Source: a virus
Lineage: Duplodnaviria; Caudoviricetes
Reading direction: 5' to 3' (one strand)
IMG/VR virus record: IMGVR_UViG_3300049846_002441
Location: 1 to 50,202 of that record
Length of the DNA: 50,202 bases
In this document: positions 1 through 50,202 of the stretch, piece after piece
Layout: each line of letters opens with the position of its first letter
How positions within the stretch are numbered: the stretch's first letter is position 1
Notes under the pieces: model-generated
Seen by the model: only the letters and a program-made list of their open reading frames with translations
The model's database searches: none
What the model was told of the DNA's origin: nothing
Translations under genes and position numbers: made by a program

Positions 1-127
1 CGGACTTTGCATCTTCTGTCGCCTTAACGGTCATAGGCGACCACCATCCGCCGCCGATTTCATCCTCTTGGTTGTTCTTCGTGTCGTGGGCTGCTCGCTT
101 TATCAATTCATCAAGTGCAGCCTCAAC
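1..127. repeat. 127-bp terminal direct repeat, copy 1 (circular-assembly overlap)
   Basis: Identical to 50076-50202; 127 is a common assembler k-mer length. Confidence 0.95.
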
Positions 128-292
128 ATCCCCCGCCACCTCAGCGATGCGAAGAGCGCGGAGGATGGTGGGGATGTACCTCCGAGGGACATCGACGTTT
201 GGCCCCTCGACCTTTCCTAGGCGTCTGTCGATTGATTCGTGCCAAGTTAGTTCAACCGCGATCGCCGCGAATTCGTTTGGTGTGTCTGTCAT
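1..292 (-). CDS. Hypothetical protein spanning the circular join (292->1, then 50075->50035; 110 aa)
   Basis: ATG at 292 just after the recombinase stop; MTDTPNEFAAI...KAREASQ* stays open across the join and ends in an ATGA overlap with 49760..50038. Confidence 0.75.
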   Translation of the reverse strand, partial: MTDTPNEFAAIAVELTWHESIDRRLGKVEGPNVDVPRRYIPTILRALRIAEVAGDVEAALDELIKRAAHDTKNNQEDEIGGGWWSPMTVKATEDAKS

Positions 293-296
293 TTCT

Positions 297-1259
297 TCAA
301 ACCCTAGCACCGCTGATCGTTTTTGCCTTTGCTGAAATCATCGCGTCGTAGCCGGTAACCGGCATCAAATGCGCGTACGTTGTGAGAAGTGTTTGCATAC
401 TGACGCCGGTCACTTCCGAAAGATTGAAGAGCGGCACGCCGGCCGCGACGCGCCACGTCAGGAACGTGTGCCGAAAGACGTGTGGTGTGACACCGCTGAC
501 CCCGGATAGGCGGCAAAGTTCCTTGCAGGCCTCACCCGCGTTGAACTTCGCTGGAAGCACTGTGTCGCCTCGTTCGTTGCCGCAGTCGCGAAACCAGCGG
601 CGCAGAACGCGGAACATCGCAGGGTGCATCGGCTGTCTAGCCGCTCGTTTTTTCGTCTGTGGTTTGGTGCGGTCAACGAAGTCGACCGTTCTTGTCGCAA
701 AGTCGACTTGCGGAAACCAGCGAAGCGCACTTATGCGGCCGCTGCGCTGAGCGGAGTAGAGCGCGATCCAGACGAAGACCTCTTCCGGGCCGAGTTTCCA
801 CGCAGCGTTGCCGTTGCGCATCTGGCGGTATTTTCTGGCGGCGCGAAGGAAGTCGGCGGCCTCTTTGCGAGTGAGGAAGCGCTCACGGCGCGCCCAGCCA
901 ATGTTGGTGTCAAAGGTCGGCGCGGCGCCGGGCGAAAGCCTGCGCTTTCGAATGGCGCGGTTTATCGCAGCCTTGAGTAAGCGAAGATCCTTGTCGATCG
1001 AGTGCAGTTTTGACGGGTTTCCTATTTCCCCCGCGGTTCTCAGGCGGATGAACTCGTCGGTATCCTCCTGCGTAACGTCACCTATTGGCGTGTCCCCGAA
1101 GTGCGCCTTCAGCCACTTGATGCTTGTCCTCGAGCTCGGCGCGGTTGCGGCGGACCCAGAGCGCGTCAGGTGGGTGTCGTAGTACCAGTCGAGAAGTTCG
1201 TGGATGAACACGAGAATCGACGGGGTCTTGATGCTTGGCGGCTCAACGTGCATGTTCAT
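297..1259 (-). CDS. int: Tyrosine recombinase/integrase
   Basis: Catalytic motifs YSAQR (R), QTKK (K), PHVFRHT (HxxR), TTYAH (Y); core-binding region upstream. Start codon uncertain. Confidence 0.9.
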   Translation of the reverse strand: MNMHVEPPSIKTPSILVFIHELLDWYYDTHLTRSGSAATAPSSRTSIKWLKAHFGDTPIGDVTQEDTDEFIRLRTAGEIGNPSKLHSIDKDLRLLKAAINRAIRKRRLSPGAAPTFDTNIGWARRERFLTRKEAADFLRAARKYRQMRNGNAAWKLGPEEVFVWIALYSAQRSGRISALRWFPQVDFATRTVDFVDRTKPQTKKRAARQPMHPAMFRVLRRWFRDCGNERGDTVLPAKFNAGEACKELCRLSGVSGVTPHVFRHTFLTWRVAAGVPLFNLSEVTGVSMQTLLTTYAHLMPVTGYDAMISAKAKTISGARV

Positions 1260-1283
1260 GGCTCAGTTCCGGGAGGTAGCGCT

Positions 1284-1907
1284 GTGGCGAAGTTCATGTG
1301 GACGATTGAGAGCGATGACGTCAAAGAGGCGATCCGCATCAACGAAGAGATGGCGGCGATGATGTATCGCATCAACAAAAAGGAAAAGGCGCCGTTGCGG
1401 CGGCCGGGCGGGGGCGGGGTTTCTGATACGGACCTTGAGGTGGTGAACCCGGCCACGCAGGAGCGGGTTACGCGCACCAAGAACGCGAAGGGCATTCGAG
1501 AGGCTGTCGACCAGCTTGTTGCGTGGGCCGCGATCGCGCCGTCGCACGGCGATCTGCGGCAACTGGTGAACGAGAACCAAGAGTTCATCCGCACACTGAT
1601 TAACCGGGCGCAGAAGGAGCGCCTGGCGAAGCACGTCAGCGATCGGGAGGCGAAGATTGCTTCGGAGGCTCGGTTCAGCGCCGCACCGCCGACGGCGAGC
1701 GCCGTCGATGCGCCCAAGCCAACGCAGGAGATCCTCACGAACGAACTGCGATCGCTCTTTGATGTCGGCGGGGAGGCCGCGTGCGTGGAAGTGCTGAGGG
1801 CGTTCAAGGTTGCAACGCTCGCCGAGTTGCCAGAGAACCTTTGGGCGGACGCTTTGGTCGCCATAAGGTCCGCTGGTGTGGCGCACTGCGCTGCGCAGCC
1901 GAGATGA
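1284..1907 (+). CDS. Hypothetical phage protein, lone rightward gene in the leftward arm
   Basis: GGAGG at 1272-1276 before GTG 1284; C-terminus GGEAACVEVLRAFKVATLAELPENLWADAL resembles a small helical domain common in phage proteins. Confidence 0.65.
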   Translation: MAKFMWTIESDDVKEAIRINEEMAAMMYRINKKEKAPLRRPGGGGVSDTDLEVVNPATQERVTRTKNAKGIREAVDQLVAWAAIAPSHGDLRQLVNENQEFIRTLINRAQKERLAKHVSDREAKIASEARFSAAPPTASAVDAPKPTQEILTNELRSLFDVGGEAACVEVLRAFKVATLAELPENLWADALVAIRSAGVAHCAAQPR

Positions 1908-1938
1908 TGCGCTCCGACCAAGCCCGCCGACTCGGCGG

Positions 1939-2712
1939 TCATGCCGGGAATTCCCTGACCCGAAGCGCCTCCGGGAACAGATCAAAATTCTCGTAGTCTC
2001 GCGTGTCGGCTTGCGATAGCTGCTTCATAAAAAACGCGGTGCGCATGGTTTGGCAGGAGATGCGCAGCCCAATCGCGGTCTGCGTGGGGAGCGGGCGAGC
2101 GCTCGCGCCGCTCTCACCTCCAACAACAACCCATTGCACCCAGCTGTGATCTGGGGTCAGTCGTACGTTATCGATCAGCGGCTCGACGGAAAGCCAGCGC
2201 ACCTGCGCGTTCGTCAGCCGAAGATGTGCGCCAAACGTCTCGAGATCTCGCTGCTCGGCGATCGACACGCCGCACCACAAATTTCTCAGAGGCCTTCCCG
2301 GGTAGCGAGCGTTTACGTATTGACGCATACGGCTTGGCCGCTTGGTTAAGATCTGGAACGTGTGACATGGGCACGCTTCCATCTCTTCAAAAATCGCATC
2401 GAGCCAGTTGTCACGAACGAAATCGGCGAACAGGTCGGTCATGCTGCAAACGAAGATCTTGAGCGACTGTCGCTTGTGCCACCGGCGGGGCTGGCTCATC
2501 ATGTTGGCGTCGAGGAAGACGTCGATCTTCGACTTGTTCCCTGGTTTGAATTTTAGCCCCGTCCCGAGCCTGACGTTGAACGTCTCAGCGTAGCAGTTTT
2601 CGCACGCACGCGTCACGTGGCTGCAGTGCCAACCAACCTTCCCCGTCGCTTTGTTTTTTGCCCGGATTGGGTTCCACGAGTAGTCCGTCCACGCAATCGA
2701 TGTTTTCCCCAT
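1939..2712 (-). CDS. Phage Gp37/Gp68 (DUF5131) family, radical-SAM-like
   Basis: TSIAWTDYSWNP, CxxxxxxCxxC (CSHVTRACENCYA), FVCSMTDLF, ILTKRP, SVEPL, VVGGESG, LRVREFP. Confidence 0.93.
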   Translation of the reverse strand: MGKTSIAWTDYSWNPIRAKNKATGKVGWHCSHVTRACENCYAETFNVRLGTGLKFKPGNKSKIDVFLDANMMSQPRRWHKRQSLKIFVCSMTDLFADFVRDNWLDAIFEEMEACPCHTFQILTKRPSRMRQYVNARYPGRPLRNLWCGVSIAEQRDLETFGAHLRLTNAQVRWLSVEPLIDNVRLTPDHSWVQWVVVGGESGASARPLPTQTAIGLRISCQTMRTAFFMKQLSQADTRDYENFDLFPEALRVREFPA

Positions 2713-2715
2713 TTG

Positions 2716-2973
2716 CTAACTCACAGTTCTCGGAAGCGGCCACTCCCAATACGGCTGCGTGAGGATTGGACCGCGGATTGATTTGTGTGGAAGCTGAACC
2801 GCAACGACGGCGCCGGCCTCGTTCTGGAACACGTGCGCGTTGATAATGAGCCCGTTCGCCTCGGTCACGATGGCTGGCGCGCTACGGTGCGCTTCAGACT
2901 CGATCGGCGGGTTCGTGGCGATCACTATTTCTCCGACGCGCGGCTCTTGGATGAGGATTTGTGGCTTGCTCAA
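2716..2973 (-). CDS. Hypothetical protein
   Basis: Fits the leftward operon; GGAGAG before a TTG start; PRVGEIV...PAIVT...WEWP pattern. Confidence 0.65.
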   Translation of the reverse strand: MSKPQILIQEPRVGEIVIATNPPIESEAHRSAPAIVTEANGLIINAHVFQNEAGAVVAVQLPHKSIRGPILTQPYWEWPLPRTVS

Positions 2974-2982
2974 GGCGCTCTC

Positions 2983-3129
2983 CTAAATTGTGATGGTGCC
3001 GCGAAGGGCGGTGTCTGCGGTGGGTGGGGTAACGATCTCGGTGCACGCTTGCGGCCGCGGCGGCGCGAAGACTGGCAGGAATGCGCCAAGCAGCGCGGCG
3101 AGCGTGAAGATGGCGACTGCGATTCTCAT
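2983..3129 (-). CDS. 48-aa membrane-anchored peptide
   Basis: GGAGG before ATG; MRIAVAIFTLAALLGAFLPVFAPPRPQAC...; below the ORF-track size cutoff. Confidence 0.6.
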   Translation of the reverse strand: MRIAVAIFTLAALLGAFLPVFAPPRPQACTEIVTPPTADTALRGTITI

Positions 3130-3186
3130 GTAACCTCCGTTGCAGGGTGCCCCCGGGATCTACCCGGGGGTGTGGTCGACTTTGGC

Positions 3187-3441
3187 CTACTCGGCCGCGT
3201 CTTTGGTTTGCTCCGTGATGGGATTCTCGCCGGTGTTCGCCGCTTCCACGTCGACCGACTGCTGGTTCACCGGCAGCCGCGGCACCAACTGGTCGAGGTC
3301 GGAGAGTAGGTGCGCGACGGTTTCTGCAAACCCATCCCTGTTTTCGGGTGGAAACGAACGTGAGCGGTCGGTGCCTTCAATATCATCCTCGACCGTGACG
3401 TTCCCGTCGTGGTACTGGCGGATTTTTATCAGTTTCTCCAT
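3187..3441 (-). CDS. Acidic hypothetical protein
   Basis: AGGAGGAG before ATG; followed by hairpin CCCCCGGG-N5-CCCGGGGG at ~3150-3170. Confidence 0.7.
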   Translation of the reverse strand: MEKLIKIRQYHDGNVTVEDDIEGTDRSRSFPPENRDGFAETVAHLLSDLDQLVPRLPVNQQSVDVEAANTGENPITEQTKDAAE

Positions 3442-3490
3442 GCTACTCCTCCTTGCGACCTGTCAGCGGCCGGTCGCACTAGCCGATTGG

Positions 3491-3637
3491 TCAGCCGAAT
3501 AGGACTTGGCGGGGCCGCGGCCGCTCTCTCTGAGGCTCGCAAGGCGCCGGGCGCCGCTCAAACACCGCCATGATGGCGAGGAGCAAAATCACCGTAAGAA
3601 GAGTCCCCATAACCGCGTAAACCCTGTCCCTGTTCAT
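3491..3637 (-). CDS. 48-aa membrane-anchored peptide
   Basis: ATGA overlap with the ATPase stop; MNRDRVYAVMGTLLTVILLLAIMAVFERRPAPC... Confidence 0.55.
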   Translation of the reverse strand: MNRDRVYAVMGTLLTVILLLAIMAVFERRPAPCEPQRERPRPRQVLFG

Positions 3638-4860
3638 GGCCGCGAAAGCTCCTTCAGCCGTTTCGTTACCGCCTTCTGAACGGCGGCGTATGCTAGGCCG
3701 TGGCCCTCGTTCATCACAAAGTCCATGTGCGGCGTGTTGACCTTGAGGAATGCGTCGAGGCTTGTCTGCGATTTCAATCTCTCGATCTGCGAGAGCATCC
3801 CGTTACGCCAGATCTCAACGTCGTCTGTGCGGTGGCCATCACCTTTCGACGAAGTGATGATGATGTAGTTGCCATCGCCGATTAGTCTGTCGGCGCCGGC
3901 AAGGCGTTCCGTGTCCGCTTTTTTGTCCGGTTGCTGCGGGGCGGCTTCTTGTTTGTTTTCAGACAGTTGCGGATCCTGAGTCATAGGATCTGCATTTTTT
4001 TTGTCCGATTTTGCGTCCGCTTTGACCATTTTGCCGGGTCCGGCAATACGGCCGCCGCTGGCCCAGCGCGCGATCGCGCGACCAGCGTCTTCGTCGACGC
4101 ACCTATTGCCCTCGAACGCGGGCTTATGCTGCCCCTCGATTTTCAGGAATGACGGGATGCCAGGCTTCTCGGTGGTGAGCAGCATCGAGAGCGTCATCTC
4201 AAACATAAACTGCTTCTCGCAGATCGGCTGTATCCCCATATCGACAATGACGGTCTTCTCGTATGTTTTGCCGTTTCGCCCCTCTTCTTTCACCTTGTCG
4301 AACTTGATCTTTGGCTCGGCGCGAAGGCAGAAGATGATGTGCATTTGCCGCTGCAACAGGCGCACCATCATTTTCTTGTGCCGCCGTTTTGGGTCTTTCC
4401 ATGAGAGCGCTGTTAGGCGTTCGGCCTTCTTTGCGTCGAACACGCCGTTCTCGTCAGTGCACATGCGCGCGAGAGCTTCTTGCGCCATATCATCGATGCC
4501 ACCTTCACCAGCGTATTCGTGGCTCATCGAGTCGACGATAAGGGCGCCGTACCCTGCCGCCTCTGCCTGCAAGATCGTTTTGAGGTATTGCTCCGGTGTG
4601 AACGGTGCAGTGATCTCGAAGTGGTCGAAGTCGAACGTTTCTTTGAAGTCGGGCTCGTCACCTATCGGCGGCGCGTAGTGAAGGCCGCGACCGTTCTCGG
4701 TGTCGCCGAATGCAATACGCTTGCCTGTGCCGTCGAGCAGCCCGGTGGCAAAACGCAGCGCCGATTTGGTCTTGCCGCCGCCGGTGGTGCCGGCGATCGC
4801 AACCAGAACATACTCGTTCACGCGCACCGCCTTCTTGAAGGGATTTTCGTCTGCGTTCAT
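3634..4860 (-). CDS. AAA ATPase, Sak4/AAA_24-like recombination protein
   Basis: Walker A GTTGGGKT, DTENG, Walker B LIVDSMSHE, HIIFCLRA; same operon as the RecE-like nuclease. Confidence 0.85.
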   Translation of the reverse strand: MNADENPFKKAVRVNEYVLVAIAGTTGGGKTKSALRFATGLLDGTGKRIAFGDTENGRGLHYAPPIGDEPDFKETFDFDHFEITAPFTPEQYLKTILQAEAAGYGALIVDSMSHEYAGEGGIDDMAQEALARMCTDENGVFDAKKAERLTALSWKDPKRRHKKMMVRLLQRQMHIIFCLRAEPKIKFDKVKEEGRNGKTYEKTVIVDMGIQPICEKQFMFEMTLSMLLTTEKPGIPSFLKIEGQHKPAFEGNRCVDEDAGRAIARWASGGRIAGPGKMVKADAKSDKKNADPMTQDPQLSENKQEAAPQQPDKKADTERLAGADRLIGDGNYIIITSSKGDGHRTDDVEIWRNGMLSQIERLKSQTSLDAFLKVNTPHMDFVMNEGHGLAYAAVQKAVTKRLKELSRP

Positions 4861-5027
4861 ACTTGCACCCTTATGCGTCGATCGTCATCTCGAGTTTCTG
4901 CTTGCTGCAAGCCCAACTCAACAGCCTCGAGCAGGGCGTCGTGAAGCTCGCCCTCTGTCAGATCTTCAATGCGCTTTCCGCGCCAGTATATCTGGATGTC
5001 GGTTAGGATTTTGGCTTGCTTGGTCAT
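4857..5027 (-). CDS. Small hypothetical protein starting MTKQAKILTD
   Basis: 56 aa, ATGA overlaps at both ends; N-terminus encoded by repeat A. Confidence 0.65.
   Translation of the reverse strand: MTKQAKILTDIQIYWRGKRIEDLTEGELHDALLEAVELGLQQAETRDDDRRIRVQV
4998..5026. repeat. Junction repeat A, copy 1 (also 5556-5584 and 5842-5870)
   Basis: GTC(G/A)GTTAGGATTTTGGCTTGCTTGGTCA, 29 nt, three copies, one mismatch. Confidence 0.95.
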
Positions 5028-5269
5028 GGCTTGGCCTTGATGGATCGAACGGCGGCACTTGATCCGTTTTCGAGCCCCTGCCAGTAAACAGCCACGAACG
5101 CATCTCTAAGACCTTCTAGCCCGTGCCCTAGGTTATAGTGTACCGTTGGACCGATGATGTCCCAAAGATGATCGCGTGTGTCTTCGTCGAGTTCTAGCTT
5201 GGTGAAGTCACGGCGCGGCACGACCGGGACCGGCGGGAGCAACATTATCGGGATGCGCCGTTCACTCAT
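5024..5269 (-). CDS. Hypothetical protein
   Basis: Overlap-coupled ORF in the small-gene array. Confidence 0.65.
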   Translation of the reverse strand: MSERRIPIMLLPPVPVVPRRDFTKLELDEDTRDHLWDIIGPTVHYNLGHGLEGLRDAFVAVYWQGLENGSSAAVRSIKAKP

Positions 5270-5525
5270 CGCCGAGCACCTTGGTCGCGTTTTGAATCAC
5301 GACTTGCGGGTGCAGCGTGCCGTTGCGCGCCTGTGTGCGAAGGTAGGAAAGCGCCCCGCGCGCTGCCTCTAGCTCCGCGTCAAGGACTGCGATGTGCTCA
5401 ATAAATTCATCGCGATGGTCGGCAGCCTGTGCCCATGCCTCACCCACATCGCCGGGCGGGTCTTCAATCTCTTCAAAAATCTCTGACATCCTTTCAGCGC
5501 TTACCCTCTTGGCATCACAAGTCAT
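5262..5525 (-). CDS. Hypothetical coiled-coil protein (in-frame upstream GTG at 5585 also possible)
   Basis: GAGGTGA SD and ATG supplied by repeat B; repeat A lies in frame upstream. Confidence 0.65.
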   Translation of the reverse strand: MTCDAKRVSAERMSEIFEEIEDPPGDVGEAWAQAADHRDEFIEHIAVLDAELEAARGALSYLRTQARNGTLHPQVVIQNATKVLGDE

Positions 5526-5548
5526 AAAATCACCTCTCGAATCACTTT
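5520..5548. repeat. Junction repeat B, copy 1 (also 6291-6319)
   Basis: AGTCATAAAATCACCTCTCGAATCACTTT, 29/29 identical; contains SD and ATG on the minus strand. Confidence 0.95.
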
Positions 5549-5581
5549 TGCGCGCGTCAGTTAGGATTTTGGCTTGCTTGG

Positions 5582-5746
5582 TCACTTGAGCCACCTACGC
5601 GGCCAAAGCGGGAGCATCCACTTGGTATGCTTTTGCGCACTGACATGGCTCAGGTAAACTAGGCCAATCACTCGCGTCATTATGAACACGACCGACCAAC
5701 TGCGACCAAAGTGAATTTCAATCCCGCCTGCGACTTTGCTAATCAT
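5582..5746 (-). CDS. Small hypothetical protein (54 aa)
   Basis: MISKVAGG...PRRWLK*; ATGA/GTGA overlaps at both ends. Confidence 0.5.
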   Translation of the reverse strand: MISKVAGGIEIHFGRSWSVVFIMTRVIGLVYLSHVSAQKHTKWMLPLWPRRWLK

Positions 5747-5871
5747 GCTCGCACAACCCTTCCTTCAGTGATGAACCAGTGAAACCCGCACGACTGACAA
5801 CTGATGGACGGCGAACCTCGCTCAATCAACCATGCGGTCGCGTCGGTTAGGATTTTGGCTTGCTTGGTCAT
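5743..5871 (-). CDS. Small hypothetical protein starting MTKQAKILTD (42 aa, one CxxC)
   Basis: ATGA overlaps at both ends; ...ISCQSCGFHW... Confidence 0.5.
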   Translation of the reverse strand: MTKQAKILTDATAWLIERGSPSISCQSCGFHWFITEGRVVRA

Positions 5872-6296
5872 GGGGTGCCGCCAAAAAACGGGATCATCTT
5901 GTTTTCCTGATAGCTCGATGCGATGCGTGGCCGCACGTGCTGCGCCACAGTCTGCCCATCCGGCATGACGATGTTCGCCAAAAACTCATCCTCGAACGTG
6001 GCTATCCCGGACGCAACCGCTTCCAGTTTTGCCTTGATGCACATGGCCAGCGCGCGCCACAGGCGCCGCTCTTCCTGAGCGAACTTCTCAGGCGTAAATT
6101 TACCGGCGTTCGGCATTTGGAGGCGGAACATCACGCGCCGACCCTTGGCCTCGAAAGCAAGAATCGCCTCCGTCGCGTTCTGCCCGCTCATGAACGACTT
6201 GGCGCCGTACTTCGTTAGCAGGCGCTCAATTTCAGAGCGTGTCTGGCCGACCGGGACGCGCGTGCTCTCAGCGAAGCGGCGGCTTGGTCCAGTCAT
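5868..6296 (-). CDS. Conserved phage hypothetical protein
   Basis: Start in repeat B; TRSEIERLLTKYGA...WRALAMCIKAKLEAV...FEDEFLANIVMPDGQTV recalled as a widespread phage family. Confidence 0.8.
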   Translation of the reverse strand: MTGPSRRFAESTRVPVGQTRSEIERLLTKYGAKSFMSGQNATEAILAFEAKGRRVMFRLQMPNAGKFTPEKFAQEERRLWRALAMCIKAKLEAVASGIATFEDEFLANIVMPDGQTVAQHVRPRIASSYQENKMIPFFGGTP

Positions 6297-6390
6297 AAAA
6301 TCACCTCTCGAATCACTTTCGCTACCGCCAGGAATCGTACCACGCAAAATCCGGCTCAATTCTGCCGCCAGTCGCAATCTTGTAGTTTTG

Positions 6391-6696
6391 CTACGGACTG
6401 AGCGCCGGGTTTTCCATCGCGGCGGGTCTGATCGCCATACAGACGAAACCGCGCTCGATGCCGAACGCTGGCCCGGCGATCAAATACGTCACGTCCACAA
6501 GCATGTGACGCCCCGTGTACGCCTCCCGCTTTGGCAGCCACTCTCGCAGGTGCAGGATATCGCCGACGCGGAACGGCTGTTCGCCGTCGTCCTTGCGGAC
6601 CTCGAAGGTTTTCTCGCCGCGCTCGATCGCTTCGTAGAATTCGGGCCATATTTTGAGCCTGCGTACGGCCCTGTGTTGGAGTTCGTCTTTGCTCAT
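6391..6696 (-). CDS. DUF3850 / ASCH-like protein
   Basis: LKIWPEFYEAIERGEKTFEVRKDD..FRVGDILHLREW..YTGR. Confidence 0.88.
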   Translation of the reverse strand: MSKDELQHRAVRRLKIWPEFYEAIERGEKTFEVRKDDGEQPFRVGDILHLREWLPKREAYTGRHMLVDVTYLIAGPAFGIERGFVCMAIRPAAMENPALSP

Positions 6697-7094
6697 GGCC
6701 TGGCCTTGAGTGCTGCAATTTTTTCCATCAGATTTCCCCATTGCCGCTCTTGCTCTTTCACGTCGCGCTTGATCGGCGCGAGTGCGGCCTTGTGCTTTTC
6801 GATGCGAATCTCAAGGATTTTTGTGCAATTTGGCGCAAAGTCCGCTGGCAGGGTTGGCGCAAGGCGCGCCCACTCATCTAACATCCATGAGAAATCCAAC
6901 TCCCGCGCCTTCCCCTCGGCGGCAACCAAATCCTTCACGCGCTCCGCATCGGTGGCTAGTGATCGGTCTAGGTCGTGACGCAACCGCTCGACTTCGGCGA
7001 ACACAATGGCGATAGCCATCGTCGGTGCCGGGGGCTGCGGGCCGCTCCAATTCACCCACTCCCGCACCCGCTCCATCGCTTCCTCTATCGTCAC
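6693..7094 (-). CDS. Hypothetical coiled-coil protein
   Basis: GTGA/ATGA overlaps at both ends. Confidence 0.65.
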   Translation of the reverse strand: MTIEEAMERVREWVNWSGPQPPAPTMAIAIVFAEVERLRHDLDRSLATDAERVKDLVAAEGKARELDFSWMLDEWARLAPTLPADFAPNCTKILEIRIEKHKAALAPIKRDVKEQERQWGNLMEKIAALKARP

Positions 7095-7360
7095 GGCTTC
7101 ACTTCCGCGTTAATAGATGCCGCAATAGCGCGGCGAAGTTGGTCACTTGGTATTTTGGCAAAACCGATAACCTCTATCGCAGCGACAAGCATTTCGTCGC
7201 TCACGTCCTCCGGCCGTATGGCGGCAAGGCCGGCGCGGGCCTGCGGTCGCCAGTCGCGCCACGCCGGCCAATCACCCATCTGCGATTTGGCGTCCGCCGA
7301 TTCTTCCGGGCCAACGCTTTCGCAAATCGCCCGCGCCATTCTCTCAACAATGCCGGTCAT
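7091..7360 (-). CDS. Hypothetical protein
   Basis: Start in repeat C; IVERMARAIC...QARAGLAAIRP..SDEML motif typical of alphaproteobacterial phage small proteins. Confidence 0.7.
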   Translation of the reverse strand: MTGIVERMARAICESVGPEESADAKSQMGDWPAWRDWRPQARAGLAAIRPEDVSDEMLVAAIEVIGFAKIPSDQLRRAIAASINAEVKP

Positions 7361-7373
7361 GGCTTCTCCTGTG
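7355..7373. repeat. Junction repeat C, copy 1 (also ~7540-7569 and ~7736-7763)
   Basis: TCA(T/C)GGCTTCTCCTGTG(GTTCGGCTGCG); minus strand reads CAGGAGAAGCC(A/G)TGA, i.e. SD plus stop/start. Confidence 0.93.
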
Positions 7374-7545
7374 TGAGAACGTTGACAAGCGTTTCGGCTT
7401 CGGTAAATCGCATCGGGTTTTCGCAGTACGCAAGCGCGTCCTTGGGCTTCAGTCCAGTCGCTTGGCAAAGCCTACACCTGCCCACGAATGGCTGTCCCTT
7501 TGGCGATGTGCGCTCAATGGCGTGGAGTTGCTGCGTCGTGGTCAT
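7357..7545 (-). CDS. Small Cys-containing hypothetical protein
   Basis: Bounded by two copies of repeat C; ends QEKP. Confidence 0.7.
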   Translation of the reverse strand: MTTTQQLHAIERTSPKGQPFVGRCRLCQATGLKPKDALAYCENPMRFTEAETLVNVLTQEKP

Positions 7546-7739
7546 GGCTTCTCCTGTGGTTCGGCTGCGAATGTCGTTGACGCGAAAAACCGAGCGCCAC
7601 GAAACCGGCCGTATTCGAGATGGAAAAGCTCGGTCAAGTACAGTGTCCCGCCATCGACGCGAATTGCCGTGATCAACATCGATTTCATGTTGACGATTGT
7701 CTTCTCGACTAACTTGTTCTCGTCCTTCTTCTTGCTCAC
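7542..7739 (-). CDS. Small hypothetical protein
   Basis: Bounded by two copies of repeat C; ends QEKP. Confidence 0.6.
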   Translation of the reverse strand: MSKKKDENKLVEKTIVNMKSMLITAIRVDGGTLYLTELFHLEYGRFRGARFFASTTFAAEPQEKP

Positions 7740-7771
7740 GGCTTCTCCTGTGGTTCGGCTGCGTGGCCATG

Positions 7772-8743
7772 TCAGTAAGCCTTCAAAGTCTCAGGGTTGT
7801 TGCCGACGCCGAAGATGCGCCGCGCGTAATCTTCACCAACACGCCCCGGTGAGCCGAAGTCGCCGCGATCCTTCCGCTCCTCCAGTGCCATCTCAATGCC
7901 GCGCGGCAGATCGATCTCGGCGCCGCGCTCGTACGCCGGCCAGTTGTCGGCGGTCAGACACGCGAAGAAATCGCGGATCATCGCGCGCCAAACAATCAAA
8001 CCCCAATCGAGCGTTATGACCGACGGTGTGACGATGTTCACAAGATGTGGTGGTGCGTTTTCTTGGCAGATCCACGCGAAGTCGTGCGGCGGCGCACCCT
8101 CAACGCGCGTGATGATATCGAGTTGCGACGCGGCTTGAATGAACCACCCGCCGTCGTGCACCTTCATCGCGATCGAGCGCGGGTGTACAGATCCGCTCGT
8201 GGTTTTGTAGTCGCGCACGCACACTTTGTCGTCGATCCTGATGCGCACGTCCGGCCGCGATTTCAACCAAATGCCCGTGTCCTCGTCTTTCACGAAATAC
8301 GAGAGCTCGTTTTGACCTTCTGTTGTCAGCCGGTGGCACTCATCATCTGCCCAAAGGGCGTCGCGCATCACCAGAACGCGCGCCATTTGATCCGGTGTGA
8401 GACAAACGGCGCCGGACTCCCTCGCCTCATTCCTAAGATATCTTTTGCGAGCGGCAGGCGTATTCTTGTCGACCGCAACAACGAGGCCTTGCCAGTTCTC
8501 CTCAAGAGCCGCCGCATGTGCGGCGGTGCCGAGATCGAAGCGCGTTACGCTATCGGAGGGGCGATCCGGGTTCAGGTACGAGTCGAACCACATCACGCGC
8601 GGGCACTCTTGGTAAAGCGCGATCGCCATCGAGGCGCTGAACGAAGGCCCATCAGCGCAATCGGCGTGATACCAGTCGTTCGGCATCTCGTAGACGCCGG
8701 GTTCGGTGATTTTCTCGCCGTAGCGGATTTTGGTGATTTTCAT
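7772..8743 (-). CDS. PD-(D/E)XK exonuclease VIII/RecE-like (DUF3799)
   Basis: PGVYEMPNDWYHAD, FSAS, LGTAAH, NELS, KSRPD, RDYKTT, QAA. The track start at 9517 is antisense to the GapR-like gene. Confidence 0.88.
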   Translation of the reverse strand: MKITKIRYGEKITEPGVYEMPNDWYHADCADGPSFSASMAIALYQECPRVMWFDSYLNPDRPSDSVTRFDLGTAAHAAALEENWQGLVVAVDKNTPAARKRYLRNEARESGAVCLTPDQMARVLVMRDALWADDECHRLTTEGQNELSYFVKDEDTGIWLKSRPDVRIRIDDKVCVRDYKTTSGSVHPRSIAMKVHDGGWFIQAASQLDIITRVEGAPPHDFAWICQENAPPHLVNIVTPSVITLDWGLIVWRAMIRDFFACLTADNWPAYERGAEIDLPRGIEMALEERKDRGDFGSPGRVGEDYARRIFGVGNNPETLKAY

Positions 8744-8813
8744 TGGTTCGTCTCGTTGCACAGACAGTTCTACGCCTTCAAAACAAAATCGCAACAAAAA
8801 AGCATCGGGGCAA

Positions 8814-8842
8814 TTGCAAATTTCCTCGTTAACAAATATGAA
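8814..8842 (+). promoter_or_regulatory. Putative sigma70-type rightward promoter at the main divergence point
   Basis: TTGCAA-17 nt-TATGAA; the spacer holds GTTAAC. Confidence 0.5.
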
Positions 8843-8846
8843 CGAT

Positions 8847-8926
8847 CTGCCGCTTTCGGGCGGCAGCTTCCTCTCGTTGCAGGACGAAGCGCAGGCGGCG
8901 GGGCCTCTCTCCGGCGCTCCGCCGCC
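8847..8926 (+). ncRNA. Putative three-hairpin leader/antisense RNA
   Basis: Hairpin 8847-8866 (UUCG loop), seed CUUCCUCUCGUUGCAGG 8867-8883, 11-bp stem 8894-8926 with CUCUCUCC loop. Confidence 0.5.
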
Positions 8927-8950
8927 ACACAAACCCTGAAAGGAGTAAAT

Positions 8951-9520
8951 ATGGCCCGAAGAAAAAATCCCCGAACGGACCCGAATGAGACTGAGGCCGA
9001 CGAGGCCGAGCAGGCGCGCTCGAACCAGCCCGGCAAGCGCGACCTGGCGCACCACCTCAAGGAAATCTCCGCCGCGAAGCAGCGCAAGGCCGACGCGGAT
9101 ATGGCGCTGGCGTCGAAATACTCTGCCGCGGAGGAGTGCGGGCTCGACAAGAAGGCGATCAAGCACCTGCTGAAGCTCCGCGACCAGGACAGCGAAAAGT
9201 CGAAGGCGGAATTCCAGACCCTCATCAAATACCTGCAGTGGATGGATATGCCGATTGGCGCGCAGTTGCACTTCTTCGACGATCCGACAAAGTCGCCGGA
9301 AGAAACCGCGATCGCGGAGGGTCGCCAGGCCGGCAAAGAGGGCGCGTCGGCGAACACGAACCCTTATCCGGAAGGCTCGAAGTTGTACCCTCGCTGGGAA
9401 GAGGGTCGAATGCTCGGCCAGGCAGATCTGGTGAACGGCGCCGGTAAGGTGACACCCATCGCCGCCGGGAAGAAAAAGCGCGGCCGGCCCCCGAAGGGCC
9501 AGCTGGCGGAACTGCATTGA
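8951..9520 (+). CDS. GapR (DUF2312)-like DNA-binding domain fused to an Rmf/CrpP-like C-terminus
   Basis: AAGGAG SD; KYSAAEECGLDKKAIKHLLKLRDQD...IKYL (GapR-like); EGRQAGKEG..NPY..WEEG (Rmf-like); basic tail KKKRGRPPK. Confidence 0.75.
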   Translation: MARRKNPRTDPNETEADEAEQARSNQPGKRDLAHHLKEISAAKQRKADADMALASKYSAAEECGLDKKAIKHLLKLRDQDSEKSKAEFQTLIKYLQWMDMPIGAQLHFFDDPTKSPEETAIAEGRQAGKEGASANTNPYPEGSKLYPRWEEGRMLGQADLVNGAGKVTPIAAGKKKRGRPPKGQLAELH

Positions 9521-10086
9521 TTTCGCTCGGCTTAGACCTTTCGTCTCACTCGGGGTGGGCCACGTGCGCCGGTGACGGCACCAGGCCCACCTCTGGCGTT
9601 TGGGATCTGCCGTGGACTGGTGAGATCCGGCGCATGTCGGCCATGCTGCTGAGGCTCGACACGCTTTTGACGCAAATGATCCGGGCTCGCGAAATCAAGA
9701 TCTGCGCGATCGAGGAGCCGTTTCAGTCCTTCGGTGCGAAGAATGCGAAAACCCAGCTTATGCTCTGGAATCTGTGCGGAACGGCGCAGGCTGTGTGTGC
9801 ACGCGAGGGCGTCGACTATCTGATCGTGCAGCCAGCGCGGTGGCGAACGGTGTTTCTGCCGCACGCAAACTGCAAAGGCGACGAATGGAAGCGCGCCGCG
9901 GAGCGGCGGTGCCAGGATCTCGGGTGGCCAGCGACCGATCACAACGCGGCCGAGGCCTGTGGAATTTGGGCCTGGCTCAAATCCGGAAACGAGTCTGGCT
10001 GGCAGGCCAAAGTTCTCGGGGCTGAGAAAATGGCGCTTCCGAAGGCAACGCAGAAATTCTTCGAAAAGCGCGCCAGATTGGGGTAA
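9517..10086 (+). CDS. RuvC-like Holliday junction resolvase
   Basis: LGLDLS..SGW, AIEEP, WRTVF, DHNAAEACGIW. Confidence 0.82.
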   Translation: MISLGLDLSSHSGWATCAGDGTRPTSGVWDLPWTGEIRRMSAMLLRLDTLLTQMIRAREIKICAIEEPFQSFGAKNAKTQLMLWNLCGTAQAVCAREGVDYLIVQPARWRTVFLPHANCKGDEWKRAAERRCQDLGWPATDHNAAEACGIWAWLKSGNESGWQAKVLGAEKMALPKATQKFFEKRARLG

Positions 10087-10141
10087 TTGCGCTTTTGCGC
10101 AAAAGCGGTATTCTCCGACACGATCGTGAGGGAGACATCAC

Positions 10142-10432
10142 ATGCCGCGCATGAATCTTGGATTGGGCGTCAAAGTAACGACGGATTGGGTGCCGTGCTC
10201 GCGCGGAACGTATGTCTGGACCGGCAATGGTGGTACGTGGAATGGCGCAACCGCGCAGCTGCAGACAAAAAGCATAGACGGGTCGACGGCGGTCAACGTG
10301 CCGGGAGCCGCGCTGAACGCGGACGGACAGTGGACAGTCGACATCGGGGATGATGCGGAAGTGCGCATTGCCATCTCTGGTGGCCCCCCAACCGGCGCCG
10401 GCCTATCTTTCTCTTTGGCGCGCATTCTATAA
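10142..10432 (+). CDS. Small beta-rich probable virion protein
   Basis: GGGAG SD; GTWNGATAQLQ..DG motif; precedes the fibre-like gene. Confidence 0.6.
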   Translation: MPRMNLGLGVKVTTDWVPCSRGTYVWTGNGGTWNGATAQLQTKSIDGSTAVNVPGAALNADGQWTVDIGDDAEVRIAISGGPPTGAGLSFSLARIL

Positions 10433-11806
10433 ATGTCCGCCGCATCCCCGAGGCCCCCCGCGCGCGGCAGCGCCCGCCCGACAATCCACCCGCCATGTTC
10501 TGGGGTGCGGGATTTTGAAGACGGCATCCACTATGATGCAAGCGTAAACGCCGGGGGTGGCGGCTTTATGTCGACCAAAGTCCCGGGGGCCGCCGCGCGC
10601 GTCGGCGCCCTGACGGATTTCTTCACTTTCACCGGCGACAACAAGTCCTACTATCGCGGCTCGGCCGGGCTACTCATTCCATCAATCACGAACACCCCGC
10701 GCATCGAGTACGACGCTGCTGGGGGCGTTTTTGGGTTGTTGATCGAAGGGTCGAGAACGAACTCGCTTTTGCAAAGTGAGGATTTTTCAACCACCTGGAC
10801 GACTACAAACGCCGCTGTGGCGCCAAACCAAACCGCGGCACCGGACGGCGCGACAACGGCCGACCGGCTAACCGAAGATGCGACCGCCGCCACCAACCAC
10901 TACGTCACGCAGGGCGTCTCAAAAGCAGCGGCGGCCATCCAATACACAGCAAGTGTGTGGCTGAAAAACGAAACCAAGGGCTTCGCGCACCTTCGGATAG
11001 CCAACGGCGCCTTGACAAACGGCGCCGGCATCGGCGTCAACCTCTCGACGGGGGCGCTTGGGGGTGTATACACGTTCGGCGGCAGCCCATTCACCGGCGC
11101 ATCTGCCAGCGTCGTTACGTATGCAAACGGCTGGTACAGGGTCATACTTACAGCGACGTCGGAGGCGGCGAGCACTACCCTAGCGACGCAAATCTTGCTG
11201 GCAACAGGCACGAGCTCCGGTGATGTGACGTTCAACGGCGACGGCTCATCGAGCATATTCATGTGGGGCGCGCAACTCGAAACGCCGGTTGCGTTTGCAT
11301 CGTCTTACATTCGCACCACAACGGTGAGCGTGACGAGGGCCGCCGACATCTGCACGCGGGCGTTTGGGGGCGAGGTCAGCCAGACGTCAGGGACGATATT
11401 TGTTCGGGGGCGGTGCGGCGTGAACGTATCGGGCGCCGACTACGCCATGGTTGAGATTGACGACGGTACAAACAACGAGCGCATAAGCACGCAGCGCTTC
11501 GGCGGTGGTGCGAACTATCGCTTTCAGATCAATGACGGTGGCGTCTCGCAGGGGGTTTTGACCAGCGGAACCCTTGCCGATCTGACTGAGTTTAGGCTCG
11601 CTGCGTCGTATGCCGCCAATGACCTGGCGTCGGTCTTAAACGCAAGCGCCCTGCAAACTGACGCGAGCGCGACACTACCGACCGTCACGACGATGCGCAT
11701 TGGGACGCGCTTTGGTGGTGGCGATCCGTTTTTCGGCCACATCCGCTCTATTGATTACTGGCCAGAGCGAAAATCCAATGGATTCCTCCAGCAACGTGCG
11801 GCGTGA
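10433..11806 (+). CDS. Head-spike/fibre-domain virion protein
   Basis: PRIEYD..GLLIEGSRTNSLLQSEDF, APDGATTAD, NGWYR, WGAQLE..ASSYIRTT..TRAAD. Confidence 0.8.
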   Translation: MSAASPRPPARGSARPTIHPPCSGVRDFEDGIHYDASVNAGGGGFMSTKVPGAAARVGALTDFFTFTGDNKSYYRGSAGLLIPSITNTPRIEYDAAGGVFGLLIEGSRTNSLLQSEDFSTTWTTTNAAVAPNQTAAPDGATTADRLTEDATAATNHYVTQGVSKAAAAIQYTASVWLKNETKGFAHLRIANGALTNGAGIGVNLSTGALGGVYTFGGSPFTGASASVVTYANGWYRVILTATSEAASTTLATQILLATGTSSGDVTFNGDGSSSIFMWGAQLETPVAFASSYIRTTTVSVTRAADICTRAFGGEVSQTSGTIFVRGRCGVNVSGADYAMVEIDDGTNNERISTQRFGGGANYRFQINDGGVSQGVLTSGTLADLTEFRLAASYAANDLASVLNASALQTDASATLPTVTTMRIGTRFGGGDPFFGHIRSIDYWPERKSNGFLQQRAA

Positions 11807-11817
11807 TAGGTGACGTG

Positions 11818-12174
11818 ATGAAGATGGTTTCCTTGAAACTCAGCGACGAAGGTCGTGAAGAAATGTACGGCGTCGCCGGTGCGGCCCCAAAAGGCTCCGG
11901 CCCTCAATATCCGTGGGGCACATCGATCGAGCTCCGCGGCGAAACGCTCGACGCGCTCGGCATCGAAATCGGAGATGTGGAGATCGATCAAGAGTTCACG
12001 ATCAAAGCAACGTGCTGCGTCACGCGACTTTCCTCAAGTGAGAGTTCGGACGGCGAGCCGCGCCAGGAAATGTCCTTGCAAATCAAGGAAATGGCTGTGG
12101 TGCCCGCGGGAGCGTCGATGGAAGACTCGGTGAAGAAGATCTTGGCGCGCCGCTTCAAGGGTGAGAGCGAGTGA
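11818..12174 (+). CDS. Capsid staple (epsilon15 gp10-like) protein
   Basis: YPWGTSIEL..ETLDALG...SLQIKEMAV. Confidence 0.72.
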   Translation: MKMVSLKLSDEGREEMYGVAGAAPKGSGPQYPWGTSIELRGETLDALGIEIGDVEIDQEFTIKATCCVTRLSSSESSDGEPRQEMSLQIKEMAVVPAGASMEDSVKKILARRFKGESE

Positions 12175-12497
12175 TCCTGCGCTGGACCGCGCGGGGGTTT
12201 GTTTGGTCGCTCGGCGACGAGTGGGGGGAAAACGGGCCCTTCGCGAGCTATCGCGAGGCCATTGACGACTACGAGATTTACCGGCAATCTCAAGACGCGG
12301 CTGTCAGCGCGAACTCCGGCCGCGAGCAAGCGCCGCCCCCCAGCGAGCGCCTGCAGGCGCCGATGGGCCCCAAAGCGTCGGCGCCACTTTCATTTCTTGA
12401 TTTTCCGCTGAGAAGCCAACCTTACGATGTCGTCGATCTCTATGGCGACCGTAGCCACATCACGATCTACCCGCGGTTCTCAATGACCAGAGAATGA
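12171..12497 (+). CDS. Hypothetical protein
   Basis: GTGA overlap; GPFASYREA motif. Confidence 0.6.
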   Translation: MILRWTARGFVWSLGDEWGENGPFASYREAIDDYEIYRQSQDAAVSANSGREQAPPPSERLQAPMGPKASAPLSFLDFPLRSQPYDVVDLYGDRSHITIYPRFSMTRE

Positions 12498-12501
12498 AAC
12501 T

Positions 12502-13131
12502 ATGACCTGGCCATTCGACCCGCACCCACCGCTTTCGTATGACGTGATCTTGGCCGACCCGCCGTGGCACTTCGAAAACTACTCGGCGAAGGGTGAACGC
12601 AAGGGTGCGCGGCGACACTACGCCACGCTTGGCTTCGATGAGATCGCCGCAATGCCCGTGTCAAAGCTCGGCCGCGGCGACTGCATCCTCTTCATGTGGT
12701 GTTGCTGGCCGACGCTGCCGCAAGCCGTTGATGTTTTGGAGAGATGGGGCTTTCGGTATGTGACCGGCGGCGCGTGGCACAAGCGAACTTCGACCGGGAA
12801 ATCGGCCTTCGGGACCGGCTATGTGATGCGATCGGCGACTGAGCCGTATCTCATCGGCACGCTCGGAAATCCAAAAACCGTTCGCGACGTACGAAACGTG
12901 ATTGAAACTTCCGACGCGTCTGTGATAGACGCAGAGCGACGAGAGCATTCGCGCAAGCCGGAGGTGCAATATGAAACCTTAGAGCGAATGTTCCCCGCCG
13001 CCCTCCGCCGCATCGAGCTTTTCGCTCGAAATCAGCGACCAAAATGGGATGCGTGGGGGAACGAAACCAAGAAATTCGGCGCAGCGCCGAATGAAGTGCC
13101 TGCAACCAAGCAACGAAAGGACGCAGCATGA
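12502..13131 (+). CDS. MT-A70 family adenine methyltransferase
   Basis: VILADPPW, LFMW, WGFRY, GTGYVMRSATE, EHSRKP, IELFAR, WGNE. Confidence 0.93.
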   Translation: MTWPFDPHPPLSYDVILADPPWHFENYSAKGERKGARRHYATLGFDEIAAMPVSKLGRGDCILFMWCCWPTLPQAVDVLERWGFRYVTGGAWHKRTSTGKSAFGTGYVMRSATEPYLIGTLGNPKTVRDVRNVIETSDASVIDAERREHSRKPEVQYETLERMFPAALRRIELFARNQRPKWDAWGNETKKFGAAPNEVPATKQRKDAA

Positions 13132-13853
13132 AAAACACCTTTATGTTCCTCGCCTATCTGTCGATCGCGCTCGTAGCGCCGGGCTATGCCGACAGCGACC
13201 ACTCGAACAACTGCAACGGAAACAACTCGTGCCCGACGACCGTGCAGGACAACGACACGCTCACCGCGTCGGCATCCGCCACAGCTTCGCCGATCACGAC
13301 GAACGTCAACACCGCAGTTGGCGGTGCGGGCGGTGCCGGTGGGGCGGGCGGCAAAGGCGGCGAGGCCAACAACCTCAACGTGATCTCGAACACCGCGAAG
13401 ATCGAGAGGGGCGCCGTCGACGTCGACATCGAGACGCGCAATCTCAACAACAACTTCAACCTGACTCACGTCGGCGTCGAGAGTACGAACAAACAAAAAC
13501 AGCAACAAGGCCAGATCCAAGGCCAGCAGCAAAGTCAGGGCATCAGCGAATCCGGCAACTCGTCGATCGTCTGGAACGAGCGCCGGCAGACCGCGTCGGC
13601 CTATGCGGCGGGCGCAGGAATCGCAAGCGACTCGTGCGGCACTGGTGTTGGCGCTGGTGGTCAGGGCCCGGCGTTCGGGTTTTCGTTCAACTTCGCGCGC
13701 GACGATCGCACGTGTGAGCGCATCAAGCTCGCGCGCGAATTGCGGGCCAGCGGCTTTCCCGGCGCCGCGCTGCGCCTCCTTTGCCGTGACGAAGAGGTCG
13801 CTGAAGATCTGATTTGCAAGGCGACGGCCGAGACGGCCCCTCCGTCCGAATAG
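13128..13853 (+). CDS. Secreted Gly/Gln/Asn-rich protein with Cys-containing C-terminal domain
   Basis: Signal peptide MKNTFMFLAYLSIALVAPGYA; DSCG...CERIKLAREL...LLCRD. Confidence 0.75.
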   Translation: MKNTFMFLAYLSIALVAPGYADSDHSNNCNGNNSCPTTVQDNDTLTASASATASPITTNVNTAVGGAGGAGGAGGKGGEANNLNVISNTAKIERGAVDVDIETRNLNNNFNLTHVGVESTNKQKQQQGQIQGQQQSQGISESGNSSIVWNERRQTASAYAAGAGIASDSCGTGVGAGGQGPAFGFSFNFARDDRTCERIKLARELRASGFPGAALRLLCRDEEVAEDLICKATAETAPPSE

Positions 13854-13961
13854 CGTTAGGGTTGCGCGGTTCATTGCCCCGCGCAACCCTCCCCGACGGC
13901 GGGTTTCCATCGCCCCGCCGTCGGGCCCTGGTGGCGATGGAGATTTTTCAGGGCGCGGGCC

Positions 13962-14264
13962 ATGCAATTGTCGCTGATGACTCCGAGAGAGCGTTATTTG
14001 GAAATCATCGAGCGGGCGGCGAGGCGACAGGGTATAAGGGCTGAAGACGTCCTTAGGCGAAACCGCGAACACACCGCGATCGCGGCGCAGACAGAGGCGA
14101 TGCGCGAGATCTGGGCGGTAAATCCCCACATGACGGTTGTCCGCATGGCGCAGATTCTCAGGCGCACACCATCCTCGGTTTGTGAGGCGATGAAGCGCGC
14201 CGGGATACCGCCACGCACAAAGCGCGCGGGGGTGCCGCGGCAAGTAGTGGGCGCGGCCGAATGA
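13962..14264 (+). CDS. HTH protein, DnaA C-terminal-like
   Basis: AQTEAMREIW...MTVVRMAQILRRTPSSVCEAM. Confidence 0.65.
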   Translation: MQLSLMTPRERYLEIIERAARRQGIRAEDVLRRNREHTAIAAQTEAMREIWAVNPHMTVVRMAQILRRTPSSVCEAMKRAGIPPRTKRAGVPRQVVGAAE

Positions 14265-14800
14265 GCCTCGATCTTTTTCCAGACCTCCCAACAAAGCGCT
14301 CGCGCGATTTAGACGCTGAGTTCGAGCAGGTTTGGAGGGCCTTGCCGCGTCGCAAGATCGATCCGAAGATGGAGGCCCGGCAGGCGTTCTACGCGCACTT
14401 CAAAGCGGGAACGTTGCCGCCGCTCGAGGTCATCCTTCTCGCGGCCAAACGCTATTCGGCACATCAACGCAAAGAAAAGACGGCAGACAAGTTCTTGCCG
14501 CACACACGCAAGATCATCCGTAATAGCTTTTGGGTGGACTGGAACGGGGATGAAGCTCTATCCGCGCGCTCCGCCCCCGTCGCCGATTGGGCGGACGGGC
14601 ACCCTAAGTGGAGTGCGTTCAAGCAGTGGTACGTCGGGATCCACGGCCTGGATGAGTGGCGCAAAATGTTCTGGGGCAGCAAGCTCGAGGGTGACTACAC
14701 GGTGGTGGTCCCATCTTCGCGCGACGCTCAGCTAATCGACATCAAATGCGGTCGACATTTACCCAAATTTTTCGATCGCGAGATTCGTATTCAATACTAG
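14261..14800 (+). CDS. Putative replication-initiation protein
   Basis: FEQVWRALPRRK..PK.EARQAF resembles the F..FW..YP.K motif of phage replisome organisers; no N-terminal HTH. Confidence 0.5.
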   Translation: MSLDLFPDLPTKRSRDLDAEFEQVWRALPRRKIDPKMEARQAFYAHFKAGTLPPLEVILLAAKRYSAHQRKEKTADKFLPHTRKIIRNSFWVDWNGDEALSARSAPVADWADGHPKWSAFKQWYVGIHGLDEWRKMFWGSKLEGDYTVVVPSSRDAQLIDIKCGRHLPKFFDREIRIQY

Positions 14801-14830
14801 ATCTGTTGCGCCCACACTGGACGGGATATC

Positions 14831-15034
14831 AAGCCGGTGGCGTTGTGGGTGATGATGGGCTACCACGGGAACCAACCCAGCCCAAACGTGCTTCGAAAGC
14901 TCCGAACGTGGTTGGCAGGCTGTTACAGAGCCTGGAGAGTAGGGAGTGAGCCGAGGGGTGTAACCCGCCGCCGGCCTCCGGAACTGCCCACCGAATACGG
15001 GCGCGGAGAGGGAAGTCTCGCCACGCTTCTTTTT
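14831..15034 (+). ncRNA. Putative multi-stem structured RNA
   Basis: Outer stem AAGC..GTGGCG / CGCCAC-GCTT encloses several hairpins; followed by a T run. Confidence 0.4.
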
Positions 15035-15075
15035 GAAGCTGGTGGGATTTCCTTCTCGTCAGCAGTGTTCAAGAA

Positions 15076-15088
15076 TATCAATGAATTA
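15076..15088. promoter_or_regulatory. IHF consensus site
   Basis: TATCAATGAATTA matches WATCAANNNNTTR exactly, in an AT-rich intergenic stretch. Confidence 0.5.
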
Positions 15089-15169
15089 GGGAAGTGGTTC
15101 TAGCCCTGGGACTCTCAGAACTGTGTATACGCGCGCGAGAAGAAAATTTCGTCGATTTTTCGAAATTTC

Positions 15170-15586
15170 GTGCGATACTTCGCGCTCAACAGAAACGGGA
15201 GTGTGGTGATGTCCTGCGAGCAGCATGTGGTTGTTGGTATTGGCGCCGAGCGCTACGAGTGGGTGGAGTTGGCCGGTAGTGTGACCGTTCCGGAAAATCA
15301 CCCCGACGTGTGGCCGGCGCAGATCATGATCGACCGCGAGTTCGAGCGCACACTGGACGAACGGCCATGGAGCAACCTGTACGGCATGGACCGATTGCTC
15401 GAGTACTTCGCGGGCGAGTCTTGTCCGACCGCGCCTCGCGCCCCGAAAAAGGCAGATGTACCCTGGTGCGAGCGCTCGCACACACCGCGCGGCAAGCCGA
15501 CAGTGCACGAAGGGCCGGCGCACGGACTGCGCCCAAATGCCGAGCCGGTGATGAGCACTATCGCGTGGCGCGATCGCGATGCTTGA
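15170..15586 (+). CDS. Hypothetical protein (start uncertain)
   Basis: Co-oriented ORF with plausible composition. Confidence 0.55.
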   Translation: MRYFALNRNGSVVMSCEQHVVVGIGAERYEWVELAGSVTVPENHPDVWPAQIMIDREFERTLDERPWSNLYGMDRLLEYFAGESCPTAPRAPKKADVPWCERSHTPRGKPTVHEGPAHGLRPNAEPVMSTIAWRDRDA

Positions 15587-15642
15587 CAGGCACCACCCTA
15601 ACACATAGTACTGGCTCTCCACAGGTGCTAACGGCCCGCCGA

Positions 15643-15681
15643 GGCCCGGATCGCTGAAAAGCGGCCCGGGCCCTTTCATTT
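15643..15681 (+). terminator. Intrinsic terminator-like hairpin
   Basis: GGCCCGGATCGCT-GAAA-AGCGGCCCGGGCC then CTTTCATTT. Confidence 0.65.
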
Positions 15682-15744
15682 GCAAGCCCGCCCGCTTTGC
15701 GTTAAGGATGGTTAAATCCAGCGCTAAGAGGAGAGGGTTTTTCC

Positions 15745-16215
15745 ATGTCAAAGGTCGGATATTCAATCAACACCGAGGGTGCGGTTGCGCTTTCTGCCGG
15801 CGTTGCAAAGTCGATACTTGGAGCGCAGGCGCAGGCGGCCGCCGGACTGCAACTCGACAACTTCGAGATCGCTTTCGATGGCGTTTCAGCCTCCGGCGTG
15901 CCGGTTTTGGTCGAATTGTGCTACGCGACTTTCGCGACGAACGCACCAGGCACCAACTCAACTCTGGTTACGGTTGACCAGCTGTTCGGCCGGGCCCTTG
16001 CTGCAGGCCTGACGGCCGGGCGAAACTGGACCACGGAGCCGACAGTTCTCACGCCGGTTCGTGAGTGGCTTTTGACCCCCAACGCTGGCCTGGTCATGTT
16101 CCAATACCCGCTCGGCCAAGAACCGGATTCCGCGTTTTCGCAGGGCTACGTGTTCCGCCTAAACGCGCCGGCTAACGTCAACGTCCGGGCCAGCATGGGA
16201 ATCTCGCGCATCTAA
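15745..16215 (+). CDS. Probable virion accessory protein (beta-sandwich-like)
   Basis: GGAGAGG SD; Ala/Gly/Thr-rich; first gene of a three-gene unit. Confidence 0.7.
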   Translation: MSKVGYSINTEGAVALSAGVAKSILGAQAQAAAGLQLDNFEIAFDGVSASGVPVLVELCYATFATNAPGTNSTLVTVDQLFGRALAAGLTAGRNWTTEPTVLTPVREWLLTPNAGLVMFQYPLGQEPDSAFSQGYVFRLNAPANVNVRASMGISRI

Positions 16216-16227
16216 TCGGAGGCGCGC

Positions 16228-17400
16228 ATGTCGCTGCAGATCATCAAATCGGCCGCGCGGCCGGGCTTGCTCGAGGGCAACGTCCCAGGCCGCTCGGTCA
16301 GCGCCTCGAAGTTGGAGCGCTGGCTCGGCCGCGACGAGCTCGAGCGCGTCAGTGCCGCGATGAAAGACTGGTACGGCCCACCAATCGCGCTCGACGGCGT
16401 TCCGGGCAAGGTGTTCGCTCACCGCGGCGGCGACTTCCGTGGGGATCTGCGCGCCGGTGCGTTTGCGTCGAAATGGGACGCGGCTGAGGCCGCACTTCAG
16501 CGCTTCAACAAGGCGATGAAGCGCGCAGCGAAGCGCTCGCGCTTGCAGATGAACAACTTCGCGTCGATCTCCGACCTTTACGCGGAAATGTCGTCCGGTA
16601 AGCGCTTCGATTTCAATTTCCAGAAAGTCGGCACCACTGGCGTGGTCAACGCGACCAACACGCTTTGGTTCGTCGGCAATCAGCCGGCCGCCGGCGCCGC
16701 TGCCGGTGCGGCGCCGGGCGGAACGGTCCCGACTGACGCGACAACAGGCGCCTTCCCGTACACCAACCCGTCCGGTGGGGACACCCTGCACTTTTTCGGC
16801 GCCAACCCGAACGCAAGCGTCATCCCAAACACGTTGCTGCTCTACGATCGCCTCTTCAGTGTCACAAAGACGATGAACTCGACCGCCACGGAGGCCGTCA
16901 CGGGTGTTCCGACGCGATACCAGTCCGGCACCGACACCAACATGGACTACATCGGCGGGAACTTCCTCATCATCGAGTGTCGCACAGCCCTGCCTGCCAC
17001 CGCTCACAACTGGACAGTCTGCACCTACACCGACCAGGCCAGCGCCGCATCGACGCTGCCGTCTGTGACCGGCAACGCGTCCAACATCGTCAACCGCTTG
17101 GATCAGCCGGCCGGCACGTGGTTCAGCCCGCTTGAAACCGGCGACGTTGGCATCAAGGCGCTGACGCAGATGCAGTGCTCGGCACTCGTAGCATCAGGCG
17201 CCATCGACTTCACGATTGGCCACCCGATTGCGTGGATGCCGTGTCCGATCGCAAACATTGCGTGCAAGGCCGGCGGCGTCACCACAGCGCTCGATCTCCG
17301 CCGGATCTTCGACGACGCGTGCCTGGCGTTCCTCGAAATACTCAAAGGCGCAACCGGCGCGACCACCTACACCGGCGATATGACGCTCGTTTGGGGTTAA
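16228..17400 (+). CDS. Probable virion accessory protein
   Basis: GGAGG SD; TGAFPYTNP, TLLLYDRL, CTYTDQ, PLETGDVG motifs; Thr/Ala/Gly-rich. Confidence 0.7.
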   Translation: MSLQIIKSAARPGLLEGNVPGRSVSASKLERWLGRDELERVSAAMKDWYGPPIALDGVPGKVFAHRGGDFRGDLRAGAFASKWDAAEAALQRFNKAMKRAAKRSRLQMNNFASISDLYAEMSSGKRFDFNFQKVGTTGVVNATNTLWFVGNQPAAGAAAGAAPGGTVPTDATTGAFPYTNPSGGDTLHFFGANPNASVIPNTLLLYDRLFSVTKTMNSTATEAVTGVPTRYQSGTDTNMDYIGGNFLIIECRTALPATAHNWTVCTYTDQASAASTLPSVTGNASNIVNRLDQPAGTWFSPLETGDVGIKALTQMQCSALVASGAIDFTIGHPIAWMPCPIANIACKAGGVTTALDLRRIFDDACLAFLEILKGATGATTYTGDMTLVWG

Positions 17401-17418
17401 CCTAGGGAGGCCGCACCA

Positions 17419-18402
17419 ATGGACGTGCGCGGCGGCTTCTTCCTCTTCTCACAAGGGGGCTTTCGGCTTGCCAAGCCAGAGGCGTGGCTGCGCACGATCG
17501 AGAACCCGGCCGACGGCAGCGAGTTGCCTCTTGAGACGCCGGGCGCCGCACCTCCGCCGCCCGTTCTCAAGCTGCAAGCCGTCCAGTCCGCCAGCTTCCG
17601 CGACCGTGTGCCGTTGGTCGTCTACGTGCATGGCGGCGAGGGCGGTGTGGCGGCCGACCCTGTGCGGACACTGCCGTATGTGATCTTGCCGCCGATTGCG
17701 GCCCCCGCCCTGACGCGCTTTCAGCCAATCGTCAAGCAGTCTTTCGTTGAGACTGACGCGTCACCGCGACCGCTTATCGTCGGGGCTCGCACCCCTGTCG
17801 AGTTGACGGTCCGTATTGCGCCGATAATCCGGCGCAACACCCCAGATGAGCGCGCCTCACCGCCGCCTGTGGTGGTCGCCGCGCGATCGCAGGCGCCGTC
17901 CACCTCGCCCGCGATCGTGGTTCGCGGCACGGAAGACCCGGCGACCGCCACACCGCGCCCCGTGGTCGTCGGTGGGGGCCTGGCGGCACTTCAGGTTCGC
18001 CTAGCCCTGGCGCCGCCGCTTGTCGCGCGCGGTGGGCCCGAGGAAGCCACAGCCGCCACAAGGCCTGTTTTGGCCGGCCAAGGCCTCACCGCCGCCGCAG
18101 TCGCTGCACTTGCCCCGTTTAGGCCGGTCGTTGTCCGTGGCGCCGTCGAGCTCGAGATCGTCGTGGAGCCCGAGGCTCCACGCTTCGTCATAGGCGGGCG
18201 GGAGTTGCCCGGGGCGCGCAAGAAGCGCCGCCGCAAGCCGGATCCACCAGACGATGCCGCAGAGCGCTCAGCTGCCGTTCTGAGCGACGTGAAGCGCATC
18301 ACGCGCGAGGCTGAGGATCATCACCGAAGCGAGAACCTGACCGAGGCGCAGAAGACGCTGGCCGAACTGCGCAAGAACCTGCGCGATCTCAGTGACATTT
18401 GA
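17419..18402 (+). CDS. Pro/Val/Ala-rich repetitive protein, possibly filament-like
   Basis: GGAGG SD; recurring P-x-V-V-x-G units; basic patch and helix at the C-terminus. Confidence 0.65.
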   Translation: MDVRGGFFLFSQGGFRLAKPEAWLRTIENPADGSELPLETPGAAPPPPVLKLQAVQSASFRDRVPLVVYVHGGEGGVAADPVRTLPYVILPPIAAPALTRFQPIVKQSFVETDASPRPLIVGARTPVELTVRIAPIIRRNTPDERASPPPVVVAARSQAPSTSPAIVVRGTEDPATATPRPVVVGGGLAALQVRLALAPPLVARGGPEEATAATRPVLAGQGLTAAAVAALAPFRPVVVRGAVELEIVVEPEAPRFVIGGRELPGARKKRRRKPDPPDDAAERSAAVLSDVKRITREAEDHHRSENLTEAQKTLAELRKNLRDLSDI

Positions 18403-18408
18403 ACGTGC

Positions 18409-18696
18409 TTGACAAAACCAAATCGTGTTGACAAATTCAACTCAGTCGGCCGGACGACTGGCCCGCGACCGATAGTTTGACCAGGTTGATCCAGTCTCAT
18501 AATCTGGCGAGCGAAAGCACCCCGCCGCATACGTGGTCTGCAGCCGCGCGGCGGGGTTTCGCTTTTCCGGGTTGACTTCACGAGCACCATCTGCGATGTT
18601 GCGAGCCTTCCCATAGGGAAGCCCCCCGCGCGGGAACTGCACGAGGAACCCGCGCTTAACTCGGCCCGGCCCACCCAAGCCGGGCCCTTTCATTTT
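18409..18696 (+). ncRNA. Two tandem putative small RNAs
   Basis: TTGACA 18409 and TTGACT 18572, each followed by hairpins and a terminator-like stem (18510-18566; 18663-18696). Confidence 0.45.
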
Positions 18697-18932
18697 CGGC
18701 GACACCCCTGCCCGCGAACTATCTGCTCGTCGCCATTTGGGGCGGACCGCCAAACCACAACCCAATCAACAGAGCGCGGCGCTCGCACGGACAGCCGCCC
18801 ACGCTTCGTGACAAAGGCCCTTAAGATCTCCGGTTTGGCGCTGGTGGTTGTCGCTTTGGCGGTGAGCGCGAGGGGCACCGTATAAACCGTGACGCCTGCA
18901 GGCAGGACGGCAATCTCAAAAAGCAACTTCAT
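18690..18932 (-). CDS. Hypothetical protein
   Basis: GGAGGT upstream; last ORF of the leftward block. Confidence 0.55.
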   Translation of the reverse strand: MKLLFEIAVLPAGVTVYTVPLALTAKATTTSAKPEILRAFVTKRGRLSVRAPRSVDWVVVWRSAPNGDEQIVRGQGCRRK

Positions 18933-18935
18933 CTG

Positions 18936-19562
18936 CTACACCTCCAATACGACTTGCTCAGGCACCGGCACAAACTCCGGCCGCTCCAGTGCGCCGCCGA
19001 TCGACAGGAAGGGTGAGCGTTGAAACGGCACAGGCACCTCGCACGCCTCGACGACGCCCGGGATCTCGCACAGCCAAAGCCGCTTGGTGGATCCGTCGAG
19101 CATGAGAACGTCAGTTGCCGGGATCTTGCGGCGCGCGCACTCGCGCCTGATCCGCGCTCCGCGCTCCGCGCGCACCACCGCATCAATATCGGGGACGTCT
19201 TCACCCCGCCCCGCCCGGAAATATGTGCCTGTCACCACCGACTCACCATCGGCGAAGCGCACCAACACCGCGCGCGGCTCAAGGAACGTGTGCCGCTTCG
19301 GCCGCACCACAATGCCCGCCGCGTTCTTGCGGCCGAACCACTTCGGCACAAGCCGATATGTGGCGCATGCCTCACCATAGGACAGCCGGGTGTTGAGGCG
19401 CGGCACGGGCGCTTTGGGCGAGGCTTGCTTCTGCATCTGACGCTCAAGAGCACCGTGCGACGACGCCAGCCGTTCCGCCAACTGGCGCCAATGCTCCGGC
19501 GTGTCGATCTCCACTGCCTCTTGCAAGGCGCGCTGCGCCGCCGTCATGATTTGGGTATTCAT
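18936..19562 (-). CDS. Hypothetical protein
   Basis: ATGA overlap with the upstream methyltransferase stop. Confidence 0.65.
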   Translation of the reverse strand: MNTQIMTAAQRALQEAVEIDTPEHWRQLAERLASSHGALERQMQKQASPKAPVPRLNTRLSYGEACATYRLVPKWFGRKNAAGIVVRPKRHTFLEPRAVLVRFADGESVVTGTYFRAGRGEDVPDIDAVVRAERGARIRRECARRKIPATDVLMLDGSTKRLWLCEIPGVVEACEVPVPFQRSPFLSIGGALERPEFVPVPEQVVLEV

Positions 19563-21304
19563 GCCGACACCGTGAGCAGAACAGTACGAACGTCCGTTCC
19601 GGCGAACGTGCCCGCCGGCAACTCCTCCCAACTGTCGGCGATGGGCTGAAGTTCGCGCTGTTGCCGGGGCCCGTTCGCGCAGATCGCCACAAGGCGCCCT
19701 CCCGGCTTCAAGAACTGCCGCGCGTGCAAAACATGGCGAATGTCCGAACCGTTCTCAAACGGCGGGTTCATCAGCACCGCATCGAACTTTCCCAAGTCAC
19801 CGTTGCATTGCAAAAAGTCCGCGCGGTGAATGTCGAAGTTGTCCGAATTTGCGTACATCTGCAGATTGCGCAGCGCCTCCAGCCTTTGAACAAGCTGGTC
19901 GTTGATTTCTACCGCCACCACACGCACGCAATCTGCGCCTGTGGCGTCATCCCAAATCGCCTTAACGAGCTCGCCGGTGCCAGCGCTCGGCTCTAGGATC
20001 CGCAACCCACTCGCCCGCTTGCCCGGCAGGCGCGCCACCATCTGCCGCGCCACGTCGCGCGGCGTCGGGAACAACTGGTTCGCCGTCACCACCTGCACGC
20101 CGCCAGCCTTGAGCGTTTGCTTGATGGCGTCGAAGTCTGTCGGCGCCGAGGGCGCGCGCGGAGCTTCGGCCGGCGGCGTGCCGATCTCGGCAAGATAGAA
20201 GCCGCAGCCGCAGCCGGATTCGGTCAGGCGCCCATCTGCGCGCGCTTGCTCAACCTCTGCCCTCGTCATGACGCCTTTTACCTTGTCGAGTGGAACGATA
20301 GAGGGAAATGTGCGCCCACGGTCGCCGCTGTATGACATGCGCACCGACACCGACACGCGGTTGACCTTGCAGACATACGCCCAACCCCCGCGCGTGTGCC
20401 CCGGCGCCTGCCAGCAACGCACAGCGCCGCCGACTTCCGGGCCCTTCTTGTCAGTCTCCAGGCCGCCCGCTTCACCCAGCATGGTGCGTTCATACAGAAG
20501 GCGGTTATTGGTGTGGTCGAGCCATCGTTGCCAGTGCTCGATCACCGCCGGGAGCGCCACCCGCCGCTGACGCGCAACTTCGGCGACGTCCATATTCCCG
20601 CGATCCGGCTGAAGCGCGCTCCATGCAGAGAACCGCTTACCATCCGGCGCCGTGATCGTGTCGCCGCACGACTCCGCAACGTTCGCGTAAGCGGTCGCAA
20701 TCTCGCGCGTGAGGCTGTTACGCGACCAAAACGCAAGCCGCTTTTCAGCCTCGGTCTTTTGCTTCGCGAACTTCCGCGCGTCAGATTCAAGCCCCTTGAT
20801 GCGCCGCGCGCGCACCGCCGGCAGTTCCTTGTATTTGGCGTGAGCGACCGCACCGGCGGCGCGCGCGACCCAATATTTCGAGGTTTCCCAAAGCCTAACC
20901 GTCTTGTTCATGCCCGATTTGATGCGCTCCGCATCGCGGCGCGCCCGCCGCTCCGAGTGGTGGCCCACGAGAATCGGCTGACCAAACGGGATCCCGTCAG
21001 CAATCGCCGCGACCGCGTCGCGCGCCCGCGCTGCATCTGCGAGCCGCTTTTCGCCGTAGTCGTCGAAGCGTGCCGCTCGATCTTCGGCGCGCTCGGTTAG
21101 CGTTGTGTCTTCGTCGCCGATTTCACCGCAGAGCTCGAGCAGTAAGTCCGCACGGCCCGGCGTCCACATCGGCGCCACAAAAAGTTCTTGCCTGGGCGCC
21201 CACTTGAACCCGGCCGCCTTCACGCGCGCATAGGTTCCCGCGTCAAGCCGCGTGCTCGAATAGAGCCGCAATTTGTTGTCCTCTGGTGAGTATGTCGCCT
21301 GCAT
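19559..21304 (-). CDS. DUF3560 domain fused to an N6-adenine-type methyltransferase
   Basis: ATYSPEDNKLRLY, IPFGQPILVGHHSE (DUF3560); LFPTP, ILEPSAGTG, MNPPF. Confidence 0.92.
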   Translation of the reverse strand: MQATYSPEDNKLRLYSSTRLDAGTYARVKAAGFKWAPRQELFVAPMWTPGRADLLLELCGEIGDEDTTLTERAEDRAARFDDYGEKRLADAARARDAVAAIADGIPFGQPILVGHHSERRARRDAERIKSGMNKTVRLWETSKYWVARAAGAVAHAKYKELPAVRARRIKGLESDARKFAKQKTEAEKRLAFWSRNSLTREIATAYANVAESCGDTITAPDGKRFSAWSALQPDRGNMDVAEVARQRRVALPAVIEHWQRWLDHTNNRLLYERTMLGEAGGLETDKKGPEVGGAVRCWQAPGHTRGGWAYVCKVNRVSVSVRMSYSGDRGRTFPSIVPLDKVKGVMTRAEVEQARADGRLTESGCGCGFYLAEIGTPPAEAPRAPSAPTDFDAIKQTLKAGGVQVVTANQLFPTPRDVARQMVARLPGKRASGLRILEPSAGTGELVKAIWDDATGADCVRVVAVEINDQLVQRLEALRNLQMYANSDNFDIHRADFLQCNGDLGKFDAVLMNPPFENGSDIRHVLHARQFLKPGGRLVAICANGPRQQRELQPIADSWEELPAGTFAGTDVRTVLLTVSA

Positions 21305-21352
21305 TCAAAACCTCCCGTTGCAAGTTTGAAACTGTACCGCCGCACGCGTTAC

Positions 21353-21727
21353 CTATTCGTTAACGAGTGCGCACGTGATAACGAATTCGCCCGCGTCCCC
21401 GGGCGATGCGATCACCTCCAAGTGGTGAAGCGTCGTTCCGAACGGCCCGCGCTCGACCGTGTGCCACATCCTCACCGTGAAGGCGCTTTCCGGCGCGCGC
21501 TCCATTGCCGCGCGGATCGCCACGACCAGCAAGCGCCGCCGCGCCAAAGGCCACAGGCCGCAACGCATCTCCTCAGGTGTGGCCATGACGCAGGCCGCCC
21601 ACGCCGCCCGCGTCAACGCTACTTTGCACTTGATGCCGAACAGGCGCGCATCGGTGGTGACGTCCACTAATGTGCCGTCCGTCACCGCCTGCGCCCACGT
21701 GGGCGCCTCCTCATCCACAAGCGCCAT
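21353..21727 (-). CDS. DUF6573-like protein
   Basis: TWAQAVTDGTLVDVT..A...GI...VALTRAAW..CV; PGDAGE.VIT. Confidence 0.7.
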   Translation of the reverse strand: MALVDEEAPTWAQAVTDGTLVDVTTDARLFGIKCKVALTRAAWAACVMATPEEMRCGLWPLARRRLLVVAIRAAMERAPESAFTVRMWHTVERGPFGTTLHHLEVIASPGDAGEFVITCALVNE

Positions 21728-21821
21728 GACTTACCGCCTTCCCGATCAGCTGCGCCACGGCAATGCCGGCCAACACGAGCAGCGCCAAGACCAGCGCCGC
21801 GTCACCTAAGCGCCGCCGCAT
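21711..21821 (-). CDS. 36-aa membrane peptide
   Basis: MRRRLGDAALVLALLVLAGIAVAQLIG...; fills the gap between neighbours. Confidence 0.45.
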   Translation of the reverse strand: MRRRLGDAALVLALLVLAGIAVAQLIGKAVSHGACG

Positions 21822-22042
21822 TGCGCCTCGGCTTCATGATCCGCCGGGAGGGGTTCGCACGAATAGGGCGCAACATCGGCGCCACAGGCCGGGCAGTCGT
21901 CATGCTCACCACTCTCGCGCATGATTTCGACATAGCGGTGACCGCACGCGCACGCGAAGCGCGACTCCCAATCGCACGAACGATCCCCATCACGCGCCGC
22001 CCGCGCGCGAAACTGAGCCCTCAGCGCTGCCATAGTTTCCAT
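21806..22042 (-). CDS. Small zinc-ribbon-like protein
   Basis: GGAGG SD; CACGH...DDCPACG. Confidence 0.7.
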   Translation of the reverse strand: METMAALRAQFRARAARDGDRSCDWESRFACACGHRYVEIMRESGEHDDCPACGADVAPYSCEPLPADHEAEAQCGGA

Positions 22043-22108
22043 TCTCTACCTCCAGCAAAAACAAAGGCCGCACACAATGCGCGGCCCCTGGAATTTACAC
22101 CGAAAAGG

Positions 22109-22123
22109 TTAAGAGAGCGTTAA
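22109..22123 (-). promoter_or_regulatory. CtrA-type box, perfect match
   Basis: Minus strand TTAA-CGCTCTC-TTAAC. Confidence 0.7.
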
Positions 22124-22311
22124 GCCGCCTTCGACGCAACCAGCGCGCGGTGCGCGTCTTCCAGCACGCGAATCCGCTTGTTGATGTCTCTAACCGCGCG
22201 CCTGTTCCCGGCGCGTATCAACTTCAGTGTTATCAGATCGACCAGCGCTTGACGCACCACTAAGGCGACCTCGCCCAATTCCTCGGGCGTGAATGTGACG
22301 GTGCGCTTCAT
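22120..22311 (-). CDS. Hypothetical protein
   Basis: ATGA overlap; GAGGT upstream. Confidence 0.6.
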   Translation of the reverse strand: MKRTVTFTPEELGEVALVVRQALVDLITLKLIRAGNRRAVRDINKRIRVLEDAHRALVASKAA

Positions 22312-22709
22312 CCGTATTTGACCTCGCGCATGGCGATGCACTGCAAGAAGACGTCCGCTGTTATGGCGTCTTCATCCTCTGCCAGCCACGCGGCGAAGTG
22401 GTGCCCGTGCTTCTCCGCCATGTAAGTAATCCCTTTGCCCATGACTTTCGGCGTTACGAGGTGGCGCTTGATGTTATCTCCCTCCACCTCTTTCGATTCG
22501 TCGAGAATTTCCAACACCTCGAATTGCCAGTCTGGGGCGTTGTAGAAGAGGGCGTTGGCGTACCAGTAAGGAAGCGCCTCCGCCACCTTGAGCGAATGAG
22601 AAACCGGAAGCACCCCCGCGCACCACGCGCGCGTCATGTGGTTCTGTTCAACCGCTGCGCACATGATGTCGGCGATCCGTTTCGGGGTGATTTCAAGGGT
22701 GATTTTCAA
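22308..22709 (-). CDS. Conserved phage hypothetical protein
   Basis: GGAGG before TTG; C-terminal DAITADVFLQ...EVKYG motif. Confidence 0.7.
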   Translation of the reverse strand: MKITLEITPKRIADIMCAAVEQNHMTRAWCAGVLPVSHSLKVAEALPYWYANALFYNAPDWQFEVLEILDESKEVEGDNIKRHLVTPKVMGKGITYMAEKHGHHFAAWLAEDEDAITADVFLQCIAMREVKYG

Positions 22710-22711
22710 GC

Positions 22712-22948
22712 TCAGCCCTCCGCCCGAATCGACCGGCTGACCGGCCGGAACATGCGCGCGATCCGCCCGCACTCGCGTTGCTCGTTTAGATCGTCGGCCG
22801 CCCAAGCGGCCGCAAGATCCCGCGCGAATTGGTGCGCCTTCACCTCCGACATTTTCAGGCCCTGCAGTTCGCCCTCGTAGTAGACGGCAAACCCGCCATC
22901 TTCCGCGCGGATCAACATCCGTTCGCGATAGTAGAAAAACGACGCCAT
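22712..22948 (-). CDS. Hypothetical protein
   Basis: TGCAACGAGGAGG leader before ATG. Confidence 0.65.
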   Translation of the reverse strand: MASFFYYRERMLIRAEDGGFAVYYEGELQGLKMSEVKAHQFARDLAAAWAADDLNEQRECGRIARMFRPVSRSIRAEG

Positions 22949-23025
22949 AACGCGCCCTCCTCGTTGCAATGCGGCTCGATTGCCGCCCTCCGGGCCGATC
23001 CGAAGACCGGCCCCAAAGGCGAAAT

Positions 23026-23199
23026 TCAGTCCCGAATTCGCATCAAAAGGCGCGCTACTTCCAGCCGGTCAGCCTTCACGCCTTCCACTTCGTCGCCGGG
23101 CTCAACGTCGCTAAGCCACGAGTCGAGAGCGTCCCGGTAGCATTCCAGGGCATCCGTTAGGACACGCTGCTCATTCTTTGTGAACTGGCGCACCTTCAT
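23026..23199 (-). CDS. Small hypothetical protein
   Basis: ATGA overlap; MKVRQFTKNEQRVL... Confidence 0.55.
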   Translation of the reverse strand: MKVRQFTKNEQRVLTDALECYRDALDSWLSDVEPGDEVEGVKADRLEVARLLMRIRD

Positions 23200-23360
23200 G
23201 CAAGCACCAATAAGAACAGCGCCGCCCACAGGACGGCCGTCACCGCCAAAACACCCACAACCACGCCCAAGGGCAGATATCGCAGCGCCTCGCTCGTCGG
23301 CACCTCGCGCCGCGCGCGCGCCGCTTGGAACGTGGGGCAATCATCGAGCTCGAAGCGCAT
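23196..23360 (-). CDS. Small protein with C-terminal transmembrane helix
   Basis: TGATG overlap; LPLGVVVGVLAVTAVLWAALFLLVLA. Confidence 0.55.
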   Translation of the reverse strand: MRFELDDCPTFQAARARREVPTSEALRYLPLGVVVGVLAVTAVLWAALFLLVLA

Positions 23361-23560
23361 CAGGCTCCCCGAATCTCGTAAAGTGCGCGCGTTATTTCTT
23401 CCAATTGCCGGACTTGGAGCGCGGCCGCGTGCGCGCTCGCCAAGGTCGCCCACACTTGCGCCTCAGCAAGCCGGCCCGCCGAAATTGCCGACAAACAAAG
23501 GCCCGCCGTCTCCTCGTATCGGCCGGCGATCTCGCTCGAATGTGCGAATTCGAATTTCAT
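23360..23560 (-). CDS. Hypothetical protein
   Basis: Overlap-coupled to both neighbours. Confidence 0.6.
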   Translation of the reverse strand: MKFEFAHSSEIAGRYEETAGLCLSAISAGRLAEAQVWATLASAHAAALQVRQLEEITRALYEIRGA

Positions 23561-23769
23561 TGGCGCGCACCCCTGATAATGCGCACCGTGAACGCTTCGC
23601 CGTTGTCGAGCGTTACAATCAAGTTGTTGGGGTCACTCGCGTCAACGCACTCGACCGTAGCGCGGAAGCCCGTTTCTATCAGGTCTCCGCTCGCATCTTC
23701 GGTGAATTCGAAGCATTCGCGACCCTCTATAAAGTCGCGAATCAGAATTCCAATATCCCGCGTGTTCAT
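23557..23769 (-). CDS. Hypothetical protein
   Basis: TGCAACGGAGAG leader before ATG. Confidence 0.65.
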   Translation of the reverse strand: MNTRDIGILIRDFIEGRECFEFTEDASGDLIETGFRATVECVDASDPNNLIVTLDNGEAFTVRIIRGARQ

Positions 23770-23829
23770 GTTCTCTCCGTTGCAGCAAAGCGCACACACG
23801 CGCCCGCACACCATCGCACCACAAAAACC

Positions 23830-23844
23830 TTAAGAAACCGTAAA
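23830..23844 (-). promoter_or_regulatory. CtrA-type box, one mismatch
   Basis: Minus strand TTTA-CGGTTTC-TTAA, directly after a terminator. Confidence 0.6.
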
Positions 23845-23847
23845 CGC

Positions 23848-23874
23848 AAAAAGGGCCCGCGTGTCCGCGAGCCC
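23848..23874 (-). terminator. Intrinsic terminator after the RadC-like gene
   Basis: GGGCTCGCG-GACA-CGCGGGCCC-TTTTT on the minus strand. Confidence 0.75.
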
Positions 23875-23898
23875 CTCACAATCGCGGTTTGTGGGCGG

Positions 23899-24447
23899 TC
23901 ACATAAAGCCAAGCGACCGCAGCGACGCGCACCCATTCGCGCCAACGACGATATGATCGTGACACGCGATGTCAACCGCGCGCAGCGCTTCAACAATGTC
24001 TTTCGTCTCGCTGATATCCGCCCGGCTTGGCGATGGGTCGCCGGACGGGTGATTGTGCGCCAAGATCACGCCGGTCGCGTTTAGAACCACCGCGCGCCGC
24101 ACAATCTCGCGCCGGTGTATCCAGCAATTATCAGCCGTCCCCTCGGCCAAAACTTCGTCGGCAATCAGCCGGTTTTTCGTGTCACAATAGAGGACGCGGA
24201 CTTGTTCGCGCGGCAGATCCGCCATCCGCGCCATGAGATACCGCGTCACTTCCGCATAGGACGTCATCGACTCGCGCTTGCGCAGCCGCGCGGCCGTGAA
24301 TTCCTCCGCAAGCGCCAAAATCGCCGCCAACTTCGCCCGCGTGTCGGCTGTCAAACCCTCCGCCGCGTATGCTTGCGAAACATCGCTAAAACCCTCGATT
24401 TCCGCCGTGTCGCCTAACAAAACCCGCAAGTGTCGCAAATTCCGCAC
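23899..24447 (-). CDS. RadC-like JAB domain protein
   Basis: LPREQVRVL, HRREIVRRA, HNHPSGDPSPSRADI, DHIVVG; GGGAGG before GTG. Confidence 0.92.
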   Translation of the reverse strand: MRNLRHLRVLLGDTAEIEGFSDVSQAYAAEGLTADTRAKLAAILALAEEFTAARLRKRESMTSYAEVTRYLMARMADLPREQVRVLYCDTKNRLIADEVLAEGTADNCWIHRREIVRRAVVLNATGVILAHNHPSGDPSPSRADISETKDIVEALRAVDIACHDHIVVGANGCASLRSLGFM

Positions 24448-24489
24448 GTGTGATCCTCCCGTTGCGAAGGGCATTTGAGCGCGAAAGCG

Positions 24490-24504
24490 TTAACAACGCG
24501 TAAA
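24490..24504 (-). promoter_or_regulatory. CtrA-type box, one mismatch
   Basis: Minus strand TTTA-CGCGTTG-TTAAC, directly after a terminator. Confidence 0.62.
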
Positions 24505-24505
24505 C

Positions 24506-24530
24506 AAAAAGGCCCGGAATTACCCGGGCC
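24506..24530 (-). terminator. Intrinsic terminator
   Basis: GGCCCGG-N6-CCGGGCC-TTTTT on the minus strand. Confidence 0.75.
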
Positions 24531-24550
24531 CGATTGCTCGCGAAAGCGAT

Positions 24551-24736
24551 CTAGTCGCCGCGCAGAAACCGCACTCGCCACGCTCCACCCAAACCCGCCC
24601 GCGCGTGGTACGCGCGCGCCGCGCGCAGCGTTCGAAATGTGATGCAATCCGCAAACCCTGACACCGGGAACCCTTCGCGCCCCCAATATCTGCCCGAACC
24701 ATCATGCTCGATGTAGTAAACATGTCTCACGTACAA
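24551..24736 (-). CDS. Small hypothetical protein (start uncertain)
   Basis: GAGGAG upstream; followed by a terminator. Confidence 0.55.
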   Translation of the reverse strand: MYVRHVYYIEHDGSGRYWGREGFPVSGFADCITFRTLRAARAYHARAGLGGAWRVRFLRGD

Positions 24737-24793
24737 ACTCCTCTTGCAGCGCCGGTCAAAGCCAACTGGCCACCCATCAAACCACCCAAAACC

Positions 24794-24808
24794 CTAAGAA
24801 ACCGTTAA
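24794..24808 (-). promoter_or_regulatory. CtrA-type box, one mismatch
   Basis: Minus strand TTAA-CGGTTTC-TTAG; same 7-nt spacer as the 23830 box. Confidence 0.6.
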
Positions 24809-24953
24809 CGATTTCTCTCGCGCCAGAAATGCGTTATGGGAAATCTGACCGCCCAACCCCTTGAAAAATAACGTGTCAATTTGGACTCATTGACAGCAGT
24901 TCGCGCCACACTCACCAATCCCTCGCGCGCGCAGCCCCATCAAAGAACGCTCC

Positions 24954-25424
24954 ATGAAAGCCCCCAAACACCGCGTACGCTACCACGTCCGCCCAACTAC
25001 CGCCCTAACCCGCCTGCACACCGCCTTTATCAAATCCGTCGCCCTCGGCGAGCCCCCAACTCGCGCCGCATCGCGTCTCGCCAAAAACCCCGACCATGCA
25101 ACGCAACTCCTCATGCGCTTCACAACCGACCCGGCAACCCTTCACGCCATAAAAGCCGAAGTCGAACTCCTGCTGATCGTCTACGCACTCCCCATCGCAA
25201 TGGCGACGATTCTCGAAACCCTCAAGCATGGCGGAAAAAACGCATTTGACGCTGCAAAACTCGTTCTAAGGCTCAATCGCGAGCGAATTCATGCTGCAAA
25301 TAACCGCGCAAAACGTGGAGGCGCTGACACTCCACGGGAAATCGAAGCGCTTCAGAGTGCAATTTCGCTCGCCCGCGCGAAGCTGGCCCAGCTGGACGCC
25401 GCCAAACTCGCCGAACGCACCTAA
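24954..25424 (+). CDS. Putative terminase small subunit
   Basis: LT.LH.AF....ALG.PPTRAA helical N-terminus, 156 aa, upstream of TerL and beside the skew switch. Confidence 0.55.
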   Translation: MKAPKHRVRYHVRPTTALTRLHTAFIKSVALGEPPTRAASRLAKNPDHATQLLMRFTTDPATLHAIKAEVELLLIVYALPIAMATILETLKHGGKNAFDAAKLVLRLNRERIHAANNRAKRGGADTPREIEALQSAISLARAKLAQLDAAKLAERT

Positions 25425-25599
25425 AGCGCCTGTGAAACACACAAATATAAGCGCGCAAGCGTGAGTCTGCCCGAGTGCACGTGATGCCGCATATTTCCAC
25501 GCGTCCTGCAGAAGTGGTTCTCCTCAAGACTATCGGCCAACAGGGCCAATCGCGGGTTTGGGCCGGTCGCCGCCGCCCGGGCCGGCGCACAGCGAGCGC

Positions 25600-25670
25600 A
25601 CACCCCGGGGGGAGGGGGCGCGCGCGATCGCGTGAAAGTCAACCCCACCCCGTCACAAATTTTTTGCGCT
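25600..25670. other. Strand-skew switch: candidate packaging site, genome end or origin
   Basis: CACCCCGGGGGGAGGGGG...AACCCCACCCC...AAATTTTTT; C/A-rich to the left, G/T-rich to the right. Confidence 0.55.
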
Positions 25671-25732
25671 GTTCATCTATTCAGGGGTGATTTTGTGTGT
25701 GATGTTTTTCGTGTGCAGCGGAGGATTTTGAG

Positions 25733-25987
25733 ATGTGCATTACGGTGGATTTGAAGAAGCGGTGTGTTTTGGATGAACTGCTGTCGGTGACGAAGCGTTA
25801 CGACGGGCGGGTTGAGGGTGCGTTTGTGATTGTTGACGAGATTTTGGTGCCGTTGTTGGAGATGGCGGTGAAGTTTGGGATGGACAGTCAGGTGGTGGAG
25901 TTGAAGGCGATGTCTGGTGGGGATTTGCCGGGGGTTTATGCGCGGGATGTTGCGCGACGGATCCGGGAGGGGGAGCGGTTGCCATGA
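25733..25987 (+). CDS. Hypothetical protein
   Basis: GGAGG SD; ATGA overlap downstream. Confidence 0.7.
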   Translation: MCITVDLKKRCVLDELLSVTKRYDGRVEGAFVIVDEILVPLLEMAVKFGMDSQVVELKAMSGGDLPGVYARDVARRIREGERLP

Positions 25988-26247
25988 AAATCATGGGTGG
26001 GATGGCGCGGCCGAGTTGGGTGGGGTATTTCGAGAGCCCGATATTGGCGCGACTTCAGTATTGGCGCGAGATGAGCGCGCTCCGGGCGGAGTCGGCGCGG
26101 ATCTTTGGGGTGACGCGGGAGCGGATTTCGACGTTGGAGGCGCAGCGGACGCTGTTTTCGACCGACGAGCATATCCGTCGGCGCGAGGTGCCGCCGGGCG
26201 ACGGCGGGATCGTCATTTCTTTGTTCGATGGGGAGGAGGGCGCGTGA
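25984..26247 (+). CDS. Hypothetical protein
   Basis: Overlap-coupled. Confidence 0.6.
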   Translation: MKIMGGMARPSWVGYFESPILARLQYWREMSALRAESARIFGVTRERISTLEAQRTLFSTDEHIRRREVPPGDGGIVISLFDGEEGA

Positions 26248-26585
26248 GACACCTCATTCCGGGCCCGATCACCGTCTACGGAGCGGTCGAAAAGATTAAC
26301 ATCGCGGCCTCAGATGAGGTGGGGAAAGTTATCGACCCCGCGGTTTTCTGCGTTGCGAGCGCGCGGCGGGCGGCGATTTTGCGGAAGCTGTTCGATCCGG
26401 CGCGGGTGGTGGTTTTGCAGTTGGGGGCGCCGAAGTTGGGGCGGCGGTTTTCGGCGGTTTACGCTTTTTTCGATGAATTCGGGGAGAGCGAGGAAGACCC
26501 GGTGACGGAATATCGATCGAATTGGCTCGGGGAGATCATGTTGGGGTTGGGGCCGGGGTGCCCTTACGAGGTGACGCTGCTATGA
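26244..26585 (+). CDS. Hypothetical protein
   Basis: GGAGGAGG before GTG; GTGA overlap. Confidence 0.6.
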   Translation: MRHLIPGPITVYGAVEKINIAASDEVGKVIDPAVFCVASARRAAILRKLFDPARVVVLQLGAPKLGRRFSAVYAFFDEFGESEEDPVTEYRSNWLGEIMLGLGPGCPYEVTLL

Positions 26586-26637
26586 CGGTCGAGCAGGTGG
26601 TGCGCGTTGCTTCTGCGATCGAAGAGGCGCTTTTGGG

Positions 26638-26844
26638 GTGAACATTTTTTCGCGCAATCCGCGGGTGGTGCCGACGGTCGGTGGGCGCTGTGTTTTCCAC
26701 GAGGTTTGGGTCGGTGAGGAGGCGACGGGGATCTTGAAGGCGCAGATGGAGTCGCATTCGGGGCGCTCGCGTACGGAGTGGTTTTTTCAGGGCCGGGTTT
26801 TCGGCGATCTTGGCGAGGCGATCGCGGCGTGGGCCGAGCGGTGA
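26638..26844 (+). CDS. Hypothetical protein
   Basis: Co-oriented, overlap-coupled. Confidence 0.5.
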   Translation: MNIFSRNPRVVPTVGGRCVFHEVWVGEEATGILKAQMESHSGRSRTEWFFQGRVFGDLGEAIAAWAER

Positions 26845-27212
26845 TGGAAGTCAGACGAGCACCGCGCCATTCGATGTTCGTTCTGGACGAACTTGGTGAC
26901 GTTCCGTGGCATCTGATGCGGGCGTGGGCGGTTGTTGTGCCGGCGCACAAGTTTTCGGCCGCGCGGCATGACACGCACCGGCGGTGTTTGCGGTGCCGGG
27001 CGTACCGGCGCGCGGTCGAGCGCGGGTTTGAGAGCGCATGGTGTGATGGCAATCCGTGGGCGCGGGGGTCGGCGGAGCCGGGAGTGCCGAATTCGTTCGC
27101 GGATCTCATTGCGTTGGCGCGTCCACCGGCCGTGCCGCGCGGGGATGTTTCGTGGCTTGGTTGGTTTGACGACTGGCGCCGCGTTCGGTATGTGGTTCTT
27201 CGCGGCCAGTGA
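26844..27212 (+). CDS. Hypothetical protein
   Basis: TGATG overlap; Trp/Arg-rich with one CxxC. Confidence 0.5.
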   Translation: MEVRRAPRHSMFVLDELGDVPWHLMRAWAVVVPAHKFSAARHDTHRRCLRCRAYRRAVERGFESAWCDGNPWARGSAEPGVPNSFADLIALARPPAVPRGDVSWLGWFDDWRRVRYVVLRGQ

Positions 27213-27232
27213 GCCGCAAAGAGGAGTAAGAC

Positions 27233-27499
27233 ATGCATGATGCGAATGGAAAAGAGCTGAAAGTCGGCGACGTTGTGATGATCCCGGCGGTTATTCGGGA
27301 CATCGGCGCCTCCGACGACTATTGCAACGTCAGCTTGACGTCGGTTTACGGGCGCCGGCCGGACGGGGCGAAGGAGAGCTTCAACGCGATCAACACGGGC
27401 GTTTTGCTGCGCAACAACGACGGCGATACGGTCGACTATCCGGCGGTTCGCGAGGCGCGGCCGCAGGTTGAGCCGGCGCCGCCAGCCGTCGCGGCATAG
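27233..27499 (+). CDS. Small hypothetical protein, SH3/KOW-like start
   Basis: GAGGAG SD; DANGKELKVGDVV; terminator hairpin at 27528-27552. Confidence 0.75.
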   Translation: MHDANGKELKVGDVVMIPAVIRDIGASDDYCNVSLTSVYGRRPDGAKESFNAINTGVLLRNNDGDTVDYPAVREARPQVEPAPPAVAA

Positions 27500-27630
27500 A
27501 AACGGAATATTTTTGGCTGAAGCAGACAGGGCCCGCGCGAACGGGCCCTTTTGCGTATCGGCGCGGCGTGGTGTAAGAGTGCTGCGCCGCGAGTTGGCCG
27601 GCCGGCGGGCGTTCGAGATCGGGGGTTCCG

Positions 27631-28779
27631 ATGCCGCAGCCGACAGAATACGTACCGGGGTACGATTTTTCCGAGTTTCAGGGGGCAAATCCGACAACGC
27701 CGCTGCCGGGCGACCGGCTGGACACGGAGTTGAACTCGATCGCGACGTCGGTCGGGGAAATTATCACGAATTTGGGCGCAATTCAGCGCGACGACGGTGA
27801 TCTGGGGAACGCGACGGTCGGGTTCGACCAGCTGGACGCGGACGTTCGAGCGCTTTTTGGCCTGCAAGACGGTGTGCCGCGGGGCCCGTGGGTCACCGCG
27901 ACGGCTTACGTGATCGGGGACTTGGTGACGCAAAGCGGCGTTTCGTACGCGTGCGTTGTTGCGCACACGTCGGGGACGTTCGCGACGGATTTGGCGGCGA
28001 ACAAGTGGATGTCGGTGACGCCGGTCTATACCTCGTTCGGCGCGTCGGTTCTTGGCGCGGCGGACGCGTCGGCGGCACAGACGCTACTCGGGATCTCGAC
28101 GTTCATAAAGACGCTGCTCGACGACGCTGATGCGCCCACCGCCCAAACAACGCTCGGAATTTCCACGTTCATCAAGACGCTTTTAGATGACGTGGACGCG
28201 GCTACGGCGAGGACGACTTTGGGCGTGGTTTCGGCGGACTCGCTGAATTCCTTAACGACGGACGGCACGATCGGCGCACATGCCGACTTGATACCGTTCG
28301 TGGACGCATCGGACTCGAACGCTTCGAACAAGGGAACCGTTTCATCGCTCTTTTCGAACGCGATCACGAACAGCACCGACACATCGCCGGCAACGCCCGC
28401 CAATATGGGCGAATACGAGGTGATGACGCGCAAGATTTCCGACGGCTCGTTGCACAAGATGCTGCTTTCGGAGCTCGGCCAGCTGCCGCCCGGCGCGATC
28501 GTTGCGGGATTTGCCACGATCGACTTTGCGTCGGTCGCGGACAACGCCACGTCGGCGGCCTCGACGATCTCGATTTCCGGCCTTGTGGCCGGCGACTTCG
28601 TGTTGGGCCTGTCCGCGAGCGGAAACATCGACACGACGGCCGGGGTGAAATTGATAGGGTCGGTAAGCGGCGCGAACACCGTTTCGGTTTACCTGCACAA
28701 CGATAGCGGTAGTGCGTTTGACGCTAGTTCGCAGACGATTTACGCGGTTTGCCTGAAGAAGTCAGCCGTCGGCCTCTAA
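27631..28779 (+). CDS. Tail fibre/spike protein
   Basis: PLPGDRLDTELN N-terminus; carbohydrate-binding-like WVTATAYVIGDLV..YACVVAHTSG; 22-aa repeats AQTxLGISTFIKTLLDD. Confidence 0.8.
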   Translation: MPQPTEYVPGYDFSEFQGANPTTPLPGDRLDTELNSIATSVGEIITNLGAIQRDDGDLGNATVGFDQLDADVRALFGLQDGVPRGPWVTATAYVIGDLVTQSGVSYACVVAHTSGTFATDLAANKWMSVTPVYTSFGASVLGAADASAAQTLLGISTFIKTLLDDADAPTAQTTLGISTFIKTLLDDVDAATARTTLGVVSADSLNSLTTDGTIGAHADLIPFVDASDSNASNKGTVSSLFSNAITNSTDTSPATPANMGEYEVMTRKISDGSLHKMLLSELGQLPPGAIVAGFATIDFASVADNATSAASTISISGLVAGDFVLGLSASGNIDTTAGVKLIGSVSGANTVSVYLHNDSGSAFDASSQTIYAVCLKKSAVGL

Positions 28780-30399
28780 ATGGAAACGTCGTTCGACGCA
28801 TTGCTTGGTTTTTCGCACGACGCGTTGAAGGCGGAGGCGCGCGCGGCGGCTGAGCGCGATCTTTGGAAGCTCGAGCGCCAGGCGAAGATTATCCGTGCAC
28901 GGACGGACCAGATCGACTTCGCCGAACTGGTGATGCCGGACAAGCGTTTCCCGGAGAATCCGAACCTGTCGCGCTACTCGGCGAAGCTGCACCATCGCGC
29001 GATCGCCAAAGCGCTCGAGCGCATCGAGCGCCGCGAACTGCAGTTCGTGATTTTGTGCGCGCCGCCGCGGCACGGGAAATCGCAGCTGACGACCGTCAAT
29101 TTGCCAACGCACCTGCTTGGTGTCGATCCGTACGCAAACATCATCGTTGGGTGCTACAACGACATTCTCGCGAAGGGGTTCGGCCGCAAGATCCGGCAAA
29201 TCGTCGAGAGCGAGGTCTATCACGAGATCTTCCCGGACGTGACGCTCGTGAAGGGCGGCAGGGCCGTAGATCACATGGCGACGGCGCAAGACGGGATGAT
29301 CGCCTGCGTTGGCCGTGGCGGCACGACGACCGGGCGCGGCGCGGACTACTTCATTGTGGACGACCCGTTCAAGGATCGGCGAGAGGCGCGCTCGTTGACC
29401 ATGCGCAACGAGGTTTGGGATTGGTATCAAGACGTCGTGTCGACCCGGCTTATGTCCGACACGGGTTGCATCATCCTCATGATGACGCGCTGGCACGAAG
29501 ACGACATCATCGGCCGCCTGACCGACCCGGACAATCCGCACTACAACGAAGAAGAGGCGGCGCGCTGGACGATCATCAACCTGCCGGCGCTCGCGGAGGA
29601 GGACGACCCGCTCGGTCGCGCACCGGGCGAGTCGCTGTGGCCAGAGAGGTTCGGCCGAGCATACCTCGAGTCGTTCCGTCGCAAGAACCCGGTCGGGTTC
29701 GCCGCGCTCTACCAACAGCGGCCGACGCCGGAAGATGGCGAGTACTTCAAGTCGGATATGTTCGTGACCTACGCGAGCCCGAAAGATCTCCCGAAGCGAC
29801 TTCGCATGTTCGCGGCATCAGACCATGCCGTGAAGTCGAAGCAGAAGAACGACAAGACGTGCATCATCATTGCCGGTGTGTGCGAGCGCGGTCTTGTTTG
29901 GATCGTCGATATCATCTGGAAGCGCATTGACACGCTGCGCCAGGTTGACGAGATGATTGCGGCGCAAAGGAAGCACAGGCCCGTTCGGTGGTGGGCGCGG
30001 AAAGATCAGATTACGGGCTCGATCGGTCCGTTCCTCTACCGCGAGATGCGCAAGGAGCGCGTCTTCATTCCGATGCAAGAGTTCCCAGACACTGAAGACA
30101 AGGTGCAAAAGGCGCAGCCGTTCATTGCGCTGATGGCGCAGCGACAGGTTCGTTGGCCGGCGTTTTTGGCGAACTACCAATCGGCGAAGACGGAGTTGCT
30201 GAAGTTCGACAACGGCGCAAACGACGACGTCGTTGATGCGTGCGCGAACCTTGGTAAGGGCCTCGAGCGCGTGATAAAGGCGAGTGCACCGCGTCAGGTT
30301 GAGAAGGAATACCCAACGAACACCTTTGGGTGGATCATCAACGCGGCGCGGCGCGAAGCGAATGACAACCGCAGGATCTCAGTGTTGAGGACAGGATGA
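28780..30399 (+). CDS. terL: Terminase large subunit
   Basis: APPRHGKS, TGRGADYFIVDDP, MTRWHEDD, ALYQQRP, NDDVVDA. Confidence 0.96.
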   Translation: METSFDALLGFSHDALKAEARAAAERDLWKLERQAKIIRARTDQIDFAELVMPDKRFPENPNLSRYSAKLHHRAIAKALERIERRELQFVILCAPPRHGKSQLTTVNLPTHLLGVDPYANIIVGCYNDILAKGFGRKIRQIVESEVYHEIFPDVTLVKGGRAVDHMATAQDGMIACVGRGGTTTGRGADYFIVDDPFKDRREARSLTMRNEVWDWYQDVVSTRLMSDTGCIILMMTRWHEDDIIGRLTDPDNPHYNEEEAARWTIINLPALAEEDDPLGRAPGESLWPERFGRAYLESFRRKNPVGFAALYQQRPTPEDGEYFKSDMFVTYASPKDLPKRLRMFAASDHAVKSKQKNDKTCIIIAGVCERGLVWIVDIIWKRIDTLRQVDEMIAAQRKHRPVRWWARKDQITGSIGPFLYREMRKERVFIPMQEFPDTEDKVQKAQPFIALMAQRQVRWPAFLANYQSAKTELLKFDNGANDDVVDACANLGKGLERVIKASAPRQVEKEYPTNTFGWIINAARREANDNRRISVLRTG

Positions 30400-32468
30400 G
30401 CGACGACTACGATGGTGTAATCCAGGCCGAGGACATCGATCCGGCGGTTCGGAACAAGGTGAAAGATCTGACGTCGGAGGTCAGGTTCTCTCGTGAGAAG
30501 TGGGCTGACGCGTTCAACGGGATGCGCGCCGACTCGAGGTTTCACTACGGTATCCAGTGGGCCGGGCAGCACTCGATCTACAAAGAGACGCGCTACATCG
30601 CGAATCTGACGCAACAGAACGTGCGCAAGAAAGTCGATGCGCTTTATCCGAAAGACCCGACGTTCACGGCCGGGCGCCGCCAGAAGATGGACTTTCTGAT
30701 TTGGGACGAGGACATCGCGACGCTCCAGCAGGTCCAACAGCGCATCGCAACGGGCTTGGTCACGCCTGAAGATATGCAGTTGGTAATGGACGTTCAACAG
30801 GGGCTGCAGAAGCGCAAACTACTCGATCGTGTCGGCCGCACGATGGAACTCGGCTTCGACCACTTCATCTCTGAGCAAACCCCCTCATTCAAGGTGCAGA
30901 TGAAGCGCTTGGCGCGCCGAGCGGTGGTGTGCGGGGTGAGCTATCTGAAGCTCGGGTTCCAGCGCGTGGATCCGACGGCGGAGATCAGAGAGTCACGCAT
31001 CGCGGATGCGCGGGAGCAAATCGCGAGACTCGAGCGCCTGCTCAAAGAGCAATCGCTGCCAGACGCAAACCCTGAGCGCGCCGAGCTTGCTGAAATGCGC
31101 GCCATGCTCAAGGAGTTGATGGCGAAGCAGCCCGTAATGCGTGAAGGTCCGGTGTTCGATTTCCCGCAGTCCTGGAACATCATCCCGGACGCCGAGACGG
31201 TTTCGATCAACGGGTGGCTTGGAACCAGGTTCGTCGCCGAGCAGTTCATGTGGCGCAAGTCGCGCGTGAAGGAAAAGTTCAAGGTCAACGTCGGCTGCAA
31301 TTACAAGGCCTACGTCAGCGGCGACATGGGCCTGCAGGAAGATCAGAGGTTTTGGGAGTTCCAGAAGCTGAACGGCGCGACCGGGAAGGAAGATCCGCTC
31401 GTGTGCTGGTGGTACGTATACGACAAGCGGAGCGGGCTCGTTTACACGATCGCGGACGGCTACGAAGGATACCTCGCGGAGCCGCGGGCGCCAGACGTCA
31501 GCACGGAACAGTTTTTCCCGTACTACGCCCTCATGACGAATGACGTCGAGGCGGACGGTCACATATTCCCGCCGTCGGACGTGCGCATGTTTCGCTCGAT
31601 GCAGGAAGAGTACAATCGCAAGCGGGAGGCGGTTCGTCAGCATCGCATCGCGAACCGGCCGCTCTATGTGATGGCCGGCGAGCTCGTCGACAAGGACGAT
31701 GCGGCGAACCTTGCGACGGACTACCCAGACCACTCGATCTTGAAAATGGCATCTCTGAAGGAGGGCATGAAGGCGAGCGACCTGTTGCAGGCCATCCAGA
31801 AGGCACCTGTCGATCCGACGCTCTACGAAACGGAGACGGATTTTTCGGACATGCAGCGCACGTCCGGTCTGCCCTCGCCGGTGATCGGAGACTTGTCCGG
31901 CGCTACGGCCACGGAGAACTCGATCGCGGACACCGCGCGCGCGGGCTCAGCTGAGTCGAATGTCGATGATCTCGACAACGTCCTCAACGCGGTGGCCCGC
32001 GACACTGGAATTTTGATGCTGCGGGAAATGTCCTTCGAAACGATGAAAGAAATCTGCGGTCCGGGTGCGATTTGGCCGGAACTGACCGGCGCCGACGTGG
32101 CGCGCGAGCTATTCCTCAAGGTCGAGGGCTCGGGTAGCGGCCGCGCGCACGCGGCGCGCCAGGCGGCCGCAGTCGAGCGCGTCGGCCCGCTTTTGATGCA
32201 AATCCCGGGGATTAAGCCGGAATTCCTTGGTCGCAGGGTTCTGAGAGCGGTCGACCCAGACATGGACCTGACGGACGCGTTCGACATGACATTGCCGTCG
32301 ATCACGGCAATGAACGCGATCGCCGGGAAGCCCGGAACGCAGCCGGGTTCGGGTGAAAACGACCCCGGCGCGCAGGGTGACGAGGGCGGAGACAACCGCC
32401 CGGCGCCGGAGGGGATGGCACCGGGCGGGCAGCCGGCGTTCCCGGCGCCGACAATGGCGCCGACTTAA
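30396..32468 (+). CDS. Portal protein
   Basis: 690 aa directly after TerL; helical; GATATE motif; Pro/Gly-rich tail. Confidence 0.85.
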   Translation: MSDDYDGVIQAEDIDPAVRNKVKDLTSEVRFSREKWADAFNGMRADSRFHYGIQWAGQHSIYKETRYIANLTQQNVRKKVDALYPKDPTFTAGRRQKMDFLIWDEDIATLQQVQQRIATGLVTPEDMQLVMDVQQGLQKRKLLDRVGRTMELGFDHFISEQTPSFKVQMKRLARRAVVCGVSYLKLGFQRVDPTAEIRESRIADAREQIARLERLLKEQSLPDANPERAELAEMRAMLKELMAKQPVMREGPVFDFPQSWNIIPDAETVSINGWLGTRFVAEQFMWRKSRVKEKFKVNVGCNYKAYVSGDMGLQEDQRFWEFQKLNGATGKEDPLVCWWYVYDKRSGLVYTIADGYEGYLAEPRAPDVSTEQFFPYYALMTNDVEADGHIFPPSDVRMFRSMQEEYNRKREAVRQHRIANRPLYVMAGELVDKDDAANLATDYPDHSILKMASLKEGMKASDLLQAIQKAPVDPTLYETETDFSDMQRTSGLPSPVIGDLSGATATENSIADTARAGSAESNVDDLDNVLNAVARDTGILMLREMSFETMKEICGPGAIWPELTGADVARELFLKVEGSGSGRAHAARQAAAVERVGPLLMQIPGIKPEFLGRRVLRAVDPDMDLTDAFDMTLPSITAMNAIAGKPGTQPGSGENDPGAQGDEGGDNRPAPEGMAPGGQPAFPAPTMAPT

Positions 32469-32628
32469 TTGGGGGTGATTTCCCCAATTCACCAAAACGG
32501 CGACTCTCAAAGACGTAAATGGTGGCGCAACTCCACCATTTTCTTTTGGGGGTGAATTGGTCCGCACCACCAATGTTTGACAAAAACGCGCCAGCGGTGG
32601 TAGGTGTGCGCTGGACGAACACAAAGGG

Positions 32629-33729
32629 TTGACCTTGAACGTCCAAACTGGTGCTGAAAATGTGGAGTCGCACCCCACAAATGACCCGCCGGCGGTCGAA
32701 ACCGCCACGCCTGAGACGAAAACAGCGGACCCGTCCCCCGCCCCCGTCGGTGACAAACCCGATGCGAAAACCGAGCCTAAGGCCGATGAGACGATCGCCG
32801 ACGTAACGCGAAACGTTCTCGACGAAAGCCGGAAAAGGCTCGCGAAGGCTGATCCCGCGTCAACGCCAGACGCAAAAGCGAAGACGGAAAAACCCGCCGA
32901 AGGCGATGCGAAGGCCGAGCCGGCCAAAGCGGAGTCCAAGGCTGAGCCTGAACCGCCGTTTCATAAACATCCGCGTTGGATCGATCTGAACGGCAAGTAC
33001 AAGACTGCGAAAGAGCAAGTCAGCACTCTCGAAACTCAGCTAGGTGAGCTCAAACCGCTCGCCGAAATGGGGAAGTCGGTGCAGGACTTCATGGCCGAGA
33101 ACCACCTCTCTGCGGAGGAGTTCAAATACGGCCAGGGTATCATGGCGCTGATGAAGCACGCGCCGGATAAGGCTCTCGAAGCGCTCGAAGACTTGCGCGA
33201 ACAGTTGATGGTCCACCTCGGCAAGGCCCTACCGGCTGATCTGCAAGAGCGGGTCGATGCCGGCGAAATCAGCGAAGCTGCAGCGAAGGAGTTGCTGGCG
33301 GCCAAGCGGACGGGGGAATCGGCACAGGCGAAAGCGGAAAGGTTGGAGGCTGACTCGAGGAAGGGTCAGCAAGAGCAGGAAACCAAGGCTGTGAAGACCG
33401 CCACCGACGAGTGGTGGGCGGCGCTCAAGGCGAGGGATCCTGATCTAGGGAAGATCGATACAATGGTCGTCGATAGGCTGACATCACTGGTGGCGCAGCA
33501 CAGAGCGACGGTCAAGACGCCGATCACCCCGAAGATTGCAGTTGAGATGTGCCAGAAGGCGTATGACGACGTGAAGGCAAAACTCAAAGCGATCGCTCCA
33601 CCTAAGCTGCCGGTTACCCCACTTCGTTCCGAGGCATCAAAACACGGTCCGGCTCAGGCAAGCGTGGCGCCCAAGTCCATGCTGGACGTGACGAAAGCCG
33701 TTCTCTCAAAGACACGAGGCGGAGCGTGA
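32629..33729 (+). CDS. Scaffolding protein
   Basis: Between portal and capsid; disordered N-terminus, PFHKHPRW, coiled coil. Confidence 0.8.
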   Translation: MTLNVQTGAENVESHPTNDPPAVETATPETKTADPSPAPVGDKPDAKTEPKADETIADVTRNVLDESRKRLAKADPASTPDAKAKTEKPAEGDAKAEPAKAESKAEPEPPFHKHPRWIDLNGKYKTAKEQVSTLETQLGELKPLAEMGKSVQDFMAENHLSAEEFKYGQGIMALMKHAPDKALEALEDLREQLMVHLGKALPADLQERVDAGEISEAAAKELLAAKRTGESAQAKAERLEADSRKGQQEQETKAVKTATDEWWAALKARDPDLGKIDTMVVDRLTSLVAQHRATVKTPITPKIAVEMCQKAYDDVKAKLKAIAPPKLPVTPLRSEASKHGPAQASVAPKSMLDVTKAVLSKTRGGA

Positions 33730-33753
33730 CGTCCCTGACATAGGGGACTACAC

Positions 33754-34815
33754 ATGGATATCCAACTGTCCGCAGACGAATTTGCCTCGTTGGCGAACGC
33801 GTCACTCGACCACTACATCCGCGGAAAGCCGACCGCGCAGTCGCTTCAGGAGAAGCCGACGCTCGCCAAGTTCCGGGAAAGGCAGAAAGAGTTTCCCGGC
33901 GGTAAGCAGCTGATCCGCGGCAACGTGAAGGGCGACTACACGACGACGTTTCAGGGCTACTCCTACGACGACGCCGTCTCGTACAACAACCCTGCCAACA
34001 TCAAGCAGTTCAGCTACGAGTGGTTCGAACTGCACGGCGGCATCGGGATCACGCACACCGAGTTGAAGCAGCAGGGCATCAACGTTGTCGACTCGCTCGC
34101 GGGAGAGAACATCCGGCAACTTTCGGAAGACGACCACCTCGTCATCTCTAGGCTGTTCGAAGACAAGCTGGACGATATGGACGAAGGCCTCGAGCGTTCG
34201 TTCCAGTCGATCCTCTGGGGTGACGGAACGCAGTCGTCCAAGGTGTTCCCCGGCATCACCGCGCTCATTCGCAATACACCAACGTCCGGTGTGATTGGCG
34301 GCATCGACTCGGGAGCGAATACTTGGTGGCGCAACCTTGCGCGCACTGGCGCGAGCAAGATCACTCCGTCGACCACGGCCTCGACGCTGACGAAGACGCT
34401 GCGCTCCGACCGGCGCCAGTTGCTTCGTTACGGCGGCCGGCCCGATCACGTTGCTTGCGGCTCAGGCTTCATCGAAGCGCTCGAGGCGGAAGTTCACGCG
34501 AAGGGTTTCTACACGCAGACCGGCTTTGCGAAGGAGGAGATCGACGTCGGCATCGGCAAGATCTCGATCCGCGGCATTGGCACGTTCGAGTACGAGCCGT
34601 ATCTTGACGAGCTCGGGCTCAACTACTTCGCGTACGCGTTCGATATGCGCCACATCATGCTCATGCCGATGCGCGGCGAGAACATGAAGAAGCACGCGCC
34701 GGCTCGCCCGGAAAACCGCTACGTGCTCTATCGCGCGGTGACGTGGACAGGCGCTCTCATCGCCAAGAAGATGAATGGCAACGCCGTCTGGGAGATCAAC
34801 TCGACCTACAGCTAA
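33754..34815 (+). CDS. Major capsid protein
   Basis: 353 aa after scaffold; ILWGDGT, GGID...WWRN pattern of HK97-fold capsids. Confidence 0.88.
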   Translation: MDIQLSADEFASLANASLDHYIRGKPTAQSLQEKPTLAKFRERQKEFPGGKQLIRGNVKGDYTTTFQGYSYDDAVSYNNPANIKQFSYEWFELHGGIGITHTELKQQGINVVDSLAGENIRQLSEDDHLVISRLFEDKLDDMDEGLERSFQSILWGDGTQSSKVFPGITALIRNTPTSGVIGGIDSGANTWWRNLARTGASKITPSTTASTLTKTLRSDRRQLLRYGGRPDHVACGSGFIEALEAEVHAKGFYTQTGFAKEEIDVGIGKISIRGIGTFEYEPYLDELGLNYFAYAFDMRHIMLMPMRGENMKKHAPARPENRYVLYRAVTWTGALIAKKMNGNAVWEINSTYS

Positions 34816-34886
34816 CGGAGTGCCCGTGGTGTCGCCAAACGTGACGCCACGTTCGCCTTCCCATCACTTTTCGAAAGGTTCACATC

Positions 34887-35768
34887 ATGTCTCGTAAACT
34901 GGTTACGGTGGTGCTCGGCTCGGCAGTTGCGACGTCCGGCACCTTCACGGTCAGCTACCCCACGGGGACAACGGCTGGCAACTTCAAGAACGGCAAGCGC
35001 CATCGCATGAACGCGATGGGTGTGTCGATGGAAGCGCCGAAGGACTTCACGATCTCGTTCGGCGCGACGACGGCGACCATCACGTATCTGCGGGCGACCA
35101 CGATCCCGGCGGGAGCGACGGTCTACGTTGAGCTCGATATGCTCGGCGAGTCCTTCCCGGCGGCTCACGATGGCAACGGTGCGGCGCTGCGCAACACGCA
35201 ATGCGAAGTGTCGTGCGTCGACCTGGGTTCGCCGGTGGTTGCTGCGGCTGCCTACTTCCGCGCGGCGGCGGCGATCGGCGCCGGCGGTGCGCTGGCGCTG
35301 TTGCAGACCACCCTCGATGTTCCGCGCAACCTGACGTTCACCTCGTCGGGCAACGATACGGGCATCACGTTCACCGCGACGGGCAAGGACGAGTACGGGA
35401 ACACCTTGATCGAGACGGTGACCGGCGCCAACGCGGCGGCGGCGGCCGGCAAGAAGGCATTCAAGTCGGTGACGACCATCACCGCCTCGGGCGCATCGGC
35501 TGGCACCGTGTCTGTCGGCTTCGGCAACGTCCTCGGCCTCCCGATTTTCCTCAGAAACTCGACGTATATCGTGCGGGAAATCGAGAACAATGCGGTGGCG
35601 ACGTCGGGCACCGTGGTTGCCGGCGACACGGCGACCGCAACGGCCACGACCGGCGATGTCCGCGGGACTTACGCTCCCAACGGCGCACCGGACGGCACGA
35701 AGGCGCTTCAGTTGCTGGTGATTTGCCCGGATCCGGGCTATAGAGGGGCACCGCAGTACGCCGGATAG
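34887..35768 (+). CDS. Capsid decoration/minor virion protein
   Basis: Directly after capsid; Ala/Thr/Gly-rich; DVPRNL, GKKAFKSVT, TTGDVRGT. Confidence 0.72.
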   Translation: MSRKLVTVVLGSAVATSGTFTVSYPTGTTAGNFKNGKRHRMNAMGVSMEAPKDFTISFGATTATITYLRATTIPAGATVYVELDMLGESFPAAHDGNGAALRNTQCEVSCVDLGSPVVAAAAYFRAAAAIGAGGALALLQTTLDVPRNLTFTSSGNDTGITFTATGKDEYGNTLIETVTGANAAAAAGKKAFKSVTTITASGASAGTVSVGFGNVLGLPIFLRNSTYIVREIENNAVATSGTVVAGDTATATATTGDVRGTYAPNGAPDGTKALQLLVICPDPGYRGAPQYAG

Positions 35769-35799
35769 TCGGCGGCTGACCCTTCCGAAGGAGTCCCAC

Positions 35800-36270
35800 G
35801 TGAAACTGTACTCGTGTCATTTGAAGCACAAGGGGGGCACGACGATGGTCCTGCCCCTCGATCGCGTTACGGCAGCGGAGATCGTCATCCTGCGGCAAGT
35901 CCACGGAAACGACGCCGTCATCCGGATCAAGCACATCGGCGAGCGCAATGTGCAAGACGCGGTTGAGTTTGCCAGGCTGGCGAAGAAGTTTGAGGGCCAC
36001 AAGGTCGAGGGCGGCGGCAACATCGTTGCGATGGCATTCCCGGGCGCAGCACCAATCCTCCCGCAAGAAGTTCCGCCAATTCCTCGCTCGGCGGAACAGC
36101 GGGCCGTTGAAGACGTCAAGCCGATGACCAAAGCTCAGATTGAGGCCGGCGACGAGCTTTTGTCCGAGCCTGTCGCGCTCGACTCGGGCGAAGACGATGA
36201 CTCCCCGTTGGAATTCGAAAGCGACCCGCCGGAGAGTGACGACGTGCTGCTCGAAGAAAAAGCGGCTTGA
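35800..36270 (+). CDS. Hypothetical morphogenesis protein
   Basis: AAGGAG before GTG; VTAAEIVILRQVHG.DAV; acidic tail. Confidence 0.7.
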   Translation: MKLYSCHLKHKGGTTMVLPLDRVTAAEIVILRQVHGNDAVIRIKHIGERNVQDAVEFARLAKKFEGHKVEGGGNIVAMAFPGAAPILPQEVPPIPRSAEQRAVEDVKPMTKAQIEAGDELLSEPVALDSGEDDDSPLEFESDPPESDDVLLEEKAA

Positions 36271-36287
36271 TTTAAGCGGAGGTGCAC

Positions 36288-37010
36288 ATGGCCGGGGATG
36301 GAATGACGCTGGATGAAATCCACGGCCTTGTGCGCTCTCACGCTAAAATGTCCCAATCCGCCGGTCTGAACGTCCAGACCAGGCAGGCGATCACGGACGA
36401 GATCAACTCGACCCAGAAGGCTCTCTACAGCGCCCACGATTGGGACATGCTGTGGACGGAACACCCGAAGGCGCTCCAGGCCGGGCTGCGTTTCTACGAC
36501 TACCCGACAACGTTGCGATGGGATCAGATTCGCGAGGCGTCGGTACTGTGGGCGGCGAGCTCGAATTTGCCGCTTGCGTACGGCATCGGCATCAACGAGT
36601 ACAACGCGATCGACTCGCGCATCGATGTCCGGCAAGATCCGGCGCAGCGGTGGATGCACAGGGCCCACGAAAGCGGCGCGCCGCAGTTCGAGGTTTGGCC
36701 GATACCAGCTTCGAACGATCAAGTTCTAACCTTCACCGGGATGCAGAAGTGCACGCGGCTCGTGTCCGCCACGGATCGTTCCGTGCTCGACGGCGACATG
36801 CTCGCGATGTATGTGGCGGCTGCGAGGCTTGGTGGCGCCGCAAGCGCGAGCGGTCGGTCAAAGCTCGCGGAGGCTCAGGCCCTTTTGAAATCGCTACTCC
36901 GCACAAAGACGAAATCGACCGGCGGATTCGTCGGCAAGCTGGGCGGTGGCCCGCACAGAGAGATGCCGGGCGAGAGAGATGTGCGGATATTGGTCGCGCG
37001 CTCGCCCTAA
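36288..37010 (+). CDS. Head-tail adaptor (tail tubular A-like)
   Basis: GGAGG SD; position; HDW, FEVWPIP. Confidence 0.75.
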   Translation: MAGDGMTLDEIHGLVRSHAKMSQSAGLNVQTRQAITDEINSTQKALYSAHDWDMLWTEHPKALQAGLRFYDYPTTLRWDQIREASVLWAASSNLPLAYGIGINEYNAIDSRIDVRQDPAQRWMHRAHESGAPQFEVWPIPASNDQVLTFTGMQKCTRLVSATDRSVLDGDMLAMYVAAARLGGAASASGRSKLAEAQALLKSLLRTKTKSTGGFVGKLGGGPHREMPGERDVRILVARSP

Positions 37011-37022
37011 AGAGAGGGTGAG

Positions 37023-39482
37023 ATGCCTGACATTCAAATCGAAGACTTCAAGGCGGGGCTAGATCTTCGCCGAATGCAGTTCATGACGCAGGCCGGAACT
37101 TTGCTCACGGCTCGCAACGTGCACATCAACCGCGGCGGTGAGATCGAGAAGCGCAAGGCTTTCGTTCAAAACGCATCGCTGCCGGCCGGCACATTTGGCC
37201 TGCTATACGCGCTCGGCGCGCTCTACACGTTCGGCTCGCAGGCGGCGCCGACAATGCCGAGCGGCTACGCGTATCAGAGGCTGCAAGACCCGTCAGGCTC
37301 GGCAATGACGGGCGTGGTGCGAGCGAGGCTTTTCGGTGGAAAGCCGTATGTCATTGCAACGTTCGCGAACGGTCTGAGCCACCATTTCTACGACGGCACC
37401 TTAGTGTCGCATTGGTCAAGCGGGATCGTGCGTTCGTACATGGTCGACAACTTTGGTATTGCGACACACCTCGCCGCGCTGATTGATGCCCACCCAGATT
37501 ACACGGCGACCGCGGCCGCGGGCACCATCACAATCACGGGGCCGCTTGGCCGGTCCTTCGAAGTGTCCGGGTCAACCGAGAACGGCGGTGCGGTGAACGA
37601 CCAGGCCCTTGTAATTACAAAGGCAACTTTCGCCGTGAGCGCGCGCGATGATGTTGGCGCAATAGGATCTTTCAGGATAACGGGAGGGACCGCATCGGCG
37701 GGCGTCAACTACATTTCCGACGTAGTTGTAAGCCCCGACTATCCAAGCGGCTTCGACCCGCTCGGTGGGGGATATTCCATTCTTCCGTCTTCGGTCGATT
37801 GGCAGGGCTCAAATTCGCAAACCATCCAGGCGATCGCAGATCTCATCAACGCCAACACGTCAACGCCGGGTGACTTCACAGCGGACGTCATCGGCCAGCA
37901 GCTGACAATCACAGGCGTCCCGGGGCAAGGCGACACGTACAACAGCTACCACATCACTCTCATGATCGAGGGTGATGTGATCGTGACGGAACTTGGCTTC
38001 CAGGTCACAGCCGGAACTTCCAGCCCCGGCGTAAACCGTGTGACAAACATATTCATCGGCGGGCCGGATTATTTGAGCGCGGCGGTAGATTGGGTGACGG
38101 ATAACGCAACGACCGCCGAGGCGATCGCGGCTGGTGTTCGTGCCGGCGGGTTGGGCACGGCAAAGGCGATTGGCGACGTTGTGCGCATAAGCCGCCGCGG
38201 TAGCGGCTCCGGCCATGGCCACAGCACCTTCTACGATACATTCCCGATCAACGTCGTGTGCGGCGGGAACGTCCGCGTGCGGCAGGAGGGAGACACTGCG
38301 GCTGGTGTCGCGAATCTGACCTTTACTGGCGGCATGGTGAGCGGCTTCACCGATATTTCCGGCGGGGTCGATGAATACGCCGGGGTTGCTCAGGTGAGCA
38401 GAGTCTCCATCTCGGGAACGTTCGAGCCTGGCGACAGGTTCACGATCACGATCAACGATGCTGAGAATGGGGATATCGTCTTCGGCGCCGGGTCGGTTAC
38501 TGGTGAAACGGCCGTAGACGCGCTCGCGCTCGACACGAAGATGTACGCGGCGTTCGGGTCTAACGTAGGATTCTCCGCGGTCAATGACGCCACGCTCTGG
38601 AACTACGGGACCGGCGTCGGGTTCATCGGCTTCTCCAACGTCTCCGGCGAGATGGTCGACCTGAAGGCCGTTGCTGAGTACGAGAAGAAGCTTGCAGCGT
38701 TCGCCAGATCGACCGTCGCGATATGGAACATTGACCCGGACCCGGACCAGAACAGTCGGTTTCAGGTTCTCAACAACATCGGGACACTGGCGACGAGGTC
38801 TGTGCAGTCCTACGGCGCGCGCGACACTTACATGTTGCACGACTCCGGGTTTCGCTCGCTGCGCCCACACTCGGCAACAGAGAACGCGACCACCTTTGAT
38901 ATTGGCACACACATCGACGACGCGGTCGTTGCAGCAATCGCCGCCGATGAAGTTGGCGCAACGCAGGCGCACTCCATCATCGAGCCTGAATCGAACCGTT
39001 ATTGGTGCTACCTAAACGGCAAGATTTACGTCCTCACGCAGTTCTCGAGTGAGGGTGTGATGGGGTGGTCAATCTACGACGAGATACCAGCGTTCTCGGA
39101 GTTTGAGAAAGTCGGCAGGCGTGTCTACGCCAGGGCTGGCGACATTGTTTATTTGTACGGCGGCGACTCCGGCGCTGAGTACGATGACACGGAGGCCGAG
39201 GTCGAGTTGCCGTACTTGCACGCGCGAAAGCTCGCTGAATGGAAGCGTTGGAGCGGCATCAACTTCGCGATCGAAGGGCTTTGGCAGGTGTACATGAACA
39301 CCGACCCGGATCACCCGACCCGGGAGGAGTTGATCGCAAATTTCGATCACGTCTCGTATCACATGGAGGCGAGCCAGTTCGATGCTGAGGGGCCGGCGAT
39401 CAAGCTCAGGTTCAAATCGACCGCGGCGGAGCGAGCGCTAATTTCAGCCGTCTCGGTTTCTTACGACGACAAAGACTCGTGA
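37023..39482 (+). CDS. Tail nozzle / DNA-stabilisation protein (tubular B-like)
   Basis: IEDFKAGLD.RR..RNVHINRGGEIEKRK N-terminus; beta-rich; follows adaptor. Confidence 0.8.
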   Translation: MPDIQIEDFKAGLDLRRMQFMTQAGTLLTARNVHINRGGEIEKRKAFVQNASLPAGTFGLLYALGALYTFGSQAAPTMPSGYAYQRLQDPSGSAMTGVVRARLFGGKPYVIATFANGLSHHFYDGTLVSHWSSGIVRSYMVDNFGIATHLAALIDAHPDYTATAAAGTITITGPLGRSFEVSGSTENGGAVNDQALVITKATFAVSARDDVGAIGSFRITGGTASAGVNYISDVVVSPDYPSGFDPLGGGYSILPSSVDWQGSNSQTIQAIADLINANTSTPGDFTADVIGQQLTITGVPGQGDTYNSYHITLMIEGDVIVTELGFQVTAGTSSPGVNRVTNIFIGGPDYLSAAVDWVTDNATTAEAIAAGVRAGGLGTAKAIGDVVRISRRGSGSGHGHSTFYDTFPINVVCGGNVRVRQEGDTAAGVANLTFTGGMVSGFTDISGGVDEYAGVAQVSRVSISGTFEPGDRFTITINDAENGDIVFGAGSVTGETAVDALALDTKMYAAFGSNVGFSAVNDATLWNYGTGVGFIGFSNVSGEMVDLKAVAEYEKKLAAFARSTVAIWNIDPDPDQNSRFQVLNNIGTLATRSVQSYGARDTYMLHDSGFRSLRPHSATENATTFDIGTHIDDAVVAAIAADEVGATQAHSIIEPESNRYWCYLNGKIYVLTQFSSEGVMGWSIYDEIPAFSEFEKVGRRVYARAGDIVYLYGGDSGAEYDDTEAEVELPYLHARKLAEWKRWSGINFAIEGLWQVYMNTDPDHPTREELIANFDHVSYHMEASQFDAEGPAIKLRFKSTAAERALISAVSVSYDDKDS

Positions 39483-39928
39483 TCGACGTCATTGTGCCTG
39501 ACAAGATGCAGGTCAGGCACGTCGTTTGGACCTGCCGTCACTGGAACTTTCTCGAGCTCAGCAATGCCTTTGGGTCGTCGTGGCGCGAGCGGGCGACCGA
39601 CTACATTTGGGAGAAATCACCGAAATATAGGTGGGTTGCGCGGTGGCGCGGCCAGCCCGTCGCGCTCTATGGGATCATCGAATTTGCGCCGAAAAGGTGG
39701 TCGGTGTATATGGTTGCCACCGAAGCGGTCGAACAGTGCGCTCGACCCCTGGCGCGAAAGCTCCGACGCACCTTCTTGGAATTCCGAGAGAGGGAGATGC
39801 CCCAGATGGTCATTGCGACCCCGCTTCGCGGAAATCCAAAGACAGATAGATGGTTCAGGTCGTTAGGTGCGACATTTGTACGCACTGAGGGCAAGGTCGA
39901 TATTTACAGCTTCGACTTGGAGGGTTGA
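39479..39928 (+). CDS. GNAT-like virion-assembly protein
   Basis: Position after nozzle; PVALYG, N...RWFRSLG.F. Confidence 0.65.
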   Translation: MIDVIVPDKMQVRHVVWTCRHWNFLELSNAFGSSWRERATDYIWEKSPKYRWVARWRGQPVALYGIIEFAPKRWSVYMVATEAVEQCARPLARKLRRTFLEFREREMPQMVIATPLRGNPKTDRWFRSLGATFVRTEGKVDIYSFDLEG

Positions 39929-39930
39929 GC

Positions 39931-40551
39931 GTGTGCATCCCGGATAACACCGCCGAGAAGATGGCGAAGGTGGCCACGGTCGATGAGAGGGCGCGGCAAG
40001 GGCGCGTCACAGCGGGTATAGGCAAGATAAACTCCAGGTTCGCCATGTTCAGCCCGGAGTATTTTGCGTCGCGCAGGAAGCAGTTCTTTGAGTTCGGCCT
40101 GCCGAGTGTCATGGAGAGCTACCGGAACGCACGCGACAAAAACACGTTCGCGCTCGCGCGGCAAGGGCACATCGCTCCAGGAGGCGTGACGTCGAGCGCT
40201 GCGCTCGATCGAATGGCTGCGGCGCTGCGCGCGATGAGTGGTGGACGGCAAGATCTGATGGGGCGCGCCTTCGATTTTGCGAACCGCGAGCGTGGCGCCA
40301 TCGAGGGTGCGCGATCGGGGCTGGTTTCTGAACTGCGGGCGAGCAACGGCGCCGAGCCGAATTTCGCGGCGGCGGATTTGGCAGGCCGCGCATACTCAGA
40401 CAGCCCCTCGAGTGCTGCGCCTATGGCGCTTTTTGCGAACCTGACTGGCATCGGTGCGGACACAATCAACCCGCCGACGGACTGGCGAAAGCTAACAGCG
40501 GGGCTGCAGCTGTCGCCGAAGTCGGCCTCAACCGTAAGATTGGTGAGTTAG
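39931..40551 (+). CDS. Internal virion/ejection protein
   Basis: GGAGGG before GTG; MC- start; Ala/Arg-rich helices. Confidence 0.65.
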   Translation: MCIPDNTAEKMAKVATVDERARQGRVTAGIGKINSRFAMFSPEYFASRRKQFFEFGLPSVMESYRNARDKNTFALARQGHIAPGGVTSSAALDRMAAALRAMSGGRQDLMGRAFDFANRERGAIEGARSGLVSELRASNGAEPNFAAADLAGRAYSDSPSSAAPMALFANLTGIGADTINPPTDWRKLTAGLQLSPKSASTVRLVS

Positions 40552-41259
40552 ATGTGCGACCCGATCACAGCAGCCGCGACCGCGATGCAGGTTGGCGGGG
40601 CGTTTGAGAATTTCTCGGCCGGGCGCCGCTCGCAAAAAGCGATCAAGCGATCAATCAAAGATGAGAGCGATTCGCGCCGGGCCATGACCGAGGCGTCGAA
40701 CCGCGAGTTTCAGATATCGAGCGACCGCGTGAACCCGGCGGAAGTCTTGGCGGCGCAGCGCGCGCGGTCGAGAGGCTATGCCGCAGCAACCCCGACGGTG
40801 ACGCCCGGCTCGTTTTCGCCGGTTTTGGGTCCGGACTCACCCGCGATCGCGCAGCGCGGCGCGGTGCAGCGTGCCAGCGCGATCGGGCGCGAAGGTGCAC
40901 GGCTGGCGGCCGGGCGCGGCAATCTTGAGGGCGTTGGTGACTTCCTGTTCGACCAATCAGTTCGCCACGGCCGCTCGATGGAGACGATTGGCACGATGAG
41001 CGATTTCATCCGGGCGAACCAGGCGCTACTGCAGATGAAGCTCGAGGCCGCGAAGGCGAAGGCAAAGAGCCCGGTCGGCGACGCGCTGATGATGGGTGGG
41101 CAGATTTTGAGCGGGTTCGGCGGTGTCGGCGGTGGCGGGTCAGGGCCGACGAACATCGTCCCGGAGGCGATGGGCCGACCACGGCCAGTGCCCGTCGGCC
41201 AGCCGTTCGTTCCGCTCAACTACGGCTTCACGCCGGATTTATTCAGGGGAATTTACTGA
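40552..41259 (+). CDS. Internal virion/ejection protein
   Basis: MCDPITAA start typical of podovirus small ejection proteins. Confidence 0.72.
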   Translation: MCDPITAAATAMQVGGAFENFSAGRRSQKAIKRSIKDESDSRRAMTEASNREFQISSDRVNPAEVLAAQRARSRGYAAATPTVTPGSFSPVLGPDSPAIAQRGAVQRASAIGREGARLAAGRGNLEGVGDFLFDQSVRHGRSMETIGTMSDFIRANQALLQMKLEAAKAKAKSPVGDALMMGGQILSGFGGVGGGGSGPTNIVPEAMGRPRPVPVGQPFVPLNYGFTPDLFRGIY

Positions 41260-42377
41260 TGGCAGCGCGGCGCATCTACTCGGATTCATCGGCCAACGCG
41301 ATCGTCCAGAACATCATGTCGATGCTGAACGGCTCGCCTGAGGAGGCGATGGCGCAAGCGCAGATCGCACGCCAGGTCGCCGACGTCGACAAGATGCGCG
41401 GCGAGATGACGGCGCGCGACAGTCTGGCCAACGTCTTCTCGAACTTCACGGACCCAGCGCAAATCGCGCCGAATGCGGGTTCGGCTTTTGGGGAGGCGTT
41501 TCGTGCCGGCGAAGACCCGTCGCGCGTTGCTGCGGCACTTTTGGGGTACGCGGCGAACGCGGGCGGGGACAACAACATCGTCGCCCGGTCGTATGTCGGC
41601 TCCGGCCACGCGATCCGGCCGCAAGACGCGTTCACCGTGCCGCGGCAGAACGAGCTCGCGATCGATGAGGAGCGCCAAAAAGACGAGGCTCAGCGCTCGG
41701 CGCTCGTCAACGCGTTCAACATGAATGAGGCGGACAACGAGGCCGCGAACGATAGGTTCAACCGCGCGCCGCTGAATGTCGCACCGGGCCACACGGTTTA
41801 CAGGTTCAATCCGGACGGGACGCGAGAAGAATTTGTAGGCTCGCCCAGGGCGGCATCGGCTGGCCCAAGCGCGGTGCCACTCGATGTCGACCCGAACGAC
41901 TTCGGCAAGATGGGGTTGATGCTAGACGGTCTGATCGGCAAAGCGCAGATGCCGCCCGAGTTGCGGCAGGAAGTTCTGCTCGCAGCGTCGAACCTATACC
42001 AAAAAACGCGGAACGCCCCAGCCTCGCTTGCGAAGGCATTGAGCGACATCGCGCAGATCGAGGTTGAGCCAGGCTGGTTCTCGAACTCAGAAGTCTACAA
42101 GCGCAAGGGTGGCGCGGCACCATCGCCGCCCGGCGAGTCTGGCGTCGTCTTGCCGCTCAATCCGCCGAACGTGGACGGCATGACCTTCGCGCCCGCCGCT
42201 CCGGCGGAGGTGTTCACGCAGCCGAATGTGACGCCGGACGCTGACCCGAGCGCCGCTCTGCCGCAAGGCAACGTCGAGCAAGGCGGAGCCGGCGTCGAGG
42301 GCGAGATCCAGCGCAACAAGAAGACTGGCGAAATGCGCATCATGAGGAATGGCCAATGGCAGCCGTACCAGCAATGA
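41259..42377 (+). CDS. Internal virion/ejection protein
   Basis: Position; C-terminal NKKTGEMRIMRNGQWQP. Confidence 0.7.
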   Translation: MAARRIYSDSSANAIVQNIMSMLNGSPEEAMAQAQIARQVADVDKMRGEMTARDSLANVFSNFTDPAQIAPNAGSAFGEAFRAGEDPSRVAAALLGYAANAGGDNNIVARSYVGSGHAIRPQDAFTVPRQNELAIDEERQKDEAQRSALVNAFNMNEADNEAANDRFNRAPLNVAPGHTVYRFNPDGTREEFVGSPRAASAGPSAVPLDVDPNDFGKMGLMLDGLIGKAQMPPELRQEVLLAASNLYQKTRNAPASLAKALSDIAQIEVEPGWFSNSEVYKRKGGAAPSPPGESGVVLPLNPPNVDGMTFAPAAPAEVFTQPNVTPDADPSAALPQGNVEQGGAGVEGEIQRNKKTGEMRIMRNGQWQPYQQ

Positions 42378-45300
42378 GTGGTTCATGGGAAACCGTCTAC
42401 GATCCGCGCCAGGGGCCGAAGTTGCCACCTAAGCCGAGCGATGTCATTGCCGAGGCGTTGGGGTCGGCGCAGTTTGCGCCGACTTCCGATTCTGGGGATT
42501 GGGAAACCGTTGCTCGGCCAACTCACTACGAGACGCCGATGGGGCCCGCTCGGTATGTCGGTGATGGTCTGCTTGAAGGCGTTGATGCCAACGGCGCGGG
42601 CTTTCTCGAGCACATTTCGCGGTTGCCGGCGAACCCGGTGTACAGCAAAGGCCCGCACGTCGGTTACGACCCGGCCCGGGTTGGGGTGTGGAAGGCGAGC
42701 GACATAAACGACTCCGATTTGAGCCGTAGGTTCATGGTCAATCTGAACGAGGCGGCGCACGTCAACTCGCTGGGCAGTGCCGTTGCGCAGCGCGTTGCTC
42801 GCGGGGCGGCCGACGCTGCCGGTTACGGACCGGAGGGCGACGCCGCGATCACAAAGCGACTGCAAGGCTACGAGCAGGAATTCCAAAACCTTCGGCCTTG
42901 GTACAAGGCGGACGACCCGTTGCAGGCGATCACCGAGCTCCTAACCGGCGTCGGCGGCACGGTCGCAGGCGCGGTGCTCGACCCAAGCTCTCTGGCCGGC
43001 GGTGTAGGCAAGAACGTGATCGAGACGTTCGGCCGCGGCGCGGCGGCAAACTCCGTCGCCGATGTCTTCACGCAATTGCTGAATATGGATTCGGGCGTGC
43101 AGACGGAGTTCAATCCGCAGGCAGAGCAATATGATCCGTCCACGGAAGATTTCACCCCGACGCTCGACGCACAGGGTCGGCCGCTTCCGCAAATGCAGGT
43201 GCGCGGATATGACCCCGTGCAGACGGCGCTCGCCGGGCTGATTGGCGGCGCGCTTCCAGTTGGTGTGGACGCGACATTCAACAAGGAAGCGCGTGAGCAA
43301 ATTGCGGCGCTCGTGCGTGCTGGCGTCGATCAGTTGAGATTCCGCCGAGGGGCCTCGTCGGCCGCGCCGCCCACTCCCGAGGAGATCGATATTGTGATGC
43401 GCGATCCAGAGATCCAGCGCATCCTCGAGGCTAGCGGTCAGGCGAATAGTCCGCGTGCGGATGAATTCGCCGATCGCATCGCGGCACGCAAGGCGGCCGA
43501 GGGTTCCAGGCCGGCACAGACTGACGTTTCCGAGGTTTCACCCAAAGCGGTGTTTGATGAGCTTGAGCGTCAGCGCGCTCTCAAAGAGCAGGGTGGGGAT
43601 GGCGACATCGACGCGGCATTTGTGCCGCCGGGGACTCCGCGCCAGGTGCCACCCGCGTTTACGGTCGACCGCGCGGGTGCGGCGCGGCCGGCGCAAGTGC
43701 AGGGAGCCAAAGCCAGGAGCGAGACTGACCCAGGATTGGAGCGCGCCGTCGAGCGCGCCGGGCCGAGAATGCTGCCTGCGCCCGGGCGCGCGGCGACAAA
43801 CCCGATGACGGATGAGGCGGTCGGCATTGCCGCCCGACAGATGGATCTCCGCCCAGAAGACGCCACGGCGCGACTGTTCCAAGGTGACCGGGTGACCGAG
43901 GAGCCATCAGCCCCTGGGCGGCTCGTTGGCCGTGAGGAGGCGCCGCCGATGGTCGCCGGTGCCATCGAAGGTCAGCGGCAGGCCAAGGGTGCGTTCGACC
44001 TGGCCGAGAGGCAGCGTGAGCGGCTGGTGGCCGGAGAGCCGCCGGAGCGCGTCAGGGACACGCAGGCGGCCGGGCTCGAGCGCGGTGTCGAGCCGGTGCG
44101 GGTCACCCTCGACGAGGGGAATCCGGTCAAGGTGCTGCGCACGCAGGTCATGCGCGATCGCGGCGGGGTGGAAACTGAGTTCGCCACGGTGCGCCGGTAT
44201 GACCCGCGGACGGACGAGTTCGAGCCGGACTCGATCGAGTATCAAGTGCCGGTGAAACGCCTGAAAGAGGGCAAGTACACGCCGGAGCCGCGGCGGGCGC
44301 AAGACTTCAGCCGTCGCGCCGAGGGGCCGCCTGCGCCGGAAAAGCCGCGCATGGCTGGCCCAGGGCGGCCTGAGCGCGAACCCGCGCAGACCTACCGCGC
44401 AACGGAGCCGGATCCCAACGAGCAGTTCCCGGCCGCAGGCGAGGGACGCTCGCCGCTTCCACCGCAGCCTGAGCGCACGACGCCGCCGCGTTATTCGACG
44501 GCGGAAGAGGTGATGCGCGATTTCCAGGCGCGTCAGAAGTCGCAGCAGCGGTCGGCTGAGTTCGAGCGCGAGGCGCGGGCATCGGCGCGCTACCGCGATG
44601 CGAAGACGTCGAACACCCCGAAGGGTACAGACGACGCCGGCCGTTGGCACGTAGACGAAGACGGGTTTGTGCTTTCAGACAAGGGTGGGCCAATCCTCTT
44701 CGCACAGCACGAACAGGCGGCGAAATGGATTATCAATAAGGGCCAGCGCAAGCCGAGCGATCAGAACTTCGAATTGACGAACCATCCGACGGCGAAGGCT
44801 GGTGTGTCGGTTCGCGAGACATCGCGCACGCCGCACCCCGAAGAGTTCAAAGGCAAGAAAGGTCTTGGAGATGAGGCGCCACGTGGCGCGGCCGGAGAGC
44901 GCTCCGAGCAGTCCTTCAAGAAGGAAGCTGGTGTAGAGGAGCCAGTTCGTCCAGCGGACGAAACCCAGGCGCCCGGGCCGTCGAGGGGTGAGGTCGCTGA
45001 GGCACCAACAACGGCTCGCGCTGACGAGGTGTCGCCCAAAGCGCGCCGCGAGGCGCCGGCCGAATCCGAAAGTGTTGTGACGGCGGCGGATCTTGCGGCC
45101 GAATTCGAGAAGAAGTTCGGGGTTGACGCGGACAGCTTGACGCCGAAAGAGCTCGCCGAGGCGATCTATCGCACCGCCAGCATGGAAAAGCGCGAAAAGC
45201 TCATGGACAAATTTTTGGGCTCTGATGACACGCCGGACATGCGCACGTTCGCAGCGAACACCTACCGCGAGGCGACAGGTAAGCAGCTGAGCCCGGGCAA

Positions 45301-47989
45301 AACGACGATCCGGGAGTTCAAGGAGAAGTTTCGCGAGTGGATCGATCAAGGTGCGCCGCGGCCGCCGCGCGACTACGCCGCTGAGATCGCGAAGCGTCGC
45401 GCGAAGGAATTCGAGGATCGGGGCTTTACTGAGGCCGACGCCGACGTCGCATTTGAGTTTGCGGCGCGCCTTAAGCACGCCAAGACCGAGAAGCAGTTCG
45501 CGAGGCTTCTTGAGTTGATCCCGGAATTTCAGGGCAGCGAGATCCGCGCGGTCGGCAAGATTCTTGGTGTCGAAATCCCGAAAGGAATGACCGCCGGTGC
45601 TGCGCTGTTGAAGATCAAGGAATCCGTGAACTTCAAGAACATCAAAGAGCGCGGGCCGATGACGATGTTCTCTGGCCCCGTGACACCGGAGATGCTGAAG
45701 CGCTTGGGTGAGATTTTGTTTGGCGGGCGCGCGGAGTGGATGAGGCATTTCGCGGAGAATGCCAAGATTTTCTCGACCGTTGCCAAGCCTGGCGAGGGGT
45801 TGAAGCGGCTCTGGCGCGGCAGCACATCGATGGGCCGCGCGGTGTTCTATTCGGCGGACGGGCGCGCGCGCGGCGCAGCTAAGCAGTTGAAGTCGAAGAC
45901 GTTGGAAGAGGTCGCCGATATGTTCCACGCCCCGGCCGGGAGCTCGAAGGCGGTTTCGCAGACCTACGAAGAGGCGGTGCAGGAAAAGGTCACGACCGCG
46001 ATGAACGACCTTTCGGAGATCCTGGAGCCGTTTCTCGCGGACAACGCGGCGCTCGAGCAGATCACGCGGATGGTGCAGTCCGGTGCCGGCGACCAACGAT
46101 CGGCGATGGGGAAGGCTGCGGCGGCCGTCCGGAAGGCGCTCCAAGACGAGCTCAAATACCTCAAAGAGGCCGGGGTCGAGATTGGTAACGTTCGGTCTGG
46201 TTATTTCCCGCGCGAGTTCGAGGACATGGCGGTGATGCGCAATCCTGAGGGCTTCCGGAAGGCGGTCGCGAAGGAGTACCGCATGACCGGGCTGGGCGCT
46301 GAAGAGGCGAATGCAGCAGCGGACGCGTTGCTTGACTCGGTGCTGCTCGGCGGCGCCGGTGCGGGCGTCTTCCGCGGTGGCGATGCCGGTGCGCGGCCGG
46401 CGTTCACTGCCGGGCGCGTGTTCGAGAAGGGGGCCGACGCGCGGCTGCGCGAGTTCTACATCCAGGATCCGGTTCGCGTTCTGGGTCAGTACTTCCATCG
46501 ATCGGCGCGCCGCGCTGAGGCGGCCAGGCGGTTCGGAGACAAATGGGAGAAGTGGGCCAAGCTCGAGCATCAAGTGCGCGAGGAGGTTGGCCCGAAAGAT
46601 GCGAGTCACGCAATCGACGATATGCGCGCGCTCGGCATGGTCGCGACCGGCATGAGGACGCACAAGATCAGCCCACGGCTGGTGAACGCTTCCGCGTGGA
46701 TTCGGGCGTGGACCGGCCTCTCACTGCTGGAAAAGGTCAGCATCTCGTCGCTGCAGGAGTTGGTGATGCCCGGTGTTCGCTCGGGCAATTTACTCGATCA
46801 GTTCAAAGGACTCGCGAAGGCCGGCTCAGAGGCGGCGCAAATGATCGGCGGGGGCAAGTCCCGCCGCATCGAGTTCGCCGAGGATTTGGGCATCATCTAT
46901 TCGAACCTTGGCAACAACATCCACGTCGCCCGCTTCTTTGGCGACGACCCGGGCTCGGTCTTCCTGCAGAAAGCAACGCGCAACTTCTTCCGCAACGTCG
47001 GGCTCGAGCAGCTGACCAACGCCACGCGGGCGATCGGCGCCGACACGGCGCAGGTATTCGTCCGCCGGATGGCGCTCGACATCGGCAAGGAGTGGGGCCG
47101 GTTGCACTTGCGCGAGCTCGGGATCCCGAACGAGAAGCAGGCTTCGTTCAAGAAGTGGCTCGAGCAATGGGATGATATGATGCCCGGCGCCGAAGACCTT
47201 CGGGCGAAGGGCGGAAAGTACGACGAAAACACTCGCATGTACCGCACTGCAATTTTGCGGATGGTGAACCAGTCGGTGCAGAACCCGACGCCGGCAACGA
47301 AGCCGACGTGGGCATCACACCCGCTCGGCGCGATTGTATTCCAGCTGAACGCGTTCAACTACGCATTCACGAAGAATGTTCTCGCGCGCGCACACCGGCG
47401 CGGCAAAGAGGCGCTCACCAACACGGAATTGGAGGCGATCGAGCGGGCGAAGCTGGCCGTCACGACGGTTGCGCCGCTGTTGCTCCTGTCGGCGTTCGGT
47501 GTTGGGATCTCCGTCGAGCGCGATCGCATCTTCCGCAAGAAGCGCGAGCCATCGTCAGCGGACAAGGAGGAGATCTTCGACGGCGGGCCGACGCGCGGTG
47601 AGTTCGTTGAAGGCGTTAGGCACGCATCGCGCATCGGCGCTTTCGGCGGCGCCGATCCGTGGGTGAACTTCTTCACGCAGGCGAAGTATGACAAAGACCC
47701 CGCATCGGCGCTGACCGGTCCAGCTGTTGGCGCCGGGCTCAACCTACTGTCACTGACGCCAGAGTTGCTTTGGTGGAATAGCGACAAAACGAACACGACG
47801 GAGCGCGAGGCGGCGAAGTACGCCTACGACTTCGCGATCGAGCCCGCGGCGAACTTGATGCTCAACACCGTGTTTCCGCCGATGTTGCCGTCAGCGTTGG
47901 CGACGCAAGCGCTCGGCTCCGGCGATGTGCGCGAAGAGTTCGTGTCGGCCGTCGCGGGCAAAGAACAGAAGCAGGAGAAGTACTGGTGA
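42374..47989 (+). CDS. Large internal virion/ejection protein (~1870 aa)
   Basis: ATGA overlap; size and position; GYFPR and helical C-terminal half; no muralytic motif recognised. Confidence 0.8.
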   Translation: MSGSWETVYDPRQGPKLPPKPSDVIAEALGSAQFAPTSDSGDWETVARPTHYETPMGPARYVGDGLLEGVDANGAGFLEHISRLPANPVYSKGPHVGYDPARVGVWKASDINDSDLSRRFMVNLNEAAHVNSLGSAVAQRVARGAADAAGYGPEGDAAITKRLQGYEQEFQNLRPWYKADDPLQAITELLTGVGGTVAGAVLDPSSLAGGVGKNVIETFGRGAAANSVADVFTQLLNMDSGVQTEFNPQAEQYDPSTEDFTPTLDAQGRPLPQMQVRGYDPVQTALAGLIGGALPVGVDATFNKEAREQIAALVRAGVDQLRFRRGASSAAPPTPEEIDIVMRDPEIQRILEASGQANSPRADEFADRIAARKAAEGSRPAQTDVSEVSPKAVFDELERQRALKEQGGDGDIDAAFVPPGTPRQVPPAFTVDRAGAARPAQVQGAKARSETDPGLERAVERAGPRMLPAPGRAATNPMTDEAVGIAARQMDLRPEDATARLFQGDRVTEEPSAPGRLVGREEAPPMVAGAIEGQRQAKGAFDLAERQRERLVAGEPPERVRDTQAAGLERGVEPVRVTLDEGNPVKVLRTQVMRDRGGVETEFATVRRYDPRTDEFEPDSIEYQVPVKRLKEGKYTPEPRRAQDFSRRAEGPPAPEKPRMAGPGRPEREPAQTYRATEPDPNEQFPAAGEGRSPLPPQPERTTPPRYSTAEEVMRDFQARQKSQQRSAEFEREARASARYRDAKTSNTPKGTDDAGRWHVDEDGFVLSDKGGPILFAQHEQAAKWIINKGQRKPSDQNFELTNHPTAKAGVSVRETSRTPHPEEFKGKKGLGDEAPRGAAGERSEQSFKKEAGVEEPVRPADETQAPGPSRGEVAEAPTTARADEVSPKARREAPAESESVVTAADLAAEFEKKFGVDADSLTPKELAEAIYRTASMEKREKLMDKFLGSDDTPDMRTFAANTYREATGKQLSPGKTTIREFKEKFREWIDQGAPRPPRDYAAEIAKRRAKEFEDRGFTEADADVAFEFAARLKHAKTEKQFARLLELIPEFQGSEIRAVGKILGVEIPKGMTAGAALLKIKESVNFKNIKERGPMTMFSGPVTPEMLKRLGEILFGGRAEWMRHFAENAKIFSTVAKPGEGLKRLWRGSTSMGRAVFYSADGRARGAAKQLKSKTLEEVADMFHAPAGSSKAVSQTYEEAVQEKVTTAMNDLSEILEPFLADNAALEQITRMVQSGAGDQRSAMGKAAAAVRKALQDELKYLKEAGVEIGNVRSGYFPREFEDMAVMRNPEGFRKAVAKEYRMTGLGAEEANAAADALLDSVLLGGAGAGVFRGGDAGARPAFTAGRVFEKGADARLREFYIQDPVRVLGQYFHRSARRAEAARRFGDKWEKWAKLEHQVREEVGPKDASHAIDDMRALGMVATGMRTHKISPRLVNASAWIRAWTGLSLLEKVSISSLQELVMPGVRSGNLLDQFKGLAKAGSEAAQMIGGGKSRRIEFAEDLGIIYSNLGNNIHVARFFGDDPGSVFLQKATRNFFRNVGLEQLTNATRAIGADTAQVFVRRMALDIGKEWGRLHLRELGIPNEKQASFKKWLEQWDDMMPGAEDLRAKGGKYDENTRMYRTAILRMVNQSVQNPTPATKPTWASHPLGAIVFQLNAFNYAFTKNVLARAHRRGKEALTNTELEAIERAKLAVTTVAPLLLLSAFGVGISVERDRIFRKKREPSSADKEEIFDGGPTRGEFVEGVRHASRIGAFGGADPWVNFFTQAKYDKDPASALTGPAVGAGLNLLSLTPELLWWNSDKTNTTEREAAKYAYDFAIEPAANLMLNTVFPPMLPSALATQALGSGDVREEFVSAVAGKEQKQEKYW

Positions 47990-48546
47990 TCGATCGCACG
48001 GACACGAAGTACGTGATCGTCAGCGCGAGCGGCACCCCGCCGGCAATGGACTTCGGCGCGCAGAGGCTCGCTCTCTGGTACGAGGGGAAGCGATCACGCT
48101 TCTTTTGCCCGTGGCATTTTGTCATCCGCAGAAACGGCAAGGTCGAAGAGGGGCGGTCGGTGCAGTACCGTGGTGAGGCTCCGCACGGGTTCAAGGCGAT
48201 CTCACTCTCAGTATTGCTGGTCGGTGGCCAGAGTGAAGTGAAGTATTGCCGCCCATCACCCAACTATAGCAACGAACAGCGCGCTGCGCTCGAGTCGCTG
48301 CTGAGGCGCCTCAGCGCGCGCTACCCGGGCGTCAAAATCCTGGGATTGAGTCAGGTGCCGGGGGTGGAGATTCGATCAAATCCGGGATTTGATGTGGCGG
48401 CGTGGGCGTCTTCGCGAGACATTACTACCTCTAAAGAGAGCAGCGATGGAGCAACTAATCCCCCTCATTCCGGCACTGGCGCCGGTGTTCAACTTGGTGA
48501 TTTGGCCGATTTACAGGCATTTCATGGCGAAGATCGAAGCGCTTGA
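47986..48546 (+). CDS. T7-lysozyme/Amidase_2-fold protein, apparently non-catalytic
   Basis: HFVIRRNGKVEEGR, SLSVLLVGG, Q.AAL..LL..L...YP, PGFDV align to T7 gp3.5, but the zinc ligands are replaced. Confidence 0.82.
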   Translation: MIDRTDTKYVIVSASGTPPAMDFGAQRLALWYEGKRSRFFCPWHFVIRRNGKVEEGRSVQYRGEAPHGFKAISLSVLLVGGQSEVKYCRPSPNYSNEQRAALESLLRRLSARYPGVKILGLSQVPGVEIRSNPGFDVAAWASSRDITTSKESSDGATNPPHSGTGAGVQLGDLADLQAFHGEDRSA

Positions 48547-48670
48547 GGTGGAAAACCGGGCGCTTCGCGAGAGGTTGCAAGAGCTCGAGATGACACTCCA
48601 TACTGAGTTTTGCAGGCGCGAGACGTGTGACAAACTGACGTCCGAACTGCTGGCTGCAGCAAAAGGCTAA
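48446..48670 (+). CDS. Holin/antiholin-like membrane protein
   Basis: N-terminal hydrophobic segment plus coiled coil, in the lysis cassette. Confidence 0.6.
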   Translation: MEQLIPLIPALAPVFNLVIWPIYRHFMAKIEALEVENRALRERLQELEMTLHTEFCRRETCDKLTSELLAAAKG

Positions 48671-48682
48671 AGGAGATCTAAA

Positions 48683-49279
48683 ATGATTCGCAACACCTTG
48701 GTTTTAACCGTAGTCGCCCTCTCAGCGCTCGCACCGCTCGCCGCGCGCAGCGTGCAGATTGCCGAGCACCCCGAGCAGCGGATTGTAATGGCGCTGGAGG
48801 ACGGCATTCCGGCGGCAGTTGGTCAAGACTTGAAAGATATCACCCCGACGCCGAAGCCGGCGGTTGAGCCCGTAGACAAAACGTCGATCGCGCTCGGGCC
48901 GGCGTTTGACGCGCTTGTTGGTGTCTTCTTGACCTTCGGGTCGGGCATTGTTGGTTGGCTGTCTTGGTGGAAGCAGAAGTTGTTCAAGGCCGAGATGGAC
49001 ACGAAGCAACGAGAGCTTCTCCACGAGGGGATCAAGAACGGAATTCTCTATGCGGCCGAAAAGATCAAGCAGCGGGTCGGCTCCGGCATGAAGATCGATG
49101 TCGGCAACGAGATCATCGCGATCACAGGCCAGTATATGGTCGATAATTCCGCCAAAGTGCTGGGCTATTTCAAGCTGAACGGGCTCGACAAGGGTGATAT
49201 GACCGACCTTGTGACGGCGAACGCGGCAAAGCTCGGCATATCGCTCGACACGGGCAAGTTCGTCGGCGCGGCAGGTTGA
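48683..49279 (+). CDS. Holin-like membrane protein
   Basis: AAGGAG SD; signal-like N-terminus, internal TM helix, QRELLHEGIKNG. Confidence 0.6.
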   Translation: MIRNTLVLTVVALSALAPLAARSVQIAEHPEQRIVMALEDGIPAAVGQDLKDITPTPKPAVEPVDKTSIALGPAFDALVGVFLTFGSGIVGWLSWWKQKLFKAEMDTKQRELLHEGIKNGILYAAEKIKQRVGSGMKIDVGNEIIAITGQYMVDNSAKVLGYFKLNGLDKGDMTDLVTANAAKLGISLDTGKFVGAAG

Positions 49280-49280
49280 C

Positions 49281-49679
49281 ATGCAGTACGTCAAAATTGG
49301 CGGGCTTGTGATCGCCGGGCTGCTCGCCTGGTGGTTCTTCAGCTGGGCGACGTCGCAGATCCGGCGCGGCTATGAGGCCGACGCGCTACAGGCTGAGATT
49401 GACCGCAAGGCCGAGCTTGATGCGGCGGACGCGAAGGCGTACCAAGAAGGCCTCAACGACGGCGCGGCGTCGGCCAAGACCGTCGAGCGCATCAAGGTCG
49501 TCTACAAGAAGGTGCCAGTCCATGCTCAGAGCTCTGACAGTTGCAGCATTGACCCTCGCGCTATCGAGTTGCGGAACGCCGCGCGTCGAGAGGGTTACCG
49601 AGAAGCGGTGCCAGATCCCGGCGCATCTGGCTCTGACACCGACGGAGATGGCGCAACTCCCGCCGAAGCTCACCCTTGA
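49281..49679 (+). CDS. i-spanin (Rz-like)
   Basis: N-terminal TM helix, coiled coil, late Cys (SCSID). Confidence 0.78.
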   Translation: MQYVKIGGLVIAGLLAWWFFSWATSQIRRGYEADALQAEIDRKAELDAADAKAYQEGLNDGAASAKTVERIKVVYKKVPVHAQSSDSCSIDPRAIELRNAARREGYREAVPDPGASGSDTDGDGATPAEAHP

Positions 49680-49824
49680 GGACACCTGGGTCGCTGGGCT
49701 GAACGACGACCAGTATACGCTTGCGCTGATCGATAAGCTGGCGCGGTTGCAGGCGTGGGTTAAGACTCACTGCAACCAGGTTGTGTCGGCGCCGATCCGC
49801 AAGAAGTCGTTTTGGGACTTCTGA
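49522..49824 (+). CDS. o-spanin lipoprotein (Rz1-like)
   Basis: Lipobox LALSS-C; overlaps the i-spanin in another frame; CQIPAHL. Confidence 0.82.
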   Translation: MLRALTVAALTLALSSCGTPRVERVTEKRCQIPAHLALTPTEMAQLPPKLTLEDTWVAGLNDDQYTLALIDKLARLQAWVKTHCNQVVSAPIRKKSFWDF

Positions 49825-50038
49825 CCCCAAGGCTGCCGAGCACCGCGGTAAGCACGACGTTTAGGGCCTCGGCCTCTCGTGCGGACAGGCGCCAGGCGTG
49901 ACGGTCGAACATCTCCCGAACGACGTCTTTTGCTTCATCAAATTCCATGTTTCCTCTCCATGTTGCGAGTCGAGTTCTCCGCCTGGTGTCGCCATCCGTC
50001 GCCTCACTCAGCCGCTTCTCAAGGTCTTCCAGTGTCAT
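49760..50038 (-). CDS. Hypothetical protein, last of the leftward arm (alternative ATG 49948)
   Basis: ATGA overlap with the join-spanning ORF; converges on the o-spanin. Confidence 0.5.
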   Translation of the reverse strand: MTLEDLEKRLSEATDGDTRRRTRLATWRGNMEFDEAKDVVREMFDRHAWRLSAREAEALNVVLTAVLGSLGVRSPKTTSCGSAPTQPGCSES

Positions 50039-50075
50039 TGGCTGGCCTCACGGGCTTTGCGGAGGTTGGCGAGGG

Positions 50076-50202
50076 CGGACTTTGCATCTTCTGTCGCCTT
50101 AACGGTCATAGGCGACCACCATCCGCCGCCGATTTCATCCTCTTGGTTGTTCTTCGTGTCGTGGGCTGCTCGCTTTATCAATTCATCAAGTGCAGCCTCA
50201 AC
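50076..50202. repeat. 127-bp terminal direct repeat, copy 2
   Basis: Identical to 1-127. Confidence 0.95.

Follow-up and report, generated by a model that had tools for sequence, protein, structure and literature searches.

A probable gene-less copy of a start-associated phage motif and a candidate anti-motif in the leader of a GapR-like gene

In a temperate phage, a short sequence joined to a Shine-Dalgarno (SD) run recurs at the starts of seven non-structural genes, and we found that the segment at 8867-8883, lying between the divergent RecE-like and GapR-like genes, is almost certainly an eighth copy of this phage-specific, start-associated motif and the only one without a gene. Read rightward, the segment would place the complement of the motif in the leader of the GapR-like gene. 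From the sequences we tentatively propose that this leader RNA pairs with the motif-bearing leaders and acts as a brake on their genes.

The gap between the RecE-like and GapR-like genes

The window, meaning the whole stretch of 50,202 nucleotides that was analysed, is a complete circular 50-kb temperate phage. Its RecE-like and GapR-like genes are separated by a 207-nt gap, inside which the segment is flanked by two strong hairpins:

7772-8743, minus strand: gene for a RecE-like exonuclease, at the head of the leftward operon (phrog_412, 2.3e-53; PF12705)
8867-8883, plus strand: flagged segment, CTTCCTCTCGTTGCAGG, whose plus-strand reading is the complement ('anti-motif') within the GapR-like leader
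8951-9520, plus strand: GapR-like gene with a C-terminal part weakly resembling RMF; its leader would contain the segment

The N-terminus of the RecE-like protein aligns with that of its homologues. The GapR-like gene begins with the ATG at 8951 (not 8952) and scores under the cut-offs of both the GapR DNA-binding domain PF10073 (15.9 bits, cut-off 22.6) and PF04957 (18.8 bits, cut-off 27.9); for a profile built from six homologues, the five best solved-structure matches were all GapR (E 0.015-0.12). This gene, together with RecE homologues named for Mesorhizobium, points to a host that is probably an alphaproteobacterium. The phage has an integrase gene, and the statement in the initial annotation that it lacks a repressor gene stands at the level of Pfam only, at which none of the 50 ORFs scanned carried an HTH, cI or Cro domain.

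A motif shared by seven gene starts and one gene-less site

Read on the minus strand, 8867-8883 is a start-less eighth copy (CCTGCAACGAGAGGAAG) of a motif that consists of (T)GCAACG joined to an SD run and stands at seven non-structural gene starts:

3130-3146, minus strand: copy at a 48-codon ORF (start 3129)
8746-8762, minus strand: copy at the RecE-like gene (start 8743), with a degenerate SD half
13107-13123, plus strand: copy at the gene starting at 13128, the sole plus-strand copy
21308-21324, minus strand: copy at the DUF3560-methyltransferase gene (start 21304)
22954-22970, minus strand: copy at the gene starting at 22948
23770-23786, minus strand: copy at the gene starting at 23769
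24452-24468, minus strand: copy at the RadC-like gene (GTG start 24447)

All seven gene-linked copies are oriented with their gene. GCAACG precedes the start codon by 8-13 nt, the start codon is ATG in six of the seven genes, and the distance from GCAACG to GAGG differs by 0-2 nt between copies. Gaps of 48-207 nt precede six of the seven genes, and repeated, TTAA-spaced promoter-region boxes stand 25-50 nt upstream of the copies in leftward block 2. The block from 24954 to 49679 contains no strict copy.

Enrichment at gene starts was pronounced, with TGCAAC ranking as the top enriched hexamer between -28 and -5 of 62 leaders (6 occurrences versus 0.35 expected, P=1.9e-6) and GCAACG present in 7 of these leaders versus 0.82 expected; across the genome GCAACG occurs 70 times and TGCAAC 30 times, mostly inside genes. 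The motif followed by an ORF of at least 40 codons gave six matches in this 50-kb genome, and the same pattern gave nine matches, five of them distinct, in 85 other loci totalling 494 kb.

The orphan copy at 8867-8883 has the strand and layout of the six leftward copies, and its nearest look-alike is the RecE copy, 121 nt off. As had been claimed, the 20 nt downstream of it on the minus strand contain no ATG, GTG or TTG, and CTG is the only candidate start there. An N-terminally extended RecE beginning at this CTG, 3 nt past the orphan's SD, would be in frame with 41 open codons; we ruled it out because the minus-strand frames score as non-coding and homologues begin at the annotated Met. The 17-mer itself occurs once in the window, even with up to three mismatches allowed. 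Its 10-nt core gave ten matches with at most one mismatch, and only that at 8871 was both intact and on the strand expected for the RNA; the other transcribed match, at 4182, is intragenic and carries a core mismatch.

Two other accounts of the motif were set aside. As a conserved, SD-masking small hairpin it fails, in that the RadC, methyltransferase and 3129 hairpins folded alone no better than shuffles. GCAACG was also dropped as a sigma-54, nut-type or 16S-pairing element, whose spacings or complements presumably do not fit.

Hairpins and direction of transcription around the segment

The promoter-like element, hairpins and segment named in the initial annotation were all confirmed at their coordinates, and we place the following around the segment:

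8767-8794, minus strand: leftward promoter-like site (TTGCGA, 16 nt, TAGAAC; 8/12)
8814-8842, plus strand: best rightward promoter-like site (TTGCAA at 8814-8819, 17 nt, TATGAA at 8837-8842; 8/12)
8847-8866, plus strand: hairpin 1, which follows the promoter-like site directly and has a UUCG-type loop on an 8-pair stem
8864-8892, plus strand: optional weak hairpin 2, whose loop would present GUUGCA (complementary to the specific half of the motif)
8894-8926, plus strand: hairpin 3, a stem of about 13 pairs capped by a CU-rich loop and not followed by a U-run

Both flanking hairpins are far more stable than expected (-13.4 kcal/mol and z -4.41 for 8847-8866, matched by 1 of 200 shuffles; -26.3 kcal/mol and z -4.62 for hairpin 3 folded as 8892-8928, matched by none of 200). 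The partial fold that was to present the segment in a loop fared less well, hairpin 2 reaching -7.8 kcal/mol with z -0.73, a value attained by 43 of 200 shuffles and not significant. Neither hairpin 1 nor hairpin 3 is followed by a U-run, and a terminator scan lists neither, so that no discrete small RNA is indicated. The earlier proposal of one RNA, either free at about 80 nt or as the gapR leader, is thereby narrowed to the leader at most.

Four sites in the gap match a promoter at 8 of 12 positions and all lie left of 8843, among them a second leftward site whose first hexamer begins at 8842; both leftward sites are thus left of the segment, and no minus-strand site of this quality was found to its right. 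The rightward element is present as first described, with only 8 of 12 matches and under the threshold of the scan tool, which at its own setting returned no promoter-like site in 8300-9400. Since the GapR-like gene needs a promoter in the gap and all four sites are left of 8843, a plus-strand transcript across the segment is very likely on sequence grounds, and with every promoter-like site to its left the segment should be transcribed rightward only.

Complementarity between the segment and motif-bearing leaders

All six leader pairings proposed in the initial annotation exist, with duplex energies of -24.3 kcal/mol (21304), -23.4 (24447), -22.7 (3129), -19.9 (22948), -19.5 (23769) and -18.5 (8743), and as a set they exceed chance in shuffles; the median energy of the segment with 63 leaders was -11.6 kcal/mol. 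When the segment was slid along both strands, its top three sites, its own antisense aside, were the leaders of 21304, 24447 and 3129. Seven of 62 leaders reach -18 kcal/mol, a count attained in 4 of 300 full shuffles and in 9 of 300 shuffles in which the CU-rich half was kept intact. None of 300 shuffles in either control reached the average of the six best pairings (-21.7 kcal/mol).

Generic pairing controls were uninformative owing to composition bias: GC-rich 17-mers from transcribed upstream regions outscored the segment in raw duplex energy, and U-rich 17-mers outscored it when G-U pairs were counted. Under Watson-Crick pairing of at least 8 nt the segment ranks first, as only 8 of 6,448 transcribed upstream windows matched five leaders, all of them at 8867-8874, and the part of the pairing that discriminates is the non-SD GUUGC core. 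After the cost of opening both partners was included, net energies were -10.3, -9.8, -5.7, -4.4, -4.3, -1.1 and -0.6 kcal/mol, indicating that only two of the seven targets look strong (below -9 kcal/mol) and that two are near zero.

Among the complements of the eight copies, that of the orphan gives the strongest mean pairing with the start-associated copies (mean -20.7 kcal/mol, weakest -16.9; the others have means between -17.0 and -18.9 and weakest targets between -11.5 and -15.3), a rank that taken alone is a 1-in-8 chance outcome. The complementarity arises because the segment is another same-strand copy of a repeated start-associated motif, and does not speak for a purpose-built seed. 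Any copy that is reversed within a transcript is automatically complementary, and its pairing is therefore no proof of selection for pairing.

A possible RNA brake on motif-bearing genes

As we infer it, the segment would be transcribed rightward only, about 20-35 nt into a GapR-like mRNA leader of about 100 nt, and this leader would thus carry the exact complement of the shared motif. With rightward early transcription on, the leader would pair with the motif-bearing leaders, its best partners being those of the methyltransferase gene and the 3129 ORF, followed by RadC and the others. Such pairing would cover ribosome-binding sites, leading to less translation or to exposure to double-strand RNase, and the two divergent early programmes would thereby be coupled. 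One motif-bearing gene, 13128, is itself rightward and belongs to the rightward block that also contains the leader, which counts against this reading.

The part of a cI/cro-type repressor, for which the initial annotation had cast this RNA, is not borne out. The putative targets are recombination, methylase, RadC and small genes, and the late operon has none; with targets outside the late operon, the RNA would be no substitute for cI/cro in immunity.

RNA-based phage controls exist in the P4 CI, P1/P7 C4 and N15 CA RNAs, which are cut from the operon that they control and carry as seed an inverted copy from the same strand. The candidate here resembles them in its hairpin-flanked short segment complementary to repeated leader or ribosome-binding sites, and several targets would likewise be controlled without a protein repressor. 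Unlike theirs, the copy here is a direct one transcribed from the opposite strand, a terminator is absent, and the targets are not a lytic or replication switch. At gathering score Rfam gave no match in the window. At E≤10 six matches fell within 8700-9000, with 12.8-20.7 bits against gathering scores of 43-80, and the P4 CI, P1/P7 C4 and N15 CA RNAs were not among these six. CcsR1 (RF02791), with 13 bits, fell far short of its gathering score of 65.3 (E 1.2). As in CcsR1 and AbcR, alphaproteobacterial anti-SD small RNAs whose loops are CU-rich, two CU-rich stretches (the segment and the loop of hairpin 3) could mask an SD, although unlike CcsR1 it is the non-SD core that discriminates here.

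Comparison with the start-associated sequences of Cluster K

To our knowledge, start-associated sequences have so far been known from Cluster K mycobacteriophages only. They are described by Pope et al., 2011 (PMC3203893), and papers from 2024-2025 still call their role unknown (PMC11373665, PMC12699233).

They are the closest known parallel to the motif described here, which shares much with them. Both are short and asymmetric with an SD core, extend beyond what pairing with 16S rRNA explains, and lie a few nucleotides before start codons that are mostly ATG (here six of seven). Both occur at non-structural genes only, mostly after gaps of about 50 nt or more (again six of seven here), keep one orientation relative to transcription, have a single copy off gene starts, and are preceded in a subset of cases by a repeated promoter-region element (ESAS there, the TTAA-spaced boxes here). 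The sequences themselves are unrelated, (T)GCAACG plus SD here versus a 13-mer there, making our motif an analogue and not a sequence member. The present phage has seven copies plus one, compared to 15-19 there, the spacing between its motif halves varies by 0-2 nt, its host is probably an alphaproteobacterium, and its orphan sits at the main divergent control region, whereas that of Cluster K is near the genome end.

In seven of the 11 Cluster K genomes that we sampled, the apical loop of a conserved hairpin contains the lone reversed copy; this hairpin lies close to the right genome end, in a region that is mostly unannotated and flanked by rightward genes. Anaya, for example, has 16 forward copies and one reverse. 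In the alignment of this hairpin 93.5% of cells are paired, compared to 36-45% when it is slid, and eight pairs are changed on both sides, a number reached by 3 of 500 shuffles. The other four genomes have 15-18 forward copies and no anti-copy in that hairpin, indicating that such an RNA is not essential to the Cluster K system; Amgine, Keshu and SirPhilip are phages in which the anti-copy is lacking.

In both systems, then, the single odd copy supplies the complement within a structured, probably non-coding RNA stretch, and this shared arrangement yields a concrete anti-motif RNA hypothesis. Start-associated sequences might be the sites targeted in an RNA regulon whose other half is one structured RNA carrying the complement, in the GapR-like leader here and in a conserved hairpin loop in Cluster K; this is a speculative generalisation that we consider unlikely as it stands. 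Such a regulon would tune translation of a whole early-gene set at once. If it is real, two unrelated phage lineages converged on one solution, and what start-associated sequences do, a question that dates from 2011, becomes directly testable. That the same design appears with unrelated sequence in a phage of quite different probable host suggests, by analogy, that phages may group genes at the level of translation as a general way. If the anti-motif hypothesis fails, the orphan would remain useful as a marker of the way in which these motifs spread when gene-start junctions are copied.

Alternative roles of the gene-less copy

Nearly as likely as the RNA brake is the possibility that the segment is a motif copy without a trans-acting RNA role, either inert or bound by a factor. 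The motif would then serve translation initiation at the seven gene starts, either by extending the ribosome-binding site or as the place on the mRNA where a phage or host factor binds, the orphan would be the leftover of a lost leftward gene start or a recombination joint, and the hairpins would otherwise serve the GapR-like mRNA, for example its stability. The strand and layout that the orphan shares with six leftward copies suit this account, as does the short distance to its closest look-alike. Duplicated start junctions or paralogous gene starts (families D2, D7, D9 and D10) and identical leaders (5525/6296 and 7360/7739) show that copying of start regions is common in this genome, and the gaps of at least 48 nt before six of the seven motif genes are as for a strong stand-alone ribosome-binding site. 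The four Cluster K genomes without an anti-copy are also consistent with it, and two reports likewise regard the Cluster K sequences as translational (PMC3203893, PMC11373665). However, an inert copy would not be expected to keep all 11 core bases and its flanks in a compact regulatory gap, an upstream leftward promoter for a former gene is absent there, and the orphan is both the best universal complement of the eight and the sole intact anti-copy on a transcribed strand.

We consider it improbable that the copies are stoperator-like operators at the DNA level, where a repressor would bind the asymmetric motif as double-stranded DNA and block transcription, with one site where the divergent promoters lie and the remaining ones shortly after the early promoters. 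The stoperators of L5-type Cluster A phages are fixed-length DNA sites with a known repressor, found in early and late operons. Our motif is like them in that its asymmetric sites occupy short gaps at gene starts and share the direction of transcription (7/7 gene-linked copies), and in that this temperate phage has a further site at its early promoter region. A single mechanism would account for every one of the eight copies, among them the orphan next to the promoters and the block 2 copies 25-50 nt past the repeated boxes, and the phage has an integrase with no recognised repressor among the 50 scanned ORFs. Nevertheless, a GCAACG-GAGG distance that varies by 0-2 nt suits a fixed protein-DNA contact poorly, the constant fusion to an SD points to the RNA level, and the invariant part is only 6-7 bp, with 70 (GCAACG) or 30 (TGCAAC) mostly intragenic occurrences in the genome. 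Unlike stoperators, copies are lacking in the late operon, and the Pfam scans of 50 ORFs did not find a DNA-binding protein to act as the repressor. PMC3203893 contrasts stoperators with start-associated sequences.

An equally improbable reading is that the element encodes a small protein or leader peptide coupled translationally to the GapR-like gene:

8838-8939, plus strand: candidate upstream ORF of 33 codons (ATG 8838, TGA 8939), spanning the whole element

Its codon score of 0.149 per codon is the best of six frames (the other five lie between -0.11 and -0.39; the mean for real genes is 0.245, sd 0.128) and is reached by only 1.6% of off-frame 33-codon windows, a chance that rises to about 0.1 once six frames are allowed for. 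GC by codon position is gene-like (0.73/0.55/0.79), and the stop lies 11 nt ahead of the GapR-like ATG, whose SD overlaps the stop codon. These coding-like features count against the RNA brake. However, the ORF has no SD upstream, contains two very stable hairpins, and has an ATG that lies upstream of where the best promoter-like site would begin transcription. An exhaustive protein search with it returned one match, the window's own 69-aa ORF at 100%, which is weak evidence with so short a query.

Least probable of all is a role in cis only, with the CU-rich segment pairing with the GapR-like SD region (8930-8948) and gating its translation: the minimum-energy fold of 8843-8951 does close a CUC.UU.CAGG / CCUG.AA.GGAG helix (z -2.35), but this helix is interrupted and weak, only 0.3 to 1.3 segment pairs with 8930-8949 are expected in three other contexts, and the match to the motif's non-SD half is left unexplained.

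Searches for relatives

A search with 7700-9600 gave no DNA match among GenBank phages, and neither the RecE-like protein nor the GapR-like protein, the latter used singly or as a profile, found relatives among viral and genome contigs. The best non-self RecE homologue, on a 1,122-bp contig, is 68% identical and the rest are at most 41% identical. Across 80 metagenome loci collected with a 12-sequence RecE profile, RecE alone was common to all and an AAA_24 neighbour was present in 15; the leader occurred in none, and a distant GapR-like gene lay kilobases off in two. A search with the AAA_24 protein found no relatives. Exact patterns in viral contigs returned 14 loci for the 17-mer and five for the two-copy pattern, all in unrelated contexts.

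A terminase relative at 71% identity lies on a 28-kb fragment that is 62% complete by CheckV, where neither RecE nor the motif was found. Twelve relatives of the methyltransferase have a different leader, and homologues of the GapR-like protein with 59-64% identity are carried on contigs of 23-52 kb. A search of RNA runs turned up none that covers 6500-11500. In a comparison with two DNA runs, the probable source sample covers this region in several contigs, alongside short unrelated fragments, and one contig, 7686-10496, spans the gap without differences.

The flagged segment is an eighth copy of a motif found at gene starts

Read on the minus strand, the flagged segment (8867-8883) is CCTGCAACGAGAGGAAG, and it is an eighth copy of a motif associated with gene starts, sharing its strand with six of the other seven and being the sole copy without a start codon behind it. 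The motif is GCAACG, usually with T before it, with a Shine-Dalgarno (SD) run directly after and a start codon 8-13 nt on. It occurs at seven genes, six of which are preceded by gaps of 48-207 nt, and looser look-alikes precede 24730, 3441 and 27233.

Gene starts bearing the motif
21304, minus strand, DUF3560-methyltransferase
24447, minus strand, RadC-like gene
23769, minus strand
22948, minus strand
8743, minus strand, RecE-like gene
3129, minus strand, 48-codon ORF
13128, plus strand

When 62 leaders were compared from -28 to -5, TGCAAC was the most enriched hexamer, above any SD hexamer (6 of 62 leaders versus 0.35 expected, P=1.9e-6), and GCAACG was found in 7 leaders versus 0.82 expected. 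The pattern is specific to this phage; combined with an ORF of at least 40 codons, it gave 6 matches in the window and 9 matches, 5 of them distinct, in 85 other loci (494 kb).

We also observed a repeat family, D3, in the gaps of the second leftward block, comprising five boxes of TTAA, seven bases and TTAA with at most one mismatch, each 25-51 nt upstream of a start motif or look-alike. Genome-wide, this pattern gave 6 matches versus 2.5 expected, a count equalled in 5 of 100 shuffles. The boxes resemble the CtrA box of Alphaproteobacteria.

D3 boxes
21349-21363
22109-22123
23830-23844
24490-24504
24794-24808

Pairing of the segment with leader sequences

Every element described in the initial annotation was found at its assigned position when the sequence was re-read. 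Both outer hairpins folded far better than shuffles (z=-4.41 for hairpin 1, 8847-8866; z=-4.62 for hairpin 3, 8894-8926), and the partial inner fold (8864-8892) was no better than shuffles (z=-0.73). The six pairings proposed between the segment and leftward leaders were likewise borne out, at -18.5 to -24.3 kcal/mol (median over 63 leaders, -11.6), and a sliding scan of both strands, with the segment's own antisense set aside, ranked the leaders of 21304, 24447 and 3129 as its top three sites. This pairing exists because the segment is a copy of the start-associated motif.

Seven of 62 leaders reached -18 kcal/mol with the segment, a count equalled by 4 of 300 full shuffles and by 9 of 300 shuffles keeping the CU-rich half, and none of 300 shuffles reached the mean of the six best leader pairings. 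Net energies after opening both partners were -10.3 (21304), -9.8 (3129) and -5.7 kcal/mol (24447), followed by -4.4, -4.3, -1.1 (8743) and -0.6 kcal/mol. These net energies count against a working complement of the motif (anti-motif). So do two rankings: GC-rich 17-mers score above the segment by raw duplex energy, and U-rich ones do so when G-U pairs may extend a contiguous helix. Across 6,448 windows of 17 nt, drawn from the transcribed strand over the 120 nt before every gene, only eight matched five leaders by at least 8 Watson-Crick pairs, all of them at 8867-8874, and windows elsewhere matched at most four. Among matches to the 10-nt core, the flagged copy alone was both intact and on the strand expected in RNA.

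When each of the eight motif copies was turned into a hypothetical antisense and paired with the start-associated copies, the antisense of the flagged copy paired best, with a mean of -20.7 kcal/mol (-17.0 to -18.9 for the other copies) and a weakest target of -16.9 kcal/mol (-11.5 to -15.3 for the others). At positions where the copies carry either A or G, the flagged copy carries A, which lets its complement form G-U pairs. The strict matches at 8867-8874, the intact core and this antisense comparison favor a working anti-motif, although the comparison, while suggestive, is a 1-in-8 result. No Rfam family matches the segment, which counts against it.

Our tentative reading, which we hold at below even odds, is that the anti-motif lies in the leader of the rightward GapR-like gene (8951-9520) and pairs in trans with motif-bearing leaders. 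That the segment is instead an inert or factor-bound motif copy is nearly as likely, and a role for the motif copies as a set of DNA operators is improbable.

Transcription across the gap

Between the leftward RecE-like gene and the rightward GapR-like gene, the gap (8744-8950) is AT-rich only at about 8760-8846 and holds only a half-site of a D3-type box, GTTAAC at 8828. A simple hexamer scan returned four promoter-like sites, all left of 8843, and a stricter promoter-scan rule returned no site in the gap region.

Promoter-like sites in the gap
First hexamer at 8761, plus strand, 8/12 matches
First hexamer at 8814, plus strand, 8/12 matches
First hexamer starting at 8842, minus strand, 8/12 matches
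First hexamer starting at 8794, minus strand, 8/12 matches

A promoter for the GapR-like gene could lie nowhere else, so transcription of its mRNA would begin near 8849, and the mRNA would contain hairpin 1, the motif complement and hairpin 3 ahead of its own SD. Judging from the promoter-like sites, transcription across the segment should run rightward, and the hexamer scan gave no indication in the gap of a leftward transcript over it. Neither hairpin is followed by a U-run, and a separate small RNA is therefore not indicated. The initial annotation had an RNA repressor replacing cI/cro; its positions and pairings stand, but that reading is supported only in part. The target set (genes for recombination, methylation and RadC plus small genes of unknown function, with one target in the rightward block) does not look like that of an immunity repressor.

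We give little credence to a small ORF over the element: its 33 codons (8838-8939) have the best codon score of six frames, 0.149 per codon, reached by 1.6% of off-frame windows, but the chance becomes roughly 0.1 once six frames are allowed for, the ORF lacks an SD, the best promoter-like site would begin transcription downstream of its ATG, and an exhaustive protein search returned the window's own ORF only. Least probable is a leader structure acting in cis only, as the pairing of the segment with the GapR-like SD, present in one fold, is unstable across sequence contexts. No relatives holding the flagged region were found.

A parallel in Cluster K phages

According to Pope et al. (PMC3203893), the start-associated sequences of Cluster K occur in a single orientation, 3-7 bp upstream of non-structural gene starts, and these genes are mostly >50 bp from their upstream neighbors; each Subcluster K1 phage has one reversed copy not at a gene start, and whether RNA or protein binds them is left open. 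Their role is still called unknown in papers from 2024 and 2025 (PMC11373665, PMC12699233). The window's motif agrees with them in every positional respect but not in sequence, and is thus an analogue; the D3 boxes have the same role as the ESAS promoter elements of Cluster K. A full-text literature search found no paper linking start-associated sequences to antisense or small RNA.

In Mycobacterium phage Anaya, the right half of the genome contains 16 copies in forward and 1 in reverse orientation; the reverse copy falls in a gap of 385 nt that lacks annotation and is flanked by two rightward genes, so that a rightward transcript would carry its complement. This stretch folds with z=-3.99, placing the complement in a 10-nt apical loop.

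Cluster K element
59799-59959 (Anaya record), two-hairpin element close to the right genome end in Cluster K, conserved and covarying

The Anaya stretch matches 138 Cluster K records, and we aligned 11, picked from an evenly spread listing to span the identity range. Their consensus structure comprises 39 pairs; 93.5% of cells are paired, versus 36-45% with partners slid, and 8 pairs changed on both sides, a number equalled by 3 of 500 shuffles. In 7 of the 11 genomes the anti-copy occupies the apical loop; the loop is a CU-rich variant in Ekdilam and Amgine and differs in Keshu and SirPhilip, and these four still have 15-18 forward copies. In some Cluster K records the stretch is annotated as encoding a hypothetical protein. 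The element may be a structured RNA aimed at start-associated sequences, for which we found no published statement. An anti-motif RNA gains prior probability from this parallel, which also shows that such an RNA is not indispensable.

Genome layout and gene content

The two ends of the window (1-127 and 50076-50202) are identical over 127 nt, which indicates a complete, circular phage genome of ~50,075 bp; its GC content is 61%. The phage is temperate.

Gene blocks
297-1259, minus strand, tyrosine integrase
Up to 8743, minus strand, leftward block with DUF5131, AAA_24, DUF3850 and RecE-like exonuclease (phrog_412, 2.3e-53)
From 8951, plus strand, rightward block with GapR-like protein, RuvC-like resolvase, tail protein, MT-A70 methylase and a weak replication-protein match
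About 18936-24730, minus strand, second leftward block with DUF3560-methyltransferase and RadC
From 24954, plus strand, rightward block with terminase homologue

A Pfam scan of 50 of the window's ORFs found no HTH, cI or Cro domain; the unknown ORFs could still hide a novel repressor. Window 1-50202 contains no tRNA or tmRNA genes and no Rfam families at gathering score.

The leftward early block has expanded through copying of gene starts. Starts 5525 and 6296 have in common an identical 26-nt leader plus ATG (5520-5560, 6291-6331), three tandem small genes a stop/SD/start junction (7355-7373, 7540-7558, 7734-7752), and three to four small genes their first ten codons (4998-5029, 5556-5587, 5842-5873). 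In the second leftward block, a GC-rich hairpin followed by a T-run (minus strand, 24509-24530) flanked by the 24551-24730 ORF and the RadC promoter box resembles a terminator, so the block looks like several short transcription units. The tail-protein gene (10433-11806; phrog_5939, 2.9e-66) belongs to the early rightward block and is 14 kb from the rightward block with the terminase homologue. C-terminal residues 116-152 of the GapR-like protein weakly match ribosome modulation factor (PF04957, E=0.0017, below cut-off; PDB 2jrm, E=0.76), and this stretch is kept in five GapR-like homologues at 59-64% identity.

Follow-up and report, generated by a model that had tools for sequence, protein, structure and literature searches.

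A conserved T7 lysozyme-fold protein lacking the catalytic residues of its family heads the putative lysis cassette of a complete phage genome

Introduction

In models of lysis of Gram-negative hosts, a holin acts first, an endolysin then cuts the wall, and spanins, which need a wall that has already been cut, complete the process. The non-catalytic peptidoglycan recognition proteins (PGRPs) of animals have lost amidase activity and are kept for peptidoglycan binding; usually they lose the cysteine ligand only, and the groove is retained. EnvC and NlpD, degenerate LytM factors that have lost their metal ligands and activate host cell-wall amidases, are the best-known model for the part that a dead hydrolase might play in lysis.

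In the Ts2631 endolysin, a zinc amidase of the T7 lysozyme (gp3.5) type, any one of the substitutions H30N, Y58F, H131N or C139S is described as 'dramatically' lowering activity (PMC4573324). [quoted passage not shown] In that report the endolysin had been deleted in the laboratory, at a cost in fitness; in the phage described here the lack of a recognizable endolysin is the natural state, and the fold has been retained.

Results

The window, meaning the whole stretch of DNA that was analysed, is the complete virus record IMGVR_UViG_3300049846_002441 (50,202 nt). It carries terminal repeats and therefore probably represents a working phage. The features discussed below are as follows.

42356..47989, plus strand: 1877-aa virion (polyvalent-type) protein; phrog_30152 and phrog_6958, virion structural protein
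47973..47977, plus strand: Shine-Dalgarno-like AGGAG, 8 nt 5' of the GTG start, read directly from the sequence
47986..48546, plus strand: zinc-less T7 lysozyme-fold (Amidase_2/PGRP fold) ORF, 186 aa, GTG start (the amidase-like protein)
47986..48435, plus strand: its folded domain, residues 1-150, from AlphaFold2 and Foldseek
48446..48546, plus strand: 101-nt overlap, in which the tail of the amidase frame (residues ~154-186) covers codons 1-33 of the gene that follows
48446..48670, plus strand: 74-aa holin/antiholin-like protein, with an N-terminal transmembrane helix (4-23) and a charged, coiled-coil-like C-terminus
48683..49279, plus strand: 198-aa protein, a holin-like lead, with an N-terminal signal/transmembrane segment and a second transmembrane segment at 75-93 (hydropathy)
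49281..49679, plus strand: i-spanin candidate, 132 aa, with an N-terminal hydrophobic segment; phrog_2536, Rz-like spanin, E 0.0032
49522..49824, plus strand: o-spanin candidate, 100 aa, with lipobox LSSC; phrog_456, E 0.0032, and phrog_1275, E 0.017

The amidase-like protein has the fold of T7 lysozyme, as the initial annotation had proposed from the letters alone. The phmmer matches to T7 lysozyme are strong (1lba_A, E 1.4e-13; 1aro_L, E 1.5e-13), and the AlphaFold2 model, with pLDDT 85.3 and pTM 0.78 overall and pLDDT of at least 90 at 130 residues, gave a Foldseek TM score of 0.86 (by target) against 1lba. Over residues 1-150 the pLDDT of successive blocks is mostly 92-98, with a single block at 72. 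The PHROGs family phrog_822 ('amidase') matches with E 1.1e-26; the score of Pfam Amidase_2 (PF01510), 22.9 bits, is under the gathering cut-off of 26, and the aligned span covers residues 7-117 only. The scaffold, which had been described as intact, retains 15 of the 19 near-invariant family positions (conservation of 90% or more across the 115 rows of a family alignment).

The catalytic site, by contrast with that of T7 lysozyme and Ts2631, has been replaced. The HMMER alignment with T7 lysozyme pairs ifvHcsat with vivSasgt, vgYhf with cpWhf, lraHhev with ilgLsqv and pKaCpsfd with iRsNpgfd; the calls that follow are direct readings of this alignment and carry no statistics. Numbered along 1aro_L, the zinc triad of T7 (His17, His122 and Cys130) has become S13, L121 and N132, and the catalytic Tyr46 and Lys128 have become W43 and R130, the last a conservative change. 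Four of these substitutions (at His17, Tyr46, His122 and Cys130) had been noted at the outset and all proved correct; that of Lys128 is additional. In Ts2631, the fourth-ranked Foldseek match, the four residues sensitive to single mutation have equivalents that are all changed together in the phage protein. Judged from these residues, neither zinc binding nor hydrolysis of the MurNAc-L-Ala bond by the family mechanism is possible any longer. In addition, the groove differs from the family norm at three near-invariant positions (H32Y, G42P and N70K), so that the ability to bind peptidoglycan may likewise have been lost or changed.

T7 lysozyme and Ts2631-type endolysins nevertheless remain the best match in sequence and structure: the fold is the same, the domain is of similar length, and they too are cytoplasmic proteins of podovirus-type phages with no signal sequence. 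Only the phage protein described here has a 36-residue disordered tail running over the next gene. The animal PGRP-SA, PGRP-SD and PGRP-I alpha share the fold (Foldseek E 1e-6 to 1e-5) and, like them, the phage protein keeps it with the catalytic cysteine lost. It differs from the PGRPs in the extent of the changes, which affect all the catalytic residues and three more near-invariant positions, in its setting in a phage lysis cassette, and in that the PGRP-specific segment was not found. The likeness to EnvC and NlpD is one of analogy only, as these are bacterial, not phage-encoded, and their M23/LytM fold is unrelated.

The GTG start of the gene overlaps the TGA stop of the upstream 1877-aa gene (GTGA), and GC at third codon positions (GC3) in the domain part is 0.73, as in the other genes of this phage. 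Inspection by eye revealed no slippery site through which a frameshift could join the amidase-like protein to the giant protein or to its 74-aa neighbour. Residues 151-186 are predicted to be disordered (pLDDT ~50). The gene and its downstream neighbour (ATG at 48446) do overlap by 101 nt, and there GC by codon position is 0.55/0.30/0.73 in the downstream frame, whereas GC3 in the amidase frame is just 0.30; the codon composition of the tail thus fits the frame of the downstream gene. The initial annotation had raised the possibility of a lost stop, which these data do not bear out cleanly: the composition favours the downstream frame, yet two relatives carry tails of similar length, and a weak motif is common to one of them (P0046).

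The amidase-like gene does, as first thought, head a cassette, in which it is followed on the same strand by two membrane-protein genes, whose transmembrane segments were found, and by overlapping i- and o-spanin genes. The spanin identity of the last two products is moderately supported, by the Rz-like match (E ~3e-3), the lipobox and the 158-nt overlap of the two genes in different frames. For the 198-aa protein, phrog_17576 (E 7.5e-5) and an Atlas neighbour at rank 17 (Holin_LLH, score 0.83) make a holin family a lead only. The 74-aa protein has sub-threshold, coiled-coil-type Pfam matches only, and prediction of its complex with the amidase-like protein scored 0.01.

The substitutions recur in the two closest relatives, P0002 (52% identity) and P0003 (40%), which share with the query W or F at 43 (T7 46), R130 (T7 128), N132 (T7 130) and C41-P42. 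The residues at the catalytic positions are W, R and N in P0002, C, F, Q, R and N in P0003 and S, G, R, G and Y in P0046; position 13 reads S/-/C in the clade and position 121 L/H/Q. No conserved His, Cys, Asp or Glu lies within two residues of the three ligand positions (P0001, P0002 and P0003), where replacement ligands were sought. In the tree, the query groups with P0002 (SH-aLRT 84), then with P0003 (93) and P0046 (84), and every member is zinc-less; the clade numbers three to five known proteins, including one with a truncated N-terminus. The query's terminal branch (0.61, against a median of 0.5) is ordinary. A loss common to the nearest relatives argues for long-term retention and against a decaying copy among catalytic homologues, one of the cases that the initial annotation had named as fatal to its view. 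On these comparisons the catalytic loss is old and does not reflect recent decay.

Among the 150 nearest family representatives, the triad is kept in 123, five are cut short and 22 are substituted (query included), the whole triad being missing in 11 that belong to several lineages. Two zinc-less forms, P0036 and P0057, are fresh breaks, with near-identical canonical sisters beside them and garbled C-termini. Searches for close relatives gave 76 loci in IMG/VR (identity at most 38%) and 20 in JGI metagenomes (at most 36%); of these 96, 90 keep the triad, four are cut by contig ends and only L093, on a 1.8-kb contig, is substituted. The remaining locus, L077, was spurious, the match being out of frame. 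GenBank phages gave 1353 records, all below 60% identity (28-38% among the matches listed); a search of GTDB genomes yielded no relatives, and a word-index search matched the query alone. A profile built on five zinc-less proteins recruited canonical new members only (P0154-P0158), and tblastn of three zinc-less relatives against cultured phages found no match exceeding 48% identity, with canonical proteins as the three top matches examined.

The initial statement that the genome holds no other muralytic gene stands for the families of Pfam (~157 ORFs) and PHROGs (25 ORFs), neither of which revealed a second wall hydrolase; a novel fold is possible. NCBIfam added nothing to the search for a hidden endolysin, and no SLT domain was matched in six frames of this phage, Mae-Yong1326-1 or RHph_N65. 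As most ORFs match nothing, 'no other endolysin' means none recognizable: among the ~157 ORFs the sole gene with a hydrolase fold is the one without catalytic residues. The 1877-aa protein has no Pfam family and no muralytic domain that we could find, its Atlas neighbours are LPD38/LPD3, and its C-terminus has no relatives in IMG/VR; AlphaFold2 modelled its first 340 residues at pLDDT 37 from two alignment rows, too low to be of use. The 1877-aa, 198-aa and 382-aa proteins had no meaningful matches when searched by sequence against the PDB. The 382-aa CBM_5_12 protein, considered as a hidden endolysin, reads as a tail fibre. The label 'peptidoglycan transglycosylase' on a Mae-Yong1326-1 homologue is unsupported by Pfam or PHROGs, and its paper offers it as a prediction only. 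Pfam detected no RNA polymerase family on any of the long ORFs.

Discussion

This phage carries a T7 lysozyme-fold protein whose catalytic residues have been lost, a state conserved at the level of a clade; the gene stands at the head of a cassette with membrane-protein and candidate spanin genes, and no other hydrolase is recognizable in the genome. We favour, at roughly even odds (about 0.5), the reading that it is a conserved non-enzymatic protein of the lysis module and that wall cleavage comes from something unrecognized. The protein would then be a stably folded pseudo-enzyme kept by selection in a small phage lineage. Having no signal or SAR sequence, it would be made in the cytoplasm, and expression with the late and lysis genes is suggested by its strong ribosome-binding site, by the coupling of its start to the upstream virion gene and by the overlap of its 3' end with the first membrane-protein gene. 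Once the holin-like proteins had opened the membrane, it could reach the wall and act there without cutting, by binding peptidoglycan, muropeptides or a partner protein. Such binding would help or time the breakdown of the wall, the bonds themselves perhaps being cleaved by an unrecognized phage enzyme or by host autolysins.

The strongest competitor, which we nonetheless judge unlikely, is that the protein is still the endolysin and that its rebuilt cleft cuts peptidoglycan either without a metal or with a different set of ligands. A cassette with holin-like and spanin genes leads one to expect an endolysin in exactly this slot, and the complete genome offers no other recognizable hydrolase. 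Furthermore, R130, N132, the aromatic residue at 43 and C41-P42 are invariant in all three core relatives, a hint that the site still matters. However, all five catalytic residues are replaced, and positions 13 and 121 vary within the clade, as expected of relaxed sites. Nor is Cys41 the signature of a new nucleophile, since canonical members have it too (CGYH). We know of no metal-independent amidase of the T7 lysozyme fold, and literature searches at the level of titles and abstracts listed none.

It is also rather improbable that the protein belongs to the upstream virion or ejection module, as a non-cutting, wall-docking piece that is carried or produced together with the 1877-aa ejection protein and works at entry and not at lysis. 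The overlap of its start with the stop codon of the upstream 1877-aa gene would suit such a role. So would the Rhizobium phage RHph_N65, the capsid of which is 35% identical to that of this phage: there, a Peptidase_M15_4 'lysin A' directly follows large injection proteins, and an endolysin (GH108+PG_binding) is encoded elsewhere. RHph_N65 is distant, however, and its protein in this slot is unrelated in sequence, while the genes directly downstream of the amidase-like gene, on the same strand, encode membrane proteins and candidate spanins, the first of them being overlapped.

We hold it improbable, in turn, that the gene is a functionless but still undisrupted relic of a former endolysin, lysis being wholly the work of another gene. 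The complete loss of catalytic residues, the sub-threshold Pfam score, the seemingly overprinted tail and the clearly fresh breaks elsewhere in the family all fit a relic. Against this stand an intact ORF with a strong Shine-Dalgarno sequence, a confidently predicted fold on a conserved scaffold, and the same substitutions at 40-52% identity on a branch of ordinary length.

Finally, the idea that only the second, polymerase-binding job of T7 lysozyme has been kept, to throttle a phage RNA polymerase or another polymerase, is close to refuted: the closest solved structure is indeed T7 lysozyme, also in complex with T7 RNA polymerase (1aro), but this phage has no T7-type RNA polymerase recognizable by Pfam among its long ORFs, so that this role, raised in the initial annotation, is inapplicable, and the gene lies in a late lysis region and not among early DNA-metabolism genes, whereas in Autographiviridae its counterpart has genes for polymerase, endonuclease and primase as neighbours.

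A broader conjecture, which we regard as unlikely, is that zinc-less proteins of the T7 lysozyme fold form a real and recurrent phage lysis class that breaks the wall by means other than those of the known hydrolases. Its members might set free host autolysins, much as dead LytM factors act in cell division, or might have acquired muralytic chemistry that needs no metal within the ancestral cleft; the phage described here would then run its holin/spanin cassette lacking a conventional endolysin.

In summary, holin-like and spanin candidates supply this complete phage with the opening and closing steps of a lysis system, and the middle slot is occupied by a conserved protein that appears unable to act in the manner of its family. 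There are two possible accounts: an endolysin of an unknown type is hidden among the genes that lack annotation, or else a hydrolase fold that no longer cuts has acquired a new part in lysis. As 11 of the 150 nearest representatives lack the whole triad, automatic 'amidase' or 'endolysin' labels, and the mining of such families for enzybiotics, will sometimes be wrong. The way in which this phage lyses its host can be put to the test with a single small soluble protein and its cassette of five genes.

Lysis cassette

The 50,202-bp virus record, which comes from a freshwater sediment metagenome, has direct terminal repeats, measured at 127 bp, and is rated 100% complete. The initial annotation placed an amidase-like gene at the head of a lysis cassette, and this is borne out by the gene order, in which two membrane-protein genes and then overlapping spanin candidates follow on the same strand:

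42356-47989 (+), 1877-aa virion-protein gene; its TGA stop overlaps the GTG of the next gene
47986-48546 (+), amidase-like ORF, 186 aa; GTG start with AGGAG 8 nt 5' of it
48446-48670 (+), 74-aa protein; a single transmembrane helix at the N-terminus, then a charged, helical tail
48683-49279 (+), 198-aa protein; N-terminal signal or transmembrane segment and a second transmembrane segment
49281-49679 (+), 132-aa i-spanin candidate; N-terminal hydrophobic segment
49522-49824 (+), 100-aa o-spanin candidate; lipobox LSSC, overlapping the 132-aa gene in another frame

The arrangement is the standard one for lysis genes, and the amidase-like gene occupies the endolysin slot, despite weak family matches: PHROG support for the spanin candidates is weak (E about 3e-3), and Holin_LLH for the 198-aa protein is a language-model lead only (rank 17, score 0.83).

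Fold and active site

The amidase-like protein keeps the fold of its family and has lost the family's chemistry. T7 lysozyme is its only strong match among all PDB chains (phmmer; 1lba, E 1.4e-13; 1aro chain L, E 1.5e-13), with PGRP chains following as weak matches. AlphaFold2, from a 115-row alignment, gave a mean pLDDT of 85.3 and a pTM of 0.78, with pLDDT mostly >90 over residues 1-150 and about 50 over the tail (151-186). In agreement with the amidase fold proposed earlier, Foldseek placed 1aro and 1lba on top for this model (TM 0.83-0.86 by target), followed by amidase endolysins (7f5i and Ts2631, 6fhg), PGRPs and AmpD. The protein also matches PHROG 822 ('amidase') at 1.1e-26, and Pfam Amidase_2 aligns to residues 7-117 only, at 22.9 bits against a cut-off of 26.

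Counted along the phmmer alignment, His17, Tyr46, His122, Lys128 and Cys130 of T7 lysozyme correspond to S13, W43, L121, R130 and N132; the four substitutions originally named are thus correct, and the catalytic lysine is changed too. In the related Ts2631 endolysin, a single change at any of the four residues equivalent to His17, Tyr46, His122 and Cys130 is reported to lower activity 'dramatically' (PMC4573324). That the site has been rebuilt and is still active is, in our estimation, unlikely.

Search for another muralytic gene

The Pfam scan covered about 157 ORFs (5+10+10+10 chosen genes and 124 further ORFs of at least 60 aa, drawn from the early region on either strand and from the late region on the + strand), and the PHROGs scan covered 25. 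As the initial annotation had supposed, no muralytic family was matched in these sets outside the amidase-like gene, nor did SLT match in six frames of the phage. A novel endolysin among its genes is possible, because most of them match nothing.

The scans also brought out several other genes. Directly upstream of the large terminase, at the usual place of a small terminase, a 382-aa protein (27631-28779, +) carries a CBM_5_12 module (E 2.4e-7) together with tandem repeats that are almost identical (LLGISTFIKTLLDD...); it is probably a tail fibre. Because the phage encodes a tyrosine integrase at 297-1259 (-), it is probably temperate. It also has a DNA-modification/anti-defence-type cluster:

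1939-2712 (-), DUF5131
12502-13131 (+), MT-A70 methyltransferase
19559-21304 (-), DUF3560-methyltransferase fusion (581 aa)
23899-24474 (-), RadC

Two long ORFs, 7772-9517 (-) and 8045-9520 (+), overlie the same DNA on opposite strands; the former has a PD-(D/E)XK nuclease match and the better third-position GC, and the latter (491 aa) is probably spurious.

The giant virion protein and related phages

The 1877-aa protein is similar to 'large polyvalent proteins', and lysozyme or SLT modules occur in 12-38% of members of some look-alike clusters (scores 0.86; a lead only). Searches of Pfam and of PDB sequences detected none of these modules in the protein itself, and AlphaFold2 of residues 1-340 gave no usable fold (pLDDT 37). 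Its middle, roughly 650 residues, is rich in proline, glutamate and arginine. Its one close homologue, P0161, encoded on a 16-kb contig, is 58% identical, with 54-78% identity per 50-residue block within this middle (residues 351-850) and no conservation over residues about 900-1000.

Judged by their capsids, Microcystis phage Mae-Yong1326-1 (39% identity) is the closest isolate, followed by Rhizobium phage RHph_N65 (35%). In RHph_N65, a Peptidase_M15_4 gene directly follows the large injection proteins and a GH108+PG_binding endolysin lies near the terminase. In Mae-Yong1326-1 the giant protein is the only 'lysis' annotation. Neither Pfam, PHROGs nor the SLT search supported the published 'peptidoglycan transglycosylase' label on this 2441-aa homologue (ORF38, OP028995.1); LPD1 (E 1.8e-12) was the only family found in it. 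That the amidase-like protein acts at entry, together with the ejection module encoded just upstream, seems to us slightly less likely than a rebuilt site.

Decay or retention

Searching 1.84 billion representatives with HMMER gave 747 matches at E <=1e-3, and only the amidase-like protein itself and one relative, P0002, fell below 1e-30. Among the best 150, a ranking that favours zinc-less proteins because the query is zinc-less, the His-His-Cys triad is kept in 123 and 5 are cut short; at least one ligand is substituted in 22, and all three are absent in 11, the query (P0001) being counted in both (P0001, P0003, P0046, P0049, P0055, P0063, P0101, P0104, P0131, P0133 and P0147). The whole triad has been lost more than once in the T7-lysozyme family: among these best 150 of 747, triad-less members fall into three or more separate groups of the tree, and several triad-less representatives have the same Cys-to-Asn change (NPGF for CPxF).

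The query's substitutions are common to its nearest relatives. P0002 (52% identity, N-terminus missing) has W/H/R/N at 46/122/128/130, and P0003 (40%) has C/F/Q/R/N at 17/46/122/128/130, in T7 numbering. In the query's own numbering, the three proteins share C41-P42, R130 and N132, and positions 13 and 121 are variable. In a quick maximum-likelihood tree (148 rows; P0136 and P0137 excluded for covering <80% of the domain), many forks are unresolved because just 145 columns were used. The query groups with P0002 (SH-aLRT 84), then P0003 (93), P0046 (84), and P0049 with one canonical row (86). The zinc-less state takes 15 changes, of which at least three are forced by well-supported branches. 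Two zinc-less proteins, P0036 and P0057, are clearly fresh breaks beside canonical sisters, which the query's group is not. The end branch of the query measures 0.61 against a median of 0.5. Of 19 family positions that are invariant or nearly so (90% or more), the query keeps 15; H32, G42, Y43 and N70 are lost. Judged from the alignment, the scaffold has been conserved and the cleft remodelled, which has the look of a retained pseudo-enzyme, in a known clade that is tiny. That the gene is simply a relic is a reading to which we give slightly less credence than to a role at entry.

The overlap and the C-terminal tail

Within the 101-nt overlap (48446-48546), GC over the three codon positions of the downstream frame is 0.55, 0.30 and 0.73. 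Third-position GC in the amidase frame is therefore 0.30 there, against 0.73 in the rest of the gene; the overlap DNA is moulded by the membrane-protein gene. A lost stop, as suggested earlier, is one possible origin of the tail. Tail composition and predicted disorder would fit an extension by overprinting. Two observations point away from it. The tails of P0003 and P0046 are similar in length to the query's, and the query tail LGDLADLQAFHGED aligns with LPDLSWIDRFYGEE of P0046 at a local score of 31, reached by 13 of 20,000 shuffles, or roughly 0.05 after 73 comparisons, which is borderline. The disordered tails of the query and zinc-less P0046 have in common a possible C-terminal motif, L-x-D-L-x4-F-[HY]-G-E-[DE], and conservation of the overlapping gene could also account for the likeness.

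A proposed non-enzymatic role in lysis

The most likely reading, to which we assign a probability of about 0.5, is that the protein has a conserved, non-enzymatic function within the lysis module. Lacking any signal or SAR segment, it would need holin-like proteins to reach the wall; given such access, it may bind peptidoglycan, muropeptides or a partner, and the wall would be cut by something else. T7 lysozyme has a second, non-enzymatic role, as the initial annotation mentioned; this regulatory role would not apply here because Pfam scans of the phage ORFs found no T7-type RNA polymerase, which leaves a polymerase regulator highly improbable.

Full-text literature searches, within the portions of text that they return, gave no account of T7-lysozyme-like proteins that lack the zinc site and belong to a phage lysis cassette. 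[quoted passage not shown]
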